A model generated the notes under the pieces. The model did no database searches, had not been told where the DNA came from, and saw only the letters and a program-made list of their open reading frames with translations. A stretch of DNA of 58,266 bases from a virus (lineage: Duplodnaviria > Caudoviricetes). Both the position numbers and the translations under genes were made by a program. The DNA is taken from the IMG/VR virus record IMGVR_UViG_3300042924_001589, positions 1 through 58,266 of that record; one strand, written 5' to 3'. Numbering within the stretch: position 1 is the stretch's first letter; the number at the start of each line of letters is the position of its first letter. This document shows, in pieces, positions 1-58,266 of this stretch.

Positions 1-127
1 CATCAAAATAGTTCCCCCACCCCGTCTGCGAGAACGGCGAGAACGTACCCTGCGTGGTGTTGCCGTTGCGGGTGATGCTGAAGGCATTGGTAGAGGAGTC
101 TAGGAACGTATTGTTCTGCGCTCCGTT
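1..127. repeat. Terminal direct repeat identical to 58140-58266 (circular assembly overlap)
   Basis: Bases 1-127 match the last 127 bases. The overlap lies inside a CDS whose frame continues across the join, and 127 is a common assembler k-mer. Confidence 0.95.
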
Positions 128-2161
128 CGTGCCGTTACCGGGCAGCAACAGAGTCGTGTAGTCGAAGTACGGATCGGCAGTTAGCGTGACCGTGCCGCCA
201 ATGTTGGGGAACTCTGCCGTTGGGGGCGTGAAGTTGTAAGCGTACCGACCAATACCATTTGACGAGCGGAAGTCGTCAATGTAGCCGTTTAGCGATCCCG
301 TGCTGTCAATGTACTGACCAAGTTGCAACGTCCTGTCGCTGAAGTTGCTGGTGTTTGCCAGCGTACCGACAACCGTACCGTTGACAAAAATCTTAATGAT
401 TCCAGCCGTTCTGGTAACCGCAATGTGATACCAAATGCTTGCTGACAGCGCCAAACCGCAAGTCAGGATTGTGGAGTTGGTATACAGCGCAATCTGGCTG
501 CTGCCGTTTAACAAGCAAGCAAACCCTGTCGTGTTGTTGTTTACCGCACGGGTGTCAAACAGGCAGGCGTTAGACGACGTATTAGCGTAAAACCAGAACT
601 CGTAACAGAAGTCGCCCGTTCCCGGTGCGCGAGTCTGAATCGGGGCTGCTACCAGTCGATCCCCCGTCCCATCAAACGCCATCGACCCCGTGCCGTACTT
701 TTTCACGCTAGTGCTGATCTGGGCATTGCCCACAGTCTCGTAGTCGGCAACAGCAGCGTTGTCGAAGATGGCTCCGTTGGTGAAGTTGGTGAGCAGGGAT
801 GTGTTTGTGATGGCGGTGAGAGGGGCGGTTGGGACTGCGGTGTTAGCCGTTCCCTTAAGAATCCGAATATCCGCAAAGTACCCTTGGAATACTGCGGCAC
901 CCGCATCTGATCCGAGGTTAACGCTTTTGTTAGACGACGTTGGAACAGATGTAGTAGTTCCAAGAGAAACGCCGTTCAGATACAGGGTCGTTGTACTTCC
1001 GCTCTTGACCAAAGCAAAGAATGACCAAGCATTAAGCGGTGCCTTTGTTGAGGATGTAATAACGGGTGAACCATTCAGCAAATAGTACAGTCCGCTGCCG
1101 CCAGTTGAAATATCCGCAATGACAATTTTATCTCCCGCCGACGTTCCTACATAAATAAGTACGTTGTTTCCGGCAGAGTAGGCCGTTGGGTAATACCAAC
1201 CTTGAATCGTCCAATCTCCGCTTGAAAGGTCAAACGCGGAAGAAGTCGTGGTGGTCAGGTAATCCCCACTCCCATCGAAATACCCGCTGCCGCCATTCGT
1301 CGAGGCAGACCAAGCAGCCGTGGGGTTGAACGGGGAGAAGGCTTGGACGGAGGGGGAACCGTTTACGGTAATGGCAAAAGCATTTGTACTGCTATCCGCA
1401 AATCTGCTGGATTGGCAAGTTAAAAGCGAGGTGCCGCTGATGGCCGTGAGTGGGGTAGTGCTGGGCGTGAAGTTGGAGGTGTAGACGGCGGTGCCTTTGA
1501 CGATACGAATATTTGAAATATATCCAATCCATATTTCGCCAGCAGTTGTTGAGCCTGCAATCTTCGGCCCGGTCGTGCCGCCGTCACTTTGCGTTGAAGA
1601 ATTGGTAAATGACCCGCTTGATGTGCCGTTAATGTAATACGTCCAAGTATTTCCGCTTCTTACTAATGCAACGTGATTCCATTGATTAGTGGCAATAGAG
1701 CCGGTTGACGCTCCTGCAAATCCGCCATTTGTGTACACGTTCAGCGTAGTTGCGCCGGACTGACTTAAAAGTGCAAATCCGGTTGAATTTGCGGCAGACG
1801 TACGAATTTCAACAATAGGTCGGGTTCCAGATGTGGATGTGGGATATACCCATCCTTCAACGGTAAAGTCGCCGGTTCCAAAATTAAATGCTGTATTTGC
1901 GACGGTGTTTAAGAACTGCCCGCTTGTCCCATCAAAGTAGTTCCCCCACCCCGTCTGACTAAACGGGCTAAACGAGCCTTGGGTGGTATTGCCGTTGCGC
2001 GTGATGGTGAAGTTGTTGGTAGACGAGTCCAAAAACGTATTGTTCTGGCCGCCATTGGTGCCATCGCCGTGCAGCAGCGAGGTGACCGAATAGAAGTAGG
2101 GGTCTACAGCAGGAGCTGCACCCTGACCACTTCCCAAAAGAAGCTGCTGGCTACCAGACAT
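1..2161 (-). CDS. 5' part of a ~1320-aa multi-LamG (concanavalin A-like) tail fibre/receptor-binding protein; continues across the junction into 58139-56338
   Basis: ATG at 2161 (MSGSQQLLLGSGQGAAPAVDPYFYSVTSLLHGDGTNGGQNNTFLDSSTNN...). 2161 + 1802 nt = 1321 codons, in frame with the 56338..58029 ORF. Repeated FDG.GDYL, GDFT.E.W and W.H.A motifs. Missing from the ORF track because it runs off the end. Confidence 0.85.
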   Translation of the reverse strand, partial: MSGSQQLLLGSGQGAAPAVDPYFYSVTSLLHGDGTNGGQNNTFLDSSTNNFTITRNGNTTQGSFSPFSQTGWGNYFDGTSGQFLNTVANTAFNFGTGDFTVEGWVYPTSTSGTRPIVEIRTSAANSTGFALLSQSGATTLNVYTNGGFAGASTGSIATNQWNHVALVRSGNTWTYYINGTSSGSFTNSSTQSDGGTTGPKIAGSTTAGEIWIGYISNIRIVKGTAVYTSNFTPSTTPLTAISGTSLLTCQSSRFADSSTNAFAITVNGSPSVQAFSPFNPTAAWSASTNGGSGYFDGSGDYLTTTTSSAFDLSSGDWTIQGWYYPTAYSAGNNVLIYVGTSAGDKIVIADISTGGSGLYYLLNGSPVITSSTKAPLNAWSFFALVKSGSTTTLYLNGVSLGTTTSVPTSSNKSVNLGSDAGAAVFQGYFADIRILKGTANTAVPTAPLTAITNTSLLTNFTNGAIFDNAAVADYETVGNAQISTSVKKYGTGSMAFDGTGDRLVAAPIQTRAPGTGDFCYEFWFYANTSSNACLFDTRAVNNNTTGFACLLNGSSQIALYTNSTILTCGLALSASIWYHIAVTRTAGIIKIFVNGTVVGTLANTSNFSDRTLQLGQYIDSTGSLNGYIDDFRSSNGIGRYAYNFTPPTAEFPNIGGTVTLTADPYFDYTTLLLPGNGTNGAQNNTFLDSSTNAFSITRNGNTTQGTFSPFSQTGWGNYFD

Positions 2162-2163
2162 CT

Positions 2164-3315
2164 TTAGCTCACATTTCCAGTGATGACGCAGACCGTGCCT
2201 GAGAGGAATAGTATCGTGGCTACGCCCCTAGTAGCTAGTGTGACGGTGGCTTTGTCACTATCCGTGCCGGCAATGTAGGCAGTGGTAATAGTGCAGGTGA
2301 TCGTGACGTTACCCGAGGTGTTGTTGAACACCGAGACGACATCTCCCGCAGAGAAGGTAGCATCCGGGATCGTAATGGAGCCTGATGCGCCGACACCAAT
2401 GAATTCACCTACGTCGCTAGTAGCGAGGGTGTACGAGGTGGTCTTGTCACTGCCTGATTGCGGGACGTTGCGATAACCCACCTTAAACCCAGTACCGCCT
2501 TCAGCAAAGCCTACCGTGTCAGCGGCGGGGAAGTAGATACCGGTGTTGGTATCGCCAGTCGTGGTAATCGCAGGGGCTGAGTTAGTGCCTGCCTGAACCG
2601 TCGTGACGCCGGTGGCGGAGAGCGTAGTGAACGCACCAGATGAAGCCAAGCTAGAGCCGATAGCGACACCATCGGCAGTGCCGCCGTTAATGTCTGCCGT
2701 GGTAAGGACGGCTGAGTTAAGGGTAACAACGCCTGTTGAGTTCGCAATCGAACCCGCTGCCGTGCCGTCCTTGGCCTTGAGGTTTGTCACCTCTAGATTG
2801 GTAGAATCCACCGTGGTCGCATTGACCGTGGTGATGTTGCCAGTCGTGGCATTCAGCGTGGTGGTTGTGACAGCAGTGTTAGTGAAGCTATCCAGAACCC
2901 GCGTAATAGCTCCTGCGCTGGCTCCTGCGCCATCGGAGTAGATGATGGCACTCTCGCCATTGGCTACCGTAACGGTGGCTCCAGAGGAGCCTTGTTTGAA
3001 CGTCAGGGACTGCCCGCCGGTCGTGGCGTTAATGACCACCCATACCTTCTGCAGATCATCAGGGGCAAATGTGCAAGTACGGGTGGCTGCTAACGAAACC
3101 GAGGTAAACTTGATAACGGCGTGTCGCGCATCGCTAGATGTTGCGTCCGATACCGTTAGGGTGAAGTTAGCGTCGCTGCCGATGTTGTACGTGATGACAC
3201 CGGCAATGGCCTCGTCAATTACATCGGAAAAGTTGTTGTTGGTGCTAGTACCCCAAGTACCGCTTTCATCGCCCGTGGTAATCAGCTTGATACCAAGGTT
3301 GCTATAAGTTGCCAT
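2164..3315 (-). CDS. Tail fibre/structural protein (Thr/Gly/Ser-rich)
   Basis: 383-aa ORF with N-terminal TGDESGTWGTSTN motif typical of fibre-base proteins of this phage group; lies in the tail module. Confidence 0.7.
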   Translation of the reverse strand: MATYSNLGIKLITTGDESGTWGTSTNNNFSDVIDEAIAGVITYNIGSDANFTLTVSDATSSDARHAVIKFTSVSLAATRTCTFAPDDLQKVWVVINATTGGQSLTFKQGSSGATVTVANGESAIIYSDGAGASAGAITRVLDSFTNTAVTTTTLNATTGNITTVNATTVDSTNLEVTNLKAKDGTAAGSIANSTGVVTLNSAVLTTADINGGTADGVAIGSSLASSGAFTTLSATGVTTVQAGTNSAPAITTTGDTNTGIYFPAADTVGFAEGGTGFKVGYRNVPQSGSDKTTSYTLATSDVGEFIGVGASGSITIPDATFSAGDVVSVFNNTSGNVTITCTITTAYIAGTDSDKATVTLATRGVATILFLSGTVCVITGNVS

Positions 3316-3325
3316 TCAATTACCC

Positions 3326-4156
3326 CTATGCAGCAATCTGCGTCCAATTAGGCGACTGGGTGGTTGAGATATTAACCCAATTCGCTGACTGTAAAGTTCC
3401 AATATCTTGCCAAGAAGCGTTCTGTGTGGTGTCCACCAGAGACCAGATGTTGTAGTAGCCAATGATCCCTTGAGCCTGAACTCCGCTCGTCAGAATTACC
3501 TTGCCTTGGCCACTGACAATAACTGACCCTGCGGTAACTGTCGCCTGTACGCCAGTGGCGTATACAGTGAAGCCAAGGGCTATCGAGACGGTGCCAGCAG
3601 AACCAGTGGCAGATACCCCTGTGACATCCAGAATCTGGTCAGTCTGGACATCAACAGATCCGGTAGCGCCTGTTGCTGAAACTCCCGTCTCGGCAACCAG
3701 CGCATTTCCAGTGACAGTGACATTGCCTAGAGCAGTAGTGCCTGCCGCTCCAGTTACCGATACAACCTGCTGAGTCCTGACGGTAACCGAGTTAACAGTG
3801 GCAGTAGCCGAGTTACCCGTTACGGTTACATTAGCTACACCAGAAACAACAACGGTGCCAATAGCAGGGGTTGCCGAAACCCCGGTAACAGATAAGACCT
3901 GATCAGTAAGTACAGAAACGGAGCCAGTCGCGCCAATCGCCTGAACACCCGTAGCGTTAACTACGATATTCGTGACAGCGTCGACAAAAACAGTGCCAAC
4001 CGCCCCAGTACCGGTCACATTGGTGTGGCCTTCACCCCATCCCTGATCCCCCCAGGCTACGCCGGAGGCATTCCAACCCTCAAACGCAATGGTGACATTG
4101 TTGACTGAACCCCAACCGGATTCACCCCAGCCACCTAATCCCCAGCCTGTAGCCAC
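3326..4156 (-). CDS. Virion structural protein with VTGVSAT/G.VG.V beta-repeats
   Basis: 276-aa ORF with a WG repeat N-terminus and Val/Thr/Gly repeats; structural module. Confidence 0.65.
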   Translation of the reverse strand: MATGWGLGGWGESGWGSVNNVTIAFEGWNASGVAWGDQGWGEGHTNVTGTGAVGTVFVDAVTNIVVNATGVQAIGATGSVSVLTDQVLSVTGVSATPAIGTVVVSGVANVTVTGNSATATVNSVTVRTQQVVSVTGAAGTTALGNVTVTGNALVAETGVSATGATGSVDVQTDQILDVTGVSATGSAGTVSIALGFTVYATGVQATVTAGSVIVSGQGKVILTSGVQAQGIIGYYNIWSLVDTTQNASWQDIGTLQSANWVNISTTQSPNWTQIAA

Positions 4157-4167
4157 TGGGTTCCTAA

Positions 4168-4617
4168 TTAAGCGATGCGAATGATCGCGTTAGAAGCGTC
4201 AGCGGTCGGGAACTGAATCGTGAAGTCACCAGCGGTGGAGGTCTTGTCACCACCAAATGCCAGCACAGCCACTGCCTTGTTGGACTGGGTGCTATTGTAA
4301 ATCAACGCTCCATTGGCGGTGATTGTGGCAGTAGTCCAAGTCGTGTCCGCAAAGTCCAAAAACGCGGTCGTGCCGCTCGATGTCGGGACTTGTGAAACGG
4401 TGAGCGTGTTGCCGCCTGTGCTGTAGCCAGTGCCGCTCACTTCGTTCGTGACTGAATATGCCGTGGTCGCCGCATCCAAAGACGCAGACGAGGTGTACAG
4501 CGCAATCTTGAACGTGTCAGCGGTGGTAGAACCGCGAACAACTGAAGTTCCGAACGCATGAATACCGTTGAGGATCTCGACCTTAAAGCTGGTCGCCATT
4601 GCTTGGCTAATTGCCAT
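4168..4617 (-). CDS. Conserved virion/tail structural protein
   Basis: 149 aa with FKIALYTSSASL...GDKTST.GDFTIQFP motifs familiar from uncultured phage tail modules. Confidence 0.65.
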   Translation of the reverse strand: MAISQAMATSFKVEILNGIHAFGTSVVRGSTTADTFKIALYTSSASLDAATTAYSVTNEVSGTGYSTGGNTLTVSQVPTSSGTTAFLDFADTTWTTATITANGALIYNSTQSNKAVAVLAFGGDKTSTAGDFTIQFPTADASNAIIRIA

Positions 4618-4907
4618 TACAGTTCTCCTATGATCTTTGCCAAATCACTATGCCCTTGCAAAGTGAGCTTGGCACAAATGGTCGTGCGTTCGCTTTGCTG
4701 AGCCTCTTTCAAATACTTGACTAGCACTTCCCGGATATATTCCTTGTAGGCTTTTGCCTGCTCCAAGATGGCAGGATGACTTTGATCACCTACATAGATG
4801 ATCTTATCTAAAGCCCTATCTGCAATCTCTTCTGCCGTAAAGCCACGGTTTTGCGTGGTAAAAACATTGACCGGGCCTATCTGCATGCCGCCGCTAAACC
4901 CACTCAT
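4617..4907 (-). CDS. Hypothetical phage protein
   Basis: 96-aa ORF translationally coupled to both neighbours. Confidence 0.7.
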   Translation of the reverse strand: MSGFSGGMQIGPVNVFTTQNRGFTAEEIADRALDKIIYVGDQSHPAILEQAKAYKEYIREVLVKYLKEAQQSERTTICAKLTLQGHSDLAKIIGEL

Positions 4908-5560
4908 GTCACAGGAATCCTAGCCTGCCCACTGCGATAAGCGTCTTGACGCTCCATGCCATCGCCAAGTCTCTTGGCAAGCAGGATTGCTTCCTTGTAC
5001 TTGTTCTCATATTGAGTCTGCAAGTCAGGGTCGCCTTTAAGGTATGTGTAGGCTTCAACTAGGGAGCCATACAGCAATACCGGATCAAAGTTATCGCCAA
5101 GCCAGCTTGTACCCGTATCTACGATCGACGAGGGGTAGAAGAAGTAGTGCAGTTCCATTGTGTAGGCAGCATTCGGGGTGGGGCCTAACAAGAACGTGAG
5201 TTCAGTTGCTTGATCTGAACGAGGGCCGAACAATGCGTAGTACGCAGGGGTGCCAGTGGATGTTGGAGTGGGATAGGACTCGCGAATAAAGTTCACATCT
5301 TTATTCAGAAGATACTCATAGCTTCCATCAGCCAGTATCACCGCCAAAGAATACGGGGCCAAGAAATCATCAGGGCATGCTAAGTACTTATTGCCTGATG
5401 AGGTAGTACCCGTCACATTCTTGCGAAGCGACGGAAACTGTATCATGTTGTAGATACGTTTCTCGGCCTGCTTCACGAAAGTCGGAATGTTTGCAACAAA
5501 CGACGTTTCGGTCGATTGGCAGTACTCTTGGATAGCGGCGCTTAATTGTGCGTAGTTCAT
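4904..5560 (-). CDS. Putative head-tail adaptor / tail tubular-like protein
   Basis: 218 aa with F..QAEKRI, GTP.YYA, GPTP...Y and LLYGSL.EA motifs; position after the capsid genes. Confidence 0.6.
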   Translation of the reverse strand: MNYAQLSAAIQEYCQSTETSFVANIPTFVKQAEKRIYNMIQFPSLRKNVTGTTSSGNKYLACPDDFLAPYSLAVILADGSYEYLLNKDVNFIRESYPTPTSTGTPAYYALFGPRSDQATELTFLLGPTPNAAYTMELHYFFYPSSIVDTGTSWLGDNFDPVLLYGSLVEAYTYLKGDPDLQTQYENKYKEAILLAKRLGDGMERQDAYRSGQARIPVT

Positions 5561-5567
5561 GGTTATC

Positions 5568-5945
5568 TCAAGTTGTACTTACGGTGACAGTGCCTACACC
5601 GCCAGTGGCTACTAGATCGTTTGGCGTAAGACCATTATCCCACGCTCTGGCACCGCCTACAGGGTTCCATCCCCACTGAATCATGCGGCTGCCTCCAGCG
5701 CCATTGGCTCCGACAGCGTAGTAGCTGGTATCTGGGCGAGGGTTTCTAACCGCTTGCGGGTCTTCGATTGGGTACATACCCAGAGACAACTGCGGCTGGT
5801 CGGGTTCCCAGCATTCTTGGCAAACCAGAATGTTGACATTCTGCGTCTTGATGACCAGCTCTTTTAACTCGCTGAGTTTGTATTGAAACCCACAGCGATC
5901 GCATTCGGCTATCGAATGCCTGCCTGATGCAAAAGGCACCGGCAT
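5568..5945 (-). CDS. Conserved Zn-finger (CxxC...CxxC) morphogenesis protein
   Basis: CDRCG...VCQECWEPDQPQL motif. Confidence 0.65.
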   Translation of the reverse strand: MPVPFASGRHSIAECDRCGFQYKLSELKELVIKTQNVNILVCQECWEPDQPQLSLGMYPIEDPQAVRNPRPDTSYYAVGANGAGGSRMIQWGWNPVGGARAWDNGLTPNDLVATGGVGTVTVSTT

Positions 5946-5948
5946 GGC

Positions 5949-6659
5949 TTAGCCCGTCAAGAACTGTTGTCGAGGAACGAAACGCACCGCAGCCTTTTCA
6001 CGATCCTCGCCAGCTGCAAGTTCCCAGCTCTCATCGTACATAGCTTTTAATGCGACCATACGATCCGGTGCGATCTTCACTGACAAGAAATACGACAACC
6101 CTGCTACCAAGCAAGGCAAGAATCTGAATGGCACGTCCTGATTGGTCACGCCAGTGCCTGCATCTAGCATGCGGCGCAAGCGCCAGTACACGAAAGTATA
6201 AGTCTGGCTGTTATCAGGGACTGGCCACACCGTGAAGGTGGGGTATTGCACCACACTCGCGGAGTTAGTCTGTCCTGACTTGCGATCAATCCAAACTTGA
6301 ATAGGACGTCCTTGGGCAGTCTTGTTTGGGATAGACGCGAAGGTACTGACAGAGATTCTCGTGATGTCGATGTCAGTTTGGTTCTGCCCAGTGCCAGTGC
6401 GAATCACATGCTCTAGCAAATCGACCGTGTCAACGGGCAGATTGTAAGTGGCAGTGCCGGGCGTCAGCACTTGGCTGCCTTGCTCTACCGTCCAGAGATT
6501 CACTCCCCGATTAGCCCATTCCATTAGCATCAGATTCAGGCTACGCCGCGCAGTCCGCAGGTCGTAGCCCGATCTGAGTTCAGCGCCACAACGCTCAAAC
6601 GCCTCTTCAACAATAGCGTTGAGGTCGAGATTGAACGTCGATGTTGCGCTAGTGGTCAT
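5949..6659 (-). CDS. Putative head-tail connector protein
   Basis: 236 aa with EEAFERCG...ARRSLNL...WANRG.NLW and WPVPD motifs. Confidence 0.6.
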   Translation of the reverse strand: MTTSATSTFNLDLNAIVEEAFERCGAELRSGYDLRTARRSLNLMLMEWANRGVNLWTVEQGSQVLTPGTATYNLPVDTVDLLEHVIRTGTGQNQTDIDITRISVSTFASIPNKTAQGRPIQVWIDRKSGQTNSASVVQYPTFTVWPVPDNSQTYTFVYWRLRRMLDAGTGVTNQDVPFRFLPCLVAGLSYFLSVKIAPDRMVALKAMYDESWELAAGEDREKAAVRFVPRQQFLTG

Positions 6660-7144
6660 TAGCAGCTCTTACCTTTCATCTTGCGCTTGACCATCTTGGC
6701 CTTGGCTTTTTTCTTAAACTTAACTTTACCGCCGCGTTTCATGCCAGTTTCTTCAACGGTAATAACGCCCTTCTTATCAGGTAATCCGCTAGTCGGCATA
6801 CCGCGAGCCATAGCGCCACCAGAACCGATGCCCATGCCACCGCCACTACCGGTGTTTCTAACATTAGGGCCTTTCGTCTTACTTTCATAAAAACGAAGAT
6901 GCTGCTTGGCAGCTGAAGCAGCTTCATACTGCTTTGCTTTTTCTCGCATAGCAGCCCGGGCTGCATCGCTCAAAGGCTGATCTTTCACGTTCGGAGTTAC
7001 CATTCTAAACTTATCGTTAGCCCAAGAATTAGTTGGCTTATACCCACTAATTCCTGTGCCTTGAGCATAGCCCTTGAGCTTACCCGGAATCTTTTTCCCC
7101 TTGGCTTTCTTGGTAACCGCACCCATACCACGACAATTCATCAT
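6659..7144 (-). CDS. Lys-rich basic protein with MKRGGKV motif
   Basis: 161-aa ORF with an upstream AGGAG RBS; coupled to the downstream gene. Confidence 0.65.
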   Translation of the reverse strand: MMNCRGMGAVTKKAKGKKIPGKLKGYAQGTGISGYKPTNSWANDKFRMVTPNVKDQPLSDAARAAMREKAKQYEAASAAKQHLRFYESKTKGPNVRNTGSGGGMGIGSGGAMARGMPTSGLPDKKGVITVEETGMKRGGKVKFKKKAKAKMVKRKMKGKSC

Positions 7145-7153
7145 TTCAATCTC

Positions 7154-7576
7154 CTATTTACCTTGATTGTAGAACTTACGGCGGGCTTCCCGCATCTTGC
7201 GAGTCATCTCGGCATCCTTGACCTCTTGCATGGCCTGCCGCTCTTTCTCGCTGTACTTAGGAGCATCCATAATAAATCGACCGGCATTGCGCATTCCGGC
7301 ACCCGGCTTGCGCGGGTCTTCCATCATGTCGCCAAATCGACGATCTACCGAGTCCTTGTACATGGTAATGCCCTTGCCGCCATACTTACGCTGCATGGCG
7401 CCACGGGCTTCAGACAACGCAATGGCAACAGCCTGATCACGGCTCTTGACCTTCTGGCCAGAACCCGACTTCAGCTTGCCACGCTTAAACTCACCCATTA
7501 CTTTCTCAACCTTCTTCTTCGCCTTGGGCGAAGCAGGGGCTTTCATAATCTCTTGTTTCATATTCCCTCTGTTCAT
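7154..7576 (-). CDS. DUF6496-like basic protein
   Basis: KVEKVMGEFKRGKLKSGSGQKVKSRDQAVAIALSEAR matches the DUF6496 pattern. Confidence 0.7.
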   Translation of the reverse strand: MNRGNMKQEIMKAPASPKAKKKVEKVMGEFKRGKLKSGSGQKVKSRDQAVAIALSEARGAMQRKYGGKGITMYKDSVDRRFGDMMEDPRKPGAGMRNAGRFIMDAPKYSEKERQAMQEVKDAEMTRKMREARRKFYNQGK

Positions 7577-7582
7577 GGGAGC

Positions 7583-7942
7583 TTACCCCTTACGAAATCG
7601 AGAGCCGCCCGGAGGCGACGCTTTACTGCCGCCAGAACCCGCCCATAAAACTTTTCTTGCCCAGTAGTTGGCTGAGAAGGGATCGCTGGCGGTGTTGCGT
7701 CCACCTTTGCCTTTGATCCCCGCGCTGCGCGCAAGATAATTTTTCCGCGCTTCCGGCGAGTAGTTGTGGCCATAGCCTCTCCGTCCAAAACGAACCAGTT
7801 TAACTTTGTCGCCCTTCTTGGCTAACACCACCTTCTTGTGGGTATCACCAGCCGGGGCGTTCTTGGGCTTATTAAACCCCGAGAACTTTTCACCGCGATA
7901 TTCGACGCCGCCAGACGGCAGTCGTTTTACGCCCTTCACCAT
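7583..7942 (-). CDS. Small basic phage protein
   Basis: 119 aa with KKVVLAKKGDKVKLVRFG...YLAR...SANYWARK, a recurrent phage family. Confidence 0.7.
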   Translation of the reverse strand: MVKGVKRLPSGGVEYRGEKFSGFNKPKNAPAGDTHKKVVLAKKGDKVKLVRFGRRGYGHNYSPEARKNYLARSAGIKGKGGRNTASDPFSANYWARKVLWAGSGGSKASPPGGSRFRKG

Positions 7943-8343
7943 TAGGTGTACTTCTTGCTCAAGTACAGGATGATCGTGTATCGATCACCAGAGGCCGCGC
8001 CAATGGTGCTAAACAAAACGTCTCCCGTCTTGCCGGCACCAGAGTTATTCCAGAGACCGCCGATATCATCGAACTGATACTCATAGAACTGATCGGGGCC
8101 GAGCGTCATTGCCACCACATCGGTCGTGGCATCCCACAGGATGTCCACACCCATGCCAACCGTGGAGGCGTAGATACGGTCGATTGACACCGTGCTGCAC
8201 ACCTTACCGGCAGGCGCAGCAAGAGCCGATACGTCGACCTTCACAACACCGGTCTCGCCGGTGCCATCGCTAATGTTCGTGAATTTAAGAATAGCAACGC
8301 GATCTCCATCGATCAGCGTTTGACTTGCTACTGCATCTGCCAT
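7942..8343 (-). CDS. Conserved virion protein
   Basis: 133 aa with KFTNISDGTGE..V.KVDVSAL motif; GGAG RBS. Confidence 0.7.
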   Translation of the reverse strand: MADAVASQTLIDGDRVAILKFTNISDGTGETGVVKVDVSALAAPAGKVCSTVSIDRIYASTVGMGVDILWDATTDVVAMTLGPDQFYEYQFDDIGGLWNNSGAGKTGDVLFSTIGAASGDRYTIILYLSKKYT

Positions 8344-8361
8344 GTATGTCTCCGAAGGATA

Positions 8362-8381
8362 GCGGGGAGAACTCTCCCCGC
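8362..8381. other. Intergenic GC-rich hairpin
   Basis: GCGGGGAG-AACT-CTCCCCGC between two late genes; no U-tract. Confidence 0.5.
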
Positions 8382-8409
8382 ATACCTAAAGGCTAATTTA
8401 GTGACTTTA

Positions 8410-8811
8410 TTAGGCGGCAACAGCGCCGTTCAAAGCCACAATGCTCCAACCAACTGACGTGTAGATCAGCATCGCACTTTCGCCCACACCCGTGAACGTG
8501 ATCGTGCTGAAGCCAATCTTCGTGGTCGGCGTAAGAACCGCCGAACCGCCATCAACGGTGTGGACAATAATCTTAACTTCACCCACAGAACCATTAGCCA
8601 ACGTCAGGGCTTGCGCAGCACCCGTCGTGGTGAGAGAAGTGAATGCATTGACGATATCTACCGCACCAGCGCCAGAGAGCGACTGGGTGCCAAGAATAAC
8701 GTCCTTGCCAAAAGAAGAATTAACAGTTACGGCACCAGTGCTGCCATCAACAGTGACGCTCTGAAAGCCATTTTCTGATCTAACCGGGCCATTAAAAGTT
8801 GTGCTAGCCAT
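8410..8811 (-). CDS. Putative head decoration/minor capsid protein
   Basis: MASTTFNGPVRSENGF N-terminus; first gene downstream of the major capsid gene. Confidence 0.6.
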   Translation of the reverse strand: MASTTFNGPVRSENGFQSVTVDGSTGAVTVNSSFGKDVILGTQSLSGAGAVDIVNAFTSLTTTGAAQALTLANGSVGEVKIIVHTVDGGSAVLTPTTKIGFSTITFTGVGESAMLIYTSVGWSIVALNGAVAA

Positions 8812-8820
8812 TTAATCTTT

Positions 8821-8894
8821 CCTCACATGCGAGATACCCATATCCGTCTGCATGTCGTCAGCCTAGTCTGTCTGATATGGGAGGTAAACCTAGG
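8821..8894 (-). ncRNA. Structured RNA element downstream of the capsid gene, probably the Mu-gpT-DE motif
   Basis: Minus-strand pairings CCTAG/CTAGG, CCCATATC/GATATGGG and ACATGC/GCATGT are interleaved (pseudoknotted). Location directly after a Mu-gpT-like capsid gene fits the described motif. Confidence 0.55.
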
Positions 8895-8896
8895 AT

Positions 8897-8927
8897 AAAG
8901 AAAAAGAGGGGGTCTTGCGACCCCCTC
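8897..8927 (-). terminator. Rho-independent terminator after the major capsid gene
   Basis: GAGGGGGTC-GCAA-GACCCCCTC followed by TTTTTCTTT on the minus strand. Confidence 0.85.
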
Positions 8928-8938
8928 CTATTTGCTTC

Positions 8939-9847
8939 TTACGAAGCGCCGGGCGATCCGAAGATGCCAAGCGGATCAGACACGCCGAACGAATAACGCT
9001 CGCGGGCCTTGTACCGCACATTCCCGGTATCGAAGTCTCCGTCCATGCTCGTCTCAAGAGGCGCGCGGACAAAGTGCTTCATGCCATTGGGAACGTCGGT
9101 CATCAAGAACCAAGCGTTCGTGTCAGTCAGGTAGTGGTTCACAGAGAACCCTTCCGGAATGACACCCATCGACTTCAGGGCGTTGATGTCGTTGTCAGCG
9201 GTCGCCGGACGGAGTTCCGTCGCGAGGATACGCTGAGCTACGAACATCAGGTCAGGCGGAACGATGAGCTTGCGCGGGCGGGCAGCGATCAAAAGACCAC
9301 GCTCGTCCGTCCAGTCAGCGATCTGAATGACTGCCGCTTCCAACGACGTCTCGTTCAGGTCAGTCCCCGTCGCAGGACGGTTGGAGTTGACGCCACCCGA
9401 CACCAAGGGGTGCGAGGTGCTGAACAACGTAACACCGTCGCCCGACTGGTACGTGTTGAAGCCAGCGTTCAGCGGGTAAGCCGCCTTGACTTGCTTCGTG
9501 TACGCCATCGCACGAGCGAGAGCCTTGGTGTAACGCGACGAAAGCGAGTCATAGAGGTTGTCCTCCATGGCTTCTTCCGTGATCGCGAAACCCATAGCAA
9601 TCGTTTCGTGGTTGTAGCGAGCGGTGAACGACTCTTGGGCGTTGTCGTAGGAGATCGCAGAGCCTTCGTTCTTAACCGGCGCAGCGCCGAATCCCGAAAG
9701 CTTCACTTCCTCTTCGAACGAACGCTCGGAGTTTTCCGTCTCATAGATCTCCGCATGCTCGTCTTCGTACTTCTTGTACTCAAGGCCGAACAGGGCGTTA
9801 AGGCCCGGAAGGAGTTCCTTGAGCAACTGTGCGCGTGAAATTGCCAT
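8939..9847 (-). CDS. Major capsid protein (Mu-like gpT family, HK97 fold)
   Basis: MAISRAQLLKELLPGLNALFGLEY, GDGVTLFSTSHP, LIVPP.L and RYKARERYSFG.SD motifs; strong RBS and downstream terminator. Confidence 0.9.
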   Translation of the reverse strand: MAISRAQLLKELLPGLNALFGLEYKKYEDEHAEIYETENSERSFEEEVKLSGFGAAPVKNEGSAISYDNAQESFTARYNHETIAMGFAITEEAMEDNLYDSLSSRYTKALARAMAYTKQVKAAYPLNAGFNTYQSGDGVTLFSTSHPLVSGGVNSNRPATGTDLNETSLEAAVIQIADWTDERGLLIAARPRKLIVPPDLMFVAQRILATELRPATADNDINALKSMGVIPEGFSVNHYLTDTNAWFLMTDVPNGMKHFVRAPLETSMDGDFDTGNVRYKARERYSFGVSDPLGIFGSPGAS

Positions 9848-9862
9848 TGCTAGTTACTCCTA

Positions 9863-10435
9863 TTAAACGCCAGTGAGCGTGGTCAACTGGTGATTGTTGA
9901 ACTTAACAATCACATCAGTGTACGCATCGCCTACTGCGCTATTGGGGCCATCCACAAACGCGACAATACGCAACGGGAGCGTATCGGTCGTGTTGATCGT
10001 GGAACCATCCAGAGCGTTCTTGCTGTTACCGATAGCGGTAGAGCCAGCCGTCTGAACGATAGCCGCATTGTTACCCAGAGCCGTCTGAGCGAGAGTCTCG
10101 TCAGATTGAATCTGGAAGACCGCCCACGGATCATCAACAACGTAGGCGAACGCATCGGAAGCCACAGTGCCGGTCGGCCAGTACTGAGCAAACGTGAGTT
10201 CCTTCGTCGTCGGATTCGTATAACGGCAGCCGACAAAAACGCCGATCGGGGTCAAAGTGGAAGTTCCGGTATCTTTTTCAACAACACCGGTGGACACCAG
10301 CTTTACAACGTCGCCGTAGAAAATGTTAGCAGCATAGCCGCTAGCAATCTTGTAGCTGTTGAAAGCATTGTTGTCCGGACGACCACCAAGAACGCCCACG
10401 GGCCGCATCCCATACGGGGTAGCAGTGCTAGACAT
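9863..10435 (-). CDS. Capsid cement/decoration protein
   Basis: 190 aa with PYG.RP, IFYGD.V, GVF.GC.Y and VVDDP motifs; immediately upstream of the capsid gene. Confidence 0.65.
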   Translation of the reverse strand: MSSTATPYGMRPVGVLGGRPDNNAFNSYKIASGYAANIFYGDVVKLVSTGVVEKDTGTSTLTPIGVFVGCRYTNPTTKELTFAQYWPTGTVASDAFAYVVDDPWAVFQIQSDETLAQTALGNNAAIVQTAGSTAIGNSKNALDGSTINTTDTLPLRIVAFVDGPNSAVGDAYTDVIVKFNNHQLTTLTGV

Positions 10436-10481
10436 ACTTGATACTCCTATTAATTAAAAAGACGGCTGCCAGGAACCATTC

Positions 10482-10940
10482 CTAGTTGCCGCCACCAAAC
10501 GTGACTCTCGTCTTTCGTTCCGGCTTGAGCATCGGCATGCGCGGGTCGTTTTCACGCAGGTAGTTGTTGTCGATAGAGTTCACTTGCTGCTCGGCCTTCT
10601 GTGCATAGAAGTCCTGGCGAGCTTGTGATTTTTCCACCGGCATCTTGCATAGCAAGAGACCACCTACTTCAATTGCTCCACGCTTAGCCCACTCCGAATT
10701 GTGATCAGACATGATCTGCAGTTCGGGATGATCTTCAGCTCGTACAGGCTCCCAGCCCTCACGAAGGCGCATGGAAGTGTTTTTGTTATCTAGGTTACCT
10801 AGAGATGCAGTACGTACCCACCGAAATACCCAACCGTCTTGCGGGATGGGATCTGGCAGAACCGAAGGGGGTTTCCAACTCTCAGGCCGAGTTTCGTTAG
10901 CACGAGTTTCAATTTCGCGAGGTTTGCGCACATTAGCCAT
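10482..10940 (-). CDS. Conserved head-module protein
   Basis: W.PPS.LP.P...G..FRW.R...REGWEPV...GGLLLC motif. Confidence 0.7.
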   Translation of the reverse strand: MANVRKPREIETRANETRPESWKPPSVLPDPIPQDGWVFRWVRTASLGNLDNKNTSMRLREGWEPVRAEDHPELQIMSDHNSEWAKRGAIEVGGLLLCKMPVEKSQARQDFYAQKAEQQVNSIDNNYLRENDPRMPMLKPERKTRVTFGGGN

Positions 10941-12003
10941 TTTTCATCTCCTTCATAACTTGCATGGCGTACTGTTGAGGAGTCAATCCAAGTCGCTTGG
11001 CGAGGGCAACTTGCGTGGCCGTCAACTGCACTTTGCGTGGGGCTGATCCGGTATTACGAGTAGCCGGGGCCACAACGGGCATCCGTTTGGATGCTTTTTT
11101 CGGGGTCGCAGTGCGAGCTTCGACTTCTTCTGCCTCATCAGCATCAAAGTCTGACTCATCATCCTCCGAAAAACGGTCAGGGAATACCTGACGCATTCTT
11201 TTATTGATGGCGTTGTAGTACTCATCCGTAGATGCGAAGTCGACACCATTCTCCGAGATGAGCTTCTTGTGTACGCCATAAGCCAAACTGGTCATCTCAG
11301 GGTCTTGGCCAAACCACTGATTCTCTGACTGCCAACGGGCAGCTCGCGGATCAGGTCTTGGCACTGATTGGGCTGCTTGCTGAAGGACATTCGGCGGAGC
11401 TTGCTCTGCCTTGGTCTCTCGCAGCTTTGCAGCAATTTGACTAGCGTAAGTCGGAGCGGCTGCCTCAGTCAGCTGTGCGCGAGTTAAACTCTGTTGAGCC
11501 TTGACAATCGCATCAGCATCACCGGCTTCATGTGCGCGGCGCAGATCAGATTCAGCTAATGAAGCGGCAGCTTTAGCTCGCTCCACAATCTGCTGCTGAA
11601 TAGCCTTCTGGCTGTCCGTGACAAGAGCAGAGAGACGCTTGTTCTCTTCCTGCACTCGCTGGGCATACGTAATGGCTTCATCGCGCAATCTGGCAGCATC
11701 TTCTCGCTGCCGCCGTTCCTCGTGGTAGTCATACTTGAGCTTATCGATGCGCTTCTTAACTCGCGCACTATAGCTCTCTACTTCGTCATTACCCTCATCG
11801 CTTTCCTTTACGGCCTCTGCCTTCTTCGGCTTGCGATCCTCTGGCTTGCGAGGATCAATGACTTCGACCTTGATTTCGTCGTCTTGATCGGAGTCGCCTG
11901 CTCGGGGAAGGATTTGGGTTTTGATTCCGAAGAATTTGCTTTCTTCGGACTGAGGGGCAGAATCTTCTGCCACTGATTCAACTTCATTGTTCTCGGTACT
12001 CAT
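10933..12003 (-). CDS. Putative capsid scaffolding protein
   Basis: Acidic N-terminus, coiled coil, W...N.WFG and C-terminal LT..QVALAKRLG; lies between portal and capsid. Confidence 0.7.
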   Translation of the reverse strand: MSTENNEVESVAEDSAPQSEESKFFGIKTQILPRAGDSDQDDEIKVEVIDPRKPEDRKPKKAEAVKESDEGNDEVESYSARVKKRIDKLKYDYHEERRQREDAARLRDEAITYAQRVQEENKRLSALVTDSQKAIQQQIVERAKAAASLAESDLRRAHEAGDADAIVKAQQSLTRAQLTEAAAPTYASQIAAKLRETKAEQAPPNVLQQAAQSVPRPDPRAARWQSENQWFGQDPEMTSLAYGVHKKLISENGVDFASTDEYYNAINKRMRQVFPDRFSEDDESDFDADEAEEVEARTATPKKASKRMPVVAPATRNTGSAPRKVQLTATQVALAKRLGLTPQQYAMQVMKEMKNG

Positions 12004-12395
12004 ACTCGCTCGACTCCACGCGGGTCATCAACCACGGCCTCAACCGAGTCGTCATTGATGATGCGGAACTCTTTGCCATGAATTTTGACGCGAGTGCCGC
12101 TGTATGCCCGAAACACCACCCAGTCACCTTCTTTACAGTAGGCGCCAGTGGGGAATCGCTTTTCATCCTTGTAAGCATCCGGCCCGAGCTTCAAAACAAA
12201 ACCCACCACGGTGGCCACTGTTTCGTTGCGAACGGTCTCAGTCGCCTTGAGGATGCCACCTTCCGTCTTTTCTTCGACTTCCGGTAGAGCAATCAAGAGC
12301 TTAAATCCCTTCGGGTCGGGCAATTGCGTTGCCTTCTTCTCAGGGGGCGATTTCGCTTCTTTTGGAAGCGGATTAACGAGAGCAATACTTGTCAT
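12000..12395 (-). CDS. groES: Phage co-chaperonin GroES-like protein
   Basis: P.G..LLI...EEKTEGGI...G.V..LGPDAY...GDWV.F..YSG......G.E.RIINDD.V.AVV matches Cpn10. Confidence 0.85.
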   Translation of the reverse strand: MTSIALVNPLPKEAKSPPEKKATQLPDPKGFKLLIALPEVEEKTEGGILKATETVRNETVATVVGFVLKLGPDAYKDEKRFPTGAYCKEGDWVVFRAYSGTRVKIHGKEFRIINDDSVEAVVDDPRGVERV

Positions 12396-12438
12396 TACTA
12401 CCTCTTTGCGTGGAACATTCCACGTTTGCGCTAAATCA

Positions 12439-12630
12439 TTAGCTATTTTCGAGACGATCCTTAATGTCTAGGATTTCTCGTTCTGCAAGGGCTAAGCCCT
12501 CGATTACTCCGCACAGTCTTTTGTACTCTGCGAAGTCTTGGCATGAACCCGTAGCGACATTGTCTGCATACTCGTTCATGTATTTCCGGAGTTCTGATCT
12601 CAAAAACTCCAACACTTGTTCAGCTTGCAA
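12439..12630 (-). CDS. Small conserved protein between portal and GroES
   Basis: 63 aa with the DFAEYK.LCG.I.GL motif. Confidence 0.65.
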   Translation of the reverse strand: MQAEQVLEFLRSELRKYMNEYADNVATGSCQDFAEYKRLCGVIEGLALAEREILDIKDRLENS

Positions 12631-12636
12631 GAGAAA

Positions 12637-15114
12637 TTACTCTCCAGTTATGCGACGGCCTAATTCTAGGCCCACATCCACACCTTTTTGCATCTCGTCG
12701 GAATCGATCTGCTTGCGATCGGTTTCTGCGCTGATGACGGTGTCGATCATACGCTGTTGTACTGCTGCTTGTGCAACTCTCTCTTGTGAACGGATGCGTT
12801 CGACTTCGATAGCGTTGCGAGCAGCAGAGTTTTGAGCGGCTTGGTTGAGCTTGGCAGCAGCTTCCTGAGCTTTTCTTTGCACATCCGCTGCCCGAATCTG
12901 CAGTTCCTTTTCCTTCTGCATGACAATCGGGTCTTGCAGTAGGTCTTGGTTTTTCTGCATCTCGGCAATTTTGGCCTGAGCAATCGACATCTGGCTTGCA
13001 GCTGCTGCAATGAGCGGGCTGAGTCGCTTCTCGACATCGGCTGGCAGCACTTCGCCTTCGGTCGGCAGCGGGATACCCATCTGCTTTTCGACATCTTGGC
13101 GATACTGGAAGGCCAAGTGTTCGCGCACATGCGCATCGAGAGCGGCAGCCATGACCGGGAACGCCGGTGTGTTCTGCAGCATCTGGAATGCTTGGCTTTG
13201 CGAGAGAGACATGTGAACGGCAATGTGAGCCGCGTGATCTTGGTACGCAAAAGCCTTGATTGGCTTCTGATTGATCACGTTGGAGTTCTCTTGCACCGGG
13301 TCTACCGGAATTTCCGACTCATCCGGCTTAATGATCTCATCGACATTTTTGATGCCCATGCTTTCGAGCATCTGGCGGTGCAGCACCTTCATGTCATACA
13401 GCTGCGGCGCGGTCGAGGAGAGCTGCAATGCTGCCTGACTCTGCATAATCCGCTGAGCCATGCTGTTGGCATTGGGGTCACTGACCGGAATGACATCAAT
13501 ACGATCGTCGAAATCTTCGGACTTAACTTCGACGCCACCCTCTACTTCGTAGGGATATTCGGGTTCGTCGTAGTCTTTGATGATTCCTGAGAGGAGCTTT
13601 AACTCCTGTCGGAACGAAGCATGCAATCGCGCCTGAATTGCACTCATGACCTTCATGGTGCGTTCAAGGATGGCGAGCGTGGTGCCGACCGGAGCCTCGG
13701 CATTCATGTCCGCCACCTTCATATCGGCAAGGGAAGCAAAGCGCCTACCCTCATCGATAATGTTATTCAGAAGGCTATAGAGAACCGCCGATGGTTCCTT
13801 GTACGGAAGGAACGTGATGTTGTCGCGGATACTGCCACCCGGGACATCGACATCACGGAACTCACCCGGTGCGATAGGCGTGTCATCGCCTTTGATGCGA
13901 AGACCACGCGCCTTTAGGCCGCCCGGAAGGTTGGACAAAGTGCCTGCATCCACCAACTGCCGCAGGATGCTGGTCGCACTCTTTGCCAACCCACCAATCA
14001 GGTGGATGAGGCCGAAGGCATAGAAGCCCACCCCCGGCAGATAGCGGTAATGCACAAAATGATCGCGCTTCTTCTTTAGTGGATCGGACTCGTCCCAGTT
14101 GCGACGAATCGCCAAGATCTTTCGGGAACTCTTGTCGATAGTCACGACGTAAGGCAGTGCAATCCCCGTCTGTGACCCATCCTCGCCTTGATCTTCAAAC
14201 CCTGCAAGATCAAGATCAACCAGCATTTCAATAATCTGATACCGGCTATCGCCCTCTCCACCCGGTGACACACCGGACAGTTCGTCCTCTTTGGTGCGAA
14301 TGTCGCTGGAGATGTTGACCGGATCAGCTAAATCGATGTCGCGGTAGAACCCGCCGACTTGCAGCTTGCGAACATCATTGCGCGTCTTGCGCATGACATG
14401 CGATACACGCTCGGCAGTCTCTAAATCGCTAGCGCCGTAAGAGACCACAAGGTCTTCAGCCGGCACAAACATCGACACCGGACGATTTAGATGCGGGTCG
14501 AAGTAGACCTTGCGGAAAGCACTGCCTGCCAAAGCCAGCGAGAACAGCATTTTCTCCGTCTCGGAGCGATATTCCACCATCCGCTCGGTGAGCAGATAGT
14601 TCATGTAATCCTGAACTCTGACCGCCTGTCGGTCTTTCTCTTCGGTATGCTTACCAATGACCACACCGCGGACAGGGCCTTGAGCCGGGAAGATTTCGGT
14701 AATCGCCTGCGCTTGAAATCTTACGACTGCCTCGGTAAGAAGCGGGTGGAACACACCGCAAGCACCCGGCCATGGCTCAGTGCGTTCTTCGATCTTAAGG
14801 CCAAGTAGGTTTAGACCATTAACATAGGTCTTTTCCCAGTCTGAACGGGAGTCCTTATCGGATTCAAACAAGCCAACCAGTTCGTTAGAGAGCGAAGAGA
14901 GATCCCCATCACTCATGAAGTCGGCAATGTTGGCATCATGATCGGTGGCAATAGCGGCTTCAGCGCCATCGAGATCAATCTCAATGCTGCCATCTTCATT
15001 GATCGTCATGGCCGGGGCAGCATCGCCCATCGCAATGACATCGATCTCAAGTTCTGCGACTTGAGCATCAGGATCATCTGCAATTAGCGGAACCAATGCC
15101 TTGTCGATGGCCAT
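12637..15114 (-). CDS. Portal protein (P22-like, long C-terminal coiled coil)
   Basis: 825 aa with SR.DWE, HP.L.EAVVRFQA, GSAF.KVY.D and GFY.FGL.HL motifs; follows the terminase. Confidence 0.88.
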   Translation of the reverse strand: MAIDKALVPLIADDPDAQVAELEIDVIAMGDAAPAMTINEDGSIEIDLDGAEAAIATDHDANIADFMSDGDLSSLSNELVGLFESDKDSRSDWEKTYVNGLNLLGLKIEERTEPWPGACGVFHPLLTEAVVRFQAQAITEIFPAQGPVRGVVIGKHTEEKDRQAVRVQDYMNYLLTERMVEYRSETEKMLFSLALAGSAFRKVYFDPHLNRPVSMFVPAEDLVVSYGASDLETAERVSHVMRKTRNDVRKLQVGGFYRDIDLADPVNISSDIRTKEDELSGVSPGGEGDSRYQIIEMLVDLDLAGFEDQGEDGSQTGIALPYVVTIDKSSRKILAIRRNWDESDPLKKKRDHFVHYRYLPGVGFYAFGLIHLIGGLAKSATSILRQLVDAGTLSNLPGGLKARGLRIKGDDTPIAPGEFRDVDVPGGSIRDNITFLPYKEPSAVLYSLLNNIIDEGRRFASLADMKVADMNAEAPVGTTLAILERTMKVMSAIQARLHASFRQELKLLSGIIKDYDEPEYPYEVEGGVEVKSEDFDDRIDVIPVSDPNANSMAQRIMQSQAALQLSSTAPQLYDMKVLHRQMLESMGIKNVDEIIKPDESEIPVDPVQENSNVINQKPIKAFAYQDHAAHIAVHMSLSQSQAFQMLQNTPAFPVMAAALDAHVREHLAFQYRQDVEKQMGIPLPTEGEVLPADVEKRLSPLIAAAASQMSIAQAKIAEMQKNQDLLQDPIVMQKEKELQIRAADVQRKAQEAAAKLNQAAQNSAARNAIEVERIRSQERVAQAAVQQRMIDTVISAETDRKQIDSDEMQKGVDVGLELGRRITGE

Positions 15115-15121
15115 GAATTAC

Positions 15122-15559
15122 CTATTTGACGGGGCCGCCGACAATCCATGCATCGCATGTCCTGTCACCAGCACACTTAAAATGAAAGAACTCACAATAC
15201 CCTAAATTAGATGCTTCGATAACATCTTTGGCATTGCTTTCATGCGGCTCATCACCACCCTCTATCCCCTTGGTGATGCACTCCATCATCTGTGGAGTCT
15301 GGATAAAGGCGGCACAGTTACCGCATCGGGACTTCTTGGCTTCTACTGCGGGAACCATCCACATATCTGACTTCGCTTGCCAGAACTTGCGGCTTGGTTC
15401 GTTAGGATTTAGTGGGCCATAACCATATTCCTTGATCGCATGGTTACGGTTTTTCAGATTTACATGGACATCTTGCGTGGCAACCGGGCAAGCCTTGAGT
15501 CCTTTCTTGTAGGACTTGCGAATTTCGCTGGCCACTGCCTCGCGTTTAGCCGATGCCAT
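15122..15559 (-). CDS. Cys-rich conserved phage protein (possible Fe-S/Zn binding)
   Basis: CGNCAAF...GYC..F.FKC...RTCDAW. Confidence 0.7.
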   Translation of the reverse strand: MASAKREAVASEIRKSYKKGLKACPVATQDVHVNLKNRNHAIKEYGYGPLNPNEPSRKFWQAKSDMWMVPAVEAKKSRCGNCAAFIQTPQMMECITKGIEGGDEPHESNAKDVIEASNLGYCEFFHFKCAGDRTCDAWIVGGPVK

Positions 15560-16326
15560 TAGATCATCTTCCTGTCTATGTAAACCTTCTCTACATTGCC
15601 GCCAATAGCCTTTCTTTTAGGGGCCATAGCAGTGCTTATGAAATCTACTAACGCTCTATTTCTTGGGTGGCTCACTGCCTTTTCAAATTCGCTCAAAGAG
15701 TCAACATACTGTTGGCTGCTTTCGTAACCGCTGTTTCCAGTTCCAACCCAAGCAGATCCGAGGGGTATGCCAAGTCTCTTGGCCACCTTGTCTTTATTCG
15801 CCAGCCTTACTGCAAATGCAGCTGCTTGTCCGGTAATCCCTTGCTTCAGAAGCTTTTCGTAAAGCTCCCTGTCACCTTTCATGGCAGGATCATAGTTTAC
15901 ATCGTTCTGAAGTGCGTACTTGACACCCTGTGGATCACCCTCAAGGGCAGACTTTGGCACAACAGGATCTACGCCAAAAACACCAGACATTCCCTGGCCT
16001 TCCTTCAAGGCTAAAGCAGCAAGCTGCTCAGGAGATAACTGTGGAACTCCATACGGCTCCCCCAGTTTCATCGCTCTTACTTTTGCGTAAAGTTCCGGGG
16101 CATTTAGCTTTGTTGGCAGAGTTTCTATTCCACTTTTCCCACCATATTTTCCCGTGGGATCTGCCCTATAGCCACTAACATTGTCAGGGAAGGCGTCTAG
16201 ATTTACATCTAACCCTTTTAGCCAGTGACCCAGATTAGTCTGCCTCTCCCATTCTTTAAGACGATTCTTTTCAGCAATCTCTTTTCTAATGGTTTCGCGG
16301 CTCTTTGGAGGGTTTTTTACTGGCAT
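15559..16326 (-). CDS. Hypothetical protein, possibly a degenerate lysozyme/transglycosylase fold
   Basis: 255-aa ORF, visibly more AT-rich than its neighbours; C-terminal KAIGGNV motif. Confidence 0.55.
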   Translation of the reverse strand: MPVKNPPKSRETIRKEIAEKNRLKEWERQTNLGHWLKGLDVNLDAFPDNVSGYRADPTGKYGGKSGIETLPTKLNAPELYAKVRAMKLGEPYGVPQLSPEQLAALALKEGQGMSGVFGVDPVVPKSALEGDPQGVKYALQNDVNYDPAMKGDRELYEKLLKQGITGQAAAFAVRLANKDKVAKRLGIPLGSAWVGTGNSGYESSQQYVDSLSEFEKAVSHPRNRALVDFISTAMAPKRKAIGGNVEKVYIDRKMI

Positions 16327-16338
16327 TGTTGCAACCCT

Positions 16339-17823
16339 TCAGTAGTAGTTGATGCGACGGCGGCGAATCTTTTCCATCGGCTCATCGCTATCAATGGATA
16401 TGAACCCGCCCTGCCTAAATCTCAGCAAGGCTTGGGTGCTGGAGTCCACCAAGTCATCATGCTCGGCATTGGGGAAAGACGCGAATTCCTCCACGACTTC
16501 CTCTGCCCAGCGAGTCTCTGGTGTCCACACGACCCCGCTAGAGAACAAATCGCTGACCGCGTTGACTCTGGCCACCTTGTCATTACCGCGACTTGGGGTG
16601 AACTCCGATACCGGAATACCCATGGCTCTTAGCTCGTAGATCAGCGGTGCGCCAGCGGCCTTGGCTTCGACAATGAAGGCATCTGGGTTGTACTGCATGT
16701 ACATCTCATATGCCTTCTTCTTTAGTTCCGGAAATTCCATGCGTTCTTTCACAGCGTCCAGAAGGATGATGTTGTTCTGTGTTACGCCGGTTTCCGGATT
16801 TGGATACTTAAACACGCCCCACGTAGTGCAGGCGGAGAAGTCCGAGGTTTGCTTCTTGGTGAAAGCGGTGTCCCAGGACTGAATCAAAAACTCACAAGGC
16901 GGTGGGTCTTCTCGCTCCCATACCCGCCACCATTCTCGCTTAACAATCGCCCCTTCTTCAGAGGTCGGATTCTGCTGGTACTGAGCCGACCACTTACCTG
17001 TCGGCAGTTCCGATCGAATGGCCTCTAACTCACCTAGCGACCAGAACTCTGGCCACAACGCATTGCCCGAGGGCAAGATCGCGGGAAGCTCAATCACTTC
17101 CCATTCATCGGTGCCGCCTCGCTCAATGGAGGCTTTTAGCACCCTACCTGTCAGATCCCGCTGATGCCAGCGGGTCATCACGATAATGATGGCACCACCT
17201 GGCTGCAAACGCTGCCGAGGGCCGGAGGTGTACCACTCATAGGTCTTGTTGTAGACCGCAGGATCGCCTAAGGCAGCCTCCTGCTCACTATGAGGGTCAT
17301 CGATGATGAGAAGATCTGCACCCTTACCGGTGACAGCACCCCCAATACCGATGGCGAAATACTCACCACCTTTGTTGGTACTCCATCGGCCTGCGGCCTT
17401 GGAGTCTGCCTGCAAATCCACATCGGGAAAGATCTTGTGGTAGTCATCAGATGCAACAAGGTTACGAACCTTTCTACCGAATCCCACTGCCAGTTCCGCT
17501 GTGTGCGAACACTGAATGATCTTCTTGTTCGGGTAGTTACCCAAGAACCAAGCCGGCAGCATGTAAGAAGCAAACTCAGACTTGGTGTGACGAGGAGCCA
17601 TGTTGATGATCATGCGTTTGCACTCACCATTAGCCACTCGCTCAAAAGCCTTGGACATCACCTTGTGATGACTGCCCTCGATGAAGGCTGGCCACTGGCT
17701 TTTCACAAACTGGAGGAAGCCCCGCTGAGCTTTCTCGATCTCGCGGGCTTTCTCTAGCTCTTCGACTAGATGCAAGATCTCTGCCTTCTGAGTATCAGGC
17801 AGCAACGAAATCTTGCCAAGCAA
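16339..17823 (-). CDS. terL: Terminase large subunit
   Basis: Walker A-like MAPRHTKS, Walker B LLIIDDP, MTRW coupling motif, nuclease SWDTA and HDDLVDS. The start codon is uncertain (TTG). Confidence 0.93.
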   Translation of the reverse strand: MLGKISLLPDTQKAEILHLVEELEKAREIEKAQRGFLQFVKSQWPAFIEGSHHKVMSKAFERVANGECKRMIINMAPRHTKSEFASYMLPAWFLGNYPNKKIIQCSHTAELAVGFGRKVRNLVASDDYHKIFPDVDLQADSKAAGRWSTNKGGEYFAIGIGGAVTGKGADLLIIDDPHSEQEAALGDPAVYNKTYEWYTSGPRQRLQPGGAIIIVMTRWHQRDLTGRVLKASIERGGTDEWEVIELPAILPSGNALWPEFWSLGELEAIRSELPTGKWSAQYQQNPTSEEGAIVKREWWRVWEREDPPPCEFLIQSWDTAFTKKQTSDFSACTTWGVFKYPNPETGVTQNNIILLDAVKERMEFPELKKKAYEMYMQYNPDAFIVEAKAAGAPLIYELRAMGIPVSEFTPSRGNDKVARVNAVSDLFSSGVVWTPETRWAEEVVEEFASFPNAEHDDLVDSSTQALLRFRQGGFISIDSDEPMEKIRRRRINYY

Positions 17824-17999
17824 ATTAGGGTCGAGGTTGAGAATAAGAACTGCCTAGTAAGCCGCGCGGTACAGCGTATATATATACACCATGCCGAGGG
17901 GCTTCAATAGCCCCGAGGCATAACCCCCTGCAAACAGTACTGACTTAATACAGACTTTACGTTGGAATACCCGGGGGTTCTTAGGGGGGATTTCCCTCG

Positions 18000-18027
18000 A
18001 TTTTAGCATGCTACCCCCCCTTGACAA
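18000..18027 (-). promoter_or_regulatory. Putative sigma70-type promoter for the late operon
   Basis: Minus strand TTGTCA-16 nt-TAAAAT with an extended -10 TG, ~180 bp upstream of terL. Confidence 0.5.
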
Positions 18028-18503
18028 GAAATTCAACAAGAGTTTTTTCACAAGTAATCCTAATTAGATTCATGTAGTTAGGAGATTCAGTAGGCAGTTT
18101 TATACGATTTCACTTTGCGTTCACCTAGTGGATATAGGTATGAACGATGTGTGTACGTTGTACGTACATCACATACAGACGCTACGCGTCTTTCTGCACA
18201 AATACCCCCCGTGGGGTAGGGGTTCCTATGACTTTATTGCAAATAAAAAAGGGGAACTGCCTGTAGGAATAGGGTGTGGTTTTTAAACAACGGGGTGGGG
18301 GTTGGAGTTACAAGCTGTAGTGAGGGGAATAGTGTACGGGTCGCGCGCGGGTACCGTCACGCGCAGCGGGGGGTCGGGGGTATGTCCAGACGCGCGCCAG
18401 CGTCACGCGAAGCGGGTAGGGGTGATTTCTTTGAGAATTCTTTGACGTCTCCAGGGCGAGACTGGCAGTTGCTGTGAAATTTCACAACTGTCCGCAGAGT
18501 GGT

Positions 18504-18518
18504 CATAACATTGTTATG
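18504..18518. repeat. 15-bp dyad CATAACATTGTTATG (copy 1)
   Basis: Read directly; just upstream of the promoter at 18530. Confidence 0.9.
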
Positions 18519-18529
18519 CAAAAAAGTGC

Positions 18530-18557
18530 TTGCATATGTATATACATATGAGAGAAT
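18530..18557 (+). promoter_or_regulatory. Putative early promoter with an 18-bp palindrome in the spacer
   Basis: TTGCAT-16-GAGAAT overlapping the perfect palindrome CATATGTATATACATATG; closely resembles the promoter at 19869. Confidence 0.6.
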
Positions 18558-18644
18558 AGCGAAGCGGTAGGTTCACCCTGTCGCTTGCTCTGTAAAAATC
18601 TGGAATTGGCGCGGATTCACCACACAACCATGGGGAATCCGAAA

Positions 18645-19127
18645 ATGACTATCAACATAAAGCCCGTAATTACCGCCTTTGACGCGACCGTGAAAGCACA
18701 CGGCTCTTTCAAGGCGAAAGTCCTCGAATTGTATTCGGGATGCAAGGCCGCCTCTGACTACCTTGCGCGACGCAAGGCCGTGAATGAGGCGATTGATAAG
18801 GCCGTGTCCGATAAGGGCAAGGCCTCAAAGGTAAAGGCCGCGATTAACACGGTATTAAACCGTGACGTTCTCGCGGCCGCTAACATCAAACTGGTAGCCC
18901 GCAAAGGCGGCCGCAAGGCCGCACCAAAGGCGACACCAAAGGCCGCGACCAGTACCGCGAAAGGCGGTAAGGCCGCGACCAGTACCGCAACGATTCAGGC
19001 CGCAACGCCTACCGATTTTCTCTCGGTGGTGTCGGCATGGGTAGCGGGAAAGAGTAAGGCCGAATTGACCTCGATGCGTTCGCGTATCGATGGCCTGTTC
19101 GCTTCTGCAATCGTCAATAGCAAGTAA
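18645..19127 (+). CDS. Ala/Lys-rich basic early protein (160 aa, histone H1-like linker)
   Basis: ATG at 18645 after GGGGA; KAAPKATPKAATSTAKGGKAATSTA tract encoded by a 20-bp direct repeat; has its own promoter and terminator. Confidence 0.75.
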   Translation: MTINIKPVITAFDATVKAHGSFKAKVLELYSGCKAASDYLARRKAVNEAIDKAVSDKGKASKVKAAINTVLNRDVLAAANIKLVARKGGRKAAPKATPKAATSTAKGGKAATSTATIQAATPTDFLSVVSAWVAGKSKAELTSMRSRIDGLFASAIVNSK

Positions 19128-19158
19128 AAACTAAAACGTCCGCGCCGATTCCATCACC

Positions 19159-19198
19159 AAGCCCCTAGGATTCACGTCCTAGGGGCTTTTTGCTTTTT
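19159..19198 (+). terminator. Rho-independent terminator
   Basis: AAGCCCCTAGGA-TTCACG-TCCTAGGGGCTT followed by a T-rich tract. Confidence 0.88.
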
Positions 19199-19199
19199 G

Positions 19200-19214
19200 C
19201 ATAACATTGTTATG
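19200..19214. repeat. 15-bp dyad CATAACATTGTTATG (copy 2), overlaps the terS stop codon
   Basis: Read directly; extends to GCATAACATTGTTATGC. Confidence 0.9.
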
Positions 19215-19770
19215 CGGAATCGCTCTCCGATTCCTCGCCATCCTCGCTGTCATCGCACTCGATGACGTCATCCTCATCATCCGTTTCGTCAGGGCTGACA
19301 GGCGCTTGCACTAACGCAGACAGACGGGCGATCAGTTCGCTCTCCACCTCGGCAGACGGACGCATGACGTTCGCCACGTTCACGTTCACCTGCTGACTGC
19401 CAGTCTCGATCAGTTTCGATGCCCTCGCCAGAATCGATAGGGCAGACACACGAGAGGCAGGCGGGCTGTTGCCATCACTTGCCTCCTCCTTCAGACGGGT
19501 GAGCGTCCACTCCCGCAGCCCGATGCTCTGCTCCAGCAACGTCTTCTCGCTCTTTCGCTTCAGCCCCTCGATGTGTCGCTGCACCCTCGGATCGCCCATC
19601 AGACGGGCGGCAGCAGAATGTATAGACGCTTTCTTCGCATTGTCTCCAGGGCGATACGCTGTGGCATACGCCTGCACCGGACGGTCGCCCTTCACCACTA
19701 ACTCGCAGAACTTGATGGCATTTTTAGTAAGAGGCTTCAGCCCTTGCATAGTCGGTTCATTGCTCGGCAT
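19210..19770 (-). CDS. terS: Terminase small subunit
   Basis: LT....KFC...V.G....QAY..AY...A.RL...P.V...I HTH-like N-terminus, SRVSAL..LA and acidic tail; upstream of terL on the same strand. Confidence 0.75.
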   Translation of the reverse strand: MPSNEPTMQGLKPLTKNAIKFCELVVKGDRPVQAYATAYRPGDNAKKASIHSAAARLMGDPRVQRHIEGLKRKSEKTLLEQSIGLREWTLTRLKEEASDGNSPPASRVSALSILARASKLIETGSQQVNVNVANVMRPSAEVESELIARLSALVQAPVSPDETDDEDDVIECDDSEDGEESESDSA

Positions 19771-19868
19771 GACGTTATGACCTTATAACGAATTTCGGAT
19801 GGTCGGAATGTACAGGGTGTGATAGGCGGCAGGCAATAGGCAGACGGGTGGATAAGTGTCAGTGGGTA

Positions 19869-19897
19869 TTGACATATGTATATACATTTGCTATAAT
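19869..19897 (+). promoter_or_regulatory. Perfect consensus sigma70 early promoter
   Basis: TTGACA-17 nt (TATGTATATACATTTGC)-TATAAT. Confidence 0.92.
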
Positions 19898-19930
19898 GGC
19901 GGAGCCAAAGTAGGAAATCACTTAACTCTA

Positions 19931-19945
19931 CATAACATTGTTATG
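19931..19945. repeat. 15-bp dyad CATAACATTGTTATG (copy 3)
   Basis: Read directly; ~30 nt downstream of the -10 box. Confidence 0.9.
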
Positions 19946-19949
19946 TGAA

Positions 19950-20460
19950 CTTCTACCGGTAGGCGGGATGGGCGAGCCTAGTTATGGGCGGTGACCCCTG
20001 AAACGATCTGGAAGAGGATCGGGACAGACTGACAATCTGTTCGGGCGTGAAGGCTGCTAGGTAGAAAGACGCGATAGCGTCTGTATGCGTAGCGAAGCGT
20101 AGCGCGCTGGCGTGTGGGCTGCACACGCAAGGAGTGAAGTCGTGACAAGTCGGTTTCTGTGTACACACACAAAAAGGTATTAGACAGCCCTTTAAGGGTA
20201 GACGATTGACGATAGATGGACTGAGGTCTGTCAGGTCACACCACCGGATAGCCGGTTCGATCGTGTTAAGCCTGTGTACATAGACGCCTAGATGACTCAC
20301 TCCGTAGCCGATACGGACAGGCAATGTATGTCCTGCGGCGTTAATGGCTGAAGCGCATAACAATGTTATGTCGCTGCCACCAGTATCCGCATATATCGCT
20401 GTACCGCATTATTGGACAGCCTAGGCTGCCTTGTTGGGAGATAGGGCAGCCGTGGGTGTT
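19950..20460 (+). ncRNA. Candidate large structured non-coding RNA / leader
   Basis: No credible long ORF. At least eight stems, including long-range pairs 19951-19957/20060-20066 and 20156-20167/20273-20284. Lies directly behind the consensus promoter. Confidence 0.5.
20356..20370. repeat. 15-bp dyad CATAACAATGTTATG (copy 4)
   Basis: Read directly. Confidence 0.9.
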
Positions 20461-20480
20461 CAACAAACCGGAGAGACGCA

Positions 20481-20702
20481 ATGCAACTGGATAAAGGTAC
20501 TTACGGTCGCCTCCAGACAGGCGGCACTACTGCCCGCGTGATGGACAACCTCCGCAACAAGGGTGCATCCCGTTGGGCAATCAAGATCAAGGGTCAGGTG
20601 ATTGTGGTGGGGGACAAACTCCACGCCGTCGCCCTGTATGAGAAGGCAGTGGCTCTGGGTGCAGAGCCTGCCCTAGTTCGCAGCGGCAAAACCGTTGCAT
20701 AA
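20481..20702 (+). CDS. Hypothetical early protein
   Basis: 73 aa with GGAG RBS; stop codon overlaps dyad copy 5. Confidence 0.7.
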   Translation: MQLDKGTYGRLQTGGTTARVMDNLRNKGASRWAIKIKGQVIVVGDKLHAVALYEKAVALGAEPALVRSGKTVA

Positions 20703-20712
20703 CTTTGTTATG
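20698..20712. repeat. Dyad variant CATAACTTTGTTATG (copy 5)
   Basis: One mismatch to consensus; overlaps a stop codon and precedes the AAAGGAG RBS. Confidence 0.85.
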
Positions 20713-20729
20713 TGAAAGGAGTGAAGGAA

Positions 20730-21089
20730 ATGGGTATTGATTATCAGGGTTTAGTGAACAAGGCACATGACGCGGGAATGTCGGCACTCAATGCCATTGT
20801 TCCCACCCCCATGGTGGTACGAGGTGGCGTACCTGGAGGTGAACAGCGGACATGGTACGTCGATGAAGGTGCGTGTGGATTCGCATGGATCGAGTTCGCA
20901 GGTAACACTGCCTTCGGTCGATGGGCGAAGAAGGCAGGCGTGGCTCACCCGCATTACCCGAAAGGGCTGTGTGTATGGGTGAGCGAGGGTGGGCAGTCGA
21001 TTGCTCGCAAGGAAGCCTATGCCATCGCCTTCGCCAAGGTGCTTAACGAGGCGGGTATTTCAGCCCGTCCCAATTCCAGACTGGATTGA
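20730..21089 (+). CDS. Conserved phage early protein (G.CGFAW family)
   Basis: GACGFAWI...QS..RKEAYA.AFA.VL...G.....SRLD motif; ATG at 20730. Confidence 0.75.
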   Translation: MGIDYQGLVNKAHDAGMSALNAIVPTPMVVRGGVPGGEQRTWYVDEGACGFAWIEFAGNTAFGRWAKKAGVAHPHYPKGLCVWVSEGGQSIARKEAYAIAFAKVLNEAGISARPNSRLD

Positions 21090-21097
21090 GGTGACGT

Positions 21098-21265
21098 ATG
21101 ACGCGCAAAGTAAGTAATCAGATTCTCGAAATGATCGAGGACGGCACCTTGAAAAAAGACATCGTGATCCTTGCCTGTCTCCAATACATGAGTGAGGACG
21201 AGGTGGCAGACATGGCTCGTATGAATGAGTTTCTGTGCGAGGAGGAACCAGATGATGAAGGCTAA
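21098..21265 (+). CDS. Small acidic early protein (55 aa, not in the ORF track)
   Basis: GAGGTG RBS; MTRKVSNQILEMIEDGTLKKDIVILACLQYMSEDEVADMARMNEFLCEEEPDDEG. Confidence 0.75.
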   Translation: MTRKVSNQILEMIEDGTLKKDIVILACLQYMSEDEVADMARMNEFLCEEEPDDEG

Positions 21266-21452
21266 AAAGTTACAGGTGACTATCGTATTTGAGTATGACG
21301 GCATCGACAACGCGGATAGTGTCGAGGCAGACGGGTGGATCGAAGGCATCAACGAGGATTTGATGGCATTCGGCATAGCCTGTGGCGCAAACCATGTATG
21401 GGTAGACGACGCCAAGGTCGTGGAGGTGGATCGGTCTACTACCTTGTCTTGA
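21252..21452 (+). CDS. Small acidic hypothetical protein
   Basis: GGAGGA RBS before ATG at 21252/21255. Confidence 0.65.
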   Translation: MMKAKKLQVTIVFEYDGIDNADSVEADGWIEGINEDLMAFGIACGANHVWVDDAKVVEVDRSTTLS

Positions 21453-21476
21453 CGTATATACAAAAGAGAGTATAAT
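21449..21476 (+). promoter_or_regulatory. sigma70-type early promoter
   Basis: TTGACG-16 nt-TATAAT with a GTATATAC core shared with the other two early promoters. Confidence 0.75.
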
Positions 21477-21539
21477 TTGCGTGTTGAATAATTATTAAAC
21501 GGAAACCCGCAAAGCGGGTGAACGCGGGGCTTGTCCCCA

Positions 21540-21554
21540 CATAACAATGTTATG
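21540..21554. repeat. 15-bp dyad CATAACAATGTTATG (copy 6)
   Basis: Read directly; immediately before the AAAGGAG RBS of the amidoligase gene. Confidence 0.9.
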
Positions 21555-21570
21555 CAAAGGAGTGAAGACC

Positions 21571-23034
21571 ATGCATATTTTCGGTTCTAAGTATTTCGCT
21601 TGGGCTTTTGACGATCCGCATGACCTATCGCGTTTCAGGCAGCGATCGTTTATCAATGCCTACCTAAAACTGTACAGCGAGAATCGTGAGACTGCTGTCA
21701 GTCTCATGGAGAAGTTCGTCAACTCCACGCCATCCTATCGTACCAACGAGTACCAAGGTACTGACGGGCGGCACAACATCACACGCCATCACTGCGTGAC
21801 TTTCATCCTGCGACCGTTGACCGACGCCTGCAAGGACGAGGGCTTCATGCTGCCATGGGTGATGTACCAAAACGAAGTCAGTTATCGGGATGAGTCCATC
21901 TCGACAGATCGACTACGCCTGTGGCATGGGTTCTGCAACGAACCCAATGTATGCGATGGCGACGATGCTGTTGAATACATGCAGAACGCAATCGGCATGT
22001 TCACCTGCGAGGACTGCGGTCACCCCACCGCAGAAGATGACTGTCCCAGCGTGGGCGACTACACCAGCATCTGCACGAGCTGCTGCGACATTAGTTATAC
22101 ATGGTCAGACTACGAGGATCGCTACATCCACAACGACGATGTATGCACTGCCCTCGATCAGTATGGCAATGGGGTGTCCATCAGTTCTAGCAACACTGGT
22201 GATTTCACCTATGATGAAGATCGCGAGATGTACGTCCACGACGAGTACGAGCCGCCGCTCATCCGCGATTACCACTCATCCAAGAGCAGCATCTCGTACA
22301 AGCCAGACGAGTGGACTGCTAGGTATGACCGATACCTGGGCGTCGAGTTGGAAGTCGAGTGCGTCGAGACCAGTCGCACTTCACAGGCGCAGATGATCAA
22401 GGATTACGTCGAGAACAGCGGTCATCGTCTGTTCTTCGAGCGTGATGGTTCGCTACAGAGCGGCTTTGAGATGATCACTGATCCCATGTCGCTACCCGCG
22501 CACCGTGACCTGTTCTCTTTCCTCAAGGAGCGACCGATCACTCGCGGTATGCGTAGCCACAACACCACCACTTGTGGTCTCCATGTCCATGTCAGCCGCT
22601 CCGGTCTGACTGACCTTCAAATCCAGAAGGTCGTGGCGTTCGTGAATTCGCCAGACAACGAATGGTTCATCCGCGCATTGGCTCGCCGCTACTCATCAGG
22701 TTTCTGTGTGGTCAAGTCCGACAAGAAGATCGGCAAGTCCATTCATATCGGACTCGACAGATACGAGGCAGTCAATCTCACTAACCGCCGCACTATCGAG
22801 TTCCGCATCTTCCGAGGCAGTCTCAAGTACGAGGCCGTGATTGCAGCAATCGAGTTCTGCCACGCCATACTCGAGTTCTGCAAGCCAGCCAACACTGGCA
22901 TCAACCAACTGTCAGCCGGTGCGTTCCTGACCTTCTGCTCAAAGCAGTTGGCAGCAGACACCAAAACCCTGCGAGCGTATGTATCGCAGCGCATCAGCGG
23001 ACGAGCAGAAGTAACAGAAGAAGAAGCCGCATAA
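21571..23034 (+). CDS. Putative amidoligase (COOH-NH2 ligase type 2) with an N-terminal Cys-rich region
   Basis: GVELEVE, DGSL..GFE..T.P, TCGLHVHVS, RY.AVN and TIEFRIF motifs; ATG at 21571. Confidence 0.85.
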   Translation: MHIFGSKYFAWAFDDPHDLSRFRQRSFINAYLKLYSENRETAVSLMEKFVNSTPSYRTNEYQGTDGRHNITRHHCVTFILRPLTDACKDEGFMLPWVMYQNEVSYRDESISTDRLRLWHGFCNEPNVCDGDDAVEYMQNAIGMFTCEDCGHPTAEDDCPSVGDYTSICTSCCDISYTWSDYEDRYIHNDDVCTALDQYGNGVSISSSNTGDFTYDEDREMYVHDEYEPPLIRDYHSSKSSISYKPDEWTARYDRYLGVELEVECVETSRTSQAQMIKDYVENSGHRLFFERDGSLQSGFEMITDPMSLPAHRDLFSFLKERPITRGMRSHNTTTCGLHVHVSRSGLTDLQIQKVVAFVNSPDNEWFIRALARRYSSGFCVVKSDKKIGKSIHIGLDRYEAVNLTNRRTIEFRIFRGSLKYEAVIAAIEFCHAILEFCKPANTGINQLSAGAFLTFCSKQLAADTKTLRAYVSQRISGRAEVTEEEAA

Positions 23035-23044
23035 CATTGTTATG
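23030..23044. repeat. 15-bp dyad CATAACATTGTTATG (copy 7), overlaps the amidoligase stop codon
   Basis: Read directly. Confidence 0.9.
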
Positions 23045-23082
23045 TAAGGCTCGACAATCAAATCAACCAAGGAGTAATGACA

Positions 23083-24018
23083 ATGTGTTTGTTAGTAGAA
23101 CAAAAGCAAGATACCCAATTCGACGACGCCTTCCTGCGTGACGTGTACAGCAAGAACCGTGACGGCATCGGCATCATGTACGCCGAGGCTGGTCATGTTG
23201 TAGTCAAGAAGTTGCTGCCCAAGACAGCGCAGGACTTTGTCGAGTTCTATCGGCAGTACGCCGATGGCCGCGACTGCATCTGGCATGCCCGTATGCAGAC
23301 TCACGGCGACATCGACCTCGACAACTGCCATCCCTACATGGTGACCAAGAACATCTGGATGGCACACAACGGCATCCTCACATCAGGCAATGACAACGAC
23401 AAGAAGAAGTCCGATACCTGGCACTTCATCCGCAATGTCATCGAGCCTGCTGTGTCGTACAACCCTGCGCTACTGCTCGATCCGCAGTATCAGGCGTTCC
23501 TTGGCGATCTAATCGGCGGCACTAACAAGTTCGGATTCATGACACACACCGGTGAGTCCGTCATCATCAATCGCAGTGCAGGCGTGACCTTCCAAGGTGC
23601 GTGGCTCTCCAACACCTACGCATGGTCTGCCGGTAAGTACGGACTGGGCGGTAAGACTTCAGGTCTGTCCGTATATTCATCCTATGGCAGTCGCTATGCC
23701 GGTGAGTATTCCTACTACGACTGGGAGGAGGGCTATTCCTACAACAAGAAAAGCAAGGAGGTATCGCGCAACTCACCGACCGAAATGAAGACGGTGGTCA
23801 AGGCTGCCTACAACTCATGGCTCAACAACAACCTACAGCAGTGGGTCAACGATGCGCCGTGGAAAGCTAGCGCCTTGTTGGAGTTCGCCTACGAGAGTGC
23901 CGAATGCGAGGACATCGTGGCAGATGATCCGGTTATGGCAGCGCAGTGGATCGAGGAGTTGTTCACCGAACACGGTCTGACACCGTTCAACATGCAAATC
24001 AACTGGGATGCGGCATAA
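23083..24018 (+). CDS. Class II (Ntn) glutamine amidotransferase
   Basis: Start at 23083 (8 nt after AAGGAG) gives Met-Cys, the N-terminal nucleophile; N.DG.G, HAR..THG, NCHP, HNG and SDT motifs. Confidence 0.87.
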   Translation: MCLLVEQKQDTQFDDAFLRDVYSKNRDGIGIMYAEAGHVVVKKLLPKTAQDFVEFYRQYADGRDCIWHARMQTHGDIDLDNCHPYMVTKNIWMAHNGILTSGNDNDKKKSDTWHFIRNVIEPAVSYNPALLLDPQYQAFLGDLIGGTNKFGFMTHTGESVIINRSAGVTFQGAWLSNTYAWSAGKYGLGGKTSGLSVYSSYGSRYAGEYSYYDWEEGYSYNKKSKEVSRNSPTEMKTVVKAAYNSWLNNNLQQWVNDAPWKASALLEFAYESAECEDIVADDPVMAAQWIEELFTEHGLTPFNMQINWDAA

Positions 24019-24033
24019 CAAGGGAGTGATGAC

Positions 24034-24444
24034 ATGGGACTAGATATGTATCTAACTGGTGAGAAGTCTTTCACCAATGATTTCAATGAGCCAGCAAACA
24101 ATGTTATGGAAGATGGCTTCCGACTGAAGTCAAAGCGATATGAACTGGGCTACTGGCGCAAGCACCCGAATCTGCATGGCTACATCGTGCAGAGTTTCGC
24201 CAGTGGTGTGGATGATTGCCGAGAGATATACCTTGCTGAACCTGACATCAGGGAAATCATATCGGCTATCAAGACTAGGAAACTGCCATTCACTGAAGGC
24301 TTCTTCTTCGGCGTCTCTCAAACAACCGATGAAAGGATTGCCGAGGATGTGGCTATCTTTCAATCCGCTTTGCTCTGGATGACTAACATGGAAAGCAGAA
24401 TGCCAGGGGAATACCGGATGGTGATCTATCAGGCCAGTTGGTAG
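24034..24444 (+). CDS. Conserved phage protein (MGLDMY...YWRK...Y.ASW family)
   Basis: Characteristic motifs; GGGAG RBS. Confidence 0.75.
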   Translation: MGLDMYLTGEKSFTNDFNEPANNVMEDGFRLKSKRYELGYWRKHPNLHGYIVQSFASGVDDCREIYLAEPDIREIISAIKTRKLPFTEGFFFGVSQTTDERIAEDVAIFQSALLWMTNMESRMPGEYRMVIYQASW

Positions 24445-24475
24445 CCGCGTTGCGGCTGTATGCAGCCATCGGCTG

Positions 24476-24490
24476 CATAACATTGTTATG
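24476..24490. repeat. 15-bp dyad CATAACATTGTTATG (copy 8)
   Basis: Read directly; preceded by two tandem hairpins and followed by an AGGAG RBS. Confidence 0.9.
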
Positions 24491-24505
24491 TAATAGGAGA
24501 TAAGC

Positions 24506-24739
24506 ATGAGCCAGTACAGTGACGATTATTACTACAACGACGATTACGATATGCATCGTGCATATCATGAGCAGAGTCAGCATCAACAGCGAGTGCTGGA
24601 GATACAGACACTGATTCGATATCACAAAACCCTAGTGGATTGCTTAGAGACGGAACTCAAGGTGATGGAGTTAGGCTTTGGTAAGAGGAAGTTCTCTGAT
24701 GCTATCCGCAGCAAACCGAATACAGACATCCCTTTCTAA
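24506..24739 (+). CDS. Hypothetical protein
   Basis: 77 aa; AGGAG RBS. Confidence 0.7.
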   Translation: MSQYSDDYYYNDDYDMHRAYHEQSQHQQRVLEIQTLIRYHKTLVDCLETELKVMELGFGKRKFSDAIRSKPNTDIPF

Positions 24740-25160
24740 GTTGTCTCGCAAGTTTCTTGGCTTGTCTGACTTCATCGAGGGACTGCCTATCGAGCATGCT
24801 CCACACCTGGCCGTGGCTGGCACTGACGGCAGCCGCCTGATGTTCAACTTCGACCACGTGGATATGCTCGATGACGATCAACTCGATGGGCTTGTCATGC
24901 ACGAGATCATTCATGTGATCGATATGCATGCCGAGCGAGCAACAGACAAGAACCTGACCCTGTGGAACTCCGCCTGTGATCTACGCAGCAACTACATTGT
25001 GCGTAGTGTGCAGATGCGAGTCCCGCAGGGTACGGCGGACAACGCAGCCTATGATGGCATGAATGTCGACTCCATCTATGGTGATCTGCTGTCGCAGTAT
25101 CGCCGGATGCGTAGGCAGTTTATGCCTAGGGCTAAAGCAATCAAAGGTAAGTTAGTGTGA
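24699..25160 (+). CDS. Stand-alone DUF2201-N-like putative metallopeptidase
   Basis: AGTDG..L.FN, HEIIH (HExxH), H..R and WN.ACD...N motifs; probable ATG at 24699. Confidence 0.7.
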   Translation: MLSAANRIQTSLSKLSRKFLGLSDFIEGLPIEHAPHLAVAGTDGSRLMFNFDHVDMLDDDQLDGLVMHEIIHVIDMHAERATDKNLTLWNSACDLRSNYIVRSVQMRVPQGTADNAAYDGMNVDSIYGDLLSQYRRMRRQFMPRAKAIKGKLV

Positions 25161-25342
25161 GAAAGAAAGATCAAACCATAGACAGGAAGATCAACGAGAT
25201 CGCCAGTCTTCGCAACCAGATAGCGGAGATGGAGATCGCGATCAACAAAGAACGCGGTGAGCGTTTAGTTGCAGAGGTGATGCTATGCGCCATGTTGTTT
25301 GGCGCTGGTGTTGTGTTGGGTTACTGGTTAGCAGGAGTGTGA
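25157..25342 (+). CDS. Small coiled-coil protein with a C-terminal transmembrane segment
   Basis: 61 aa with a hydrophobic C-terminus; coupled to its neighbours. Confidence 0.6.
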   Translation: MRKKDQTIDRKINEIASLRNQIAEMEIAINKERGERLVAEVMLCAMLFGAGVVLGYWLAGV

Positions 25343-25343
25343 C

Positions 25344-25580
25344 ATGTCATTTTCAGATAGACAGAAAGCAGCAGTGGGTTTGGCGCTTGGAATTATGTGC
25401 ATCACTGGCGGATTCATCGGTGGCTACTACGTGACACAGACCATCAATGAGATTCAGGCAGTGCAAAGTTGCGGTGCGATGTATCACCCGAAAACCGCTA
25501 AATTCCAGTGGATTCCATGCGATCCCACCAACATGACGATCATCTCTGAGGAGGACAGAGCGTGGCAGGAAAAGCAGTAA
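25344..25580 (+). CDS. Small membrane-anchored protein
   Basis: N-terminal hydrophobic helix; AGGAG RBS. Confidence 0.6.
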   Translation: MSFSDRQKAAVGLALGIMCITGGFIGGYYVTQTINEIQAVQSCGAMYHPKTAKFQWIPCDPTNMTIISEEDRAWQEKQ

Positions 25581-25828
25581 AGAAGAACAAGGCGCTGGAC
25601 GATCTGATCGTGGTACTGAATAGCCACACCTACGAGATGATCCAGTCTCTGATTGTGGCTGAACTCATGTCCACTCTGGACTGCCTTGAGCATGACCTGA
25701 AGAAGCGCAAGGCTGGTGGATATGAGTACGGTGTCTTCTCGTCTGACAAGCGGGAGGACATCAAGATAATCCAGCAGCACATCGACGCGATGAAGTTGGT
25801 CACCGCCTACTTCGGTGTCAAGGAATGA
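25562..25828 (+). CDS. Hypothetical protein
   Basis: 88 aa; GGAGGA RBS before a GTG start. Confidence 0.6.
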   Translation: MAGKAVKKNKALDDLIVVLNSHTYEMIQSLIVAELMSTLDCLEHDLKKRKAGGYEYGVFSSDKREDIKIIQQHIDAMKLVTAYFGVKE

Positions 25829-25831
25829 GAT

Positions 25832-26050
25832 ATGGAACGCAAGTACACCAAGATATCCAGGTACAACCCGCGCATATCGTTTGATCAGTACGCAACCCTA
25901 CTGCAGCGCAAAGCCAATGCCGTCAACAATAGGACTAAGTATCGTGATCTGGTGAAGGCGTGGGGCATAGGGCAGTCTGTATTGGGGACTGCCCTCAAGC
26001 GCGGTATCAAGCAATACGACTACAAGATATGGAAGGAGACGCAAAGATGA
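25832..26050 (+). CDS. Small basic hypothetical protein (possible HTH)
   Basis: 72 aa; YRDLVKAWGIGQSVLGTALKRG resembles a helix-turn-helix. Confidence 0.55.
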   Translation: MERKYTKISRYNPRISFDQYATLLQRKANAVNNRTKYRDLVKAWGIGQSVLGTALKRGIKQYDYKIWKETQR

Positions 26051-26232
26051 ATGGCAAACCAAGAGCCACTCTGGTCGGTTTCAAAACACTACCGGAAGCA
26101 CAGCAATGTTTGTATCAGTTGACTAAGGACTACATGATTTCGGTAGTGACCGAAGGCACATTCGATGGTACGCCGCTGGCCTACATCGTGGTGCGTAAGG
26201 ACTACGAGCCGATCGTGAAGGGGCAGTTATGA
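26047..26232 (+). CDS. Hypothetical protein
   Basis: ATGA overlap with the upstream gene; AAGGAG RBS. Confidence 0.6.
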   Translation: MNGKPRATLVGFKTLPEAQQCLYQLTKDYMISVVTEGTFDGTPLAYIVVRKDYEPIVKGQL

Positions 26233-26417
26233 AACTCTATGACGTTCCAAGAAACAGTCGCATCAGATTGCTAGGCGACACGCTATCGAGTGACATGGAA
26301 TTAAATTTCCACCACATCGATGGCATGTATTCCTATTGCACAGATGATGATGGGAATGTAATGCATCTGGCAGCATGGACTGAGATTGAATTAGTTAAAC
26401 AGGAGCAACCGCGATGA
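26229..26417 (+). CDS. Hypothetical phage protein
   Basis: MKLYDVPRNSRI...FHHIDGMYSYC...G...HL family; ATGA overlaps. Confidence 0.65.
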   Translation: MKLYDVPRNSRIRLLGDTLSSDMELNFHHIDGMYSYCTDDDGNVMHLAAWTEIELVKQEQPR

Positions 26418-26620
26418 CCCGCGATGACATTTTTAGAATGGCTCACGAAGTCGGATTAAAAACGCCATGGGATTTGATGGAATATCAATGGAAATTTGCC
26501 GCCCTCGTTGCCGCCGCCGAGCGGGAGGCGTGTGCGAAAATCTGCGACAAAATCCCTGCGCTAGCCATCAATCAAGCCAAAGCAGCGGCTAAACAAATTC
26601 GGGCGAGGGGTGGAAAGTAG
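26414..26620 (+). CDS. Small phage protein of the AAAEREACA family
   Basis: FAALVAAAEREACAK.C...A..IRARG motif common in proteobacterial phages. Confidence 0.7.
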   Translation: MTRDDIFRMAHEVGLKTPWDLMEYQWKFAALVAAAEREACAKICDKIPALAINQAKAAAKQIRARGGK

Positions 26621-26623
26621 ATC

Positions 26624-27106
26624 ATGCATATAACATTGAGCGAAGCAGAGCAGAGGTTAGCTAAGTACTTAGCTAAGCAGCGGTATGACAGCGCCAGAGA
26701 GAAAGGTCTGCCTAATCGGAAGATAGGGGATCAGTCCAACGAACTCACCGATCTGGAGGGTATCGCTGCCGAGATCGCCTTCTGCAAACTCGCCAATGTC
26801 TACCCCGACCTAGACCTTGATCACACCAAGGCAGAGGACTGCTACCTTCGAGACGGCAGGTCAGTGGATGTCAAGTCCACCACCTATGAGAGCGGCAGGC
26901 TATTGGCAGTCAAATGGAAAGATGCCACACAGGTGGATCTGTTTGTCCTGATGGTGGGCAAGTTCCCCAAGTACCGGTGTGCCGGCTTCTTGACATCGAC
27001 CGAGTTGCTCGATGCCAAAAGGTTGACTAACCTCGGGCATGGAGAGGGCTATGCCGCTACCCAAAACGAGTTACATGATCTATCCATACTGAACATAGGA
27101 GATTGA
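26624..27106 (+). CDS. Putative PD-(D/E)xK nuclease-fold protein
   Basis: G..AE.AF...D......VDVKST pattern. Confidence 0.5.
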   Translation: MHITLSEAEQRLAKYLAKQRYDSAREKGLPNRKIGDQSNELTDLEGIAAEIAFCKLANVYPDLDLDHTKAEDCYLRDGRSVDVKSTTYESGRLLAVKWKDATQVDLFVLMVGKFPKYRCAGFLTSTELLDAKRLTNLGHGEGYAATQNELHDLSILNIGD

Positions 27107-27107
27107 C

Positions 27108-27413
27108 ATGATCGATGATGAGTCACCTCCAGGTAGCTGGCAGGAGGAGATGAACCGGATGCCGTGGAAATGGGGGCAGCACCCCTCTATCCCACCGAAT
27201 GAAGCACTAGCCAGACTGCAAGCAAGGAATCTGTACGTTGAGTACACGGCACTGAGCGACGAGATCCGAAGACTTCAATCCGATTTGTTCTTAGCAAGAG
27301 AGAGGTTAGCAAGATATGTCGAACAAGAACGAACTCAAAAAGCAGATCTATCAGGAAATCAAAGCCCTTCACGGCAGGATTCAAGCCCTCAATGCCAAGC
27401 TGACTCGACTTGA
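27108..27413 (+). CDS. Hypothetical protein
   Basis: 101 aa; AGGAG RBS. Confidence 0.55.
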   Translation: MIDDESPPGSWQEEMNRMPWKWGQHPSIPPNEALARLQARNLYVEYTALSDEIRRLQSDLFLARERLARYVEQERTQKADLSGNQSPSRQDSSPQCQADST

Positions 27414-27498
27414 GATTGACTCACCCGAGCCGTTCCATTTCGATGATGACTACATACCACCCTTCTTGAGAAAGAAAGATGTCCCCTATACCCATTGA
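27316..27498 (+). CDS. Small coiled-coil hypothetical protein
   Basis: 60 aa; GAGG RBS; overlaps neighbours. Confidence 0.5.
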   Translation: MSNKNELKKQIYQEIKALHGRIQALNAKLTRLEIDSPEPFHFDDDYIPPFLRKKDVPYTH

Positions 27499-27931
27499 GA
27501 TGAGACTACGTGCAGAGCAACTGATCTATGAGTTGCATGGCTGGTCTTCAGCACACCCCGCCACTGCCTACTCCGACTGCATGTCCGAGGCGGCCTATCT
27601 GCTGTCCGACATGATGAAGGTACTCAACGCACGGCCTGTCAAGGGATTGACACCCGAGGCTGTATTGCAGGAAGCCAAGGACATGATTGCCGAGCGTGGC
27701 AAGCGCAGGGACAACGGGCAGGAACGCTCGATGCAAAGGATTGTCAAGACCTTCGAAGCCCTCACCGATCACAAGATGACCGAGGTCGAGGGCTGGTTAT
27801 TCATGGTGGTTCTCAAGCTCTGCCGAGAACGCACCGGATCTGACATCGATAACTGGATAGATGGGGCTGCCTACATGGGGTTGGCAGCCGAGGCTGTGGA
27901 AAAAAGCAGGGGCAATGCCCCCTCTGCATAA
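27479..27931 (+). CDS. DUF6378-like domain protein
   Basis: L.EA...I.ERG...I...F....G..FM..LK..R....D.W.D.A.Y..LA pattern. Confidence 0.7.
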   Translation: MSPIPIEMRLRAEQLIYELHGWSSAHPATAYSDCMSEAAYLLSDMMKVLNARPVKGLTPEAVLQEAKDMIAERGKRRDNGQERSMQRIVKTFEALTDHKMTEVEGWLFMVVLKLCRERTGSDIDNWIDGAAYMGLAAEAVEKSRGNAPSA

Positions 27932-27941
27932 CAATGTTATG
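27927..27941. repeat. 15-bp dyad CATAACAATGTTATG (copy 9), extended by TTAAAT into a XerD-like arm
   Basis: CCTCTGCATAA-CAATG-TTATGTTAAAT; overlaps a stop codon. Confidence 0.9.
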
Positions 27942-28004
27942 TTAAATTTCACGCCTCACCACCCCATCTCATGCGTCTTCACTCCGTGGTTGTGGTGAAC
28001 TTTT

Positions 28005-28038
28005 GCCCGTTGGCGTCAAACCCAACGGGCTTTTTTTT
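28005..28038 (+). terminator. Rho-independent terminator ending the early operon
   Basis: GCCCGTTGG-CGTCAAAC-CCAACGGGC followed by eight T. Confidence 0.88.
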
Positions 28039-28048
28039 GGAGTAAGAA

Positions 28049-28429
28049 ATGGCTAGAAAGAAGAAACCCGAGATCCCTGAAGAGATCGACATCAATGTCG
28101 TAATGCCAAGGATCTTGATCATGAAGAACGATGAAGCCTGTCTGCGTTCAGCAGAGAGGTTGGTGGAAGTGCTGGCGCAATGCTGCGCCGCTATCATCTC
28201 GGCCAACAGAGATGCCTCGATCTGCATGGGCATGGTCAACCATGTCTACGAAATCAACGGGACATTGCGGGTAGCCTTGGCGACCCATACCCCGCATGAT
28301 GTGGATCATTTCCGCATGACAATGATCGCCCTGTCGACTGCCTACGAAGAGATCATGGGCGGACACCAGATAGAACTCGTTGACCCTGTGGACTTTAGCG
28401 GGTTCGATGTCGCCCGAATGGAGGCATGA
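28049..28429 (+). CDS. Hypothetical protein
   Basis: 126 aa; GGAG RBS. Confidence 0.65.
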   Translation: MARKKKPEIPEEIDINVVMPRILIMKNDEACLRSAERLVEVLAQCCAAIISANRDASICMGMVNHVYEINGTLRVALATHTPHDVDHFRMTMIALSTAYEEIMGGHQIELVDPVDFSGFDVARMEA

Positions 28430-28659
28430 TGAAGTACAAAGCAGGAAAGACTAAGGGGATTGCCCTAGCGCCAGCTGCGGCAGATAACCCCCTAGCCAAA
28501 AGGATGCTTGAACAGATAGGCGGAACTGACTATCAATTATTAAAGACATTTCAGCAACACTTTGGCGCAAAGCTAGTGCATTACCAAGACAATGCAGGCG
28601 AGGTTGGCAAGCGACCGAAGTGGGCAGACCCCCCTCTGCCCAACCAAAAGGTGGCATAA
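28426..28659 (+). CDS. Hypothetical protein
   Basis: 77 aa; ATGA overlap; GGAGG RBS. Confidence 0.65.
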   Translation: MMKYKAGKTKGIALAPAAADNPLAKRMLEQIGGTDYQLLKTFQQHFGAKLVHYQDNAGEVGKRPKWADPPLPNQKVA

Positions 28660-28685
28660 TCTGTATTGACATATAGGAGGTCGAC

Positions 28686-29075
28686 ATGGCTTACACCAAA
28701 GCGAGCCTGCGTGAGCGGCTCAAGAATCAGATCATGGGCGAGAACGTGGCCGGCACGAAGGCAGGCCAGTGGTCAGCTCGCAAAGCACAGCTCCTTGGCA
28801 AGCGTTACAAGGAGGCTGGTGGCGGTTACTCCGGCAGCAAAACCAAAGCACAGAAGAGCTTAAGCAAATGGACAAAGCAAGAATGGACGACCAAATCTGG
28901 CAAGCCTTCGAGCAAGACTGGCGAAAGATATTTACCGAAGAAGGCAGTGAAAGCCCTGTCCTCGGAGGAGTACGCCAAGACGACAGCCGCCAAGCGCAAG
29001 GGCAAAGCGCAGGGCAAGCAGTTCGTGAAGCAGCCCAAAGCGATCGCCAAGAAGGTTAAGAAGTACCGAGACTAA
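28686..29075 (+). CDS. DUF5872-like highly basic protein
   Basis: GQWSARKAQLL...YK.AGGGY...QKSL.KWT.Q.W.T..G...RYLP; AGGAGG RBS. Confidence 0.8.
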   Translation: MAYTKASLRERLKNQIMGENVAGTKAGQWSARKAQLLGKRYKEAGGGYSGSKTKAQKSLSKWTKQEWTTKSGKPSSKTGERYLPKKAVKALSSEEYAKTTAAKRKGKAQGKQFVKQPKAIAKKVKKYRD

Positions 29076-29079
29076 TCCC

Positions 29080-29421
29080 ATGCCAAAGAAGAAGAACGAA
29101 GACAAGATGCTGATCTTCCGTTGCCATGCCGCAACAATCTTGAAGGTCAAGGCCATCGCAGCAGCTGAGGGGCGGACGGTATCTGCCCAGATCCGTCACA
29201 TGATCGAGGACTACCCCCTCAAGCCCCGCTTCATCAAGGCTGCTAAGAACACCCTGAAGAAGAAGCCCGATGCTAGGCCGCAGGAGATCATCGAGGAGGC
29301 TCTGGCAGCCAAGTACCCTACCGAGGTAGCGACCCCAGACACGCCGCCTGTAAAGCCGTCTCCGCCAACTCAGTGGTGGAACGCACAGACCGACGAGAGC
29401 CAGGAGCCAGCGTCGGGTTGA
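29080..29421 (+). CDS. Putative ribbon-helix-helix (Arc-like) DNA-binding protein
   Basis: MLIFRC....LKVKAIAAAEGRTVSAQIRHMIE matches the Arc/CopG pattern. Confidence 0.6.
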   Translation: MPKKKNEDKMLIFRCHAATILKVKAIAAAEGRTVSAQIRHMIEDYPLKPRFIKAAKNTLKKKPDARPQEIIEEALAAKYPTEVATPDTPPVKPSPPTQWWNAQTDESQEPASG

Positions 29422-29839
29422 AGTAGACCTTGAGTGTATTGAGTCCAGTTCTCAATTCCCTGATCGGGGAAGGCAGTTCTCGGATGACTGAATTCCACAC
29501 CGCCCGGTATCCACTAGGCGGACAGTGGTCTTGCAAGTAACGGTCAGCCGACAGGATGGCCAACGCTCTGGGTGCGCGGTTCCCCACCGACATCTGCACC
29601 CGCTCCATCTGTATCGAAGATGGAAACACCCCAGACCTATGAGCCAGTGAATAGAACGCTATCGCAGCGTCGTACTGATCGACATCGATGGCCTTCTGCA
29701 GGTAGAGGCGATCGACCAGCAGTTGGTCGACCACCTTTGCCCTGAGGAAGACGCCGTCCTCGGACTCCAACCTCACCGTGTGGCGACGGTGTAGTTCGTT
29801 GGAGCCGAGTTCGTTGGCGACTAGATCCCTAGTTGTCAA
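29318..29839 (-). CDS. Hypothetical protein downstream of the primase-helicase
   Basis: Open frame; likely TTG start at 29839 overlapping the end of the primase gene (the track extends it to 29983). Confidence 0.6.
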   Translation of the reverse strand: MTTRDLVANELGSNELHRRHTVRLESEDGVFLRAKVVDQLLVDRLYLQKAIDVDQYDAAIAFYSLAHRSGVFPSSIQMERVQMSVGNRAPRALAILSADRYLQDHCPPSGYRAVWNSVIRELPSPIRELRTGLNTLKVYFNPTLAPGSRRSVRSTTELAETALQAACLGSLPR

Positions 29840-31595
29840 TGTTCCAGTCAAAGTTATCCGGTTTCGCTGCAGCGTATTGCCGATCCGACCATCTTGTGCT
29901 AGCAGGATCAAATTGTAAATACGCCATTCCCATTCTGCCAAGCCACTGCCATCGCGCTTTCCACACATGCGCCTCTGGCCCATCCTCAGTGCGTGTCACA
30001 GTCAGACCAAGATCGGCCTTGGCAAACCATGACATCGACTTGGCAACATCCAATCCTGTAACCACCTTCTGTGTACGATCCATCGGCTTTGCCGGATGCG
30101 CCACAAAGAACACATGCACACCGGATTGCTTGGCAAACTGCTGCACCTTGGTAAGCATGCCGTTGATGGCGTCTGTCTCCAGACGATCCTTAGTGTCCAC
30201 CTCGATGAAGTTGTATGGGTCGATCACCAAGATCCGCACACCCATACGCATCACTGCCGCACGAGCGAAGTCGAGGATGCCCTCGATGTGGGCTGGCGCA
30301 CCGGCCATGTAGTCAAGCCACACGAAGTGATCGAGCATCCAACCAAGCGCGGCATCCCGCTCTTCGATAGACATACGGGGCTTTGTCATGCCATCGAAGA
30401 ACGGTTTGCCGACGATCTTTGAAGCCAACTGCGCCATGTGCAGATGCGGTGGCTTCTCGAAACTACAGAAGGCGGTCTTCCAGCCATGCTGCTGCGCGGC
30501 GTTGAGGCAGACCTGATCGATGAGATCCGACTTGCCACTGCCCGGGAACCCTGTGACCACGGTCATCATCCCCTCCGAGATGTTCATGATCTGATCCAAG
30601 GCGGGGATGCCGGTGCTGACACCTTTGGTGTGACCCTCGTTGTAGAGATTGTCGAACCGCTGCGCGTAATGGTCGGCTCCGTAAAGGCCAGCCATGGGGA
30701 TGGGTCGGGCAGAGTTGAAAGCCGCCAATAGGCCGTCTGTGCCAGCCTGAGCGAGGGTTTCATTGGCATCCTTGCATGGCAGATTGATCTTCCAACACTT
30801 GGCCTTGCCAATCCTGCGAGAGAGTTCCTCGATGAGGGCTTCACCGGCAGGGTCTAGGTCAGGCGAGAAGTAGACGCGGTCTGTGTTGGCGAGAAGCTCC
30901 TGCGCTTCCCAGACATAGGCAAAGCGACGATCATCCTGCGGATCGATGGCGCCATCCTTGACGCGCTGCGGCGCACCGTTCGGGACGCTCACCACGTTGG
31001 CATCCACGCCAGCAGCAAGCCATGACAGGGCATCGATCTCGCCCTCACAGATCAGCAGCGGCTTACCCGCCACTGCCCGATCAATGTTCCAGAAGCTAGT
31101 GCATACCGCTTGCTGACTGAAGTGCTTGTCAGTGTCAGCACTGCGCCACTTGACTGCGAAGATCTTGTTGTTCTCGCGGTAGGGGAAACCAATAGCAGGG
31201 AGACTGCCTACAGAAGCAAAGCCCCACCTGCCAAACACGCAGTACTCCTCGGAGATAGCAGCAGGAATGCCTCGCTCCTTCAGGTAGCGAACGCCCTGCT
31301 CTTTGTCCGTCTCGTTGAGATCAGCCAGGACGATCTCGGGCTTGGGAGCCTTGACTGCCTGTACCTGTCTGATCGGTGTCACGTTGCTTTGAAATCTGTC
31401 CATGCCGCCTTCAACCCCGCAATGCCAGCAAGTCCATCGAATAGATTGGCCATCCACGTAGACCGACAAAGGTCTGTCGTGGCGGTGCTTAGTTCTGGTG
31501 TGTTGGCAGCTAGGACATTCGACCTTGTGCTGCCCGTCATCGAGATGTTGGACTGCCCGTCCAATCATATCGTCATCGTTCGTCATACTTAGCAT
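29829..31595 (-). CDS. Bifunctional primase-helicase (T7 gp4/Twinkle-like)
   Basis: Zn finger CPSC...CWHC, TOPRIM CEGEIDALS and DLD.AG, SF4 helicase GFPGSGKS, VIDP and VAHP.K. Confidence 0.92.
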   Translation of the reverse strand: MLSMTNDDDMIGRAVQHLDDGQHKVECPSCQHTRTKHRHDRPLSVYVDGQSIRWTCWHCGVEGGMDRFQSNVTPIRQVQAVKAPKPEIVLADLNETDKEQGVRYLKERGIPAAISEEYCVFGRWGFASVGSLPAIGFPYRENNKIFAVKWRSADTDKHFSQQAVCTSFWNIDRAVAGKPLLICEGEIDALSWLAAGVDANVVSVPNGAPQRVKDGAIDPQDDRRFAYVWEAQELLANTDRVYFSPDLDPAGEALIEELSRRIGKAKCWKINLPCKDANETLAQAGTDGLLAAFNSARPIPMAGLYGADHYAQRFDNLYNEGHTKGVSTGIPALDQIMNISEGMMTVVTGFPGSGKSDLIDQVCLNAAQQHGWKTAFCSFEKPPHLHMAQLASKIVGKPFFDGMTKPRMSIEERDAALGWMLDHFVWLDYMAGAPAHIEGILDFARAAVMRMGVRILVIDPYNFIEVDTKDRLETDAINGMLTKVQQFAKQSGVHVFFVAHPAKPMDRTQKVVTGLDVAKSMSWFAKADLGLTVTRTEDGPEAHVWKARWQWLGRMGMAYLQFDPASTRWSDRQYAAAKPDNFDWNIDN

Positions 31596-31611
31596 GCGTC
31601 TTCCTCCGATG

Positions 31612-31752
31612 CTAGATATAAATTCTTACTATGTATTATTTCTTAGTTAGTTTCTTAACTGTATTTGTATATATATAACTCCTATGTACTTACTGTTATA
31701 TATATCTAGTTATATATATAACTAGTTATATATTTATATATATCTATCTAGC
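31612..31752. other. Extremely AT-rich intergenic tract, candidate replication origin
   Basis: TA-dinucleotide runs and the perfect 20-bp palindrome CTAGTTATATATATAACTAG (31706-31725), immediately upstream of the primase-helicase. Confidence 0.55.
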
Positions 31753-31964
31753 AGGGACTGAACTTGTTTTCGTCTTATCCCTGTAGGCAGTTTCATGATC
31801 TGGGCAACAAACTTCTTCAGTTGCACAGAGTCCATGCCTGCCTCGGAGCAGGCTTCGATGAAGTCCTGACTGCCTATCCATCGCAGGGCATCCTGCCTGA
31901 TGTCAGGGTCTAGGTCAGTGGCGTCCTCGATAGCCTGAAACACCACCCGCTTAGCAATCTTCAT
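31734..31964 (-). CDS. Hypothetical protein (76 aa)
   Basis: Likely ATG at 31964 (MKIAKRVVFQAIEDA...A.RW....DF...C..AG), overlapping the end of the RusA-like gene. Confidence 0.6.
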   Translation of the reverse strand: MKIAKRVVFQAIEDATDLDPDIRQDALRWIGSQDFIEACSEAGMDSVQLKKFVAQIMKLPTGIRRKQVQSLLDRYI

Positions 31965-32370
31965 CGTGCCAAAAAACACCGAGCTTGTCCTTGAACTGAT
32001 CCTTGAAGTCCGACATGGAGCAGATGAAGATTTCTGCACGAGGGTCATCCTTGTCAAGCCCCCATAGCACAAATCTGCATTTGACTTGCCTGTCATTGGT
32101 ATAGACACGACCCTGAAGTAGATCTAGGATCAGTGACTCATCGAGGTCAGGCCGTCGTGAAGCGTAGTAAATTTTCGCTGCGAAGAAAAGATCTCCTTCG
32201 AGTTTTTCTTCTAGCTCTGGGACTTGAAGCTTGAAAGCCTCGCCGTAACTCAGGGCTTTCTGGCTCTTGATGAACCGAGGCTTGCCCCCGAAGTTGACGA
32301 ACCGACGGGAGTTTGCTTTGCTGGCAGCCTCTCCGTGGATGACGCCTTCCCAAAAATTCTTGACTTGCAA
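31951..32370 (-). CDS. rusA: RusA-like Holliday junction resolvase
   Basis: SKAN, RPDLDES.ILD.LQG..Y.NDRQV and DPRAEI motifs. Confidence 0.75.
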   Translation of the reverse strand: MQVKNFWEGVIHGEAASKANSRRFVNFGGKPRFIKSQKALSYGEAFKLQVPELEEKLEGDLFFAAKIYYASRRPDLDESLILDLLQGRVYTNDRQVKCRFVLWGLDKDDPRAEIFICSMSDFKDQFKDKLGVFWHDEDC

Positions 32371-32388
32371 TTTATTTCTCGCTAATAT
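32360..32388 (+). promoter_or_regulatory. Putative sigma70 promoter for the recombination module
   Basis: TTGACT-17 nt-TAATAT at the divergence point between modules. Confidence 0.55.
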
Positions 32389-32425
32389 TGGCTTTCATAA
32401 CAAAGATCATACTTGGAGTAAAGAC

Positions 32426-32788
32426 ATGCGACAAGGAAATCCTGAGGGGTTTCGATCCCCTATTCCCGAAGACCTACAAGAGATGGCCATTGCCTTTGTG
32501 CATGCGGCCACCCGAGAGAACCTGACAGGCTTTGGCCTCACCTTCATGGTGGACAGGCAGCTGGTCAGGATGCACAAGGTCGATGACCAGTTTAGGGAGA
32601 TTGCCGCCATCACGTTTTACTACGATGCAGTTAGAGATGGCGGGCTAGATTTTTTAATGAACACCGCAATAACGATGGACGAAATGCTCAGCATTCAGGA
32701 GTGGGTAGATGGTGATCAAGGAAATGAAGTTCAAGAAGAAAAAGGCCAACGTGGAGATGAAGGCAGTGGTCAAGCTGAAACTGCCTAG
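32426..32788 (+). CDS. Hypothetical protein
   Basis: ATG at 32426 after GGAG. Confidence 0.6.
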   Translation: MRQGNPEGFRSPIPEDLQEMAIAFVHAATRENLTGFGLTFMVDRQLVRMHKVDDQFREIAAITFYYDAVRDGGLDFLMNTAITMDEMLSIQEWVDGDQGNEVQEEKGQRGDEGSGQAETA

Positions 32789-32951
32789 TGTTGATGTCGG
32801 CAATGGATTCATTGTCGAGTCCACCGCGCAAGGTAAGGCTGGTACACAGGCTACCTACCGCGCCATCAAGAAAGATCTAGCCAATCGCAAGGGCGAGAAG
32901 TACCGGGTGATCTGGCTGATCAAGAGCTTTTTAGTTTATCGAGTGAAGTGA
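32724..32951 (+). CDS. Small basic hypothetical protein
   Basis: AAGGA RBS before ATG at 32724 (track start 32709). Confidence 0.6.
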   Translation: MKFKKKKANVEMKAVVKLKLPSVDVGNGFIVESTAQGKAGTQATYRAIKKDLANRKGEKYRVIWLIKSFLVYRVK

Positions 32952-33694
32952 TGCAGTACACAAACAAACACGATGTCCCGATCGAGGTCATACGGGCAGT
33001 TCAGAACGACCCGTACACCAAAGGCGAAGGCGTAACGCTATCCGTTACGCAGTTGATCAAGTCGCCTAGGATTGTTGCTCTGGCGGAACAGCATGATGCT
33101 GATATCTCGGTGGACTACCGAGACGAGGTGTTCAAGCTGCTCGGAAAGGCAGTGCATTTGGCTTTGGAGAATGCCAACGCTGACGATGAGAACCTAATCC
33201 CAGAGCGTCGACTCTATGCTGAGATCGATGGCTGGCGGATCAGTGGGCAGACCGACACGATGTCGCTCAAGGAGAAGATGCTGACCGACTACAAATGCAC
33301 CAGCGTGTATGCGGTTGGATCAGACAAGCCTGAGTGGGAACAGCAGTTGAATCTCTACACTTGGCTATGGCGCAAGCATGGCTATGAGGTCGAGCGACTG
33401 CGCATCATGGCGATCCTGCGTGACTGGAGGCGTAGCGATGCAGACAAAAAGTTTGACTACCCTCAGTCCCCTGTGGTGTGCTTGGAGATCCCCATATGGG
33501 GCTTCATCAAGCAGACCGACTTTGTGCAGCAGCGAGTGGCGATGCATCAGGCAGCCATGAAAGGCGAACTGCCTGAATGCACAGACGAAGATCGTTGGCT
33601 GCGCAGGGGCAAGAACATTCGGTGCGAAGGTAACTGGTGTCAGGTCGCACCGTTCTGCTCTCAATGGCAAGCAATGAAGGAGGAGAAGGCGTGA
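32948..33694 (+). CDS. PD-(D/E)xK / Cas4-like recombination exonuclease
   Basis: G.A.H, E.R, G..D, DYK and QLN.Y motifs plus a C-terminal Cys cluster. Confidence 0.8.
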   Translation: MMQYTNKHDVPIEVIRAVQNDPYTKGEGVTLSVTQLIKSPRIVALAEQHDADISVDYRDEVFKLLGKAVHLALENANADDENLIPERRLYAEIDGWRISGQTDTMSLKEKMLTDYKCTSVYAVGSDKPEWEQQLNLYTWLWRKHGYEVERLRIMAILRDWRRSDADKKFDYPQSPVVCLEIPIWGFIKQTDFVQQRVAMHQAAMKGELPECTDEDRWLRRGKNIRCEGNWCQVAPFCSQWQAMKEEKA

Positions 33695-34341
33695 GTAATA
33701 CAGAATCCAGTAATGCCAAACAGATTTGGCAGACGCTCAGTAAGCTGAATGTGAATGATCACACAGAGAAGAAAGGTCACTTAACCTATCTTTCGTGGGC
33801 TTGGGCATACCAGACCATGATGGATCACTTCCCCGATATGCAGATCATTTGGTCAACCTTCAGGGATGTAGACGGTATGGACAGGGATGTCCTCTACTAC
33901 CCTGATCGCAGTTGCTCAGTCCATTGCACGGTGGTCGTGCAAGGTGTGACTCGGCATATGTGGTTGCCGGTTATGGATAACCGCAACAACGCAGTGCAGA
34001 ACCCAGATGCCCGAGCTATCTCGGACACCAAGATGCGCTGCCTCGTGAAGTGTTTTGCGTTGTTCGGTCTTGGACTCTACATCTTCGCAGGATCTGACCT
34101 GCCTGAAGAGGAAGAGTTTGTAGCGCCGAATCGAGTGAAGACTCCAGAGGAACACCAAGCGTTCCTAGAGGCAGTCGAGAAGCATGTAGCGAAGTTCAAA
34201 GCCAAGACTGAACTCAACGGATTCTTCCGTAAGTTGGAGCCTTGGTTCTCGGATCTTAGAGAGATCATAGACGGAGACGGAGTCTCCGGCTACGACGATC
34301 TCGTTAAGAAGTTCAAGATGTATGCAACGAAGGTAAAGTGA
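33691..34341 (+). CDS. Sak-like (DUF1071) single-strand annealing protein
   Basis: EKKG.LTYLSWAWA, WLPVMD.RN and MRCLVKC.A.FGLGLYI.AG.DLP motifs; GTG start at 33691. Confidence 0.85.
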   Translation: MSNTESSNAKQIWQTLSKLNVNDHTEKKGHLTYLSWAWAYQTMMDHFPDMQIIWSTFRDVDGMDRDVLYYPDRSCSVHCTVVVQGVTRHMWLPVMDNRNNAVQNPDARAISDTKMRCLVKCFALFGLGLYIFAGSDLPEEEEFVAPNRVKTPEEHQAFLEAVEKHVAKFKAKTELNGFFRKLEPWFSDLREIIDGDGVSGYDDLVKKFKMYATKVK

Positions 34342-34348
34342 GGAAAGT

Positions 34349-34675
34349 ATGGAACAGAGAATTAGTGGCGACGGCCAGATCTACCCGAACAAGTACAAGG
34401 ATGCTCCGAACAAGCCGGACATCACTGGCGAGTTCGTGGTCAACAAGGAAACCCTCAAGCAGTTGGTCAGCCTCCTGAAGGAAGGCAAGGAGCCAGCGTT
34501 GAAGGTCGCTATCTGGAATCGCGTGAGCAAGGCTGGCAACCCCTACCACTACATCAAGTATGAGCCGGTAGAGGCCAAGCCGAAGAAGGAATTCAACGGT
34601 GGTGGATCATCTGGGTACAAGGCAAACCCCCCGCCTACCCAAGCTGAAGATCCGGATGATCCGCTTCCGTTTTGA
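34349..34675 (+). CDS. Putative single-stranded DNA-binding protein
   Basis: PD.TG...VA.W...SKAG..Y core and acidic DDPLPF tail; follows the Sak-like gene. Confidence 0.7.
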   Translation: MEQRISGDGQIYPNKYKDAPNKPDITGEFVVNKETLKQLVSLLKEGKEPALKVAIWNRVSKAGNPYHYIKYEPVEAKPKKEFNGGGSSGYKANPPPTQAEDPDDPLPF

Positions 34676-34716
34676 GATTGATTTGGTATAGTGATAGTTC
34701 TCCTTAGATGGTTGAT

Positions 34717-34746
34717 TCCCCACCCGCCTGCGGGGTGGGGTTTTTT
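34717..34746 (+). terminator. Rho-independent terminator
   Basis: CCCCACCCGC...GCGGGGTGGGG followed by TTTTTT. Confidence 0.8.
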
Positions 34747-34761
34747 ATGGGCGGGGGTATC

Positions 34762-34965
34762 ATGGAAACCAACAAGCTGATCGATGAACTTAGGCAGATC
34801 CCACCATGCTTTGTGATGGCATTGGAGGATCGGTACATCGCAATAGGGGAGTTAGCGCATGCAGCGGCGCGAGCTATTGAAGAAATGGAAAAAACAGTTT
34901 GGCTCAACAAGAAAAGGGAAGTTGAGCTTAACCAGCTTTTCGAAGATCTCGCCGGCAGGGGATGA
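34762..34965 (+). CDS. Hypothetical protein
   Basis: ATG at 34762 after GGGGG. Confidence 0.5.
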   Translation: METNKLIDELRQIPPCFVMALEDRYIAIGELAHAAARAIEEMEKTVWLNKKREVELNQLFEDLAGRG

Positions 34966-35021
34966 ACCGCCCCCAGTCTTGGACTTCAGAGCGATCCATG
35001 GCCTGCCTGTAAAAGACACTG

Positions 35022-36086
35022 TTAGGTGCGTGCTTTGCTCTTGCGAGATTTCCGGGCGTCGGAAGACTTCTTTGCTTTGTTCTCATTGCTTCCAGAGGCG
35101 GAGGCGTCGGGAACGACAGTCTTTGAAACGATCATCTGACCCCTGAAGAAAGCGCCGAGGTTGTTCACATGGCAGATCTCGGCATCCACCATCTGTCCCT
35201 TGTAGAAAGACAGCAGGGCAAAGCCTGAGCAAGCGCCGATGGTTAGCCCTTCTCGGTAGGCAAACTGAGGGCCATCAGGATCAGCCAAGTGGCCGCAGTC
35301 GATACCCCAGAGACGGCCATTGGCATTGTCTACAGGGGTGACCTTCAACTGGTGAAGGTGGCCATGCGCGTAACTCAGTCCGTATTTAAGTGCAGAGTTA
35401 TAACCAGAGTGGACACCACCATTGACAGGCCGGTGTCGCATACCCAGTTGGTTATTCACCTTGCTCATGTAGGTGAACTTCCACTGCTTGAAGTAGTCTG
35501 ATATTGAGAACCCTTCTAGTCCCTCATACTGATAAGTGTTCAGGGCTAGGGTTCGATCGAATCTGGCATCATGGTTACCCACATGCCACACCTTCAAGGA
35601 CTCGGGTGAGGCTCTTTCAAAGTCACTCATCCGTTCCCGACAGGCATCCAACTCGTCAATGACCCTTGGTCGATTCTCCCATCCCAAAGGTGGATGTCTT
35701 GAGACTGTGGCTCCATCGAACATATCGCCTAGAGCGGCGATGATGGTGGGGCGTTCCTGTTTGGCAAACTCAACAGCCGCTATGTGGGCAACCGTGGTGA
35801 TACCCGGCCAGTAATGTGCATCTGATATGCAGAGGATCGTGCCGGTGTCGATCGAGAGGGGGATCTCTAGGGGAAACTGCTGCTTGATTACACCCCAGCC
35901 ATATTTCTGGCTGCTGGTAACTTGCTTCTGAACCGTCTTGAGGACAATCCCTTTGTCCGCCAAGTCCCGCCTACGTTTGTAGACTGCCGATTCTGTGAAC
36001 CCTATGATCTTTGACACTATCGTGGGAGAGCATTGCGCTGCATTCCAGATGTCAATGAACTCTTTATCGGTTATCTTCTGAGCCAT
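35022..36086 (-). CDS. Calcineurin-like metallophosphoesterase with an N-terminal HTH-like region
   Basis: SDAH, GD.FD, GNHD and HGHLH motifs. Confidence 0.85.
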   Translation of the reverse strand: MAQKITDKEFIDIWNAAQCSPTIVSKIIGFTESAVYKRRRDLADKGIVLKTVQKQVTSSQKYGWGVIKQQFPLEIPLSIDTGTILCISDAHYWPGITTVAHIAAVEFAKQERPTIIAALGDMFDGATVSRHPPLGWENRPRVIDELDACRERMSDFERASPESLKVWHVGNHDARFDRTLALNTYQYEGLEGFSISDYFKQWKFTYMSKVNNQLGMRHRPVNGGVHSGYNSALKYGLSYAHGHLHQLKVTPVDNANGRLWGIDCGHLADPDGPQFAYREGLTIGACSGFALLSFYKGQMVDAEICHVNNLGAFFRGQMIVSKTVVPDASASGSNENKAKKSSDARKSRKSKART

Positions 36087-36145
36087 GCCATCAATCCAGA
36101 TTGGAGAGGATGGTGGTTTTTATCAGCAATAACAGGAATTTGCAA

Positions 36146-36394
36146 ATGAAAGATAAAGATCAAAAGGGAAAACTTTCGATCGTTAAAAATGATGGCGAGG
36201 TAACGGAGTTACATCCCAGTGCAGACACTGTGCTGAAAGGATTTATTGGGCAGGGGATTAGTCAAGTGCTGGTGATCAGCCTTGATAACGAAGGCACCTT
36301 CCGAACAGGAAGCAACACCTCATCCAAGGGAGAGATGTTGTTCCTGGTCGAGCAGTTTAAGCACTGCCTACTGGAAGGTGAGTTCGATGCTTAG
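36146..36394 (+). CDS. Hypothetical protein
   Basis: ATG at 36146 after AGGA; LFL.E.FK..LL motif. Confidence 0.6.
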   Translation: MKDKDQKGKLSIVKNDGEVTELHPSADTVLKGFIGQGISQVLVISLDNEGTFRTGSNTSSKGEMLFLVEQFKHCLLEGEFDA

Positions 36395-39300
36395 CCGATA
36401 AAGGCGTCGGCTATTGCGGAAGCAGCCCTTGATGGGATGTCACCTCTTTCTCGCATTACCGGAACGATAGTCATGCGCATATCTCGATCAGCATCTAGCT
36501 GTTCTAGGTAATCGCGCTTTACATCGGCAGGCAGATCGCTGCGAATGATGTCCTCGCGAGTCTGTCGATACCGCTTCAGGTAACGCTCTACCGCCAGAAC
36601 TTCACTCTTGATTTCCAGCAATCCCCGGCGAGTATTCGCATAAGCGTAGTACTCGGCTATGTCGCCTCGCTTCTGGATCTTGTTGAGCGTAGCGACCGTC
36701 TTATCAACTTCATCGCGAAGTTCGTAGAACTCCTGCTGTTGCCGGCTGCCTGCCGTGCCAGCGTTGTAGAAGAAGCGGCGAACAACCGGAAGGTTATTCA
36801 CATCGGTGTAGTCAGCGCGAGTGCCTGCGGTCTTATCGCCAGATGCTTCGCGGATAATCTTGTCGGTCGTTAAGAACAGCGACAGGCCAAGTGAACCACC
36901 GTAGCCACCCGCCAGATAGTCGAGCTTCATCGGGCTGATATTCAGCACACTGCCCAACGCCTTGGAGATTTCTGTGGTGCGTTCGTCGTACTGCTCGGCA
37001 GCCTCGGTTCCTTTATCCACCCAGTAAGGCACGATCTCCTTGCCGGTAAAGCTATCTTTGTTGCGCCACACATCCACCAGCGGCTTCACGATCTGGAAGC
37101 CAGTGACGTCGATGTTGGTTGAGTTGTTCACCTGTCGGACAAGACTATCGCGGAACCCGCGAGCATCCATATCCCCGAACATAAAGTTCAGGAAGGTCTC
37201 TGGAACTGCCTTGAAGAGCATGCCGATTTCGAAGGGGATCGGAATCTTCAGCATCACCTTATCGCCAAGGACAGGCGCAGGGATCAGCCAGTTATCATCA
37301 CGAACCTCACGACGGGTCTTCTTGTACTCCTCGTTGTCCTGCATCAGCATGAAGTAGACGCCCGTGGTGGCGGCCAGCATCGCACCGCGCATCAAGGCTC
37401 GCTTCTGCGTGACAGCGCGATCCTCAAGCCCTTCATAGGGTGAGTACTTGCCGCCGAGTGAGCGGTAGATCACATCGAGACCCTGTATACGGGCGTTCAA
37501 GAACGGGACAGAGGCAGTGACCACCTTCCATATGGGGTTGCCACCACGACGGCTGAAGTTGAGGACTTCGATGGCAGCCTGTCTTGCGGCAGCCTCACTG
37601 CCTGTGCGCTTCAGTACAGCGTTGTAGACAGCCATGCGAGTGGCAGCGTCAGAGCGAGTACTCATATCGCCAAGCCAATCCCACACTCGAGTGACCGCGT
37701 TAGTGCTGGTGATCGCATGATTGCGCATGTCGATACCCTGCTTGCGGTACTGCTTCTTGATGTACTGCTTCAGATCCTGCGGATCAGCAGACATATCGTA
37801 GCCACCGACGATACCCGTCTTCAGTAGGGTGTCGATCTCACCCATGCCAAACTGCTTGAAGGTATCGATGACAGGGACATAGCCTGTGCCGCTGGTGACG
37901 AACGACGAGAGGGTATCGCGAAGCATGTTGGCCATCACGAAGCCCGGATCTCTGGTCACCATTTCACGAAGGACGTTGGCGGGCATTGCCAAGATCTTGG
38001 TCATGGTGTTCAGAGTCGGATCACCGTAGTTCATCATCGACTCATGCAGAAGAGGATCGGCGATCTCGTAGTAGACCTCAATGCCATCCTCGTACACGGT
38101 CTTGATGTAGCTGCCACGCTTGCGAAGCTGAGAAGCTTGCTTGGCCGGGTTCGCGCCGGTGATCTTCCTGGCTTCTCCCACGATCTCAGAGTTACGCAGG
38201 ATGCGGCCAGCGGCCACGTTCTTCAGTCCCGCTTGGATAATCCCGAAGGCGTTCTTGGAGATCATCTCAAACGGATCAGCATCCTCTAGATCCTTGGCAT
38301 TCTCAGACAAGGCTCTGGTGAAGAAGTCCACCTTGGTCATCGAGGACTTGCTGCGGAATCCCTGATCCCGCATGACGGCCTCTTCCATTTCTTGATAGAA
38401 CGGGAAGTAGTCGCCCCACTGCTTCCAACGCTCGGCCAGCTCCTCTGTCAGGATGCCGGTGTCACGTCCAAACTGGATCAGGGTTTTGTTCCAGTTCTGA
38501 TATCCGTTGTACGCTTCGGTGACTTGCGGGAAGTTGGTGTCGATCTCCTCGATCAACTGACTGATCTGCGCATCAGATGGGTTGTCCACCAGACGCACAT
38601 TGTTGGCAGCCATGATGATGTCCCGCAGGGCGGCACGACGGGCTTCTGTGGCAGCGTCCTGCGTCTCCTTCGGCATGTTGCTCAGCTCGAACTGAGCCTG
38701 CTTAGCGCGGTTCCTAAAGCCTTGTACGCGCTTCAGAGTGGAGTAGGTCTTGAACTGCCCCATACCGTTAGGTACAGAACCGTTGACCAGTGGGCCGAGG
38801 ATATTCAGCAAGCCCGGTGTGGATTCATCGACATCGATGTAGCCAGCGAGCTTGTCATTCTCAAACGCACTCGGATCGGCAGCAACGATGTTCGCACCCC
38901 TGACCCACTTGACACCGCCGTAGTTGAAGGCAGATGCCAGCCAACCCCTAGCGCGATCAAGCTGACCCAAGGCAGCACTGGCGGAAGTCTCGGCCAACAG
39001 CATCCCTTCGTTCTCAGTGCCGATGAGTTCGGCTTCCTGACGACGGAATTCGTTGTATCGATCGATCACTGCCTTGCGGAATACGCGGGAGAAGTCATCA
39101 AAGGCAGACTTGAATCCGCCTTCCTTCCAACTCTCTAGGATGAAGATCGCCTTCTGGCCGAACGTCATCTCCTCTGGCTTGATCTTGCCGTAGCGACGGA
39201 CATAATCCGCAATGACGTCGTTCTCAATCGGCTCTTCGGCAATCTCATTGAGCATGAACTGCCGTCCCACATCCGGGAACGGTTCTTCCTTGCCATCCTG

Positions 39301-42300
39301 CTCGAACTTAACCGCAGCAGCAATGGCAGCCCTAGGCGCATTCGGATTCACCTTCGGGATGTAACCTTTTGGTGTGTTGCCGACATGGGACTCTAGGTAG
39401 TCATCGACTCGCTTGTTGTCGGCTGTTGATAACGGTATTTCGAGAGCCAGTGTAGAGGCTTCCTCTTCCGAAAACCCTCCGGCATTTCCAACGGCAGACT
39501 TAACTTGTGTGCCTTCATTCCAAGCGTATACGTCTGAGTAATACGAATACTTCCTGCTTGGGTCTGTTGCTAGGTTTGCTCTCGGCCCGTAGTCAATAAC
39601 TTGTTCCGCAACAAGTACTTCTCCAGGGCGTAATCTTTGAGCTTGGCGGTCAAACTCAAACTTATCGAATGTGCGAATCCCGTCATTTCTAACTCTGACA
39701 GGAAACTCAATTAGTTTGTCCGCTTTTACATAAAGCGGAACCGTTGCCCCAGTCGTGCCATCATCTCCTAAGTTAGGCTGGCCATAAGTCGCCGCAACTT
39801 GAGGGGATGTGCTTGCAAATGTGGCGTAACCTTTTCTTGACTTCCCCTCCAAAGCGCCTTCAGGTATTTCAGGGTAGCCAATAGCCCCTCGATAAAGGAC
39901 GAGCGGTCTTCCGTTACTGTCAACAACTTTGCTATTTCCAAACCACTTACGGAAATTGGCAATGCCCTGAGTTGTTGGATAAATCGGTCTGCCTTCGCTG
40001 TTAAGCTCTTGATCTATGCCAACCTCAAGGTCAGCCTCCTTAAACTTAACAGGGCCGCGAGCGACGTCACCCTTGCGGATAGTCTTCTTGACCTTGGAGA
40101 GTTCCTGATCTGCGAAGTTGAGGGTGCGGATAGTGGCATCAGCACTCGGGTTGAACACCGAGAGTCCCGGTGTGCGCTGCCCAATCTCGCCATCTGCAAT
40201 GGCAGAGAAGATCTGATCTGCCGAGGTAGCGCCTGATCCCTTCCACGCTGTGGCAAAGGAGGTGATGAAGTTGAGGATACGCTGGAAGAGCGAGGCGGGT
40301 TTACCAGCGGCAAACTTACCACCATGCTGTCTCCACAGGCGGAAGCTCTCAGCCACTGCCTCCTCGACGAGTTGCATCTCGTTGAGATTCTTACCCGCAT
40401 AACGGATGCGAACCTCATCGAGCATCGTGGTGATCTGTTTGCCCTTGCCGCCAACAGCCATCAGGCTCTTGTCACCAGCCTGATCAAGGAATGCCTTGTC
40501 GATTTTGGCAGTCCTGACGAAGTTGGAGAGGGTGTTCCACTCCTTCTCGGTGAACATATCGGCTTCACGCATGGCGTGAATAACCTCATGGTCAACCGTG
40601 CCGCTGATACGACGCACAATCTCATCAATGGAGATGTTGGGGTCGTTGATCTGATCGCCGACATTCACGGTAATCGTCTTCTTCAGCGGTGAGAAGTAGC
40701 CCACCCGCATCACAATCTGTCCATTAGGCAGCTTGCGAGTCTTAGCAGCGTCGGTCTCAAGCTGATGCTTGACGAACTTAGCAATTCCGTAGCGGTTCAG
40801 CGCATCAGCGATGATCTTGTCGAATGTAGAAGCAGTGCGTTCCTTCTGTGGATCAGTACCCTGCGCTACCGCTGCTGTTTCGCGAGCATCGATCTCAGCC
40901 TTCACTGCCGGTGTCGGGGACTTCGGCTCAACGGTTTGCTGCTGAACCTGCTTCTCAACTTGCTTGACAGATTCGTCTGTGAATCCAGCGCCACGCAGAC
41001 GAGAGGCAGTCTGCTCGACCGTTTCGTTCTGGATAAGGCCGTCAGCCTTGGCAGTTTTATCTGCCTGATAATCCTGCTCAGAGCGGATCAGCTGGATCTT
41101 GCCGGGAGCAACAGGCTTCACTCGACCACTAAAGAGAAGGTCGCTGAACATCTGCTTGGCGGCAGCACCGGATAATCCAGTTTCCTTTTGAATATCCGAA
41201 ACAGAAAGGGCTGCCGTCTTGCCATCCTTCTCTGCCTGACCGAGCTTGCCCAGCACTGCCTCGAATTGCGGCCTTCTGTACTGCCGCTGAAACAGATTTG
41301 GGAACTTGATCGTCTCTGGCATCGCCGGGTTGTTGGCAATGCGAGTCATCAGGTACAGGCGCTGACCATTGGACATATCTGCCCAGTTCTCAGCACCCGT
41401 CCAGTACTTGGCGTAATCCTTAAACGCCTTGTCCTTGATGTCGATCTTGAGATTCTTATCCTTGCCTAGCTTAGTCAGGGCAGAGGATGTAATGGTTCGC
41501 TTGTTGGGGTTGATGCCGACAGGATCAGCCACGTACTTACGCAGCAGATCATTGGTCTCGGTGATCTGGCCGAAACCCTGCATCATCTCATCGAAGTCTT
41601 TCGGCCCGAGTAGCTTCTTGGCTTCTTCAGGTGAATAGAAATCCTTGAGATCCTTGCGCTTGTCTTTCGGTAAGTACGCAGACACCACCGACTTCTGGAT
41701 CAAACGGTTCTTGGGCGAACGCAGTGATGCGGCCAGTCGGTAAGCCGGATTGTTTTTAACAAGACCGGTGTAGTTCAGAACATTCGCCGCAGAGATGGCA
41801 GCGTTCTGGTCATTGATTTGCCGCAAGCTGGCAAAGGCATCATTGACCGTGGAGTACATGCCGCCGTCAACAGGCATTCCTGTAGTGACATCGACTAAGC
41901 CGAAGCTGCCATTCGGAAGCGGCTGAACTTTGATAAACGAATCTTCGTTCGGGGTGGAGAATCGACCACCTTCCAACTCTGCCTGCACTCGATTGGCATC
42001 GATGCTTGGGATGGCAGCATCCTTGGTGACGCTAAAGCTCTGCTTGATGGCAGCAGTGCCGAGGGCGGGAAGATCTCGGGTAAACCCAAAGTCACCTGCC
42101 ACTGCCATCGCCACAGCGTCTTCCACGCTGCGGCCACGCTGCAGTTCCTCAGTGATATCGAAGTAGCCCTCGCTCTCAGGGCTATACACCATGGTCGACA
42201 AGCCACCCTTGCCATCAGGCGAGGTGAACACCGTCGCTCTAGTGAAACGATCTGGGTTGTTCGCCGGTGATACATTGTAGACACCGTCGATTGTGGGCGT

Positions 42301-43410
42301 GGCAGAGGGAGTGGTGGCCGGAGGCGGCAGCATCAGCACACCTTCTGGCGGCTGACCACGCTTGACCATCTCGTCCATGCGCTGCTTACGCAGCTCTTCT
42401 GCCTGCTCGACGTTGTAACGCTCGATGCGTTGCTTACGGAGCTTTTCCTCTTTGTCTCGGTAGAGCTTGTTGGCGACAGTGCGTCGACCACCCATGGCAT
42501 CTACCACGACATCGGCAATCGCACCGACACCACCGCCCACCATCAGATCATCCAGGAAGGAATCACCCACCTCGATGTCGGCATCGTAGGCCACATTGCT
42601 GACGACGTTCTGCGCCATGCCAGCGAAGCCTTCTTGCAGACCTTCTGCAAAGCCTTGCGAGGCAGCACCCTTGGTCAACCGGATGATGTCATCGGAGATG
42701 GTGCCTGACATCGGGTTGCGCTTATCCAAGCGCGAGAAGATATTCAGCAACGCACTGCCCGTCTCTGGCGTGATCTTGCTGAACAATCGATTGATCGGGA
42801 TCATCTCGGTGGCGCCAACACCCGCACCACCTAATAGGCCAACCATCTCTTGGCCGGCAGAAATCTCAGCGCCTAGGTCACGCTCTTGCTGAATGCGCTG
42901 TGCCTGCTCACCCGCACCGCCAGTGACTGCCATGCCAAGACCAGCCGATCGCGCAGCCACGCCTGTGGCGGAGGCTCCAAGGGCTTTAGCAATACCACCC
43001 GGCATGGCGTAAGTGGCAACAGAGCCAAGGCCAGAGCCGAGTTTGCTAGCGAAGAAGTCTTTGTACGGCTCCTCGGGAGCCAACGCACTTTCGTCTTCGA
43101 TGTATTTTTGCGCAGCGGCAAGGTTAGATTCAAATTCGGTATCTACCCCCGGCGTTACCAATCCCACAGCACCTTGCGCCGCTCCAATCAAGGAGCTAGC
43201 GAAGCCACGTGGGATACCCTTGAAGAACTCGGCAGTACCGCCGCCTAGTGTTTGGTATGGATCAAGCAATGACCCATATTCATCTGGGAATCTCTGAGCG
43301 AGATCCAGTGAGATGCGGTACTTATCTTCCTCAGTGACTACATCCGGCAACTCCAAAAAGGAATTGTCCGGAAGAAGGAATCGCTTCTTCGGGGTCGGCG
43401 TAACTGCCAT
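36391..43410 (-). CDS. Giant internal virion / polyvalent protein (HExxH peptidase-like, ART-like and LPD38-like domains)
   Basis: 2339 aa; DHEVIH + EEAVAE; FRKWFGNSKVVD..G.PL.LY.G; C-terminal NFSRRG, PFLNA.IQG, IP.PFE.G and SP...DY...GY.G motifs. Confidence 0.8.
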   Translation of the reverse strand: MAVTPTPKKRFLLPDNSFLELPDVVTEEDKYRISLDLAQRFPDEYGSLLDPYQTLGGGTAEFFKGIPRGFASSLIGAAQGAVGLVTPGVDTEFESNLAAAQKYIEDESALAPEEPYKDFFASKLGSGLGSVATYAMPGGIAKALGASATGVAARSAGLGMAVTGGAGEQAQRIQQERDLGAEISAGQEMVGLLGGAGVGATEMIPINRLFSKITPETGSALLNIFSRLDKRNPMSGTISDDIIRLTKGAASQGFAEGLQEGFAGMAQNVVSNVAYDADIEVGDSFLDDLMVGGGVGAIADVVVDAMGGRRTVANKLYRDKEEKLRKQRIERYNVEQAEELRKQRMDEMVKRGQPPEGVLMLPPPATTPSATPTIDGVYNVSPANNPDRFTRATVFTSPDGKGGLSTMVYSPESEGYFDITEELQRGRSVEDAVAMAVAGDFGFTRDLPALGTAAIKQSFSVTKDAAIPSIDANRVQAELEGGRFSTPNEDSFIKVQPLPNGSFGLVDVTTGMPVDGGMYSTVNDAFASLRQINDQNAAISAANVLNYTGLVKNNPAYRLAASLRSPKNRLIQKSVVSAYLPKDKRKDLKDFYSPEEAKKLLGPKDFDEMMQGFGQITETNDLLRKYVADPVGINPNKRTITSSALTKLGKDKNLKIDIKDKAFKDYAKYWTGAENWADMSNGQRLYLMTRIANNPAMPETIKFPNLFQRQYRRPQFEAVLGKLGQAEKDGKTAALSVSDIQKETGLSGAAAKQMFSDLLFSGRVKPVAPGKIQLIRSEQDYQADKTAKADGLIQNETVEQTASRLRGAGFTDESVKQVEKQVQQQTVEPKSPTPAVKAEIDARETAAVAQGTDPQKERTASTFDKIIADALNRYGIAKFVKHQLETDAAKTRKLPNGQIVMRVGYFSPLKKTITVNVGDQINDPNISIDEIVRRISGTVDHEVIHAMREADMFTEKEWNTLSNFVRTAKIDKAFLDQAGDKSLMAVGGKGKQITTMLDEVRIRYAGKNLNEMQLVEEAVAESFRLWRQHGGKFAAGKPASLFQRILNFITSFATAWKGSGATSADQIFSAIADGEIGQRTPGLSVFNPSADATIRTLNFADQELSKVKKTIRKGDVARGPVKFKEADLEVGIDQELNSEGRPIYPTTQGIANFRKWFGNSKVVDSNGRPLVLYRGAIGYPEIPEGALEGKSRKGYATFASTSPQVAATYGQPNLGDDGTTGATVPLYVKADKLIEFPVRVRNDGIRTFDKFEFDRQAQRLRPGEVLVAEQVIDYGPRANLATDPSRKYSYYSDVYAWNEGTQVKSAVGNAGGFSEEEASTLALEIPLSTADNKRVDDYLESHVGNTPKGYIPKVNPNAPRAAIAAAVKFEQDGKEEPFPDVGRQFMLNEIAEEPIENDVIADYVRRYGKIKPEEMTFGQKAIFILESWKEGGFKSAFDDFSRVFRKAVIDRYNEFRRQEAELIGTENEGMLLAETSASAALGQLDRARGWLASAFNYGGVKWVRGANIVAADPSAFENDKLAGYIDVDESTPGLLNILGPLVNGSVPNGMGQFKTYSTLKRVQGFRNRAKQAQFELSNMPKETQDAATEARRAALRDIIMAANNVRLVDNPSDAQISQLIEEIDTNFPQVTEAYNGYQNWNKTLIQFGRDTGILTEELAERWKQWGDYFPFYQEMEEAVMRDQGFRSKSSMTKVDFFTRALSENAKDLEDADPFEMISKNAFGIIQAGLKNVAAGRILRNSEIVGEARKITGANPAKQASQLRKRGSYIKTVYEDGIEVYYEIADPLLHESMMNYGDPTLNTMTKILAMPANVLREMVTRDPGFVMANMLRDTLSSFVTSGTGYVPVIDTFKQFGMGEIDTLLKTGIVGGYDMSADPQDLKQYIKKQYRKQGIDMRNHAITSTNAVTRVWDWLGDMSTRSDAATRMAVYNAVLKRTGSEAAARQAAIEVLNFSRRGGNPIWKVVTASVPFLNARIQGLDVIYRSLGGKYSPYEGLEDRAVTQKRALMRGAMLAATTGVYFMLMQDNEEYKKTRREVRDDNWLIPAPVLGDKVMLKIPIPFEIGMLFKAVPETFLNFMFGDMDARGFRDSLVRQVNNSTNIDVTGFQIVKPLVDVWRNKDSFTGKEIVPYWVDKGTEAAEQYDERTTEISKALGSVLNISPMKLDYLAGGYGGSLGLSLFLTTDKIIREASGDKTAGTRADYTDVNNLPVVRRFFYNAGTAGSRQQQEFYELRDEVDKTVATLNKIQKRGDIAEYYAYANTRRGLLEIKSEVLAVERYLKRYRQTREDIIRSDLPADVKRDYLEQLDADRDMRMTIVPVMRERGDIPSRAASAIADAFIG

Positions 43411-43426
43411 TTAAAAACTCCCGCAA

Positions 43427-44845
43427 TTATTGTCCGAGGCCAGCAGAGATATCCTGTGCTGTGGCGAACTGGTTCTGACCACCGAATGGTAACGCGCTAG
43501 TGCCTTTGCCGCGATAGTAATCAGCCTGCGCCTTGAGGAGATCTTGGCGGTCTGCCAGCAACTTCTCGTCAAGATCAGCTGCCCTGCGCTGAATCGCCAA
43601 ACGCTCAGCATCATTTTTGGCTGCCGCCGCACGAGTGGCTGCTTCTTCCCTGAGAGCTATCCGACGCATATCCAGTTCGCGAATCTTAAGATCGGTTTCA
43701 ATTTTGAAACGACCCTCGTCCCTAGCAATAGAGGCTAATTCACGAGCCTCAGCGCGAGTTTCTGCTCGCTCCTGACTCCGAAGCCCCATCATCGCCATGC
43801 GGAAGTCCCGCTCCTCTCGCTGCATCTCACGCTCACCGGCCAAACGTTGACGGGTCAAGGCAGCCAATCCCTTGGCGATATCACCACGCTGGGTAGCGCC
43901 ACCGATGATCTCGCCCAACCCAACCAAAGTCTCAGCACGGCTTCGACGCTCAAAGTCCTCCCGATTCGGAGCGAACTTGTACATCTCACCAGCCGCTTCA
44001 AGGTAGTAGGGATCGGTGCGCTTGCCCGTCACCGCCACTTCCTGCAACTGCTCAATGCCAGCGGGAGCGGCAGCACGAGGCGCAGTCGCCCGAGCTACAG
44101 GCGGGGCAGGCGGCGTTTCAGTAACCGTTGAGCCGCCAACCGGAACACCGCGCAGATAGGAACCCTGCGGGGGATTGACGATGCTAGCTAGGTCGACATT
44201 CTCAGCAGGGATTGATGCAATACCAGGAGCCGAGGACGGCGTTGCCACCGGTGCCTCACCGATCGCAGGTACAGGGGTTCCCTTGAGGCGAGCAAGCTCT
44301 GCCCGAAGAGCCGAGGCATCACCACCCGCCTTTTCAATCTGCTCTATCGAGCGAACCAATCCCACCTCTGAGCGACGAAGAGGAATCATGGATGGAACTC
44401 TGGTCAGAAAAGACCCAAATCGGTAGAAAGGGTCGTCCGGGACACCCTTGCCTTCCTGCATCCGCTTGACCTCACCGCCACTAGACATGGCCTGAACCGG
44501 GGCGGCACCCATGATTCCCACAGGCTCAGCAGGGGCTGCAGAATCCATCATGGGGGCAGCCATGTCCATGCCTGCCTCTGGCTGCATCTGGCCCATATCG
44601 GGCTGTAATGCGGCCTCAGGCGCCATCTGGCTAGCAAACTGAGAAGCCTGCTGCATGGCTACCGGGGGAGCCTCTGCTTGGGCTGCCATAGTCTGCTGCT
44701 GCACCCTAGCTCGATCCTGCTGCCTGCGCTGAATCTCCGATGCCACCAAGAACGGGGGGTATCCCCGCATCGGCTGCATCGCTTCCTGCAGGAGGGCTTG
44801 GTCGCTAAAACTCTCCAGATCTTTCTGCTGGTTAATAAGGCTCAT
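43427..44845 (-). CDS. Putative internal virion (ejection) protein
   Basis: 472 aa, Ala/Pro/Gln-rich with a coiled-coil C-terminus; in the injection-protein cluster. Confidence 0.65.
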   Translation of the reverse strand: MSLINQQKDLESFSDQALLQEAMQPMRGYPPFLVASEIQRRQQDRARVQQQTMAAQAEAPPVAMQQASQFASQMAPEAALQPDMGQMQPEAGMDMAAPMMDSAAPAEPVGIMGAAPVQAMSSGGEVKRMQEGKGVPDDPFYRFGSFLTRVPSMIPLRRSEVGLVRSIEQIEKAGGDASALRAELARLKGTPVPAIGEAPVATPSSAPGIASIPAENVDLASIVNPPQGSYLRGVPVGGSTVTETPPAPPVARATAPRAAAPAGIEQLQEVAVTGKRTDPYYLEAAGEMYKFAPNREDFERRSRAETLVGLGEIIGGATQRGDIAKGLAALTRQRLAGEREMQREERDFRMAMMGLRSQERAETRAEARELASIARDEGRFKIETDLKIRELDMRRIALREEAATRAAAAKNDAERLAIQRRAADLDEKLLADRQDLLKAQADYYRGKGTSALPFGGQNQFATAQDISAGLGQ

Positions 44846-44848
44846 GGA

Positions 44849-46096
44849 TTAGCCCCCTCGCAAGGCATTGTAGAGTCCAAGTCCGCCAACGCCTGCACCC
44901 AGTACTGACTGGAACAAACTCGGCTGCTGCTGGAAGGTAGACACTGTCTGTTGTGGTTGCACCGGCACACCACGCAAGATGTTGGAGTAGAACCCGAGTT
45001 GACCTTGGGTGTAGCCCATCTGGTTCAGGAAGTCCTGATAGCCGACATCGAGCGAGGCTTGGTTCAATGCTCGTTGGCGCTGACCCACGGATTCCTGCTG
45101 ACCCAGACGCTCAATGTCCAAAGCCTGCTGAGCCTGGCCCAAGTTACCCAAGGTCTGAGCAGCAGCCAGTTGCTGCTGGCGACCCGCCAGATCCTGCTGC
45201 AATCCGGCCAGACCAAACTGAGTCTGCTGTTGACGGGCAGCCTCACGCGCTGCCTCCTGACGAGCGGCCAACTCTGCCGACGCCTGACGCTGTTGCTGAT
45301 TGAACTGCCCCGCAGTCAAACCAAACTGAGCTTGAGCCTGACGCGCAGCCTCCTGTGCTTGGAAGCCTGCTAAGCCACTGGCCGCCGCCGCTTGACGAGC
45401 AGCCTCTTGAGTCTGGAACCCGGCCATCTGAGCCTGTCGATCTCGCTCATATTGCTGCATGGCAGATTCGTAGGCATCTGCTCGACCCTTGGCAGTGACA
45501 TCGCCAGTCTGCTCAAGGATGTTACGTTGTAACTCTGATCGCTCCAGAGCCTCGCGGTATCCACCGCGACCACCAGCCTGTGCCGCTGCCTGACTAATGC
45601 CCGTTCTGGCTCGCTCAGCACCCTTCTCCAGTTCACGCACCGCTGCGCTAGTGACTGCCTCTTGGTAGGGCGTCATGTAACGAGAAGCAATCTCTTGGGT
45701 GAATGGGCCTACCGATCCCAGTATTCCCGCCTGATAAGCCGCAGGGCCAACTCCAGCGGCGTAGCCTGCTGAGATATCGGTCGGCGTGAAAGCCGCTGTA
45801 AAGGCTCCTGGCGTGTAGCCCTTGGCGTAGTCGAAAGCACTCGGGCCAGCCTGTGCTGCCTGCGCCGCCACCCCAGTGGCTGCCGCAATCTGGGCTGGGG
45901 TCGCAAGACCTCCAATGCCGGCCTGCGCTGCTCGCTCTGCGGCAGTAAAGTCGGCAAGCCTTGCGCCGGTGTAGGGCTGATACCCCTGCAAACTCTCCGT
46001 CTCTGCACGTTGCAGGAGACGCTCAAAGTAGGGGGCGGCGTACTCAGGCAGTGCCTGTTGGTAAACCGTGGTACTGGTGGGTGCTGTTTCTGCCAT
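44849..46096 (-). CDS. Putative DNA-transfer/pilot ejection protein
   Basis: 415 aa, Gln/Ala-rich; YQPY.G.R.A, YM.PY...V and C-terminal Gly-rich hydrophobic tail. Confidence 0.7.
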   Translation of the reverse strand: MAETAPTSTTVYQQALPEYAAPYFERLLQRAETESLQGYQPYTGARLADFTAAERAAQAGIGGLATPAQIAAATGVAAQAAQAGPSAFDYAKGYTPGAFTAAFTPTDISAGYAAGVGPAAYQAGILGSVGPFTQEIASRYMTPYQEAVTSAAVRELEKGAERARTGISQAAAQAGGRGGYREALERSELQRNILEQTGDVTAKGRADAYESAMQQYERDRQAQMAGFQTQEAARQAAAASGLAGFQAQEAARQAQAQFGLTAGQFNQQQRQASAELAARQEAAREAARQQQTQFGLAGLQQDLAGRQQQLAAAQTLGNLGQAQQALDIERLGQQESVGQRQRALNQASLDVGYQDFLNQMGYTQGQLGFYSNILRGVPVQPQQTVSTFQQQPSLFQSVLGAGVGGLGLYNALRGG

Positions 46097-46107
46097 GACC
46101 TATCCTC

Positions 46108-49100
46108 TTAAGCAGGTAAAACTTTGGCTGAGTTGATGGGTTTCGCCTGCTTGGTTGAACCCGTCTTATCCTGTCTAACGCGAGACATCATCTGTTCAAG
46201 CTTGGTTCTGCCCGAGTCGCTGTTGCCATCACCTAACATGCTGACGACATCAGCGGGGATGATGAACTCCCCCGGTGACACTGCCACCCGTTCGGAACTT
46301 CCAATGACGCCCTCAACCATATCGTCCATGCCGCCAGTATGACCTTCGATCATACCTTCCTTGCGGCTGCCATTCGCAACGGACTCCAGTGTCTTCTCGC
46401 GAAGCTCTCGGAATGCTTTGTTGCCATGAAGGTCAATAAACTTCTGGATGACATCATCGGTTTGATCTTCAGCTAACTGACCGAGGATCGCTGCCTGAGT
46501 AAGTTGGATGAGTCCTCGACTGCCGTCCGTCATCGGGGCTTCTGAGTACTCAGCCACTTCTTCCTCAATGCTTTCTTCGTCCTCGTCCTCGACCTCACCG
46601 CCCTCGTTGTAGCCTTGGATCAAATCCAAATATCCACGAGGGGAATAGGACTTGATCTTCCCGCCTGTGGCTTTGGGTTCGATGCGATCATCGATGGTGT
46701 CGGGTCTGTCGGGGGTTCCCGGGGTTGTTCCGGGAGTGGAGCCGGGTGTGGTGAGATCAACAGCGGGTGGATTGAGGTTCTCAAAGAACATCCACTCAGG
46801 TAAGAATCCGTGTCGGTAATCATCCGTTGCAGCAACATAACGACGCTCTTGACCTTCTGGAATGTAGCCCAAGCCGCCTGTACCAGCGTATCCGCCACCA
46901 CCAGCGCCAACACCGCCGGCTGCCCCGCCAGTCATCGCCCCGGCAAGTGAGCCAAGCAATTGCGATGTGGCTAGATCCGCCAATGCGCCTTTGCCTTTAT
47001 TGATCAAGGTGTCGAGCAATGATGTCTCTGGTTTGGTGATATCAATCTGCTCAACTTCTGGCGTCTTTACAGGCTCGCCCGTAACTGGGTTGACGTTGGG
47101 CTGAGTGAAACCTTGCATAAGTTGGTTGGCAGTCAGGCCTGCCGCTCCGAGTCCGGTGAGAGAAATCGGAAGCGGCCTGCTACCAGTGACAACAACCTCA
47201 TCAAGGTTTGTATCAACTTCTGGCGGAAGCTCTTCGTAAGGTCGGAGCGTAGGCTCCGTGTAGCCTTTAAGTAGTTCAGCAGCAGTTAAGCCGCTAGTTC
47301 CAATTGTGGCCAGATCAAGAATGCCAGGTTGATACTTACTGCCGGTAACAATGACTTCGGCCAGACGATCCTTAAAAGGCTCCTGAGGCTGTTGAGCTTC
47401 CGTTGCCTCAATTTTTCCCTCAGTCAAATCAGGCTGGCCTTCGACTTGGCCATAGATGTCCGTTGGAATATCCGTCATTCCTTGAATCAAATTAGTTGAT
47501 GCAAGAGACCCCGGAACCAATCGCAGCAATGCTGGATCAATCGCCCTGCTTCCTGTAACTACAACCTCATCAAGAGGTGTTTCAAGACCAGTTGGCTGAG
47601 TTGGCGTTGTCTGGGCGACGGTTGTAGCAGGGGCGACTGTGCCGCCAGCTAAAGCTTGGGCGGCGCCAAGTCCAACAGAGCTAATCAGTGCAGCTGCCTG
47701 CGGAATACTCAGTGCCAACTTAGAGGCAATGATGGTTATCTCAGCCAGCGGGACACCGGCAGCTGCCACAGCAGCAGCGGTCGTTCCGGACACCAGACCC
47801 GTTGGCACCACACCAGTCAATGCACCAGCGCCACCGGCAGCGCCTGCTCCGCCAGCGGTTGCACCACCGGCTGTGGCTCCGCCACCTGCGCCGCCAAACA
47901 ATCCCGGGATTGCAGTTGCGCCCATCGCAGCCGCAGCCAAAGCCGCAAGCTCTTTAATCGGCAGTTTGCTCAGCAGAGTCTCTTCTTTCTTAAGACCCAG
48001 CATTGGATCGACATAACCGGCCTGCCCACCAAGCGCAGCAATGTTTCGCTCAATAGCCTGATCCTTTTTGAACTCGTTACCGGGGCCGACATACCGCTCT
48101 ACAAACACATCCTGCGGCATCTCGTTGTAGAACTTGGTGATCTCATCAGCATTCATCGGGCCACGAAGTTCACGCAACTTATTAGCATCAACGATGTTGC
48201 CAATGAAGTCGCCACCCAGTTCACGCTCAGCCTTCAATGCCTCATCAAAGGCCGCGCCGAACTCATTGTTCTTTAGAAGATCACTGATCCTCTGAAGAGC
48301 CTGAACTCGCGGGTTATCTTGAATGGCCTGAATCTCTTCCCGCGTAATCTCTGCAGGTCTTGCCACTTGCTGCAAGGCAGCCGCCATCTCTGGAGAGACT
48401 TCGAAATCGATAGCGGGTTGCTCCGCCTGCGTCGGCGTGGCGAATATGCCAGCGCCAGCCGGAGGCGCTGTAACGCCTGATGTGCCAGTGAAGCCTTGCT
48501 GCAACAAGCTAGGCTCAAGAGCCAGATTCTGCAGCGCCTCTGTCTTACGAAGATTCGCAAACAGATCATCCAGTGCGGCAGTGTTAATGCCAGTGCTTTG
48601 CGGGATATCAGAACCCGGCACAAACAGGCTGTTAATCAATGCTTGATCAATAACCTGTTGTTCGGTCGGAGGTTCCGGCTGATACACCGGCTCTTCAGGC
48701 AGGGTGCGATCTGCAGGCACAGGCTCCTCATTGGTTTCCTGTACCGGCGTTACTCCACCCGGCAGGATCTCATCTGGGATGTATTCATCAAATGAGAACG
48801 GGTCGAAAGAATAGCCATCGTATTTCCGCTCCACCGCCCCACCCTGCGCCATGCCAGGTGGACGATAGTACGGACTCGATGGCGGTAAAATCTGCGGATT
48901 ACGCTCGCGAATCTTGCGGCGGCGTTCAGCCTGATCTTCAAGGAAGTTTTGATACTGCCTTGCGTAGTCCTCTTCGGCTTTGATGCGACCAAGCTCACCA
49001 GCCCCGATCGTAAACGGCAGCATGACGCTCGGCTTTTGCACTTGCTCAAGCAAGTTATCCAAACCGGCTTCACCGGCAGCCTTTACCATCTGAACAGGGT

Positions 49101-49596
49101 TGAACTCTGGAGACTGGAATGCTTCTGAATAGCGTGAGCCGAAGGTGCCGGACTCTGGCTTCTTAAATATGCCGAACTTGTAACCGGTATCAGCGATAGG
49201 TTGGCCAGTGGCCGCGTCTACAGCAGCATCAGGGCCAAGGTCTGACAAGTTCCTGCCAAGGCGACCCAGCGAGGATGACACCAAGCCAGACATGATGCCC
49301 TTCTCAAGGCTGCCACCACCTAACATCGTGGAGGCAGTGGTGGCTAGAAAGCTCGACACACCCGGCGAGAATCCGACTGCCTTGAAAGCAGGGCCGAGAA
49401 AAGCTGAACCCACAAACGGCAGCAGATCCTTAAACTTGAATGCTTCTGGCAAGCCCGTCATCGGGTTCTCGGTAATGCCACCCAAGCCAGCAAGGTACTC
49501 CACTTCACTGGGAGCAACATGCATCAGCATGGTGTCGCCATAGCGACCCTGCTCAGCCAATATCCCGGCAAGTCCTTGCATGTTCTGGTTTGGCAT
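46108..49596 (-). CDS. Putative large ejection protein with TonB-box-like repeats
   Basis: 1162 aa; N-terminal GR.GDT...H....E...L..LGG...NP.TGLPEAF, C-terminal G..D.......S.GEF.IPADVVS.LG.G.S..G, Gly/Ala hydrophobic segments, internal EVVVTGSR repeats. Confidence 0.7.
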   Translation of the reverse strand: MPNQNMQGLAGILAEQGRYGDTMLMHVAPSEVEYLAGLGGITENPMTGLPEAFKFKDLLPFVGSAFLGPAFKAVGFSPGVSSFLATTASTMLGGGSLEKGIMSGLVSSSLGRLGRNLSDLGPDAAVDAATGQPIADTGYKFGIFKKPESGTFGSRYSEAFQSPEFNPVQMVKAAGEAGLDNLLEQVQKPSVMLPFTIGAGELGRIKAEEDYARQYQNFLEDQAERRRKIRERNPQILPPSSPYYRPPGMAQGGAVERKYDGYSFDPFSFDEYIPDEILPGGVTPVQETNEEPVPADRTLPEEPVYQPEPPTEQQVIDQALINSLFVPGSDIPQSTGINTAALDDLFANLRKTEALQNLALEPSLLQQGFTGTSGVTAPPAGAGIFATPTQAEQPAIDFEVSPEMAAALQQVARPAEITREEIQAIQDNPRVQALQRISDLLKNNEFGAAFDEALKAERELGGDFIGNIVDANKLRELRGPMNADEITKFYNEMPQDVFVERYVGPGNEFKKDQAIERNIAALGGQAGYVDPMLGLKKEETLLSKLPIKELAALAAAAMGATAIPGLFGGAGGGATAGGATAGGAGAAGGAGALTGVVPTGLVSGTTAAAVAAAGVPLAEITIIASKLALSIPQAAALISSVGLGAAQALAGGTVAPATTVAQTTPTQPTGLETPLDEVVVTGSRAIDPALLRLVPGSLASTNLIQGMTDIPTDIYGQVEGQPDLTEGKIEATEAQQPQEPFKDRLAEVIVTGSKYQPGILDLATIGTSGLTAAELLKGYTEPTLRPYEELPPEVDTNLDEVVVTGSRPLPISLTGLGAAGLTANQLMQGFTQPNVNPVTGEPVKTPEVEQIDITKPETSLLDTLINKGKGALADLATSQLLGSLAGAMTGGAAGGVGAGGGGYAGTGGLGYIPEGQERRYVAATDDYRHGFLPEWMFFENLNPPAVDLTTPGSTPGTTPGTPDRPDTIDDRIEPKATGGKIKSYSPRGYLDLIQGYNEGGEVEDEDEESIEEEVAEYSEAPMTDGSRGLIQLTQAAILGQLAEDQTDDVIQKFIDLHGNKAFRELREKTLESVANGSRKEGMIEGHTGGMDDMVEGVIGSSERVAVSPGEFIIPADVVSMLGDGNSDSGRTKLEQMMSRVRQDKTGSTKQAKPINSAKVLPA

Positions 49597-49599
49597 TGC

Positions 49600-49935
49600 T
49601 TACTCTCTCGCTGTCTCTACGCCAAAGATGTTGAATGCAACATTGGTGGCGCTGGAATAAACCTTGACCCTATCGGTTTCATTTAGGGTCATCCCGATAA
49701 CAATGAGCAGGGTGTCTTTAGCCCCGATCACATAGTCGTAATAGATGTACTGCTTCACGTTGTCGGCAGCATTAGCCACTGCCACTGATATGCGAATCGT
49801 GACAGGGGAAGATCCTGTGTTGCAGACCGTGATGCTGCTGACTGTGGTCTGCGCTTGGGCAGGCACGGTGTACAAGTCCGTCAGCGTGGCGGCTGACGGA
49901 GAAACTTGACCTAGTACCTTGATGGAGTCTGCCAT
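49600..49935 (-). CDS. Small beta-rich virion protein
   Basis: LGQ......LYTVP......I.VCN motif; paralog of 51230-51565. Confidence 0.7.
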   Translation of the reverse strand: MADSIKVLGQVSPSAATLTDLYTVPAQAQTTVSSITVCNTGSSPVTIRISVAVANAADNVKQYIYYDYVIGAKDTLLIVIGMTLNETDRVKVYSSATNVAFNIFGVETARE

Positions 49936-49973
49936 ATCAAAAACCTATTGAATTCCTAAAAATGCAATGCTTG

Positions 49974-51233
49974 TCATCGACTGATTTCTTCCCAGTCCAT
50001 TGATGCCAAGACATTATCTCCATTCGATGCTGAGGAGCAGGCAATAGTGAGTTCATAAGCGGTTCCGGTAAACGGCTCCCTCTCAAGTTGATTGGCAAAT
50101 AAAGCTTCTTTTAATATATCTACACTGGTGGAACCTTGATTAGACCCTTGGAAGAATCCCGCCGCTAAGATTCGACCCGTGCCTGTCGTAAATGCAGTAC
50201 CAGTAATGTTGTATTCCACTGCTGAATTAGTCCCGGCGCTTACCCACGTACCTCCAGTTGTTGTTCCGGAGCTGATAACCTGCCATTTGTAATTGGCGTT
50301 ATTGGTGGTGCCAAGTATAGAGATAGCAGTTAGGATAACGATCGCATCAAGTCGGGTTGACTTAAGTCGAATTGACACAACCGGATAAAGCGTACCTGCT
50401 GTCGTCAGGGAAAACGGGGTCGTAACTGCTGTGCCAGCTGACAGCTGCGCGCCACGAAGCTCATAACCACCTTCAGAGATAGCAGTGGAACAGACCTGCT
50501 TAAGGGTGCTTGCGCTAGCTGTAGTATCTGTATTAGTCATTTCATATCGCATCGGCAGTGATGCCGTAGTGATATATGTTGTCGTTATTAGGTTGGCATG
50601 GTTAAAGTTATGCGCCGGAACAAATACGCCGTTGATGATAAAACCCATGCGGCAGGTTCCAAGTCCGAGCCACTCAATGTCCATATAAAGGATCTGCGCC
50701 TTGGAAGAATCTAGAGTAATTCCAGATCTTCCAGTCCCATCAAGCGGATCTTGGTTCCAATTGGCTTGAGAAATTCTGGTATTAACAACCGAACCGGTAA
50801 CAGAGCTTCTCTCAACAAAGTATAGAGTTGACCCCTCTCTTTCAAAATACAACCCGTTGTCTGCCCCATAGTATCCAACACGTTGGCGCAGATTTTCCTT
50901 GGCACCACCAAATACAAATGTGGACATTACCAGCAAGCTTTTTCCTGGCTGATATGAAAACACTTTTGTGGTTTCACGAATAATTTGATCCCCGCTGGCA
51001 GTGCCGACGGTCAGATTAACTAGCCCCTCGTTTGCGCTAAATGTGGCAGCTGCGGTGCCGGTTGTGCTGGTTGCCCACAGATTATTGTCGGCATAACGAT
51101 GTGACGAATCGAACAAAGTTAGCGGACTACTAACCCTTAACCTTCCAAAGGCATCTACGTTTGTTCCGCCAATAGACACATAAGAAGGATTAACAATCGA
51201 GCTTCCAAACGGGGGATAGACAGTAATTGTCAC
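49974..51233 (-). CDS. Putative tail/appendage structural protein
   Basis: 419 aa with DAFGRLRVS.P.TLFDS, YQPGKS and EWLG.G..R.GF motifs seen in aquatic phage virion proteins. Confidence 0.65.
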   Translation of the reverse strand: MTITVYPPFGSSIVNPSYVSIGGTNVDAFGRLRVSSPLTLFDSSHRYADNNLWATSTTGTAAATFSANEGLVNLTVGTASGDQIIRETTKVFSYQPGKSLLVMSTFVFGGAKENLRQRVGYYGADNGLYFEREGSTLYFVERSSVTGSVVNTRISQANWNQDPLDGTGRSGITLDSSKAQILYMDIEWLGLGTCRMGFIINGVFVPAHNFNHANLITTTYITTASLPMRYEMTNTDTTASASTLKQVCSTAISEGGYELRGAQLSAGTAVTTPFSLTTAGTLYPVVSIRLKSTRLDAIVILTAISILGTTNNANYKWQVISSGTTTGGTWVSAGTNSAVEYNITGTAFTTGTGRILAAGFFQGSNQGSTSVDILKEALFANQLEREPFTGTAYELTIACSSASNGDNVLASMDWEEISR

Positions 51234-51565
51234 AGAGCCTCCCCGCCTGTTGCGCTAATAGTGCAGCCAGCCGCCGATGCTTTAACTTGAATAGTATCGC
51301 CAGCATTCATAATCTGAACCCCACACCACTGCACAGTGCTATTACCCGGCAACGGGGCGTTGTAGAAAATAGAGTTTGCAGCACCGGCGATGCCGCCAGA
51401 CGGCACAAAAGACACGTAGAAACCAATAGGAGATGCGGTTGTGTTGCAGATATCTATGTCCTTGACATAGGTTCTGGTGCCTGCGGGAACCGTATAGAGC
51501 GTGGCGTAGCTTGTTGTGATGGCTGCCTGCCCAAGCTTTAGGCCGGTGATGTTCTGGAAGGACAT
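51230..51565 (-). CDS. Small beta-rich virion protein (paralog of 49600-49935)
   Basis: Likely ATG at 51565 (MSFQNITGLKLGQAAITTSYATLYTVPAGT...DICNT). Confidence 0.7.
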   Translation of the reverse strand: MSFQNITGLKLGQAAITTSYATLYTVPAGTRTYVKDIDICNTTASPIGFYVSFVPSGGIAGAANSIFYNAPLPGNSTVQWCGVQIMNAGDTIQVKASAAGCTISATGGEAL

Positions 51566-51816
51566 TAGCAGCAGCCTCCCCAACCACCGAGCCATTCCCC
51601 GACGTTGTTAGTCGTTTTTTGGGATGGGTACAAAGGCAGAAATTGGAATCGCTTCATTGCCAAACTGCCCACACTATCTCCCTGCGTCTTGGCTCGCAGC
51701 ACTTCGGATCGAAGCTCTTGAATCTCCAATTCCAAGGTACGACGGGTCAGAGCCTCGTTGAACTTGTCATAGGACGGGGCTGCAATCGGCAGGGTAAGTG
51801 GGATTCGGCCAGCCAT
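51565..51816 (-). CDS. Hypothetical tail-module protein
   Basis: 83 aa, coupled to both neighbours. Confidence 0.6.
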   Translation of the reverse strand: MAGRIPLTLPIAAPSYDKFNEALTRRTLELEIQELRSEVLRAKTQGDSVGSLAMKRFQFLPLYPSQKTTNNVGEWLGGWGGCC

Positions 51817-53645
51817 TAGCGTTGACCGTCCGTGCGAAGATCAAAGCGAAGGTCACCCAGTCGCCAGCCATAGCCTAGGCCAGAACTCTCCACCCGAACC
51901 GCTGCCTGACGCATCCGGTTGCGAACAAAGACCTGATCGGTGGACGAACCCACTGTCGAGGTCGACTTGGTATTTAGGCTTTGCAATGGATAGTCCTTGC
52001 CTTTGATGACAAGGCTAATCATATTTGAACTGGTAGTTCCTTGGAACTTAAAGTCGGGGATAACTCGGGACATAAACATAAAGCTTTGCCCCGGGTCTAA
52101 CTCGAGGCTGCCTGACTCGATATAGGCGCTTAGCGCGCTGCCATCAGCGTCGTAGCCTACTTCATGTTGATAGAGATACCCCTCTCCGTTTACCTTGCCA
52201 GCGGCTACCGGGAAGTTTTTCAGGGCAGAGTCATAGTAGGCAGTGCGATCGAGGGTGCCGATGTACCAGATCTCCTCTTTGTAGTTGTAGGTGACATACC
52301 GATTCACTTCCTGCGAATTACTCGATGGGTAGTACCAAGTCACTTCAGAGAACTTAGAGTTGGTAGCAGCAAAGATCTTGTATGCCTGAACCAAGTTAAT
52401 ATCAGAGAACACATAGTTCAGGACGGTGCAATCTAGGGTCTGCACTGCCCCGTTGTATACATAAAAGTTACCTTCGTCCATAAAGAACACAAGGCCGTTA
52501 GCATCTGCCACGCAGTTTGGCGATATGCAACCATGGTAATCCGAGATTAGTGAAAACGAATACACGAAGGGTGACCCGACGTAGCGCATGCTGTACACGC
52601 CCGCATCGGTGAAGATCAGGATTTCCTGTTTGGTCTTTTGCGCTGTCACAATGTAAGAACCAGCACCTAGCAACTGACCGCCAGCATCGTTGGTCGATGT
52701 CGGCGTCCAGTCTACCGGGCTATCTGATTTTGACCAGCGAACCAAAAGCGGATCTATTGAGGTTGATCCTATGGGGTTGCAGCCAAAGGCCAGCACCTGA
52801 GCTGCCGTCTCACTCACCATTATTTGCGTTGAGGAAACAGGAGCGTCGGATACCCCGCTAACGGCAGATAGCGCCACACCACGAACTGAAGTGCCGGAAC
52901 TTTCATCCCAGTAATAAACGCCGCCGCCTCTGACATTGAATATCAAGTCATTGCCGTAGTTGTCCTGAGACCAAAGTCGAAGTTGGCTAGACGAAGTCAC
53001 TGCCGTGGCAGAACCCCATGCGCCAGAACCCCAAGCACCCACGCCCCAACCAGTGCTTGGGACGTAAACATCCAAGCCGACATTGATCTGATAGGCAGCC
53101 ACTACGGTGGCTCCACCGCCAGATACTGCGCCAGTTGTGCATGGCGTAGCTACAACAATGGTGTAGCTGTTAGCGTTGATAATCATTGTGATCTGATGCT
53201 CTTTGTTCAGATCACCAGCTGGAATCCCATCGAACCCAGTTGCGCCGCTAAACGTCACGAAATCATTAACAACCGCGCCATGAGCTGTGTCTGTCACCGT
53301 GACAGTGGTAGAGCCTGCGGCTCCGCTTGTGAACGGATTGTTCGCCATCGGGTTAACAGTCTTACGAATCGGCGTGATGTCGTAGTAAGAGTTTCCTTCG
53401 TTGACGTAGAACTTCAGGTTAGTACCGAAGCTTAAGTACGTCGTAAAGGCATTAGTGGCCCAGTCAAATATGGAGCGGCATGTCCCAAGAAAGCTTTGGC
53501 TTACATATTTCTGCCAGCCGCCGATCTTTTCTGGCCTGCCCTGCCGAAAACGAACCTTGTCGGAATCAAACCAACCGCCATCAGCGGTGTACTCGGTGCC
53601 TTCCTTATTAACACCAGGCTGAAATTTTGGCTTCGTTAAGGCCAT
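51816..53645 (-). CDS. Tail hub / DNA stabilization protein (P22 gp10 / tubular B-like)
   Basis: 609 aa with F.PG.NKE.T.Y...GGW.D.DKVRFR.G.PEKIGGW, VRWS, beta-propeller-like repeats and WRLG..R.D...DG.R end. Confidence 0.75.
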   Translation of the reverse strand: MALTKPKFQPGVNKEGTEYTADGGWFDSDKVRFRQGRPEKIGGWQKYVSQSFLGTCRSIFDWATNAFTTYLSFGTNLKFYVNEGNSYYDITPIRKTVNPMANNPFTSGAAGSTTVTVTDTAHGAVVNDFVTFSGATGFDGIPAGDLNKEHQITMIINANSYTIVVATPCTTGAVSGGGATVVAAYQINVGLDVYVPSTGWGVGAWGSGAWGSATAVTSSSQLRLWSQDNYGNDLIFNVRGGGVYYWDESSGTSVRGVALSAVSGVSDAPVSSTQIMVSETAAQVLAFGCNPIGSTSIDPLLVRWSKSDSPVDWTPTSTNDAGGQLLGAGSYIVTAQKTKQEILIFTDAGVYSMRYVGSPFVYSFSLISDYHGCISPNCVADANGLVFFMDEGNFYVYNGAVQTLDCTVLNYVFSDINLVQAYKIFAATNSKFSEVTWYYPSSNSQEVNRYVTYNYKEEIWYIGTLDRTAYYDSALKNFPVAAGKVNGEGYLYQHEVGYDADGSALSAYIESGSLELDPGQSFMFMSRVIPDFKFQGTTSSNMISLVIKGKDYPLQSLNTKSTSTVGSSTDQVFVRNRMRQAAVRVESSGLGYGWRLGDLRFDLRTDGQR

Positions 53646-53665
53646 CTATCCTCCAAAAACTGGTG

Positions 53666-54154
53666 TTAGGTAATGCCTGACAGGTATAAGGCTCTCTCAT
53701 CCTGTCGGCGTTTGACTAAGCCGGGCAGCACTCTGCCGCCAGCTTTAGTCCATTTCATGAATTCTTCAGCGGCTTCCTCAAACTCTCCACGATTTGTTTT
53801 CATGCGTAGAGAAGATCTCTGGAGATTGCCTAGTCCCACATTGAAGGCAAAACTGCAGAGGCTATCGAAGATTCCCTGATTGCCATTAGCAGCAGGGCAA
53901 AGTCTAAGAACGCCACGCTCAAACCGGCTAAGATCTTGAACAAGAATAGCGTCCACCTCTCCCATGGAGAGGACGCGATCCCAGCCTGCGGGTATCGGTA
54001 GATTGCGCCGTTCTTCATACTTCACTGCCGCATGAGCGGGGTCAATGACATGGCCCACGCCGACGCTCCAGATTAACGCCGGACATTGGTAAGGTCGCAT
54101 ACGCAAACCTTCATGATGCTTGATCATCTCAATACAGCGAGGGCTTGTCTTCAA
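53666..54154 (-). CDS. Endolysin, GH24 lysozyme family
   Basis: IK.HEG.R..PY.C....W..G.GH, FD.L.SF.FNVG, W.KAGG..LPGL..RR..E; probable TTG start at 54154. Confidence 0.92.
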   Translation of the reverse strand: MKTSPRCIEMIKHHEGLRMRPYQCPALIWSVGVGHVIDPAHAAVKYEERRNLPIPAGWDRVLSMGEVDAILVQDLSRFERGVLRLCPAANGNQGIFDSLCSFAFNVGLGNLQRSSLRMKTNRGEFEEAAEEFMKWTKAGGRVLPGLVKRRQDERALYLSGIT

Positions 54155-54689
54155 TTTTCCACCCCTGCCTAATAGCAATGTTTTTCGCCGTAGCCTTATG
54201 CACCTTTAGATGTCTTGCTAGTGAATTAAACCCAAAAAATATACCGTCTGGTGTGCGAATAATTGATTGCGATCTAGCAATAGTCTGAGTTTGTCTAGTC
54301 TTAGTTGTGTGCGACTTACCAAAAAACGGATTCTCCTGCCCGTATCTAGGGTTCTTATTGCCTATTGGTTTTTCCCTAGCAGCGTAATCAATATACTCAC
54401 TTCTATCTCCGCCGCAGCCGCCAATAGCCTCGTTCCAGCCAATCTGGAACTCTGGGCGCAACTTAGTTTCTAAGGCATAACACTCTTCATCTGTACCGCA
54501 GAAGACTACATCGCACAGTAGATTCTTCCAGCCGTGATATCTAATCGCTCTTCCAAAGTGACAATCGTCACGCGAAGTAATTGAACGGTGCCGGACAAGC
54601 CTGCTATTCAAATCGATAGCAACCCCGATGTATCCATCAGAGTTCATATCAAAATGCTCTTCAAGTCTTATCCAGTAAACAACGCTCAT
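54129..54689 (-). CDS. Free-standing GIY-YIG homing endonuclease with a NUMOD3-like motif
   Basis: VYWI...GYIG......R...H, E......GWN and G.ENPFFGKSHT motifs; ATG at 54689; AT-rich. Confidence 0.8.
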   Translation of the reverse strand: MSVVYWIRLEEHFDMNSDGYIGVAIDLNSRLVRHRSITSRDDCHFGRAIRYHGWKNLLCDVVFCGTDEECYALETKLRPEFQIGWNEAIGGCGGDRSEYIDYAAREKPIGNKNPRYGQENPFFGKSHTTKTRQTQTIARSQSIIRTPDGIFFGFNSLARHLKVHKATAKNIAIRQGWKIEDKPSLY

Positions 54690-55171
54690 TTCTTGTTGAA
54701 AGCTTGGGTTCCAAACCAAAATGCAATTATCGAGGAGAGAATCAACATCTCATCGTCGCTAAACACATTCTCCATTGCGACCGCAAACGGGATGCCCGTT
54801 GTGTAGGCATACCACACGCCTGCGATGTTCAGCGCGACTAACTCCAACACAAAGATGTAGGTGACGACCGGACGCACAGAGGCGCGTAGATTAATCATCC
54901 ACTGACTGGCGCCTTTTCCAATCTCCATGTCGTGCTGGTACAGGGCTTGACGTTCTTCGCCAGCCGTCTGCGTCTGAATCTGCTCCAGCTTGATCTCTTC
55001 GACGCGGGCTTGGGCAATGAATCCCTTCTCCGCCAAAGCAAGCTCACGCTCTTTCTGTGCAGCAACCAAAGCAAGCTCATGCTTCTTATCCTGCTTGTCC
55101 TGAAATATCTGAAGGATCTTCGGGAGACCACCAGCAAGGAATGAAAGAAATGTGCTAACCATCGTCATCAT
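54686..55171 (-). CDS. Holin (GTA-type 3TM holin-like)
   Basis: LRASVRPVVTY...TM...II.FWFG motif; upstream of the endolysin. Confidence 0.75.
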   Translation of the reverse strand: MMTMVSTFLSFLAGGLPKILQIFQDKQDKKHELALVAAQKERELALAEKGFIAQARVEEIKLEQIQTQTAGEERQALYQHDMEIGKGASQWMINLRASVRPVVTYIFVLELVALNIAGVWYAYTTGIPFAVAMENVFSDDEMLILSSIIAFWFGTQAFNKK

Positions 55172-55575
55172 TTGGAAGCCCTCACCACATCTTCGCCTTT
55201 AGTCACAACAACATGATCGCCCTCGACATCAACCCGCATTGGCATTTCCTTGCGATCAAGTTTGTCGAGCTTGGTAATGAGTTCCTTGATAACCGCAAAC
55301 TCGGGCTTCTCTTCCTTCTCTGTTGCCCCGGCAATACCGTTGAGCATGGAGATTAGGGCGGTCAGCGATGCACCGAGCAGACCCATCACAGCGGCGATCT
55401 TGTCGCTATCCAGTACAAGGCTAGACGCCACGCCGATAACAACGATGACGGTGATGTATTTAAGGCCATCCTTACCAATGGCCTTACCAGCCACATCCTT
55501 GGCAGATGAGTTTGCCTCAAGCCTGTTTAGTTCGGCTTGAACCTTAGCCTTGAAGAGTTCAATGTCTTCGCTCAT
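55168..55575 (-). CDS. Two-TM membrane protein in the lysis cluster
   Basis: Two hydrophobic helices; ATGA overlaps. Confidence 0.65.
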   Translation of the reverse strand: MSEDIELFKAKVQAELNRLEANSSAKDVAGKAIGKDGLKYITVIVVIGVASSLVLDSDKIAAVMGLLGASLTALISMLNGIAGATEKEEKPEFAVIKELITKLDKLDRKEMPMRVDVEGDHVVVTKGEDVVRASK

Positions 55576-55736
55576 TTGTCGGCCTTCTTGTTAAAGAGTT
55601 CAAACAAGGTCTTGACCTTTTCTTCCATTACCGCCACGCGCAGATCCAGCTTTGCCAGAACAATGATGAGGGTAATGATGGCCAGCATAATCGGCCACGC
55701 TTTGATGAGAAGTTCAACAACCCCTATCTCTGCCAT
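55572..55736 (-). CDS. Small TM + coiled-coil protein (54 aa, not in the ORF track)
   Basis: MAEIGVVELLIKAWPIMLAIITLIIVLAKLDLRVAVMEEKVKTLFELFNKKADK; fills the gap exactly with start/stop overlaps. Confidence 0.75.
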   Translation of the reverse strand: MAEIGVVELLIKAWPIMLAIITLIIVLAKLDLRVAVMEEKVKTLFELFNKKADK

Positions 55737-55957
55737 TATTTGTCGGCCTTCTCATCCAACTTGTCGAAGATCTTGCTCAGCATGTTCTTGATGTCGTCTA
55801 TGTCGCGTTGATACGTGGTTTGAGTCACATAGTTCAACGGCATATTGCGAACGTCTTTATCCAATCGTTCGATGCTGCGCGTGATCTGATTAAGCGACCA
55901 GCCTCCAAAGAAGGCTGCCACACCGACCACAATGTTAAATAGCACTTGAATATCCAT
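55736..55957 (-). CDS. Small TM + coiled-coil protein
   Basis: 73 aa; N-terminal TM, P..YV....Y..D and KADK end. Confidence 0.7.
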   Translation of the reverse strand: MDIQVLFNIVVGVAAFFGGWSLNQITRSIERLDKDVRNMPLNYVTQTTYQRDIDDIKNMLSKIFDKLDEKADK

Positions 55958-55972
55958 TCACATGCCTCGGTG

Positions 55973-56329
55973 TTATATCGGCTCACCATCAACGGTGATA
56001 GCAAACTCATCACTTACCGCAGCCGAGGCAGTGGGTTCAGTGATCACGGGCTGATCAGGGTCGACGGGTACTTCCGGATCAACCGGTTCCGTGACTTCAG
56101 GCGCGGTAGCTGCGTACTCACACTCCACCCAAGCCATCTCGCCGTGGTTCCAGTTCCATTGGAAACCGGGACGATCCTCGGGCTTCGGGTCACGCACCAC
56201 CCACTCTGCGTTCTCCCACCGGACTTCCTTGCCTTCCGGCGCTTCCGGCTTGGCGGGAACCTCGTACCAACCCTTGTTGTTGTCGATCTGCTCGACGGGG
56301 TAGTGGCCTTTGAAACTATACAGAGCCAT
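55973..56329 (-). CDS. Putative tail fibre accessory protein
   Basis: 118 aa with Trp/Pro repeats and an acidic tail, directly downstream of the LamG fibre. Confidence 0.55.
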   Translation of the reverse strand: MALYSFKGHYPVEQIDNNKGWYEVPAKPEAPEGKEVRWENAEWVVRDPKPEDRPGFQWNWNHGEMAWVECEYAATAPEVTEPVDPEVPVDPDQPVITEPTASAAVSDEFAITVDGEPI

Positions 56330-56337
56330 AAGTCACC

Positions 56338-58266
56338 TTACAGGGTCAGGAACGCCGCAGTCGGCGGGGTGAAGTTGCTGGTGTAACGGGCGATGCCTTT
56401 GGTGATGCGGAGGTCGTCAATATAACCAGCCCAATCCGCGTCACCTGAAATGCCACTTGATCCAATACGAATCTGCGCCGCCGTGCCGTTATCAACGGAA
56501 ACATTAGTGGTGTTTGTAGACTCTAATATCCCGTTTACAAACAGTCGGAAAACGCCGTTATAACGAGTAATAGCAACGTGTTTCCAAGTGCTGTCATTAA
56601 ACGTTGTAGTAGAAACCAACACATCTGCAGGAGAAGCATTATTTATTCCAAGCGTAAATTTGTTGGGGTTTGCTGCGGTAGTCGTAGTTAGAATGTACTT
56701 TCCGCTTCCCCAAGCAGCGCCAGCGCCGTTACCAAACATACGAGCGCCTGTGCTTCCTTGCGATCCTGAGTAAACCCACATCTCAATGGTAAAATCAGCC
56801 GTGCCAAAAACAATGTTTTGAGTGGCAGGAATAGATAGGTAATCCCCCGTCCCATCAAAATACATTGACGACCCGCCGAATTTGCTCTGCGTCGTGCTGA
56901 TCTGCGCGTTGCCCACCGTCTCAAGGTCGTTCTTGGACGTAGCGTCGTAGATGCCTGCGTTGGTTCCGGCCAGCAACAACTGCGTGTTAGAGATAGCGGT
57001 AAGGGGTGCAGTCGGTGGCGTAAACGTGCCGGTGTAAACAGCCGATCCAGTAGCGCGGAAGTCAGCCAAATATCCCGTGAAGTTTTGCGTGGATACCGCA
57101 TCGCCGGTGGTTCCAACCCACCAATAGTCAGCCGTTCCAGTTACGGTGTTGTTACTCGTAAACGTGCCAGCCGAAACGCCGTTGATATACAGCGTGATGT
57201 TGTTGGAGCCGGTTCCGTTACGAACCAACGCGATGTGTGACCAAGCGTTTTTGATGTAATCGGCAGACGACTGAATGGCAGGGAATGTGCCAAACAACGC
57301 TACAACCCATTTGGTTGTTCCAGCAGACGAATGCCCACAGAAGATAGACACGCCCGTGCTAGACGGCCAAGAACTGTAGTTGTTGAAAACGCCTGCAAAC
57401 GCACTTGCTTGCGTCAACGGGTATGCCCAAAACTCAATCGTAAAATTGCCCGTAAACTGCAACGCCGACGTATATGCAAGGCGCAAGTAGTCCCCTGCTC
57501 CGTCGTAATACCCACTTCCGCCATACGTCGCTGCACTCCACGCTGCCGTGGGGTTGAACGGGCTGAAGGCTTGGACAGACACATCACCGTTGCGCGTGAT
57601 GGCAAAGGCGTTGGTGCTGTTGTCTACGAAACGGTTGCTCTGACAGGTCAGCAGGGAGGTGTTGGTGATGGCTGTAAGCGGCGTCGTGCTGGGCGTGAAG
57701 TTGGCCGTATACAAAGCCGTGCCTTTAACAACGCGGATATTGCTTTGGTATCCCGTTATCAGTTCGGTAGTGTTTGCGCTTCGGCCAATAGAGCAACTTT
57801 GATCGCTCCAGTTGGTTGAGTTGCTGACCGAGGCCACTTCGGTGCCATTGATAAAAGCCTTAAGCGTCGTCCCGCTTCTAGCAACAGCAAAGTGATACCA
57901 CTGGTTCAATCCAATGCTTGCGTTGACGTAAACAATGTTAGTGCTGCTATAAACCTGTAAATATCCACTGGTTACAACACCAATAAAGAACCCGGTAGGC
58001 GAGTTGTTTGACGCACGGAAATCAATCATGCACTGAGATGAATTAGATGATGTCAGGTAGAACCAACCTTCTACCGTAAAATCACCAGTTCCAAACTGAA
58101 ACGCCGTATTGTTTGCGGCAGTTAGATAATCCCCTGTACCATCAAAATAGTTCCCCCACCCCGTCTGCGAGAACGGCGAGAACGTACCCTGCGTGGTGTT
58201 GCCGTTGCGGGTGATGCTGAAGGCATTGGTAGAGGAGTCTAGGAACGTATTGTTCTGCGCTCCGTT
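56338..58266 (-). CDS. 3' part of the multi-LamG tail fibre (joins 2161..1)
   Basis: Three LamG domains (FDG.GDYL, FTIE.W, W.H.A, GY.D..RI.KG.ARY..NFTPP); frame stays open up to the contig end. Confidence 0.88.
   Translation of the reverse strand, partial: NGAQNNTFLDSSTNAFSITRNGNTTQGTFSPFSQTGWGNYFDGTGDYLTAANNTAFQFGTGDFTVEGWFYLTSSNSSQCMIDFRASNNSPTGFFIGVVTSGYLQVYSSTNIVYVNASIGLNQWYHFAVARSGTTLKAFINGTEVASVSNSTNWSDQSCSIGRSANTTELITGYQSNIRVVKGTALYTANFTPSTTPLTAITNTSLLTCQSNRFVDNSTNAFAITRNGDVSVQAFSPFNPTAAWSAATYGGSGYYDGAGDYLRLAYTSALQFTGNFTIEFWAYPLTQASAFAGVFNNYSSWPSSTGVSIFCGHSSAGTTKWVVALFGTFPAIQSSADYIKNAWSHIALVRNGTGSNNITLYINGVSAGTFTSNNTVTGTADYWWVGTTGDAVSTQNFTGYLADFRATGSAVYTGTFTPPTAPLTAISNTQLLLAGTNAGIYDATSKNDLETVGNAQISTTQSKFGGSSMYFDGTGDYLSIPATQNIVFGTADFTIEMWVYSGSQGSTGARMFGNGAGAAWGSGKYILTTTTAANPNKFTLGINNASPADVLVSTTTFNDSTWKHVAITRYNGVFRLFVNGILESTNTTNVSVDNGTAAQIRIGSSGISGDADWAGYIDDLRITKGIARYTSNFTPPTAAFLTL
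58140..58266. repeat. Terminal direct repeat identical to 1-127
   Basis: Direct comparison of the two ends. Confidence 0.95.

Follow-up and report, generated by a model that had tools for sequence, protein, structure and literature searches.

The layout of the repeats described here has already been seen in other phages, the closest case being the dyad repeats of the Cluster O mycobacteriophages (Corndog and relatives). These 17-bp repeats, TGTTCGG-NNN-CCGAACA, number more than 30 and extend over the entire genome, with roughly one in three inside coding regions; the authors report that few if any are involved in indels, and the binder and function are given as unknown (PMC4351075). The stoperators of Cluster A phages, recognized by an immunity repressor of the L5 gp71 type, are asymmetric sites for a monomer with two DNA-binding domains, and those that lack a promoter would block elongation (PMC9283540). 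In T4-type phages, the PeSL element combines a strong sigma-70 promoter with a terminator stem-loop, and recombination between its copies inserts, deletes or replaces genes in close relatives (PMC2839356).

The dyad and its distribution

The window, that is, the whole stretch of 58,266 nucleotides analyzed here, is a complete 58-kb podophage-like genome of an uncultured virus from lake water, the record ends of which are an assembly overlap. The sequence CATAACAWTGTTATG is present in eight exact copies and in one copy with a single mismatch at 20698 (CATAACTTTGTTATG), as the initial annotation had counted (Table 1). The chance model consisted of 100 dinucleotide-preserving shuffles, in which the mean number of exact copies was 0.00; with up to two mismatches allowed, there are nine copies, that at 20698 being the one added, against 0.04 expected, and with up to three, 13 hits, namely the nine dyads and 3-mismatch hits at 17656, 24094, 51092 and 56806. 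All nine dyads fall within 18504–27941 (9.4 kb of the 58.3-kb genome), and the claim that the late genes have none holds at up to two mismatches. The placement noted at the outset is also borne out: every one of the nine is intergenic or falls on the end of an ORF, with no copy in an ORF body; in four cases the dyad provides the GCA-TAA with which an ORF closes (terS, on the minus strand, and those that end at 20702, 23034 and 27931); and three (20698, 21540 and 24476) are followed after 2–4 nt by AAGGAG or AGGAG and then a start codon. Partial sites had been proposed near 24013 and 24097; these correspond to an isolated left half-site, CATAACA, at 24014–24020 on the GATase stop and to the 3-mismatch site at 24094–24108, inside ORF 24034–24444, but neither is kept in relatives.

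Table 1. Dyads, promoter-like sites, genes and leader of the early region, with their conservation in related contigs (G000, the window; G012, its closest relative)
Feature	Coordinates	Strand	Context	Conservation
Dyad D_a, exact	18504..18518		Divergent gap beside terL-side genes; centre about -54 from predicted start of 18645-gene promoter	Slot filled in 7/7 (window, G001, G002, G003, G008, G011, G012)
18645-gene promoter-like site, weaker, read by eye	18530..18558	+	TTGCAT-17-AGAATA; CATATGTATATACATATG (18533-18550) in spacer	Counterpart in G011 and L154: TTGACA-16-TATACT, dyad at -54
Gene for Lys/Ala-rich 160-aa protein, candidate binder	18645..19127	+	Own promoter and terminator; flanked by D_a and D_b	Homologues in 7/7 subgroup-A contigs
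Dyad D_b, exact	19200..19214		Between 18645-gene terminator and terS stop; gives terS its GCA-TAA (minus strand)	G003, G009, G011; G012 with centre one base shorter; absent in G001, G002, G008
Early promoter-like site	19869..19897	+	TTGACA-17-TATAAT with TG, 12/12 matches; palindrome ATGTATATACAT in spacer	G003, G012, G001, G002, G008, G011, L154
Non-coding leader of early transcript	19905..20480	+	Carries D_d and D_e; no convincing ORF
Dyad D_d, exact	19931..19945		Centre about +34 from predicted early-promoter start	8/8 subgroup-A contigs covering the early promoter
Dyad D_e, exact	20356..20370		Tip of conserved hairpin in leader	G000, G003, G012; longer hairpin instead in G001, G002, G008
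First early gene, 73 aa, candidate binder	20481..20702	+		Homologues in 7/7 subgroup-A contigs
Dyad D_f, one mismatch	20698..20712		On 20481-ORF stop; 3 nt before AAGGAG	One base shorter in G012
Dyad, exact	21540..21554		Directly before amidoligase-gene RBS; downstream of promoter-like site 21449-21476	6/6 subgroup-A genomes covering the slot
Dyad, exact	23030..23044		On amidoligase-gene stop, before GATase gene	6/6 genomes
Dyad, exact	24476..24490		After GC-rich hairpin; 4 nt before AGGAG of 24506 ORF; upstream of DUF2201_N gene	5/6 genomes; not in G011
Dyad, exact	27927..27941		On 27479-ORF stop; 64 nt before terminator-like site 28005-28030	G012 and L148; not in G001 or G008
Gene for 113-aa protein with weak ribbon-helix-helix match, candidate binder	29080..29421	+		Homologues in G001, G008, G012, G013

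Ten related IMG/VR contigs each contain 4–8 copies with at most one mismatch, and the control motif, the dyad read backwards, has no copy in any of the ten. In relatives at 65–90% nucleotide identity the dyad is kept at the same gene junctions; its slots are fixed while the surrounding sequence is 65–80% identical, so that in a multiple alignment it appears as an island of identity. All lineages share CATAAC-NNN-GTTATG, two invariant inverted arms separated by three variable base pairs, and in 54 oriented sites the arms show no variation, the final G is found in 51, and the flanks have no consensus. The central base, described originally as alternating between A and T, is one of these two in the window but may be any of the four bases in relatives. 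The central trinucleotide reads ANT in the window group; in G011 and L154 it is CGA, TGA, CCA or TCG, and one lineage fills the same slots with GACATAAC-NNN-GTTATGTY. The A at position 7 and the T at position 9 are complementary, as a DNA palindrome requires, even though any hairpin would place them in its loop. The trinucleotide of G011 is asymmetric and points one way in seven copies and the other way in one; since the odd copy lies between two same-strand genes, in the same operon as its neighbours, the centre is not read strand-specifically. Two sites in G012 have lost one central base, a change that would disturb a rigid dimer more than a hairpin.

The two sets of repeats agree in having invariant inverted arms 3 bp apart around a variable trinucleotide, the orientation of which is unrelated to the direction of transcription, and many, mostly intergenic copies per genome in phages that are not obviously temperate. 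As their sequences differ, we regard the Cluster O repeats as analogues rather than homologues. The window differs in having nine copies, all in the early region and none in ORF bodies, and in that one indel among its relatives does involve dyads. A second lineage, subgroup B (G005, G006, G007 and G010), which shares head genes with the window and carries the same core in 18–24 copies in G006 and G010, some of them inside genes, comes nearer to the Cluster O pattern.

Geometry around the early promoters

Transcription starts were predicted solely from consensus hexamers. By these predicted starts, the dyads occupy fixed positions and a fixed helical phase around the promoter, and every relative has one dyad at about +34 to +44 from an early promoter that is close to the sigma-70 consensus. 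The dyad centres are at -64 and +33 in three contigs (G001, G002 and G008), and at -54 and +44 in two others (G011 and L154), which implies a pair spacing of 96–97 bp with the promoter shifted by about one helical turn; three contigs, the window included, have only the downstream copy, at +34 to +37. The promoter of the 18645-type gene has a dyad at -54 in G011, L154 and the window. The same type of site thus occurs at the early promoter and at promoter-less intergenic positions, with a promoter-like site (18530, 19869 and 21449) near only three of the nine dyads. Paired operators that flank a promoter are familiar from Escherichia coli, as gal OE/OI and lac O1/O3. The dyads resemble these in that two identical sites, one upstream and one in the transcribed region, stand near whole helical turns apart, and differ from them in that no cognate repressor is known and several relatives and the window lack the upstream copy.

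The initial annotation had offered three readings of the array: operators or roadblocks, recombination cores, and loading sites on first-injected DNA. The best-supported of these is that the dyads are operators or roadblocks in early transcription for a putative dimeric DNA-binding protein, to which we give a probability of about 0.5. The invariant arms, the free centre, the fixed slots and the bracketed promoter speak for it; the failure to find a binder among the candidates speaks against it. We infer that the site is bound and that the effect is repression. The dyad would be a double-stranded DNA site, with two arms of 6–7 bp (CATAAC/GTTATG) and three change-tolerant central bases, recognized by a protein that binds DNA sequence-specifically as a symmetric dimer or as a dimer of dimers. 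One copy would lie in the initially transcribed region of a strong sigma-70-type early promoter and, in some lineages, a second about 96–97 bp upstream on the same helix face, such that occupancy would switch early transcription off or turn it down, whether through a roadblock or through looping. Bound at the copies wedged between early genes, the same protein might form additional roadblocks or insulators within the early operon, and through the copy centred at -54 it could also control the separately transcribed 18645 gene.

One site type shared by the early promoter and many promoter-less intergenic positions is also a feature of Cluster A stoperators (PMC9283540); unlike those sites, the dyad is a perfect palindrome confined to the early region, and their phages are temperate. 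Nor was any such repressor or integrase found, the PHROGs and Pfam scans of the window revealing no protein resembling an immunity repressor.

The binder could be phage-encoded (the ribbon-helix-helix (RHH) protein of 29080, or the 20481 or 18645 product) or host-encoded. Among the candidates named originally, the 29080 product has only weak matches to RHH_5 (Pfam, E=0.0091) and RHH_1 (E=0.017), both below the curated cut-offs; the 18645 product, all helical in its AF2 model (pLDDT 65.6), has no PDB match to its predicted fold at E≤0.001; and the 25832 ORF is found only in the window and G012. The model of the 20481 product (pLDDT 72.4) likewise has no PDB match at that threshold. Beyond a DUF2201_N-like domain and one 55-aa ORF, subgroup B and the window have no early or replication protein in common, so that a phage-encoded binder shared by both lineages is not visible; as the motif nevertheless occurs in both, the binder may be host-encoded or too diverged to detect. 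Both lineages encode RHH proteins, and G010 has a tandem-RHH gene with a dyad on either side. The presence of the motif in subgroup B with no visible shared phage binder sits uneasily with an operator, as does that of five copies of a longer version in an unrelated phage contig, G004.

Alternative functions

A possible but on balance unlikely alternative is that the dyad acts in RNA, as a transcribed hairpin of 6–7 bp with a 3-nt loop, bound by a phage or host RNA-binding protein or nuclease that processes or stabilizes the early polycistronic mRNA or represses translation of the gene that follows the SD. In six genomes, an SD and start codon occur within 30 nt downstream at 16 of 48 sites on the early-sense strand against one of 48 on the other, and in 11 of the 16 the SD begins within 6 nt of the dyad; such proximity would fit a translational role of the RNA as well. 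D_d, which spans about +27 to +41, is part of the transcript, and D_e caps a conserved hairpin of a covarying leader (compensatory changes at 46 of 147 predicted pairs in a comparison of five sequences; no Rfam match), a location that is itself awkward for an operator. The G011 lineage changed the three would-be loop bases and kept the arms, with the stem lengthened to 8 bp, and the shortened centre is tolerated in G012. The isolated hairpin is, however, A/U-rich and weak (-3.2 to -7.5 kcal/mol with flanks) and missing from the minimum-energy fold of its 75-nt context at five of nine sites; the arms show no compensatory change in the 54 sites; the would-be loop retains complementary bases at positions 7 and 9; and the invariant core of subgroup B is reduced to TAACANTGTTA, leaving a stem of only 4 bp. 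Moreover, D_a and D_c, the upstream copy at the early promoter, lie upstream of promoters in fixed helical phase. Terminator character is not apparent either: the terminator scan reports no dyad as a stem, the dyad having neither a G+C-rich stem nor a T run, and the sole case in which a neighbouring hairpin (24459–24479) uses a dyad as its tail is that at 24476. Hairpin promoters of the N4 type serve a virion-packaged RNA polymerase; this candidate was rejected on finding no RNA polymerase family match among the 72 ORFs scanned, and the 2339-aa protein matches LPD38 and, below cut-off, ART-PolyVal.

Two further alternatives keep the dyad in DNA. Dispersed sites of the centromere-like or KorB/ParB type offer a model for an array on which a protein, supplied by the host or with the virion, would be loaded at the early genome end for protection, compaction, DNA entry or segregation rather than transcription. 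This is improbable, although the motif persists in two lineages that have head genes but not early genes in common, is written into coding sequence in subgroup B (five sites inside the MoxR and VWA genes of G006, two of them shared in position with G010), and mostly lacks an adjacent promoter; the Cluster O authors take a similar view of their 17-bp repeats (PMC4351075). A scan of 72 window ORFs against PHROGs detected no ParB, partition ATPase or integrase, the way in which dyads bracket the early promoter is conserved and suggests transcription, and the record ends, being an assembly overlap, do not give the order of DNA entry. Far less probable still is that the dyads are primarily crossover points that make early genes exchangeable cassettes. 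The cassette reading has one clean case: G001 and G002, 98.8% identical, differ by a 609-bp two-ORF insert bounded by CATAACATTGTTATG with a near-identical RBS and start. The dyad-bounded slot between the 20481 and amidoligase genes also varies in content among five genomes, being empty of genes in G001 and differently filled in each of G000, G002, G003 and G008, and the gene set of the phage includes an exonuclease, a Sak-like annealing protein and a RusA-like resolvase. By contrast, no dyad comes closer than 271 bp to any of the four indels that separate the window from G012, a distance of 30 bp or less to a dyad is seen for only three of 58 homology-block ends, and the contigs of four lake metagenome runs, of limited power for this purpose, contain no joints at the dyad; nor would a recombination substrate need strict conservation of sequence and slot together with promoter geometry. 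Since most indels and block ends are away from dyads, recombination is better seen as a by-product than as the main role. In the PeSL comparison (PMC2839356), the likeness lies in short regulatory repeats between early, non-essential genes, and the difference in the few nearby promoters, the lack of terminator character and the location of most indels elsewhere; mini-circles were not seen, and an indel between copies is seen once, in G001/G002, and in none of the four G000/G012 cases. Under the operator reading, the recurrence of dyad-plus-RBS units of about 35 bp would occasionally let homologous recombination act on them, with gain or loss of gene cassettes.

Genome organization and relatives

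The window has a terminal overlap and is rated 100% complete (58,266-bp IMG/VR record). A scan of 72 ORFs against PHROGs and Pfam assigned the packaging, head, tail, ejection and lysis genes to a long minus-strand block, which contains terS and terL as well as genes for the portal, the major head protein, an endolysin and a 2339-aa polyvalent protein. Small plus-strand genes between 20481 and 29421 include those for an amidoligase, a class-II glutamine amidotransferase and a DUF2201_N protein; replication and recombination genes form a further block, coding for a primase-helicase, an exonuclease, a RusA-like resolvase and a Sak-like annealing protein. None of the 72 ORFs had a PHROGs or Pfam match to an integrase, to ParB or to an RNA or DNA polymerase, and no tRNA was found. 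The 2339-aa protein, probably a polyvalent protein that is injected, matches LPD38 (E = 8.5e-33) and, below the cut-off of that family, ART-PolyVal.

Coordinates of the features discussed, as positions in the window
Feature	Position	Strand	Basis
255-aa ORF next to terL	15559-16326	-	
terL	16339-17823	-	PHROGs/Pfam scan
Dyad copy D_a	18504-18518		
Spacer palindrome CATATGTATATACATATG	18533-18550		
Gene for Lys/Ala-rich product (18645 gene)	18645-19127		
terS	19210-19770	-	PHROGs/Pfam scan
Early promoter-like site	19869-19897	+	
Spacer palindrome ATGTATATACAT	within 19876-19887		
Non-coding leader	19905-20480	+	
Dyad copy D_d	19931-19945		
Dyad copy D_e	20356-20370		
First early gene (20481 gene)	20481-20702	+	
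55-aa ORF in variable slot	21098-21265	+	
Promoter-like site upstream of the 21540 dyad	21449-21476		
Amidoligase	21547-23034	+	PHROGs/Pfam scan
Class-II glutamine amidotransferase	23077-24018	+	PHROGs/Pfam scan
29080 gene	29080-29421	+	
Gene for 2339-aa protein	36391-43410	-	
Other dyad copies (starts)	19200, 20698 (one mismatch), 21540, 23030, 24476, 27927		

The closest cultured phages, Pelagibacter phages HTVC027P and HTVC023P, 023Pt_psg01 and the lake phage DSL-LC04, have terL proteins just 52-58% identical to that of the window, and megablast against GenBank phages gave no match to the early region. Among the matches listed, 19 lake-water metagenome runs contain at least one third of the window's sampled words, and no RNA run appears among them. 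In contigs of four lake metagenomes, the stretches 26498-26538 and 28760-29040 have a several-fold raised summed depth, with many contigs diverging on both sides; they fall inside the ORFs 26414-26620 and 28686-29075 and look like conserved islands common to many related phages.

Related contigs form two lineages. In subgroup A, contigs G001, G002, G003, G008 and G009 align to the window at 66-83% nucleotide identity, and a terS-based search added G003-type copies, G011 with L154, and G012, which is the closest relative (87-95% identity) and also complete. In subgroup B (G005, G006, G007 and G010), terL is about 65-67% identical in amino acids to that of the window, with which these contigs also share the endolysin, the portal, a virion protein and a GroES-like gene; among early and replication genes, a single 55-aa ORF and a DUF2201_N-like domain are all that is common to both. 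The only homologue of this ORF, in G010 (43% identity), spaces its cysteines as CxxC...CxxC, an arrangement reminiscent by eye of zinc fingers of the TraR/DksA type. The terL frame of G002 (L132 3524-5929) encodes 801 aa versus the usual ~500, with about 900 bp inserted between halves that align to the window terL, and raises the question of an intein or a homing-endonuclease-type insert.

Distribution and conservation of the dyad

The motif CATAACAWTGTTATG is present in the window as eight exact copies and one with a single mismatch, for which shuffling predicts 0.00 (exact) and 0.04 (mismatched copy included). As the initial annotation had claimed, all nine are confined to the early region (18504-27941), and none lies inside the body of an ORF; its finer observations were borne out as well, since four copies supply the stop in a GCA-TAA overlap, three have an AGGAG-type RBS 2-4 nt downstream, the central base is A or T in the window, and both partial sites exist, though they are specific to this genome. 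The dyad is genuine and under strong selection.

A search of IMG/VR for the exact pattern recovered at least 126 stretches with the motif; among the matches listed, most are single hits, as chance predicts for a collection of this size, and several contigs have many. The scan of related genomes that had been proposed yielded ten contigs with 4-8 copies each at no more than one mismatch, and the motif read backwards had no copy in any of the ten. The cultured relative DSL-LC04 has no copy of CATAACNNNGTTATG in 61.5 kb. Within subgroup A the same gene junctions bear dyads across genomes: the slot before the Lys/Ala-rich 18645 gene is filled in 7/7 genomes, those before and after the amidoligase gene in 6/6 each, and that before the DUF2201_N gene in 5/6. 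The amidoligase_2-type and class-II glutamine amidotransferase-type genes, each framed by dyads, are kept as a pair in all subgroup-A genomes.

Across 54 oriented sites the arms are invariant, the final G is present in 51 and the central base varies (A 14, C 9, G 6, T 25), with no consensus in the flanks; in a five-way alignment from terS to the first early gene, the islands of identity are the dyad and the promoter hexamers. At the G012 counterparts of the 19200 and 20698 sites one central base has been lost. Contigs G011 (8 copies) and L154 have, at subgroup-A slots, GACATAAC-(CGA/TGA/CCA/TCG)-GTTATGTY, so that the constant feature is CATAAC-N3-GTTATG. The asymmetric G011 centre is oriented 7:1, and because the odd copy, between the amidotransferase and amidoligase genes, shares an operon with its neighbours, the centre is not read strand-specifically. 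The invariant core of subgroup B is TAACANTGTTA; TAAC-N3-GTTA copies number 24 in G006 and 18 in G010, clustered beside terL, and five of the G006 sites lie inside MoxR and VWA genes, where they encode N-I or N-V, two being position-matched in G010. The arms of the dyad are unchanged in two lineages with common head genes and unrelated early and replication modules.

Promoter context and leader

The early promoter-like site, TTGACA-17-TATAAT with a TG (12/12, sigma-70-type), is directed into the early genes and kept in all subgroup-A contigs, and a dyad is found at about +34 to +44 of it in 8/8 contigs. Taking the predicted start 7 nt past the -10 hexamer, the dyad is centred at +34 in the window, +37 in G012 and +35 in G003, at both -64 and +33 in G001, G002 and G008, and at both -54 and +44 in G011 and L154; paired dyads are 96-97 bp apart in every case, the promoter being shifted within the pair by about one helical turn between the two lineages. 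The 18645-type gene in G011, L154 and the window likewise has a dyad centred at -54 from the predicted start of its own promoter-like site. The dyad itself was rejected as a sigma-70 promoter: it offers a -35-like TTGTTA, but no -10 at 16-18 nt in the sites checked by eye, and a promoter scan of the window listed no dyad as a hexamer. A second palindrome occupies the -35/-10 spacer of both plus-strand promoters of the window and is retained at the early promoter in G003, G008 and G009, with a near form in G001, G002 and G011; this palindrome may represent an operator in its own right, bound by a different protein.

A conserved non-coding leader of ~520-640 nt, seen in the window and in contig stretches L146, L133, L131 and L138, separates the early promoter from the first early gene. 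The window leader contains no convincing ORF and an extra ~50 nt (about 20047-20103) absent from the relatives and from a lake-metagenome contig. RNAalifold on five sequences predicted 147 pairs, 46 with compensatory changes; Rfam gave no gathering-score match in the window and, in 19700-20600, sub-threshold ones only. The leader may be an undescribed structured phage RNA.

DNA site, RNA hairpin or recombination core

We estimate a probability of roughly one half that the dyads act as transcriptional operators or roadblocks, that is, as duplex DNA sites for a symmetric protein. The dimeric operator proposed initially gains from the invariant arms and the promoter-phased copies and loses from candidate proteins with at best a sub-cut-off DNA-binding match. 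A hairpin in the transcript would accommodate several features, namely a Shine-Dalgarno sequence and start within 30 nt downstream of 16/48 sites on the early-sense strand (in 11 cases within 6 nt), a conserved leader hairpin capped by D_e and the tolerated loss of the central base in G012. We regard this reading as unlikely, because copies also lie upstream of promoters at fixed helical phase, the arms show no compensatory change in 54 sites, positions 7 and 9, unpairable in a hairpin, are complementary to each other and conserved as such, the A/U-rich stem has a weak energy of -3.2 to -7.5 kcal/mol and is missing from the local minimum-energy fold at 5/9 sites, and the subgroup B core would give just four base pairs.

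Other roles at the level of DNA, as a different nucleoprotein site or a recombination core, seem to us quite unlikely. The suggestion that gene gain and loss break at the dyads has one clean case: an additional 609 bp with two ORFs sets G002 apart from G001, to which it is otherwise 98.8% identical (992 aligned bases), and this extra segment is flanked by direct repeats in which CATAACATTGTTATG precedes a near-identical AAGGAG...ATGGCT. The dyad-bounded slot from the 20481 gene to the amidoligase has different genes in the window, G003, G008 and G002 and is empty in G001. Against the suggestion, all four indels between the window and G012 (15559-16339, 21093-21276, 23994-24020 and 26538-26618) are at least 271 bp from any dyad, and only 3 of 58 homology-block ends lie within 30 bp of one. 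Contigs of the four lake runs had no joint at a dyad, a comparison of low power in which contigs cannot reveal rare circles or RNA ends. Because the G012 indels and most block ends lie away from dyads, recombination at the dyad+RBS repeat is read as something that occurs without being the rule, a by-product like that described for PeSLs (available part of PMC2839356). The G001/G002 pair directly illustrates how a repeated operator+RBS unit can mediate cassette gain and loss. The 255-aa ORF that lies between terL and the next gene on the packaging side, missing from G012 despite 87%-identical flanks, represents a recent indel the size of a gene, with no dyad.

Candidate binding proteins

For the operator reading, three products, those of the 20481, 18645 and 29080 genes, are encoded in all subgroup-A contigs that span the relevant region; none has a detectable homologue in subgroup B. 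The 29080 product alone has a DNA-binding signal, in Pfam matches to RHH_5 (E = 0.0091) and RHH_1 (E = 0.017) that are both below the curated cut-offs. The ribbon-helix-helix repressor Mnt binds as a tetramer to a 17-bp dyad, and this fold is therefore compatible with such a site. By eye, RHH-looking proteins also occur in subgroup B, where G010 has a tandem-RHH gene flanked by two dyads and G006 a 53-aa RHH-like ORF ending 8 nt from one. The Lys/Ala-rich product is encoded between two dyads by a gene that has a promoter and a terminator to itself, and is not homologous to the position-equivalent protein of subgroup B (hhalign probability 0.1). AF2 models of this product (pLDDT 65.6, helical) and of the 20481 product (pLDDT 72.4) had no Foldseek match in PDB at E<=0.001, and ESM Atlas look-ups for the two returned scores <=0.81, which is noise level. 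A by-eye reading of the 20481 product as AP2-like was abandoned, Pfam giving nothing at E<=1 and Foldseek no match; a PDB profile search gave just spurious short TPR-repeat matches. The HTH-like 25832 ORF, an earlier candidate, has homologues in G012 only and therefore cannot serve all dyad-bearing relatives.

A host-encoded binder is a real possibility, given that lineages whose early genes are unrelated have the same arms. We give an outside chance to a broader scheme in which the dyad, tied to no phage early gene, would be the site for a host or virion-delivered protein recruited onto the first-expressed part of the genome, a portable punctuation that outlives gene replacement and also seeds cassette exchange. 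None of the Zur, Fur 7-1-7, DeoR, KdgR and LexA boxes is known to have the arm orientation and spacing of the dyad. The 27927 copy extends as TTATGTTAAAT, which resembles the XerD arm of E. coli dif; a dif/Xer-like site was set aside, the resemblance being limited to this copy and its G012 counterpart, with an arm spacing one base too short for dif. Among species-representative genomes the sole match is the 17-kb contig L166 (DAIQAR010000022.1; terL 67% identical), binned with a Candidatus Nanopelagicaceae MAG. No dyad occurs in the 13.5 kb of it examined, of which just 2 kb is upstream of terL, and it is at most a weak host-range lead for the wider group, since the binning of phage contigs is unreliable.

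Comparison with described repeat arrays

The literature searched gave no prior description of the motif or of regulation in this phage group, and a text search of the HTVC023P-type genome paper (PMC9599517) found no mention of palindromes, inverted repeats, promoters or operators. Cluster O mycobacteriophages offer the closest described case, going by the available part of PMC4351075: a 17-bp repeat that has 7-bp inverted arms separated by 3 bp and more than 30 copies, with a centre whose orientation is unrelated to transcription and a function that is not known. Stoperators have in common with the dyads the logic of sites without a promoter, but are asymmetric and bound by a monomer (accessible text of PMC9283540).

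Arrays of this sort, in which one palindrome is repeated among the early genes of a phage, recur, with a function unsettled for some, such as those of Cluster O. The present lineage is common in lake metagenomes, with a clear promoter context, a natural specificity variant (G011) and a second lineage that has the same site and different early genes, which makes it a good system for finding the binder through co-variation or pull-down, and one suited to asking whether such arrays affect initiation, elongation or RNA.

An unrelated 47.7-kb phage contig, G004 (L143-L145), whose head gene differs and which encodes its own DNA polymerase, helicase and primase as well as two ParB-like proteins, has ACCATAACANTGTTATGGT four times, plus one one-mismatch copy, spread across its whole length; several copies lie at gene junctions, where the ATG of the dyad could serve as a start codon.

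What the first reader, a model, noticed from the sequence alone, without database searches (positions are those of the whole stretch)
19950..20460. ~500-nt hairpin-dense non-coding region behind the strongest promoter: candidate new large phage ncRNA
Seen: no credible long ORF between the perfect TTGACA-17-TATAAT promoter and the gene at 20481, in an otherwise tightly packed genome. Long-range stems: TTCTACC/GGTAGAA (19951/20060), enclosing TAGGC/GCCTA, GATCT/GGATC and ACAGA/TCTGT; and TCTGTGTACACA/TGTGTACATAGA (20156/20273). Local hairpins: AGACGC-GATA-GCGTCT (20067), GCGTGTG-GGCTG-CACACGC (20110), ACCGG-ATAG-CCGGT (20243), TCCGTA-GCCGA-TACGGA (20301), and a 12-bp stem with G-U pairs and a GGGA (GNRA) loop (20424-20451). 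G-U pairs work on the + strand, indicating RNA-level structure. Most of it lies between two dyads. Inference: an abundant immediate-early multi-domain RNA (anti-defence decoy, antitermination leader or ribozyme-like).
Basis: partly seen in the sequence, partly recalled or inferred. Interest (0 to 1): 0.72.

Follow-up and report, generated by a model that had tools for sequence, protein, structure and literature searches.

The report
New large structured RNA in lake phages
The stretch encodes a roughly 560-base, elaborately folded RNA that matches no described RNA family, is the first thing a group of freshwater phages transcribe from their early promoter, and adds a rare new example to the few very large structured RNAs known from phages.

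Summary
Window 19904-20464 (+) has no conserved reading frame and lies behind a 12/12 sigma-70 promoter (19869-19897). It folds far better than shuffles (z -5.9 on +, -4.1 on -). I found 10 distinct versions, 57-99% identical, in phage contigs. They keep one multi-domain structure: 95% of pair cells are paired, and 60 of 140 pairs change on both sides (shuffles 26±3, slid controls 7-15). G-U pairs fit only the + strand. The RNA is more conserved than synonymous sites of the downstream genes. Rfam 15, tRNA/tmRNA and GenBank phage searches found nothing. Helix tips carry lineage-specific arms. One or two copies of the phage's intercistronic palindrome CATAAC-N3-GTTATG sit on peripheral arms. An exact copy of the ribosome-binding box AGGAGTGAAG is locked in a core helix. 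A small basic protein gene (p73) always accompanies the RNA. Function is inferred only. I favour a self-contained early RNA particle, possibly with p73, that acts as a decoy or platform for the phage's own mRNA signals. A purely cis-acting leader is the main rival. This is a new RNA family of narrow distribution.

The parts
19869..19897 (+). Sigma-70 consensus promoter (TTGACA-17-TATAAT, TG-extended); predicted start about 19904
   Evidence: 12/12. Identical 29-mer in L003, L004, L025, L026, L027, L029 and L038; TTGACA-17-GATAAT in L037 and L112.
19876..19887 (.). Palindrome ATGTATATACAT inside the promoter spacer (likely operator); a second copy sits in the promoter-like site at 18536
   Evidence: sequence read.
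19904..20464 (+). The structured RNA as a whole (about 560 nt in this phage; about 510-620 nt in homologues)
   Evidence: structure and covariation; non-coding, under purifying selection.
19909..19957 (+). 5' extension: helix AGTAGGA/TTCTACC (19909-15/19951-57) enclosing dyad-1 hairpin (19929-19947, dyad 19931-19945)
   Evidence: pairs 12-18/58-64 with changes on both sides. By my own reading of the rows, the two strands stay complementary in win, L003, L004, L025, L026, L029 and L037. The dyad is invariant.
19963..19975 (+). 5' strand of the core-closing helix (GCGG 19963-66 with CCGC 20404-07; GGCGA 19971-75 with TCGCT 20396-400)
   Evidence: helix 2 has C-G to U-A in two sequences and G-C to U-A in one; helix 3 never loses pairing. 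A competing pairing of the transcript's 5' end (19899-19905) with 20398-20407 is possible in the window-like group.
19976..20042 (+). Domain 1 hairpins: 19976-80/19985-89, 20004-09/20016-21 and 20022-28/20036-42
   Evidence: helices 4, 5 and 6 have 3, 1 and 4 pairs with changes on both sides.
20048..20098 (+). Lineage-specific arm of 51 nt, including hairpin AGACGC-GATA-GCGTCT at 20067-82. It is absent in L003, L004 and L113, shorter in L025, and different in L037 and L112.
   Evidence: A 24-nt near-copy of its hairpin lies at 18172-18195 (-).
20110..20128 (+). Hairpin GCGTGTG-GGCTG-CACACGC
   Evidence: helices 8 and 9, 4 pairs with changes on both sides.
20130..20139 (+). AGGAGTGAAG box. It is identical to the ribosome-binding regions of the genes starting at 20731 and 21568. 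Here it forms the 5' strand of the central-domain closing helix.
   Evidence: 3 exact + strand copies at 20130, 20717 and 21558. GAGTGAA is invariant in all 10 sequences.
20131..20303 (+). Central domain (about 175 nt): long closing helix 20131-43/20292-303, helix 20152-66/20274-88, and a distal three-way junction
   Evidence: Model R1; helices 10-17, of which helix 11 has 9 pairs with changes on both sides. L113 has a 51-nt insertion at a hairpin tip.
20315..20333 (+). Hairpin GGACA-(9-nt loop GGCAATGTA)-TGTCC; the sequence is nearly invariant
   Evidence: helix 19, 2 pairs with compensatory change.
20334..20391 (+). Arm closed by TGCGG/CCGCA (20334-38/20387-91) that carries dyad 2 (20356-20370) at its tip
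   Evidence: helices 20 and 21 have 3 and 2 pairs with compensatory change. The tip is deleted in L037 and replaced by an unrelated longer hairpin in L112.
20413..20462 (+). 3' hairpin (about 19 pairs, GGGA loop, invariant CCUAGG). It ends 8 nt before the Shine-Dalgarno sequence of the first gene.
   Evidence: helix 24, 99.5% paired, 7 pairs with compensatory change. L027 has a 29-nt insertion in the loop. No T-run follows it.
20481..20702 (+). p73: a small basic protein gene that always accompanies the RNA (candidate partner; not shown to bind)
   Evidence: co-occurrence; pI 10.1-10.9; no family or fold match.

Best explanation
SHOWN: 19904-20464 (+) is the gene of a large, multi-domain structured RNA of a family not in Rfam. 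It is conserved in 10 distinct versions in freshwater phage contigs related to the HTVC023P-type pelagiphages. It is read from the consensus promoter at 19869 as the first ~560 nt of the early operon. No terminator follows, so the same transcript runs on into p73 and the early genes. Selection acts on the folded + strand RNA, not on a protein or on DNA. The fold has a core closed by a long-range helix (19963-75 with 20396-20407), three sets of internal domains, a 5' extension and a 3' hairpin. Expandable arms sit at helix tips. INFERRED (about 0.5): it is a self-contained RNA particle made early and in quantity, alone, as a multimer or with the adjacent small basic protein p73, rather than only a leader. 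INFERRED, weaker (about 0.2): it works as a decoy or platform for the factor(s) that read the phage's own intercistronic signals. The basis is that it displays 1-2 copies of the CATAAC-N3-GTTATG element, which elsewhere sits between a stop codon and the next Shine-Dalgarno sequence. It also holds a 'hairpin + AGGAGUGAAG' module identical to two early ribosome-binding regions, locked in a helix.
For: Structure: z -5.86; homologues z -7.75 and -4.78. Covariation: with 8 sequences, 46 of 164 pairs change on both sides against 13.3±2.9 in shuffles (0/500) and 2-11 when slid. With 10 sequences, 60 of 140 against 26.3±3.3 (0/500) and 7-15 when slid, with 95.3% of cells paired. Strand: 158 G-U cells; 96.2% paired on + against 84.7% on -. 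Non-coding. Purifying selection, window vs L004: RNA core 75-80% identical, against 28% (p73), 40% (p125), 52% (amidoligase) and 69% (terS) at four-fold sites. Window vs L037: 58-60% against 32-52%. No known family. Tip insertions and deletions typical of structured RNAs. Autonomy: a closing helix joins the ends of the core. In L113 two other ORFs separate the RNA from p73, so it is not tied to one downstream gene. Partner lead: p73 was found in 12 of 95 loci, namely the 11 RNA-bearing ones plus L028, whose contig starts inside p73. Both extra p73 loci (L112, L113) carry the RNA. p73 has pI 10.1-10.9. Decoy lead: dyad positions and the AGGAGTGAAG copies. RNA-library contigs cover 20236-20371 and 20405-20462 (X24) and 20117-20267 and 20371-20525 (X23).
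Against: No experiment and no read-level data show a discrete, stable or abundant RNA. The RNA-library contigs come from runs chosen with this very stretch and may contain DNA. No terminator or known processing site marks a 3' end, and the 3' hairpin sits right before a ribosome-binding site in every version. That is what a leader would look like. The dyad-2 arm is absent in L037 and replaced in L112, so at least that copy is dispensable. The dyads' invariant, perfectly symmetric half-sites look more like a DNA operator for a dimer than like an RNA hairpin signal, and one copy lies upstream of a promoter (18504). p73 gave no RNA-binding fold, and its link to the RNA may only reflect shared ancestry within one clade. 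All 10 sequences come from one narrow phage group, effectively about five lineages.
Confidence: 0.5

Rival explanations
1. It is purely a cis-acting 5' leader of the early operon. The folded RNA stays on the mRNA and acts on its own transcript. It could make RNA polymerase resistant to Rho or terminators over the ~8-kb operon, shield the 5' end from decay, or set translation of the first cistron.
For: It lies between the promoter and the first ribosome-binding site, with no terminator before 28005-28030. The 3' hairpin ends 8-25 nt before a Shine-Dalgarno sequence in all versions, including L113, where the next gene is different. A 560-nt untranslated stretch would otherwise be exposed to Rho (general knowledge, recalled).
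Against: From recall, known cis antitermination and stabiliser RNAs (put, nut, 5' stem-loops) are tens of nucleotides long. A conserved core of about 445 nt with some 24 helices and sequence-invariant internal loops is far more than such jobs need. No intrinsic terminators are predicted inside the operon that would need overriding, apart from one weak site at 24459. The ribosome-binding site of p73 is not sequestered.
Confidence: 0.3
2. It is a ribozyme, either self-cleaving or self-processing (for example freeing itself from the mRNA) or catalysing another reaction.
For: Its size, its closed multi-helix core and its invariant internal loops, for example GACAAGUCGG, which is invariant in 10 of 10, are of the order seen in large ribozymes.
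Against: There is no match to any ribozyme or intron family of Rfam 15 at E up to 10 on the region or at E up to 1 on three homologous loci. No flanking exons exist. No conserved pseudoknot was found, although the scan for one was weak.
Confidence: 0.07
3. It is a DNA-level element such as a packaging site, a replication origin or a cluster of operators next to terS, and the apparent RNA structure is a by-product.
For: It lies next to terS (19210-19770). The 127-nt terminal repeat looks like an assembly overlap, so the true genome ends are unknown. The region holds symmetric palindromes: two dyads and a promoter operator.
Against: Compensatory changes keep long-range pairs up to about 440 nt apart, which DNA elements do not need. 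158 G-U cells would be A-C mismatches on the other strand or in a cruciform. The region is neither AT-rich nor iteron-like (52% GC).
Confidence: 0.03
4. It is a decayed or unrecognised protein-coding gene (or genes).
For: A 136-aa ORF is open on the minus strand of the window. The AGGAGTGAAG box and a nearby GTG look like a gene start.
Against: No frame stays open across homologues, and substitutions show no three-base periodicity. The ORF has no Pfam match. The GTG is GCG in L004. The substitution pattern is explained by base pairing.
Confidence: 0.01

Closest known systems
ROOL and GOLLD RNAs (large ornate RNAs of phages and prophages)
   Same: All are phage-encoded and 0.5-0.8 kb long, with elaborate conserved secondary structure and lineage-specific arms, and their function is unknown. 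GOLLD was first seen in lake metagenomes. ROOL env-120 is 659 nt, and GOLLD often exceeds 800 nt (PMC12286853, passages read).
   Different: There is no sequence or structure match to RF03087 or RF01998. ROOL and GOLLD lie near tRNA islands, whereas this genome has no tRNA and the RNA heads the early operon behind a consensus promoter. Multimer formation is untested here.
OLE RNA with its Oap proteins
   Same: A large structured RNA with protein partners. From recall, partner genes lie next to the OLE RNA gene. OapB and OapC binding is seen in reference titles of PMC12286853. Here p73 always accompanies the RNA.
   Different: OLE is bacterial (extremophile Firmicutes), not phage-borne. There is no Rfam match. 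Binding of p73 is only a guess, and its model matches no known fold.
phi29 pRNA (packaging RNA)
   Same: A phage RNA made from an early promoter, here encoded beside the packaging genes. From recall, pRNA forms a ring by loop-loop contacts. Palindromic loops and boxes (CCUAGG, the dyads) exist here.
   Different: From recall, pRNA is about 120-174 nt and belongs to protein-primed phages without terS. This phage has terS, terL and portal genes. There is no Rfam pRNA match.
Cis antitermination RNAs (HK022 put, lambda nut) and 5' stabiliser hairpins
   Same: They sit at the start of phage early operons and act as RNA.
   Different: From recall, these are short (about 15-70 nt) with one or two hairpins. 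The element here has a core of about 445 nt with some 24 helices.
Decoy RNAs of the CsrB type
   Same: From recall, such an RNA carries copies of a motif that also sits at the ribosome-binding sites of target mRNAs. Here the motifs are the dyad and the AGGAGUGAAG box.
   Different: CsrB has many repeated motifs and little other structure (recalled). Here there are only 1-2 dyads, one of them dispensable, on a large ornate core. No binding protein is known.
Candidate structured RNAs of IMG/VR (Fremin, Bhatt and Kyrpides 2023, PMC10690425)
   Same: Same data source (IMG/VR intergenic regions) and same logic (covariation).
   Different: Their candidates are 29-151 nt long (section 2.1, read). At most, fragments of this ~560-nt RNA could be listed there. 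The supplementary tables could not be seen, so overlap is unknown.

Membership tests
GOLLD RNA (RF01998) | Match to the family covariance model (conserved 3' region) | tested here: not met
   No hit at gathering score in the whole window. No hit at E up to 10 in 19800-20550. No hit at E up to 1 in L004, L037 and L025.
GOLLD / ROOL | Location near tRNA genes in phage or prophage | tested here: not met
   ARAGORN finds 0 tRNA or tmRNA genes in the 58-kb genome.
ROOL RNA (RF03087) | Match to the family covariance model | tested here: not met
   no hit.
GOLLD / ROOL / OLE kind (ornate RNA-only assemblies) | Homo-oligomeric quaternary structure | not testable with these tools
   Needs native gels, SEC-MALS or cryo-EM. 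Only palindromic motifs (CCUAGG, invariant in 10 of 10) hint at self-pairing.
RNase P RNA, tmRNA, 6S, SRP, group I/II introns, small self-cleaving ribozymes, phi29 pRNA | Match to the Rfam covariance model of the family | tested here: not met
   One search lists only three chance-level hits (isrI, mir-885, PK-repBA; E 0.4-1, all far below gathering score). ARAGORN finds no tmRNA.
Structured non-coding RNA (generic) | Compensatory base changes exceeding controls; no coding signal | tested here: met
   (0/500 shuffles reach the observed values; slid controls are 4-8 times lower).
Cis-regulatory leader | Lies between the promoter and the first cistron without an intervening terminator | tested here: met
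   This is compatible with, but does not prove, a purely cis role.
T4 RegA-type translational operator (for the dyads) | A RegA-family protein encoded by the phage | tested here: not met
   PF01818 finds nothing in the genome at E up to 1. Only the motif resemblance remains: AUUGUUAUGUAA against the SELEX consensus in PMC3014915.

The most novel reading that the evidence does not exclude
This is a new class of giant ornate phage RNA that is cut or folded out of the early leader. It assembles, by itself through its invariant palindromic elements or with the small basic protein p73, into a defined particle. That particle acts in trans during host take-over, for instance by sequestering a host or phage factor that reads the phage's hairpin-plus-Shine-Dalgarno junctions, or by blocking an RNA-directed defence. 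It would be the first ornate RNA with a readable link to gene-expression signals.
Probability: 0.2. Interest if true: 0.9.

Novelty: new variant of a known kind. Interest (0 to 1): 0.74.

Why it matters
Structured RNAs above 500 nt that are neither ribosomal RNAs nor introns are rare, and each new class has opened new RNA biology. The functions of the two phage-borne classes, ROOL and GOLLD, remain poorly understood (PMC12286853). This family is unrelated in sequence to any Rfam entry. It has unusually strong covariation for so few sequences. It also comes with handles that ROOL and GOLLD lack: a defined consensus promoter, a fixed place at the head of the early operon, a co-occurring small basic protein, and embedded copies of the phage's own intercistronic and ribosome-binding motifs. 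That makes its function testable by ordinary expression, binding and probing experiments in E. coli, even without the natural host.

Tried and rejected
Searches for known families and close sequence:
- Rfam at gathering score gave 0 hits in the window. Permissive searches gave only chance hits.
- ARAGORN found nothing.
- blastn of the region against 50,697 GenBank phage records gave no match.

Pattern scans of viral contigs:
- Searches returned only L003-type and L004-type copies.
- One search found nothing because I mis-spaced the pattern (7 N instead of 6), so that scan was wasted.

Scan of genome contigs: one hit, in a Sphingobacterium record, did not match model R1. I take it as chance.

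Model R1:
- It found no further copies in the RNA-less relatives. One search gave 7 hits in 91 sources, all known.
- It found none in five whole related virus records. That call had no positive control, so it shows little.

Scripts for extra or pseudoknot helices printed nothing. They also failed to recover helices known, so they are uninformative.

p73:
- No Pfam or PHROG family.
- AlphaFold model pLDDT 78.5.
- Foldseek against the PDB had best E 0.38; VIA wide had best Z 4.5. No usable fold match.

RegA (PF01818) is absent.

Sequencing runs:
- Among the runs not flagged as a possible source, 11 lake-water or freshwater runs from 8 studies hold 42-96% of the sampled words.
- In the RNA libraries laid, X24 gave contigs only inside the RNA, and X23 gave three of its four contigs there.
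- The runs were selected with this stretch, contigs cannot rank expression, and uncovered parts prove nothing. I therefore draw no conclusion about abundance or RNA ends.

The gap at 17830-18500 folds only moderately better than shuffles (z -2.6 and -3.3 with 20 shuffles) and was not pursued.

The pairing 19963-66 with 20387-90, from the three-sequence fold, was rejected. L025 keeps 20334-38/20387-91 by two compensatory changes instead.

Full report
WHAT THE WINDOW IS. The window is a complete 58,266-bp IMG/VR virus record. Its 127-nt terminal repeat looks like an assembly overlap. By terminase large subunit, the nearest cultured relatives are Pelagibacter phages HTVC027P and HTVC023P and the seawater phage 023Pt_psg01, at 52-56% amino-acid identity. 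Near-identical DNA is held by lake-water and freshwater metagenome runs.

The gene order around the finding is as follows. terL (16339-17823, -) is followed by a 760-nt ORF-free gap. Next come a basic protein gene (about 18627-19127, +), a two-way terminator (19159-19188) and terS (19210-19770, -). Then come the promoter at 19869-19897, the finding, and an early operon on the + strand that runs to a terminator at 28005-28030.

CHECK OF THE OBSERVATION. The promoter is a 12/12 match to TTGACA-17-TATAAT. Between it and the ATG at 20481 no frame is credible. The 136-aa minus-strand ORF is not kept in homologues, and substitutions show no three-base periodicity (46/44/34 between the window and L004).

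The + strand of 19950-20460 folds at -217.8 kcal/mol, against -177.1±6.9 for dinucleotide shuffles (z -5.86). The - strand folds at -167.3 (z -4.07). The other two do not. TTCTACC pairs with AGTAGGA at 19909-15, and its proposed partner lies in an arm that other versions lack. GCCTA pairs with TGGGC.

HOMOLOGUES. I searched around relatives of the neighbouring 125-aa protein in IMG/VR and in JGI metagenomes, and around relatives of p73 in IMG/VR. I also ran nhmmer and a covariance model of the central domain (R1).

This gave the RNA in the window and in 14 further contigs, with 10 distinct sequences:
- the window
- L003
- L004 (identical copies in L005, L006, L007, L018 and L038)
- L025, L026, L027 and L029
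- L037
- L112 and L113

Identity to the window ranges from about 95% down to about 58% among the eight compared.

The family is narrow. Of the 95 loci that hold the 125-aa protein, 84 have no copy. GenBank phages have none. Five related virus records have none, although that call had no positive control.

STRUCTURE AND SELECTION. RNAalifold on 8 sequences gave 164 pairs. Of these, 46 change on both sides while staying paired, against 13.3±2.9 when partners are shuffled (0 of 500) and 2-11 when partners are slid by 1-3 columns. 96.2% of cells are paired.

With the two most divergent versions added (10 sequences, 140 pairs), the figures are 60 pairs against 26.3±3.3 (0 of 500) and 7-15 when slid, with 95.3% of cells paired. 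These sequences are related, so the shuffle control overstates significance. The slid control keeps relatedness and is 4-8 times lower.

158 pair cells are G-U, so the same structure read on the other strand pairs only 84.7% of cells.

Between the window and L004 the RNA core is 75-80% identical. Four-fold degenerate sites are 28% identical in p73, 40% in p125, 52% in the amidoligase and 69% in terS. Against L037 the RNA is 58-60% identical and the four-fold sites 32-52%. So the RNA evolves more slowly than neutral sites of the genes downstream of it, and about as slowly as those of terS or slower.

ANATOMY (window coordinates).
- The predicted start is near 19904.
- A 5' extension (helix 19909-15/19951-57) carries the first CATAAC-N3-GTTATG dyad as a hairpin.
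- The core is closed by 19963-66/20404-07 plus 19971-75/20396-400. This option gains two kinds of compensatory change from L037, L112 and L113.
- A rival pairing of the very 5' end with 20398-20407 is possible only in the window-like group.
- Inside the core lie three short hairpins (19976-20042), then a 51-nt lineage-specific arm (20048-20098), then hairpin 20110-28.
- A 175-nt central domain follows (20131-20303). Its 15-pair helix 20152-66/20274-88 has nine covarying pairs.
- Next come hairpin 20315-33 and an arm (20334-20391) that carries the second dyad.
- A 3' hairpin (20413-20462, GGGA loop, invariant CCUAGG) ends 8 nt before the Shine-Dalgarno sequence of p73.

Arms come and go at helix tips, as in other large structured RNAs:
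- The 51-nt arm is missing in L003, L004 and L113.
- L027 has 29 extra nt in the 3' hairpin loop.
- L113 has 51 extra nt in the central domain.
- L037 lacks the dyad-2 tip, and L112 has another hairpin there.

WHAT IT IS NOT. Rfam 15 gives no hit at gathering score in the whole window. At E up to 10 on the region it gives only three chance-level hits, and nothing relevant on three homologous loci. There is no tRNA or tmRNA. It is therefore not GOLLD, ROOL, OLE, RNase P RNA, an intron, a known ribozyme or pRNA by the tests available.

The IMG/VR catalogue of candidate structured RNAs (PMC10690425) lists motifs of 29-151 nt (section 2.1). Fragments of this RNA might be among them. I could not see the supplements.

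Three literature searches turned up no description of an RNA like this. That is not proof that none is in print.

LINKS TO THE PHAGE'S OWN SIGNALS. The palindrome CATAAC-N3-GTTATG occurs nine times in the window, all between 18504 and 27941 (expected 0.11). It also recurs in every RNA-bearing relative, with a variable centre.

Outside the RNA it typically overlaps the TAA stop of one gene, inside CA-TAA-C. By my reading, this holds for p73, the amidoligase, the gene ending at 27931, and terS on the other strand. In six of the seven window copies outside the RNA, a Shine-Dalgarno-like GGAG follows within the 30 nt printed after the dyad; in four of them it lies 2-6 nt away. One copy lies upstream of a promoter (18504).

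The RNA carries one or two copies on peripheral arms.

Separately, AGGAGTGAAG occurs exactly three times on the + strand. Two copies are in the ribosome-binding regions of the genes starting at 20731 and 21568. The third is at 20130 in the RNA, directly after a hairpin, where it forms the invariant 5' strand of the central domain's closing helix.

The right half of the dyad plus its flank (AUUGUUAUGUAA) equals part of the T4 RegA SELEX consensus quoted in PMC3014915. The genome encodes no RegA-family protein, so this is only a lead.

PARTNER LEAD. p73 (20481-20702) is found in 12 of the 95 loci: the 11 with the RNA, plus one contig that begins inside p73. The two further p73 loci both have the RNA. 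In L113 two other ORFs lie between the RNA and p73. p73 is basic (pI 10.1-10.9). It has no family or fold match.

INTERPRETATION. It is shown that this is a real, selected, + strand structured RNA of a family not in Rfam, placed first in the early operon. Everything about function is inference. I rank the readings as follows:
- About 0.5: a self-contained RNA particle made early, possibly with p73 or as a multimer.
- About 0.3: a purely cis-acting leader.
- About 0.07: a ribozyme.
- About 0.03: a DNA-level element.
- About 0.01: a protein gene.

The main argument for a particle is that the size, the closed core, the invariant internal loops and the tip expansions all resemble autonomous large RNAs rather than any known leader. 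The main arguments against are the missing terminator and the hairpin-then-ribosome-binding-site layout at its 3' end.

RNA-library contigs do cover parts of the RNA, but they cannot show level, ends or strand.

Noticed in passing
window 18504, 19200, 19931, 20356, 20698, 21540, 23030, 24476, 27927 (15 nt each): There is a family of perfect palindromes CATAAC-N3-GTTATG (9 copies, expected 0.11), confined to the early region. Most overlap a TAA stop codon and lie a few bases before the next Shine-Dalgarno sequence. The half-sites are invariant and the centre varies (ATT, AAT, TTT; TCG, TCA and CGA in L113; ACT in L112). Whether it is an RNA hairpin signal or a DNA operator is undecided. Its right half plus flank resembles the T4 RegA SELEX consensus, but no RegA gene is present.
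   Followed up: partly
window 18531-18548 and 19873-19889: The palindrome ATGTATATACAT lies in the spacer of two promoters. It extends to an 18-nt perfect palindrome at 18531-18548. One promoter is the RNA promoter and the other a TTGCAT...AGAATA site before the gene at about 18627. This suggests one repressor controls both. It is conserved in all relatives that carry the RNA promoter.
   Followed up: partly
window 18172-18195 (-) and 20063-20087 (+): A 24-nt hairpin element (AGAAAGACGCG..GCGTCTGTAT) is present twice at 96% identity. One copy forms the tip of the RNA's lineage-specific arm. The other lies in the gap upstream of terL. It may be a small duplicated or mobile hairpin.
   Followed up: no
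window 17824-18584: A 760-nt stretch has no ORF of 90 aa or more and holds many G-runs and C-runs. It folds moderately better than shuffles (z -2.6 on +, -3.3 on -, 20 shuffles). It could hold the promoter region of the structural genes, a packaging signal or another RNA.
   Followed up: partly
window 36391-43410 (-): A 2339-aa 'polyvalent' protein has an LPD38 domain (E 8.5e-33) and a sub-threshold ADP-ribosyltransferase ART-PolyVal match (25.7 bits against a cut-off of 31.2). It is probably an injected multi-domain protein.
   Followed up: no
window 21547-23034 and 23077-24018 (+): Neighbouring early genes have Amidoligase_2 and class-II glutamine amidotransferase (GATase_4) domains. This is a pair often seen together in phages; its role here is unknown.
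   Followed up: no
window 1-127 and 58140-58266: The 'direct terminal repeat' is exactly 127 nt, a common assembler k-mer length. The record is probably a circular assembly, and the true genome ends are unknown.
   Followed up: partly
L113 2010-2500; L112 about 2290-2370: In L113 two extra ORFs sit between the RNA and p73. In L112 the arm that elsewhere carries dyad 2 is replaced by a longer GC-rich hairpin.
   Followed up: partly
window 18627-19127 (+): A basic protein (pI 10.4) has a lysine/alanine/threonine-rich repetitive tail reminiscent of histone-like DNA binders. It has no family match and diverges fast between relatives (42-91% identity).
   Followed up: no

Follow-up and report, generated by a model that had tools for sequence, protein, structure and literature searches.

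A diverged copy of a TonB-box-like motif class at the end of a disordered linker in a probable ejection protein of a podovirus-like phage

The window, a 58,266-nucleotide stretch of viral DNA (Duplodnaviria; Caudoviricetes), carries on one strand all of the genes from that of the small terminase through that of a 2339-residue polyvalent protein. The run ends in a cluster encoding proteins of 1162, 415, 472 and 2339 residues, the third of which, P0001, contains the motif considered here.

46108..49596, minus strand: P0002 gene, 1162 aa, carrying strong TonB-box-like repeats.
44849..46096, minus strand: P0003 gene, 415 aa, matching phrog_4287 'DNA ejection protein' (E = 8.6e-11).
43427..44845, minus strand: P0001 gene, 472 aa, defined by its open reading frame and translation; third in the cluster.
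36391..43410, minus strand: gene of the 2339-aa polyvalent protein at the cluster end, matching Pfam LPD38 (8.5e-33).

P0003 is the only cluster member with a family annotated as a 'DNA ejection protein' PHROG, and a match of the 2339-aa protein to ART-PolyVal lies under the curated cut-off (25.7 versus 31.2 bits). The gene order of the cluster is repeated in loci L003–L007, L443, L445, L449, L451 and L453, which come from viral and metagenome sequences. P0001 is encoded in a late structural operon of conserved order, beside the ejection-protein gene recognized through phrog_4287. The phage is probably a podovirus-like tailed phage and P0001 an internal (ejection) protein, which is probably injected with the phage DNA.

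The features of P0001 are as follows.

44624..44845, minus strand: N-terminal helical domain, residues 1–74 (pLDDT 82–91).
44450..44488, minus strand: second short conserved motif, MSSGGEVKRMQEG, residues 120–132, in the first disordered stretch.
44048..44278, minus strand: Pro/Ala-rich disordered linker, residues 190–266, assigned from pLDDT and composition and running into the motif.
44018..44047, minus strand: core motif LQEVAVTGKR, residues 267–276 (coordinates checked).
43505..44011, minus strand: C-terminal helical domain, residues 279–447 (AlphaFold2 pLDDT >90).

The core motif lies within IEQLQEVAVTGKRTD (residues 264–278, window positions 44012–44056). In the AlphaFold2 model, which was computed from 42 sequences, the pLDDT stays under 50 throughout residues 190–274, and the linker consists of 19% Pro and 19% Ala; with this low pLDDT and a Pro/Ala-rich flank, the motif occupies an unstructured and accessible segment, as a TonB box does. 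The pLDDT starts to rise at residues 275–280, and some 2–5 residues separate the motif from the first helix of the C-terminal domain, which includes one very long helix (322–447) and a family-invariant block (Leu310–Gly326). The position of the motif directly after an Ala/Pro-rich linker and before a helical region, as described in the initial annotation, agrees with the exact coordinates, the composition and the pLDDT profile. The N-terminal domain is common to a wide superfamily of phage proteins, most of the 675 profile matches covering only residues ∼1–140. The second short motif, MSSGGEVKRMQEG, is present in 39 of 42 members of the P0001 family, and P0002 contains a look-alike, GMAQGGAVERKYDG.

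Pfam and PHROGs contain no family matching P0001 and gave nothing useful for P0002; searches of both proteins against PDB sequences were equally uninformative. Foldseek gave no PDB match at E <= 0.001; its matches in BFVD were to uncharacterized phage proteins only and those in the ESM Atlas to unnamed viral clusters. The sole match in the phage GenBank collection involves the last 96 residues of P0002, which match three cyanophage records of 65,014 bp.

Of 70 transporter N-termini submitted to an unseeded motif finder, 66 yielded the pattern [LIV][ED]E[VI][VIT]VT[AG]x[RK]. The scoring matrix comprises 66 TonB boxes of proteobacterial transporters; it may tilt towards the EEVVVTG dialect, since the five genomes that supplied it were each chosen for having an EEVVVTG transporter. 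Leave-one-out scores of the transporters have a minimum of 5.0, a 10th percentile of 12.4 and a median of 24.0 bits. Judged by this matrix, the repeats of P0002 match the TonB boxes of proteobacteria very well.

47683..47949, minus strand: two hydrophobic segments of P0002, residues 550–568 and 605–638, directly before the repeat array.
47545..47574, minus strand: P0002 repeat 1, LDEVVVTGSR, residues 675–684 (26.6 bits, coordinates checked).
47335..47364, minus strand: P0002 repeat 2, LAEVIVTGSK, residues 745–754 (19.4 bits, coordinates checked).
47176..47205, minus strand: P0002 repeat 3, LDEVVVTGSR, residues 798–807 (22.7 bits, coordinates checked).

The hydrophobic segments were defined by a Kyte–Doolittle mean of at least 1.6 over 19 residues, and the second of them (605–638) contains a weak fourth motif, LAEITIIASK (10.6 bits). 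One or more sites of at least 18 bits occur in 35 of the 51 members of the P0002 family, the number of such copies ranging from 0 to 5 per protein.

The P0001 copy is a marginal TonB-box match as judged by its score of 11.8 bits, which falls under the 10th percentile of the transporters. Seven of its ten core positions fit the transporter matrix, while Gln2, Ala5 and Lys9 lose score. Positions 5 and 9, at which P0001 deviates, belong to the less constrained columns of the transporter boxes: constraint is lowest at position 9 (0.98 bits), and within core columns 2–7 no position varies more than position 5 (2.12 bits). LQE occupies positions 1–3 in one of the 66 transporters (L304). Among 80 bacterial occurrences sampled for the heptapeptide EEVVVTG, the core of the form present in P0002, 60 directly precede a Plug domain, whereas QEVAVTG was found at the TonB-box position in none of 80; a Plug domain is present in three of the 77 QEVAVTG-containing ORFs that were scanned, but there the peptide lies inside a CarboxypepD_reg domain. 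The initial annotation likened the P0001 sequence to the box of proteobacterial transporters; this likeness holds for the motif class, but the P0001 copy itself scores only 11.8 bits and its heptapeptide occupies the box position in none of the sampled occurrences. If the P0001 copy binds TonB, it would probably do so less well than the P0002 copies because the match is weak. Co-folding of P0001 residues 252–300 with residues 150–239 of Escherichia coli TonB, as a stand-in for the host protein, gave a value of 0.01 against a mark of 0.32 and was run without controls; it carries no weight in either direction as regards binding.

The relation of the motif to the P0002 repeats is closer. On a phage-motif matrix derived from 64 unique sites in P0002 homologues, with the P0002 of the window left out, the P0001 motif scores 18.4 bits, and the maximum among 137,471 null windows is 16.5; the motif thus fits the matrix of its phage family above background. 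A distant relative of P0002 encoded at a viral locus (L324), related over P0002 residues 432–567 and the C-terminal domain, combines LQEVVVTAKK, LEEVTVTGKR, LQEIEVTGKR (twice), LEEIKVTGKR and LEEVVVTGKR in one array, so that variants with Gln2 and a non-hydrophobic residue at position 5 stand beside canonical copies. The canonical LEEVVVTGKRTEPYV of this protein aligns to P0001 residues 264–283 with 12 identities in 20 positions. In terms of sequence, the P0001 motif and the P0002 repeats share one class, L-[EDQA]-E-[VI]-x-V-T-[GA]-x-[RK], within which the P0001 motif has diverged.

Comparison at the DNA level confirms the statement of the initial annotation that the motif is not a recent DNA copy: its codons share 15 of 30 nucleotides with each of the three P0002 repeats, against 26 of 30 between two of those repeats. 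The expression [LI].E[VI].VT[GA].[RK] has four matches when every six-frame ORF of the window with 100 aa or more is considered, all of them inside P0001 and P0002. On the transporter matrix the best site of the window outside these two proteins reaches 8.7 bits, and none of 137,471 null windows from distant relatives reaches 11.8 bits. Shuffled proteomes yield a mean of 0.145 sites of at least 12 bits per 17,161 windows, or ∼0.004 for a protein of the length of P0001. The peak in the six-frame ORFs of three control phages (∼70,000 aa) is 11.7 bits, and the matrix does yield false positives in this range, the helix-embedded LGEVIGTATQR of homologues scoring 15.5 bits. Taken together, the P0001 motif is judged to be more than a product of chance.

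LQEVAVTGKR is identical in amino-acid sequence in eight loci, among which up to five of the 30 nucleotides have changed, every change being synonymous. Conservation over P0001 residues 263–278 is 0.96, compared with 0.57 upstream (residues 237–262) and 0.83 downstream. This pattern indicates that purifying selection acts on the motif within its clade. Across the family the picture is mixed: L[QT][ED]V[AQ]VTGKR is present in 15 of 42 P0001 homologues and another strand-like variant in 13, while the remaining 14 lack any motif and show just an Ala-rich stretch at the site. None of 144 more distant P0001 representatives has a site of at least 12 bits. Loci L451 and L453 retain P0002-type sites (18.9 and 26.6 bits) next to a P0001 homologue without a site, which indicates that, among related phages, the motif need not be present in P0001 and P0002 together. 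The earlier proposal that occurrence in two co-encoded proteins reflects selection rather than chance is upheld for the P0001 motif in its own clade, but the argument from joint occurrence is weakened by this loose coupling.

Scans of viral contigs gave no further loci for the motif-less P0001 clades. In at least 120 stretches of viral contigs, LEEVVVTG-type peptides were found in many large phage proteins; among the matches listed, 50 of the 75 scanned ORFs (of 80 with the pattern) had no PHROG match at E <= 1e-5. No TonB-like site was present in the parts of the cultured relatives that were covered, namely the first 50 kb of HTVC027P, 12–61.5 kb of DSL-LC04 and 10–59.8 kb of 023Pt_psg01. The clusters of these phages are not close enough homologues, and they therefore offer no clean comparison of phages with and without the putative TonB box. 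With regard to the host, the window contains no tRNA genes and prophage relatives were found in none of the genomes of 185,579 species; for the relative DSL-LC04, infection of Pseudomonadota is no more than a prediction, according to PMC10611076.

These observations suggest, tentatively, that the motif is a short linear element at the end of the floppy linker of an ejection protein and forms a strand for a periplasmic partner, the likeliest being TonB. P0001 would be ejected into the host periplasm, where the motif would form a β-strand and add onto the sheet of its partner. The likeliest partner would be the C-terminal domain of the host TonB, as for the boxes of transporters and of TonB-dependent bacteriocins, and the ejected proteins could then be tethered to the Ton motor or pulled by it; possession of a Ton system by the host is an assumption. 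A broader version, in which this podovirus lineage would equip the proteins that it ejects with TonB boxes copied from the dialect of host transporters, so that the Ton motor could grip them in the periplasm and help to pull or anchor the conduit for DNA delivery, is doubtful. The armament would consist of several boxes on the membrane-inserting 1162-aa protein and one diverged box on the 472-aa protein. The description of the cluster at 36.4–49.6 kb in the initial annotation as a multi-component TonB-coupled delivery system overstates the data, because neither the 415-aa nor the 2339-aa protein has a site of at least 8 bits on the transporter matrix, leaving two motif carriers among the four proteins.

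Alternatively, the motif could be an assembly strand for the machinery of the phage itself, binding the P0002 repeats, the 415-aa protein, the portal or the tail channel during packaging or conduit formation, with the TonB likeness of the P0001 copy being incidental. This is conceivable, if on balance not probable. Gln2 and Ala5 are strictly conserved where transporters vary, and Ala5 is maintained through GCG-to-GCT changes even though Val is one mutation away; such strictness is no less compatible with a specific partner than with mimicry of a TonB box. Twelve altered homologues (LEEVGIQSRK, L.PVT[IV].S.R or similar) score 3–6 bits on the transporter matrix, the distant ones keeping only L-x-x-V-x-[VI]-x-[SG]-x-[RK]. 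In addition, P0001 and P0002 both carry the second short motif, GM.xGGxV.R, which suggests that they have common virion partners. An assembly role nevertheless leaves unexplained the 19–27-bit match of P0002 to transporters, including the x-[RK] tail, and the occurrence of canonical and P0001-like variants in one array, and it has to accommodate the 14 of 42 homologues that lack the motif although their cluster is otherwise intact.

It is unlikely that the motif has no separate function and simply caps the N-terminus of the helical domain, the likeness to a TonB box being the coincidence of a valine-rich strand. The motif does end right before the first helix of a conserved domain, where the pLDDT is already rising, and its score on the transporter matrix is about that of the best chance match in the control phages and lower than that of the helix-embedded false positive. 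However, the P0017 and P0038 subfamilies keep the strand despite an insert of 10–25 residues between it and the helical domain, and the residues just downstream diverge (TDPYYLEA versus ADEFTPEM) while the 10-mer stays constant. The score on the phage-motif matrix, above every null window, is likewise at odds with a mere cap.

The sequence evidence for TonB binding would serve equally for a decoy, in which ejected copies occupy TonB, shut down the host transporters and block superinfection by TonB-dependent phages and bacteriocins; nothing in the sequence tells this apart from import or tethering. Multivalent arrays, with their 0–5 strong sites per P0002 homologue, would suit titration. Only a few copies of podovirus internal proteins are ejected per virion, a number that may not suffice to titrate TonB, and a decoy role is considered quite improbable. 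Cleavage by a head-maturation protease at L-x-E followed by Val, of the kind known for T4 internal proteins, which are cleaved at L/I-x-E sites, is scarcely credible: every copy starts with L-[QDAE]-E, but the conserved V-x-V-T-G-x-[RK] that follows is not accounted for, and the ORFs of the window include no dedicated prohead protease family, only weak capsid–protease fusion matches on the capsid gene.

The proposed strand-forming motif with TonB as its likeliest partner would be of interest in that TonB-box piracy is established for bacteriocins, whereas work on TonB-dependent phages has until now led back to the receptor and not to the phage. How podoviruses get from tail docking to DNA entry is poorly understood, and working boxes on ejected proteins, if present, would make this step directly testable. 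Such boxes would amount to a colicin-style energized entry for a tailed phage and would explain directly, in molecular terms, the need of some phage infections for TonB and membrane energy; the dialect of the motif could double as a clue for host prediction. The value of the P0001 copy is more modest. It indicates that the motif class extends beyond a single protein, and that the class drifts, being weak in P0001 and absent or altered in relatives, a drift that functional models must explain.

The ejection (internal virion) proteins of podoviruses include gp7, gp20 and gp16 of P22 and gp14, gp15 and gp16 of T7. The searches of P0001 and P0002 revealed no similarity in sequence or fold to any solved structure, but the P22 and T7 proteins likewise are encoded at the end of a structural operon and combine long disordered and helical stretches. 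The transporter TonB box, [LIV]-[ED]-E-[VI]-[VIT]-V-T-[AG]-x-[RK], immediately precedes the Plug domain (PF07715) and is unstructured like the phage motif. The P0002 copies have scores typical of transporters, near the centre of their range, whereas the P0001 copy differs at positions 2, 5 and 9 and ranks below the 10th percentile. Unlike the transporter box, the phage motif is associated neither with a signal peptide nor with a following Plug domain and is internal to a protein of the virion cluster. Entry of phages T1 and φ80, which use FhuA, needs TonB and the proton motive force (PMC11658791, in the portion available), and the literature searched, including that portion, contained no description of a phage-borne TonB box. 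In T1 and φ80 the TonB dependence runs via the TonB box of the receptor itself, in contrast to a motif carried by the phage.

Bacteriocins with a TonB box include colicins B, D, Ia and M, the pyocins and pesticin. In TonB-dependent bacteriocins the box is located on a disordered region and crossing of the envelope is Ton-driven, as described in the available parts of PMC3390615, PMC12927319 and PMC10906532. Their boxes are single, lie near the N-terminus and are threaded through the barrel of the receptor; the phage motif is instead internal and, in the neighbouring P0002, multi-copy, and it would arrive via the phage tail.

The sequence IEQLQEVAVTGKRTD occupies residues 264–278 of P0001, the 472-aa protein, and its core, LQEVAVTGKR, lies exactly where the initial annotation had placed it, at 44018–44047 on the minus strand. 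An AlphaFold2 model with 42 homologues as input predicts helices over residues 1–74, disorder over 74–157 and 190–274 and a confident helical domain over 279–447, and the linker upstream of the motif is rich in proline and alanine (19% each), so that in this model the motif would terminate the linker with structure starting five residues on, in agreement with the setting first proposed. The motif codons share 15 of 30 nucleotides with each of the three repeats of P0002 (the 1162-aa protein), versus 26 of 30 between P0002 repeats 1 and 3, which bears out the earlier view that this is not a recent DNA copy.

Among the 42 P0001 homologues found and aligned, the site reads L[QT][ED]V[AQ]VTGKR in 15, and the motif is thus present in close homologues; it reads L.[PG][VA]T[IV].S.R in seven, L[ET][ET]VGIQSRK in four and different strand-like forms in two, with nothing but an Ala-rich stretch in 14. 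The first group alone scores 9–12 bits, the remaining homologues 3–6 or lower. Within this group the fraction identical to the query is 0.96 over residues 263–278 versus 0.57 over 237–262 and 0.83 over 279–300. In eight loci the amino acids of the 10-mer are invariant, with at most 5 of 30 nucleotides changed, all synonymously, while its immediate flanks diverge (TDPYYLEA versus ADEFTPEM), a pattern of purifying selection that acts on the peptide. The motif is confirmed as real and under selection.

A TonB-box matrix was built without phage sequences from 70 of 170 Plug-domain (PF07715) matches (30 given loci and the next 40 listed) in five proteobacterial genomes, where an unseeded motif finder recovered [LIV][ED]E[VI][VIT]VT[AG]x[RK] in 66 of the 70 transporters, 13–25 residues ahead of the Plug domain. 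Leave-one-out scores of these 66 real boxes have a minimum of 5.0, a 10th percentile of 12.4, a median of 24.0 and a maximum of 30.9 bits, for genomes that were found through EEVVVTG-containing loci, possibly over-representing this dialect. The 78 ORFs of the window (17,941 aa) were scored on this transporter matrix.

Scores of window sites on the transporter matrix
P0002 repeat 1, LDEVVVTGSR: 26.6 bits
P0002 repeat 3, LDEVVVTGSR: 22.7 bits
P0002 repeat 2, LAEVIVTGSK: 19.4 bits
P0001 motif: 11.8 bits
P0002 weak fourth site, LAEITIIASKL, residue 617: 10.6 bits
Best window site outside P0001 and P0002: 8.7 bits

The pattern [LI].E[VI].VT[GA].[RK], put forward in the initial annotation, matches only P0001 and P0002 among all six-frame window ORFs of at least 100 aa. 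The best scores of 200 shuffled proteomes average 9.1 bits (SD 2.6, maximum 17.9), with a mean of 0.145 sites of at least 12 bits each, or about 0.004 per protein of P0001 length. None of 137,471 null windows, taken from 144 distantly related representatives of the P0001 superfamily plus 70 proteins sharing only the P0002 C-terminal domain, reaches 11.8 bits, and three control phages, whose six-frame ORFs total about 70,000 aa, reach 11.7 bits at most. By these comparisons the P0001 site is unusual, yet only just above the top chance matches. LGEVIGTATQR, embedded in a helix in some homologues, is clearly a false positive of the transporter matrix, at 15.5 bits.

On a phage-motif matrix derived from 64 unique P0002-homologue sites, the window's P0002 excluded, the P0001 motif scores 18.4 bits; the null maximum is 16.5, and no null window scores as high as the motif. 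Among the transporters, constraint is lowest at position 9 (0.98 bits), and within core positions 2–7 it is position 5 (2.12 bits) that varies most. An 879-aa viral protein (locus L324), related to P0002 residues 432–567 and to its C-terminal domain, carries LQEVVVTAKK, LEEVTVTGKR, two copies of LQEIEVTGKR, LEEIKVTGKR and LEEVVVTGKRTEPYV in one array, the last having 12 of 20 identities with IEQLQEVAVTGKRTDPYYLE of P0001. Since this array holds such variants, Gln2, Lys9 and the lack of a hydrophobic residue at position 5 are natural variation inside the phage class. On the evidence here, the P0001 motif does belong to the phage motif class of the P0002 repeats, but it is only a marginal TonB box, its score falling short of the transporters' 10th percentile.

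The motif record of the P0002 family (51 members: the query and 50 with E below 1e-47) is striking. At least one site of at least 18 bits is present in 35 of the 51 and of at least 12 bits in 45, with 0 to 5 strong copies per protein, and the motif is constant amid two unrelated kinds of Pro/Thr/Gly-rich spacer. The tails that follow the core (TGSR, TGTR, TANR and TAQR) keep the style of the transporters (TGSR, TGTR, TAQKR and TANR). Two hydrophobic segments lie directly ahead of the P0002 repeat array, an arrangement that suits a membrane-inserted protein with its motifs dangling. In some homologues (L446:2581–6735, L003:3933–8726 and L443:2659–6735) degenerate LDQVTVTTSPT arrays of up to four copies (9.6–10.1 bits) replace the canonical LEEVVVTG, and the motif class seems to drift from lineage to lineage.

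Of 80 bacterial occurrences sampled among the matches listed (80 of at least 121 stretches; 79 scanned, one ORF being too short), 60 have the EEVVVTG-coding DNA directly ahead of a Plug domain. EEVVVTG-type motifs also recur in viral contigs: among 80 such ORFs sampled from the matches listed, 38 have at least 400 aa, 48 have a site of at least 18 bits and 30 have both; eight are BLAST-related to P0002, and a few have PHROG matches of the tape-measure, tail-tube-cap or virion-structural kind. Possible further carriers are small viral ORFs of 188–234 aa bearing ...AAIGLEEVVVTGSRADDRF (L348, L361, L376 and L398) and a recurring 547-aa ORF bearing MIVANEVQAQEIEEVVVTGATIYETE, in which the motif stands at residue 54 (L322, L335, L338 and L344). 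Other TonB clients may include two Brevundimonas non-transporter proteins with a perfect EEVVVTGSR and no Plug domain (L051:2–1348 and L069:541–1419); one belongs to DUF4139, the other to SIMPL/DUF541.

Several observations weigh against a TonB role of the P0001 copy. QEVAVTG is at the TonB-box position in none of 80 sampled bacterial occurrences; three of 77 scanned ORFs have a Plug domain, and there the peptide lies inside the preceding CarboxypepD_reg domain. Gln2 and Ala5 are rigidly conserved in P0001 although valine is one mutation away from the alanine, which hints at a specific partner. The P0001 and P0002 motifs are also uncoupled across phages.

Motif scores of P0001 and P0002 homologues by locus
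L003, L004, L443: P0001 homologue 11.8–12.1 bits; P0002 homologue only 9.7–16.0 bits
L006 / L445: P0001 homologue 12.1 bits; P0002 homologue 18.0 bits
L451: P0001 homologue none; P0002 homologue 18.9 bits
L453: P0001 homologue none; P0002 homologue 26.6 bits
L007 / L449: neither

The window yielded no Plug domain, Pfam matches to its ORFs include no TonB or ExbB/D family, and the cultured relatives examined are without the motif over the stretches scanned. Action of the P0001 motif through TonB is less likely than not; of near-equal probability are an assembly strand internal to the phage and a coincidental domain cap.

The 415-aa protein has a match to phrog_4287 ('DNA ejection protein'), and P0001 and P0002 match no Pfam or PHROG family. 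The 2339-aa polyvalent protein that ends the cluster (36391–43410, minus strand) matches LPD38 (8.5e-33) and, under its cut-off, an ADP-ribosyltransferase-in-polyvalent-proteins domain, and is probably injected cargo. The four-gene order is found again in related viral and metagenome loci. Neither the 415-aa nor the 2339-aa protein has a site of at least 8 bits on the transporter matrix; the multi-component TonB-coupled system initially proposed is not established.

Spanning 58,266 bp at 52.8% G+C, the window is a virus record that is complete and carries direct terminal repeats. Its structural genes lie on a single strand.

Structural genes and cluster, in order
Small terminase, large terminase, portal, capsid protein, two SU10-type adaptor proteins
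Next, same strand: lectin-domain tail proteins, lysozyme, two 'virion structural proteins'
49596–36391, same strand, after the virion structural genes: cluster genes of 1162, 415, 472 and 2339 aa

Because the window has no tape-measure or tail-tube signature, the phage looks podovirus-like. The large terminase shares 52–58% identity with its counterparts in Pelagibacter phages HTVC027P and HTVC023P, phage 023Pt_psg01 and lake phage DSL-LC04, the Pseudomonadota host of the last being only a prediction by its authors (PMC10611076). A GroES-like co-chaperonin (Cpn10, 1e-10; 12000–12395, minus strand) is encoded between the portal and capsid genes, an arrangement identical in HTVC027P and 023Pt_psg01. 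The 419-aa 'virion structural protein' (phrog_1645, 1e-148; 49974–51233, minus strand) shares 67% identity with a protein from Puniceispirillum phage HMO-2011, a podovirus, and 68–70% with proteins from T4-like cyanomyoviruses, S-RIM8 and S-RIM50 among them; conservation this high across tail types is unusual. An early-region cluster (21547–25160, plus strand) encodes amidoligase-like, class-II glutamine amidotransferase-like and DUF2201 metallopeptidase-like proteins.

A second short motif is common to disordered stretches of P0001 (MSSGGEVKRMQEG) and P0002 (MAQGGAVERKYDGY), the latter additionally holding the related YNEGGEVEDEDEE.

Second-motif sites
44450–44488, minus strand, in P0001
48811–48852, minus strand, in P0002
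46573–46611, minus strand, in P0002

Of the 42 P0001 homologues, 39 carry the pattern [MY]..GG.[VI].[RKDE], a wider spread than that of the TonB-like motif; so do 24 of 51 P0002-family members. The pattern may serve as a tag for packaging or for binding a partner.

Full-text searches, largely outside subscription journals, turned up no paper describing virion or ejection proteins with a TonB box carried by the phage; the matches deal with the boxes of receptors themselves, with T5 and FhuA, and with bacteriocins, and the TonB dependence of T1 and phi80 is presented as acting via FhuA in a 2024 review (PMC11658791). The motif class has the look of a short linear motif that mimics the host, borne by proteins which, from their position and by analogy, would exit the capsid before the DNA and reach the periplasm and membranes. 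The phage could thereby gain a tether to the Ton motor or a pull from it; in the simplest mechanism the motif would add as a strand to the C-terminal domain of TonB, on the model of transporters and TonB-dependent bacteriocins.
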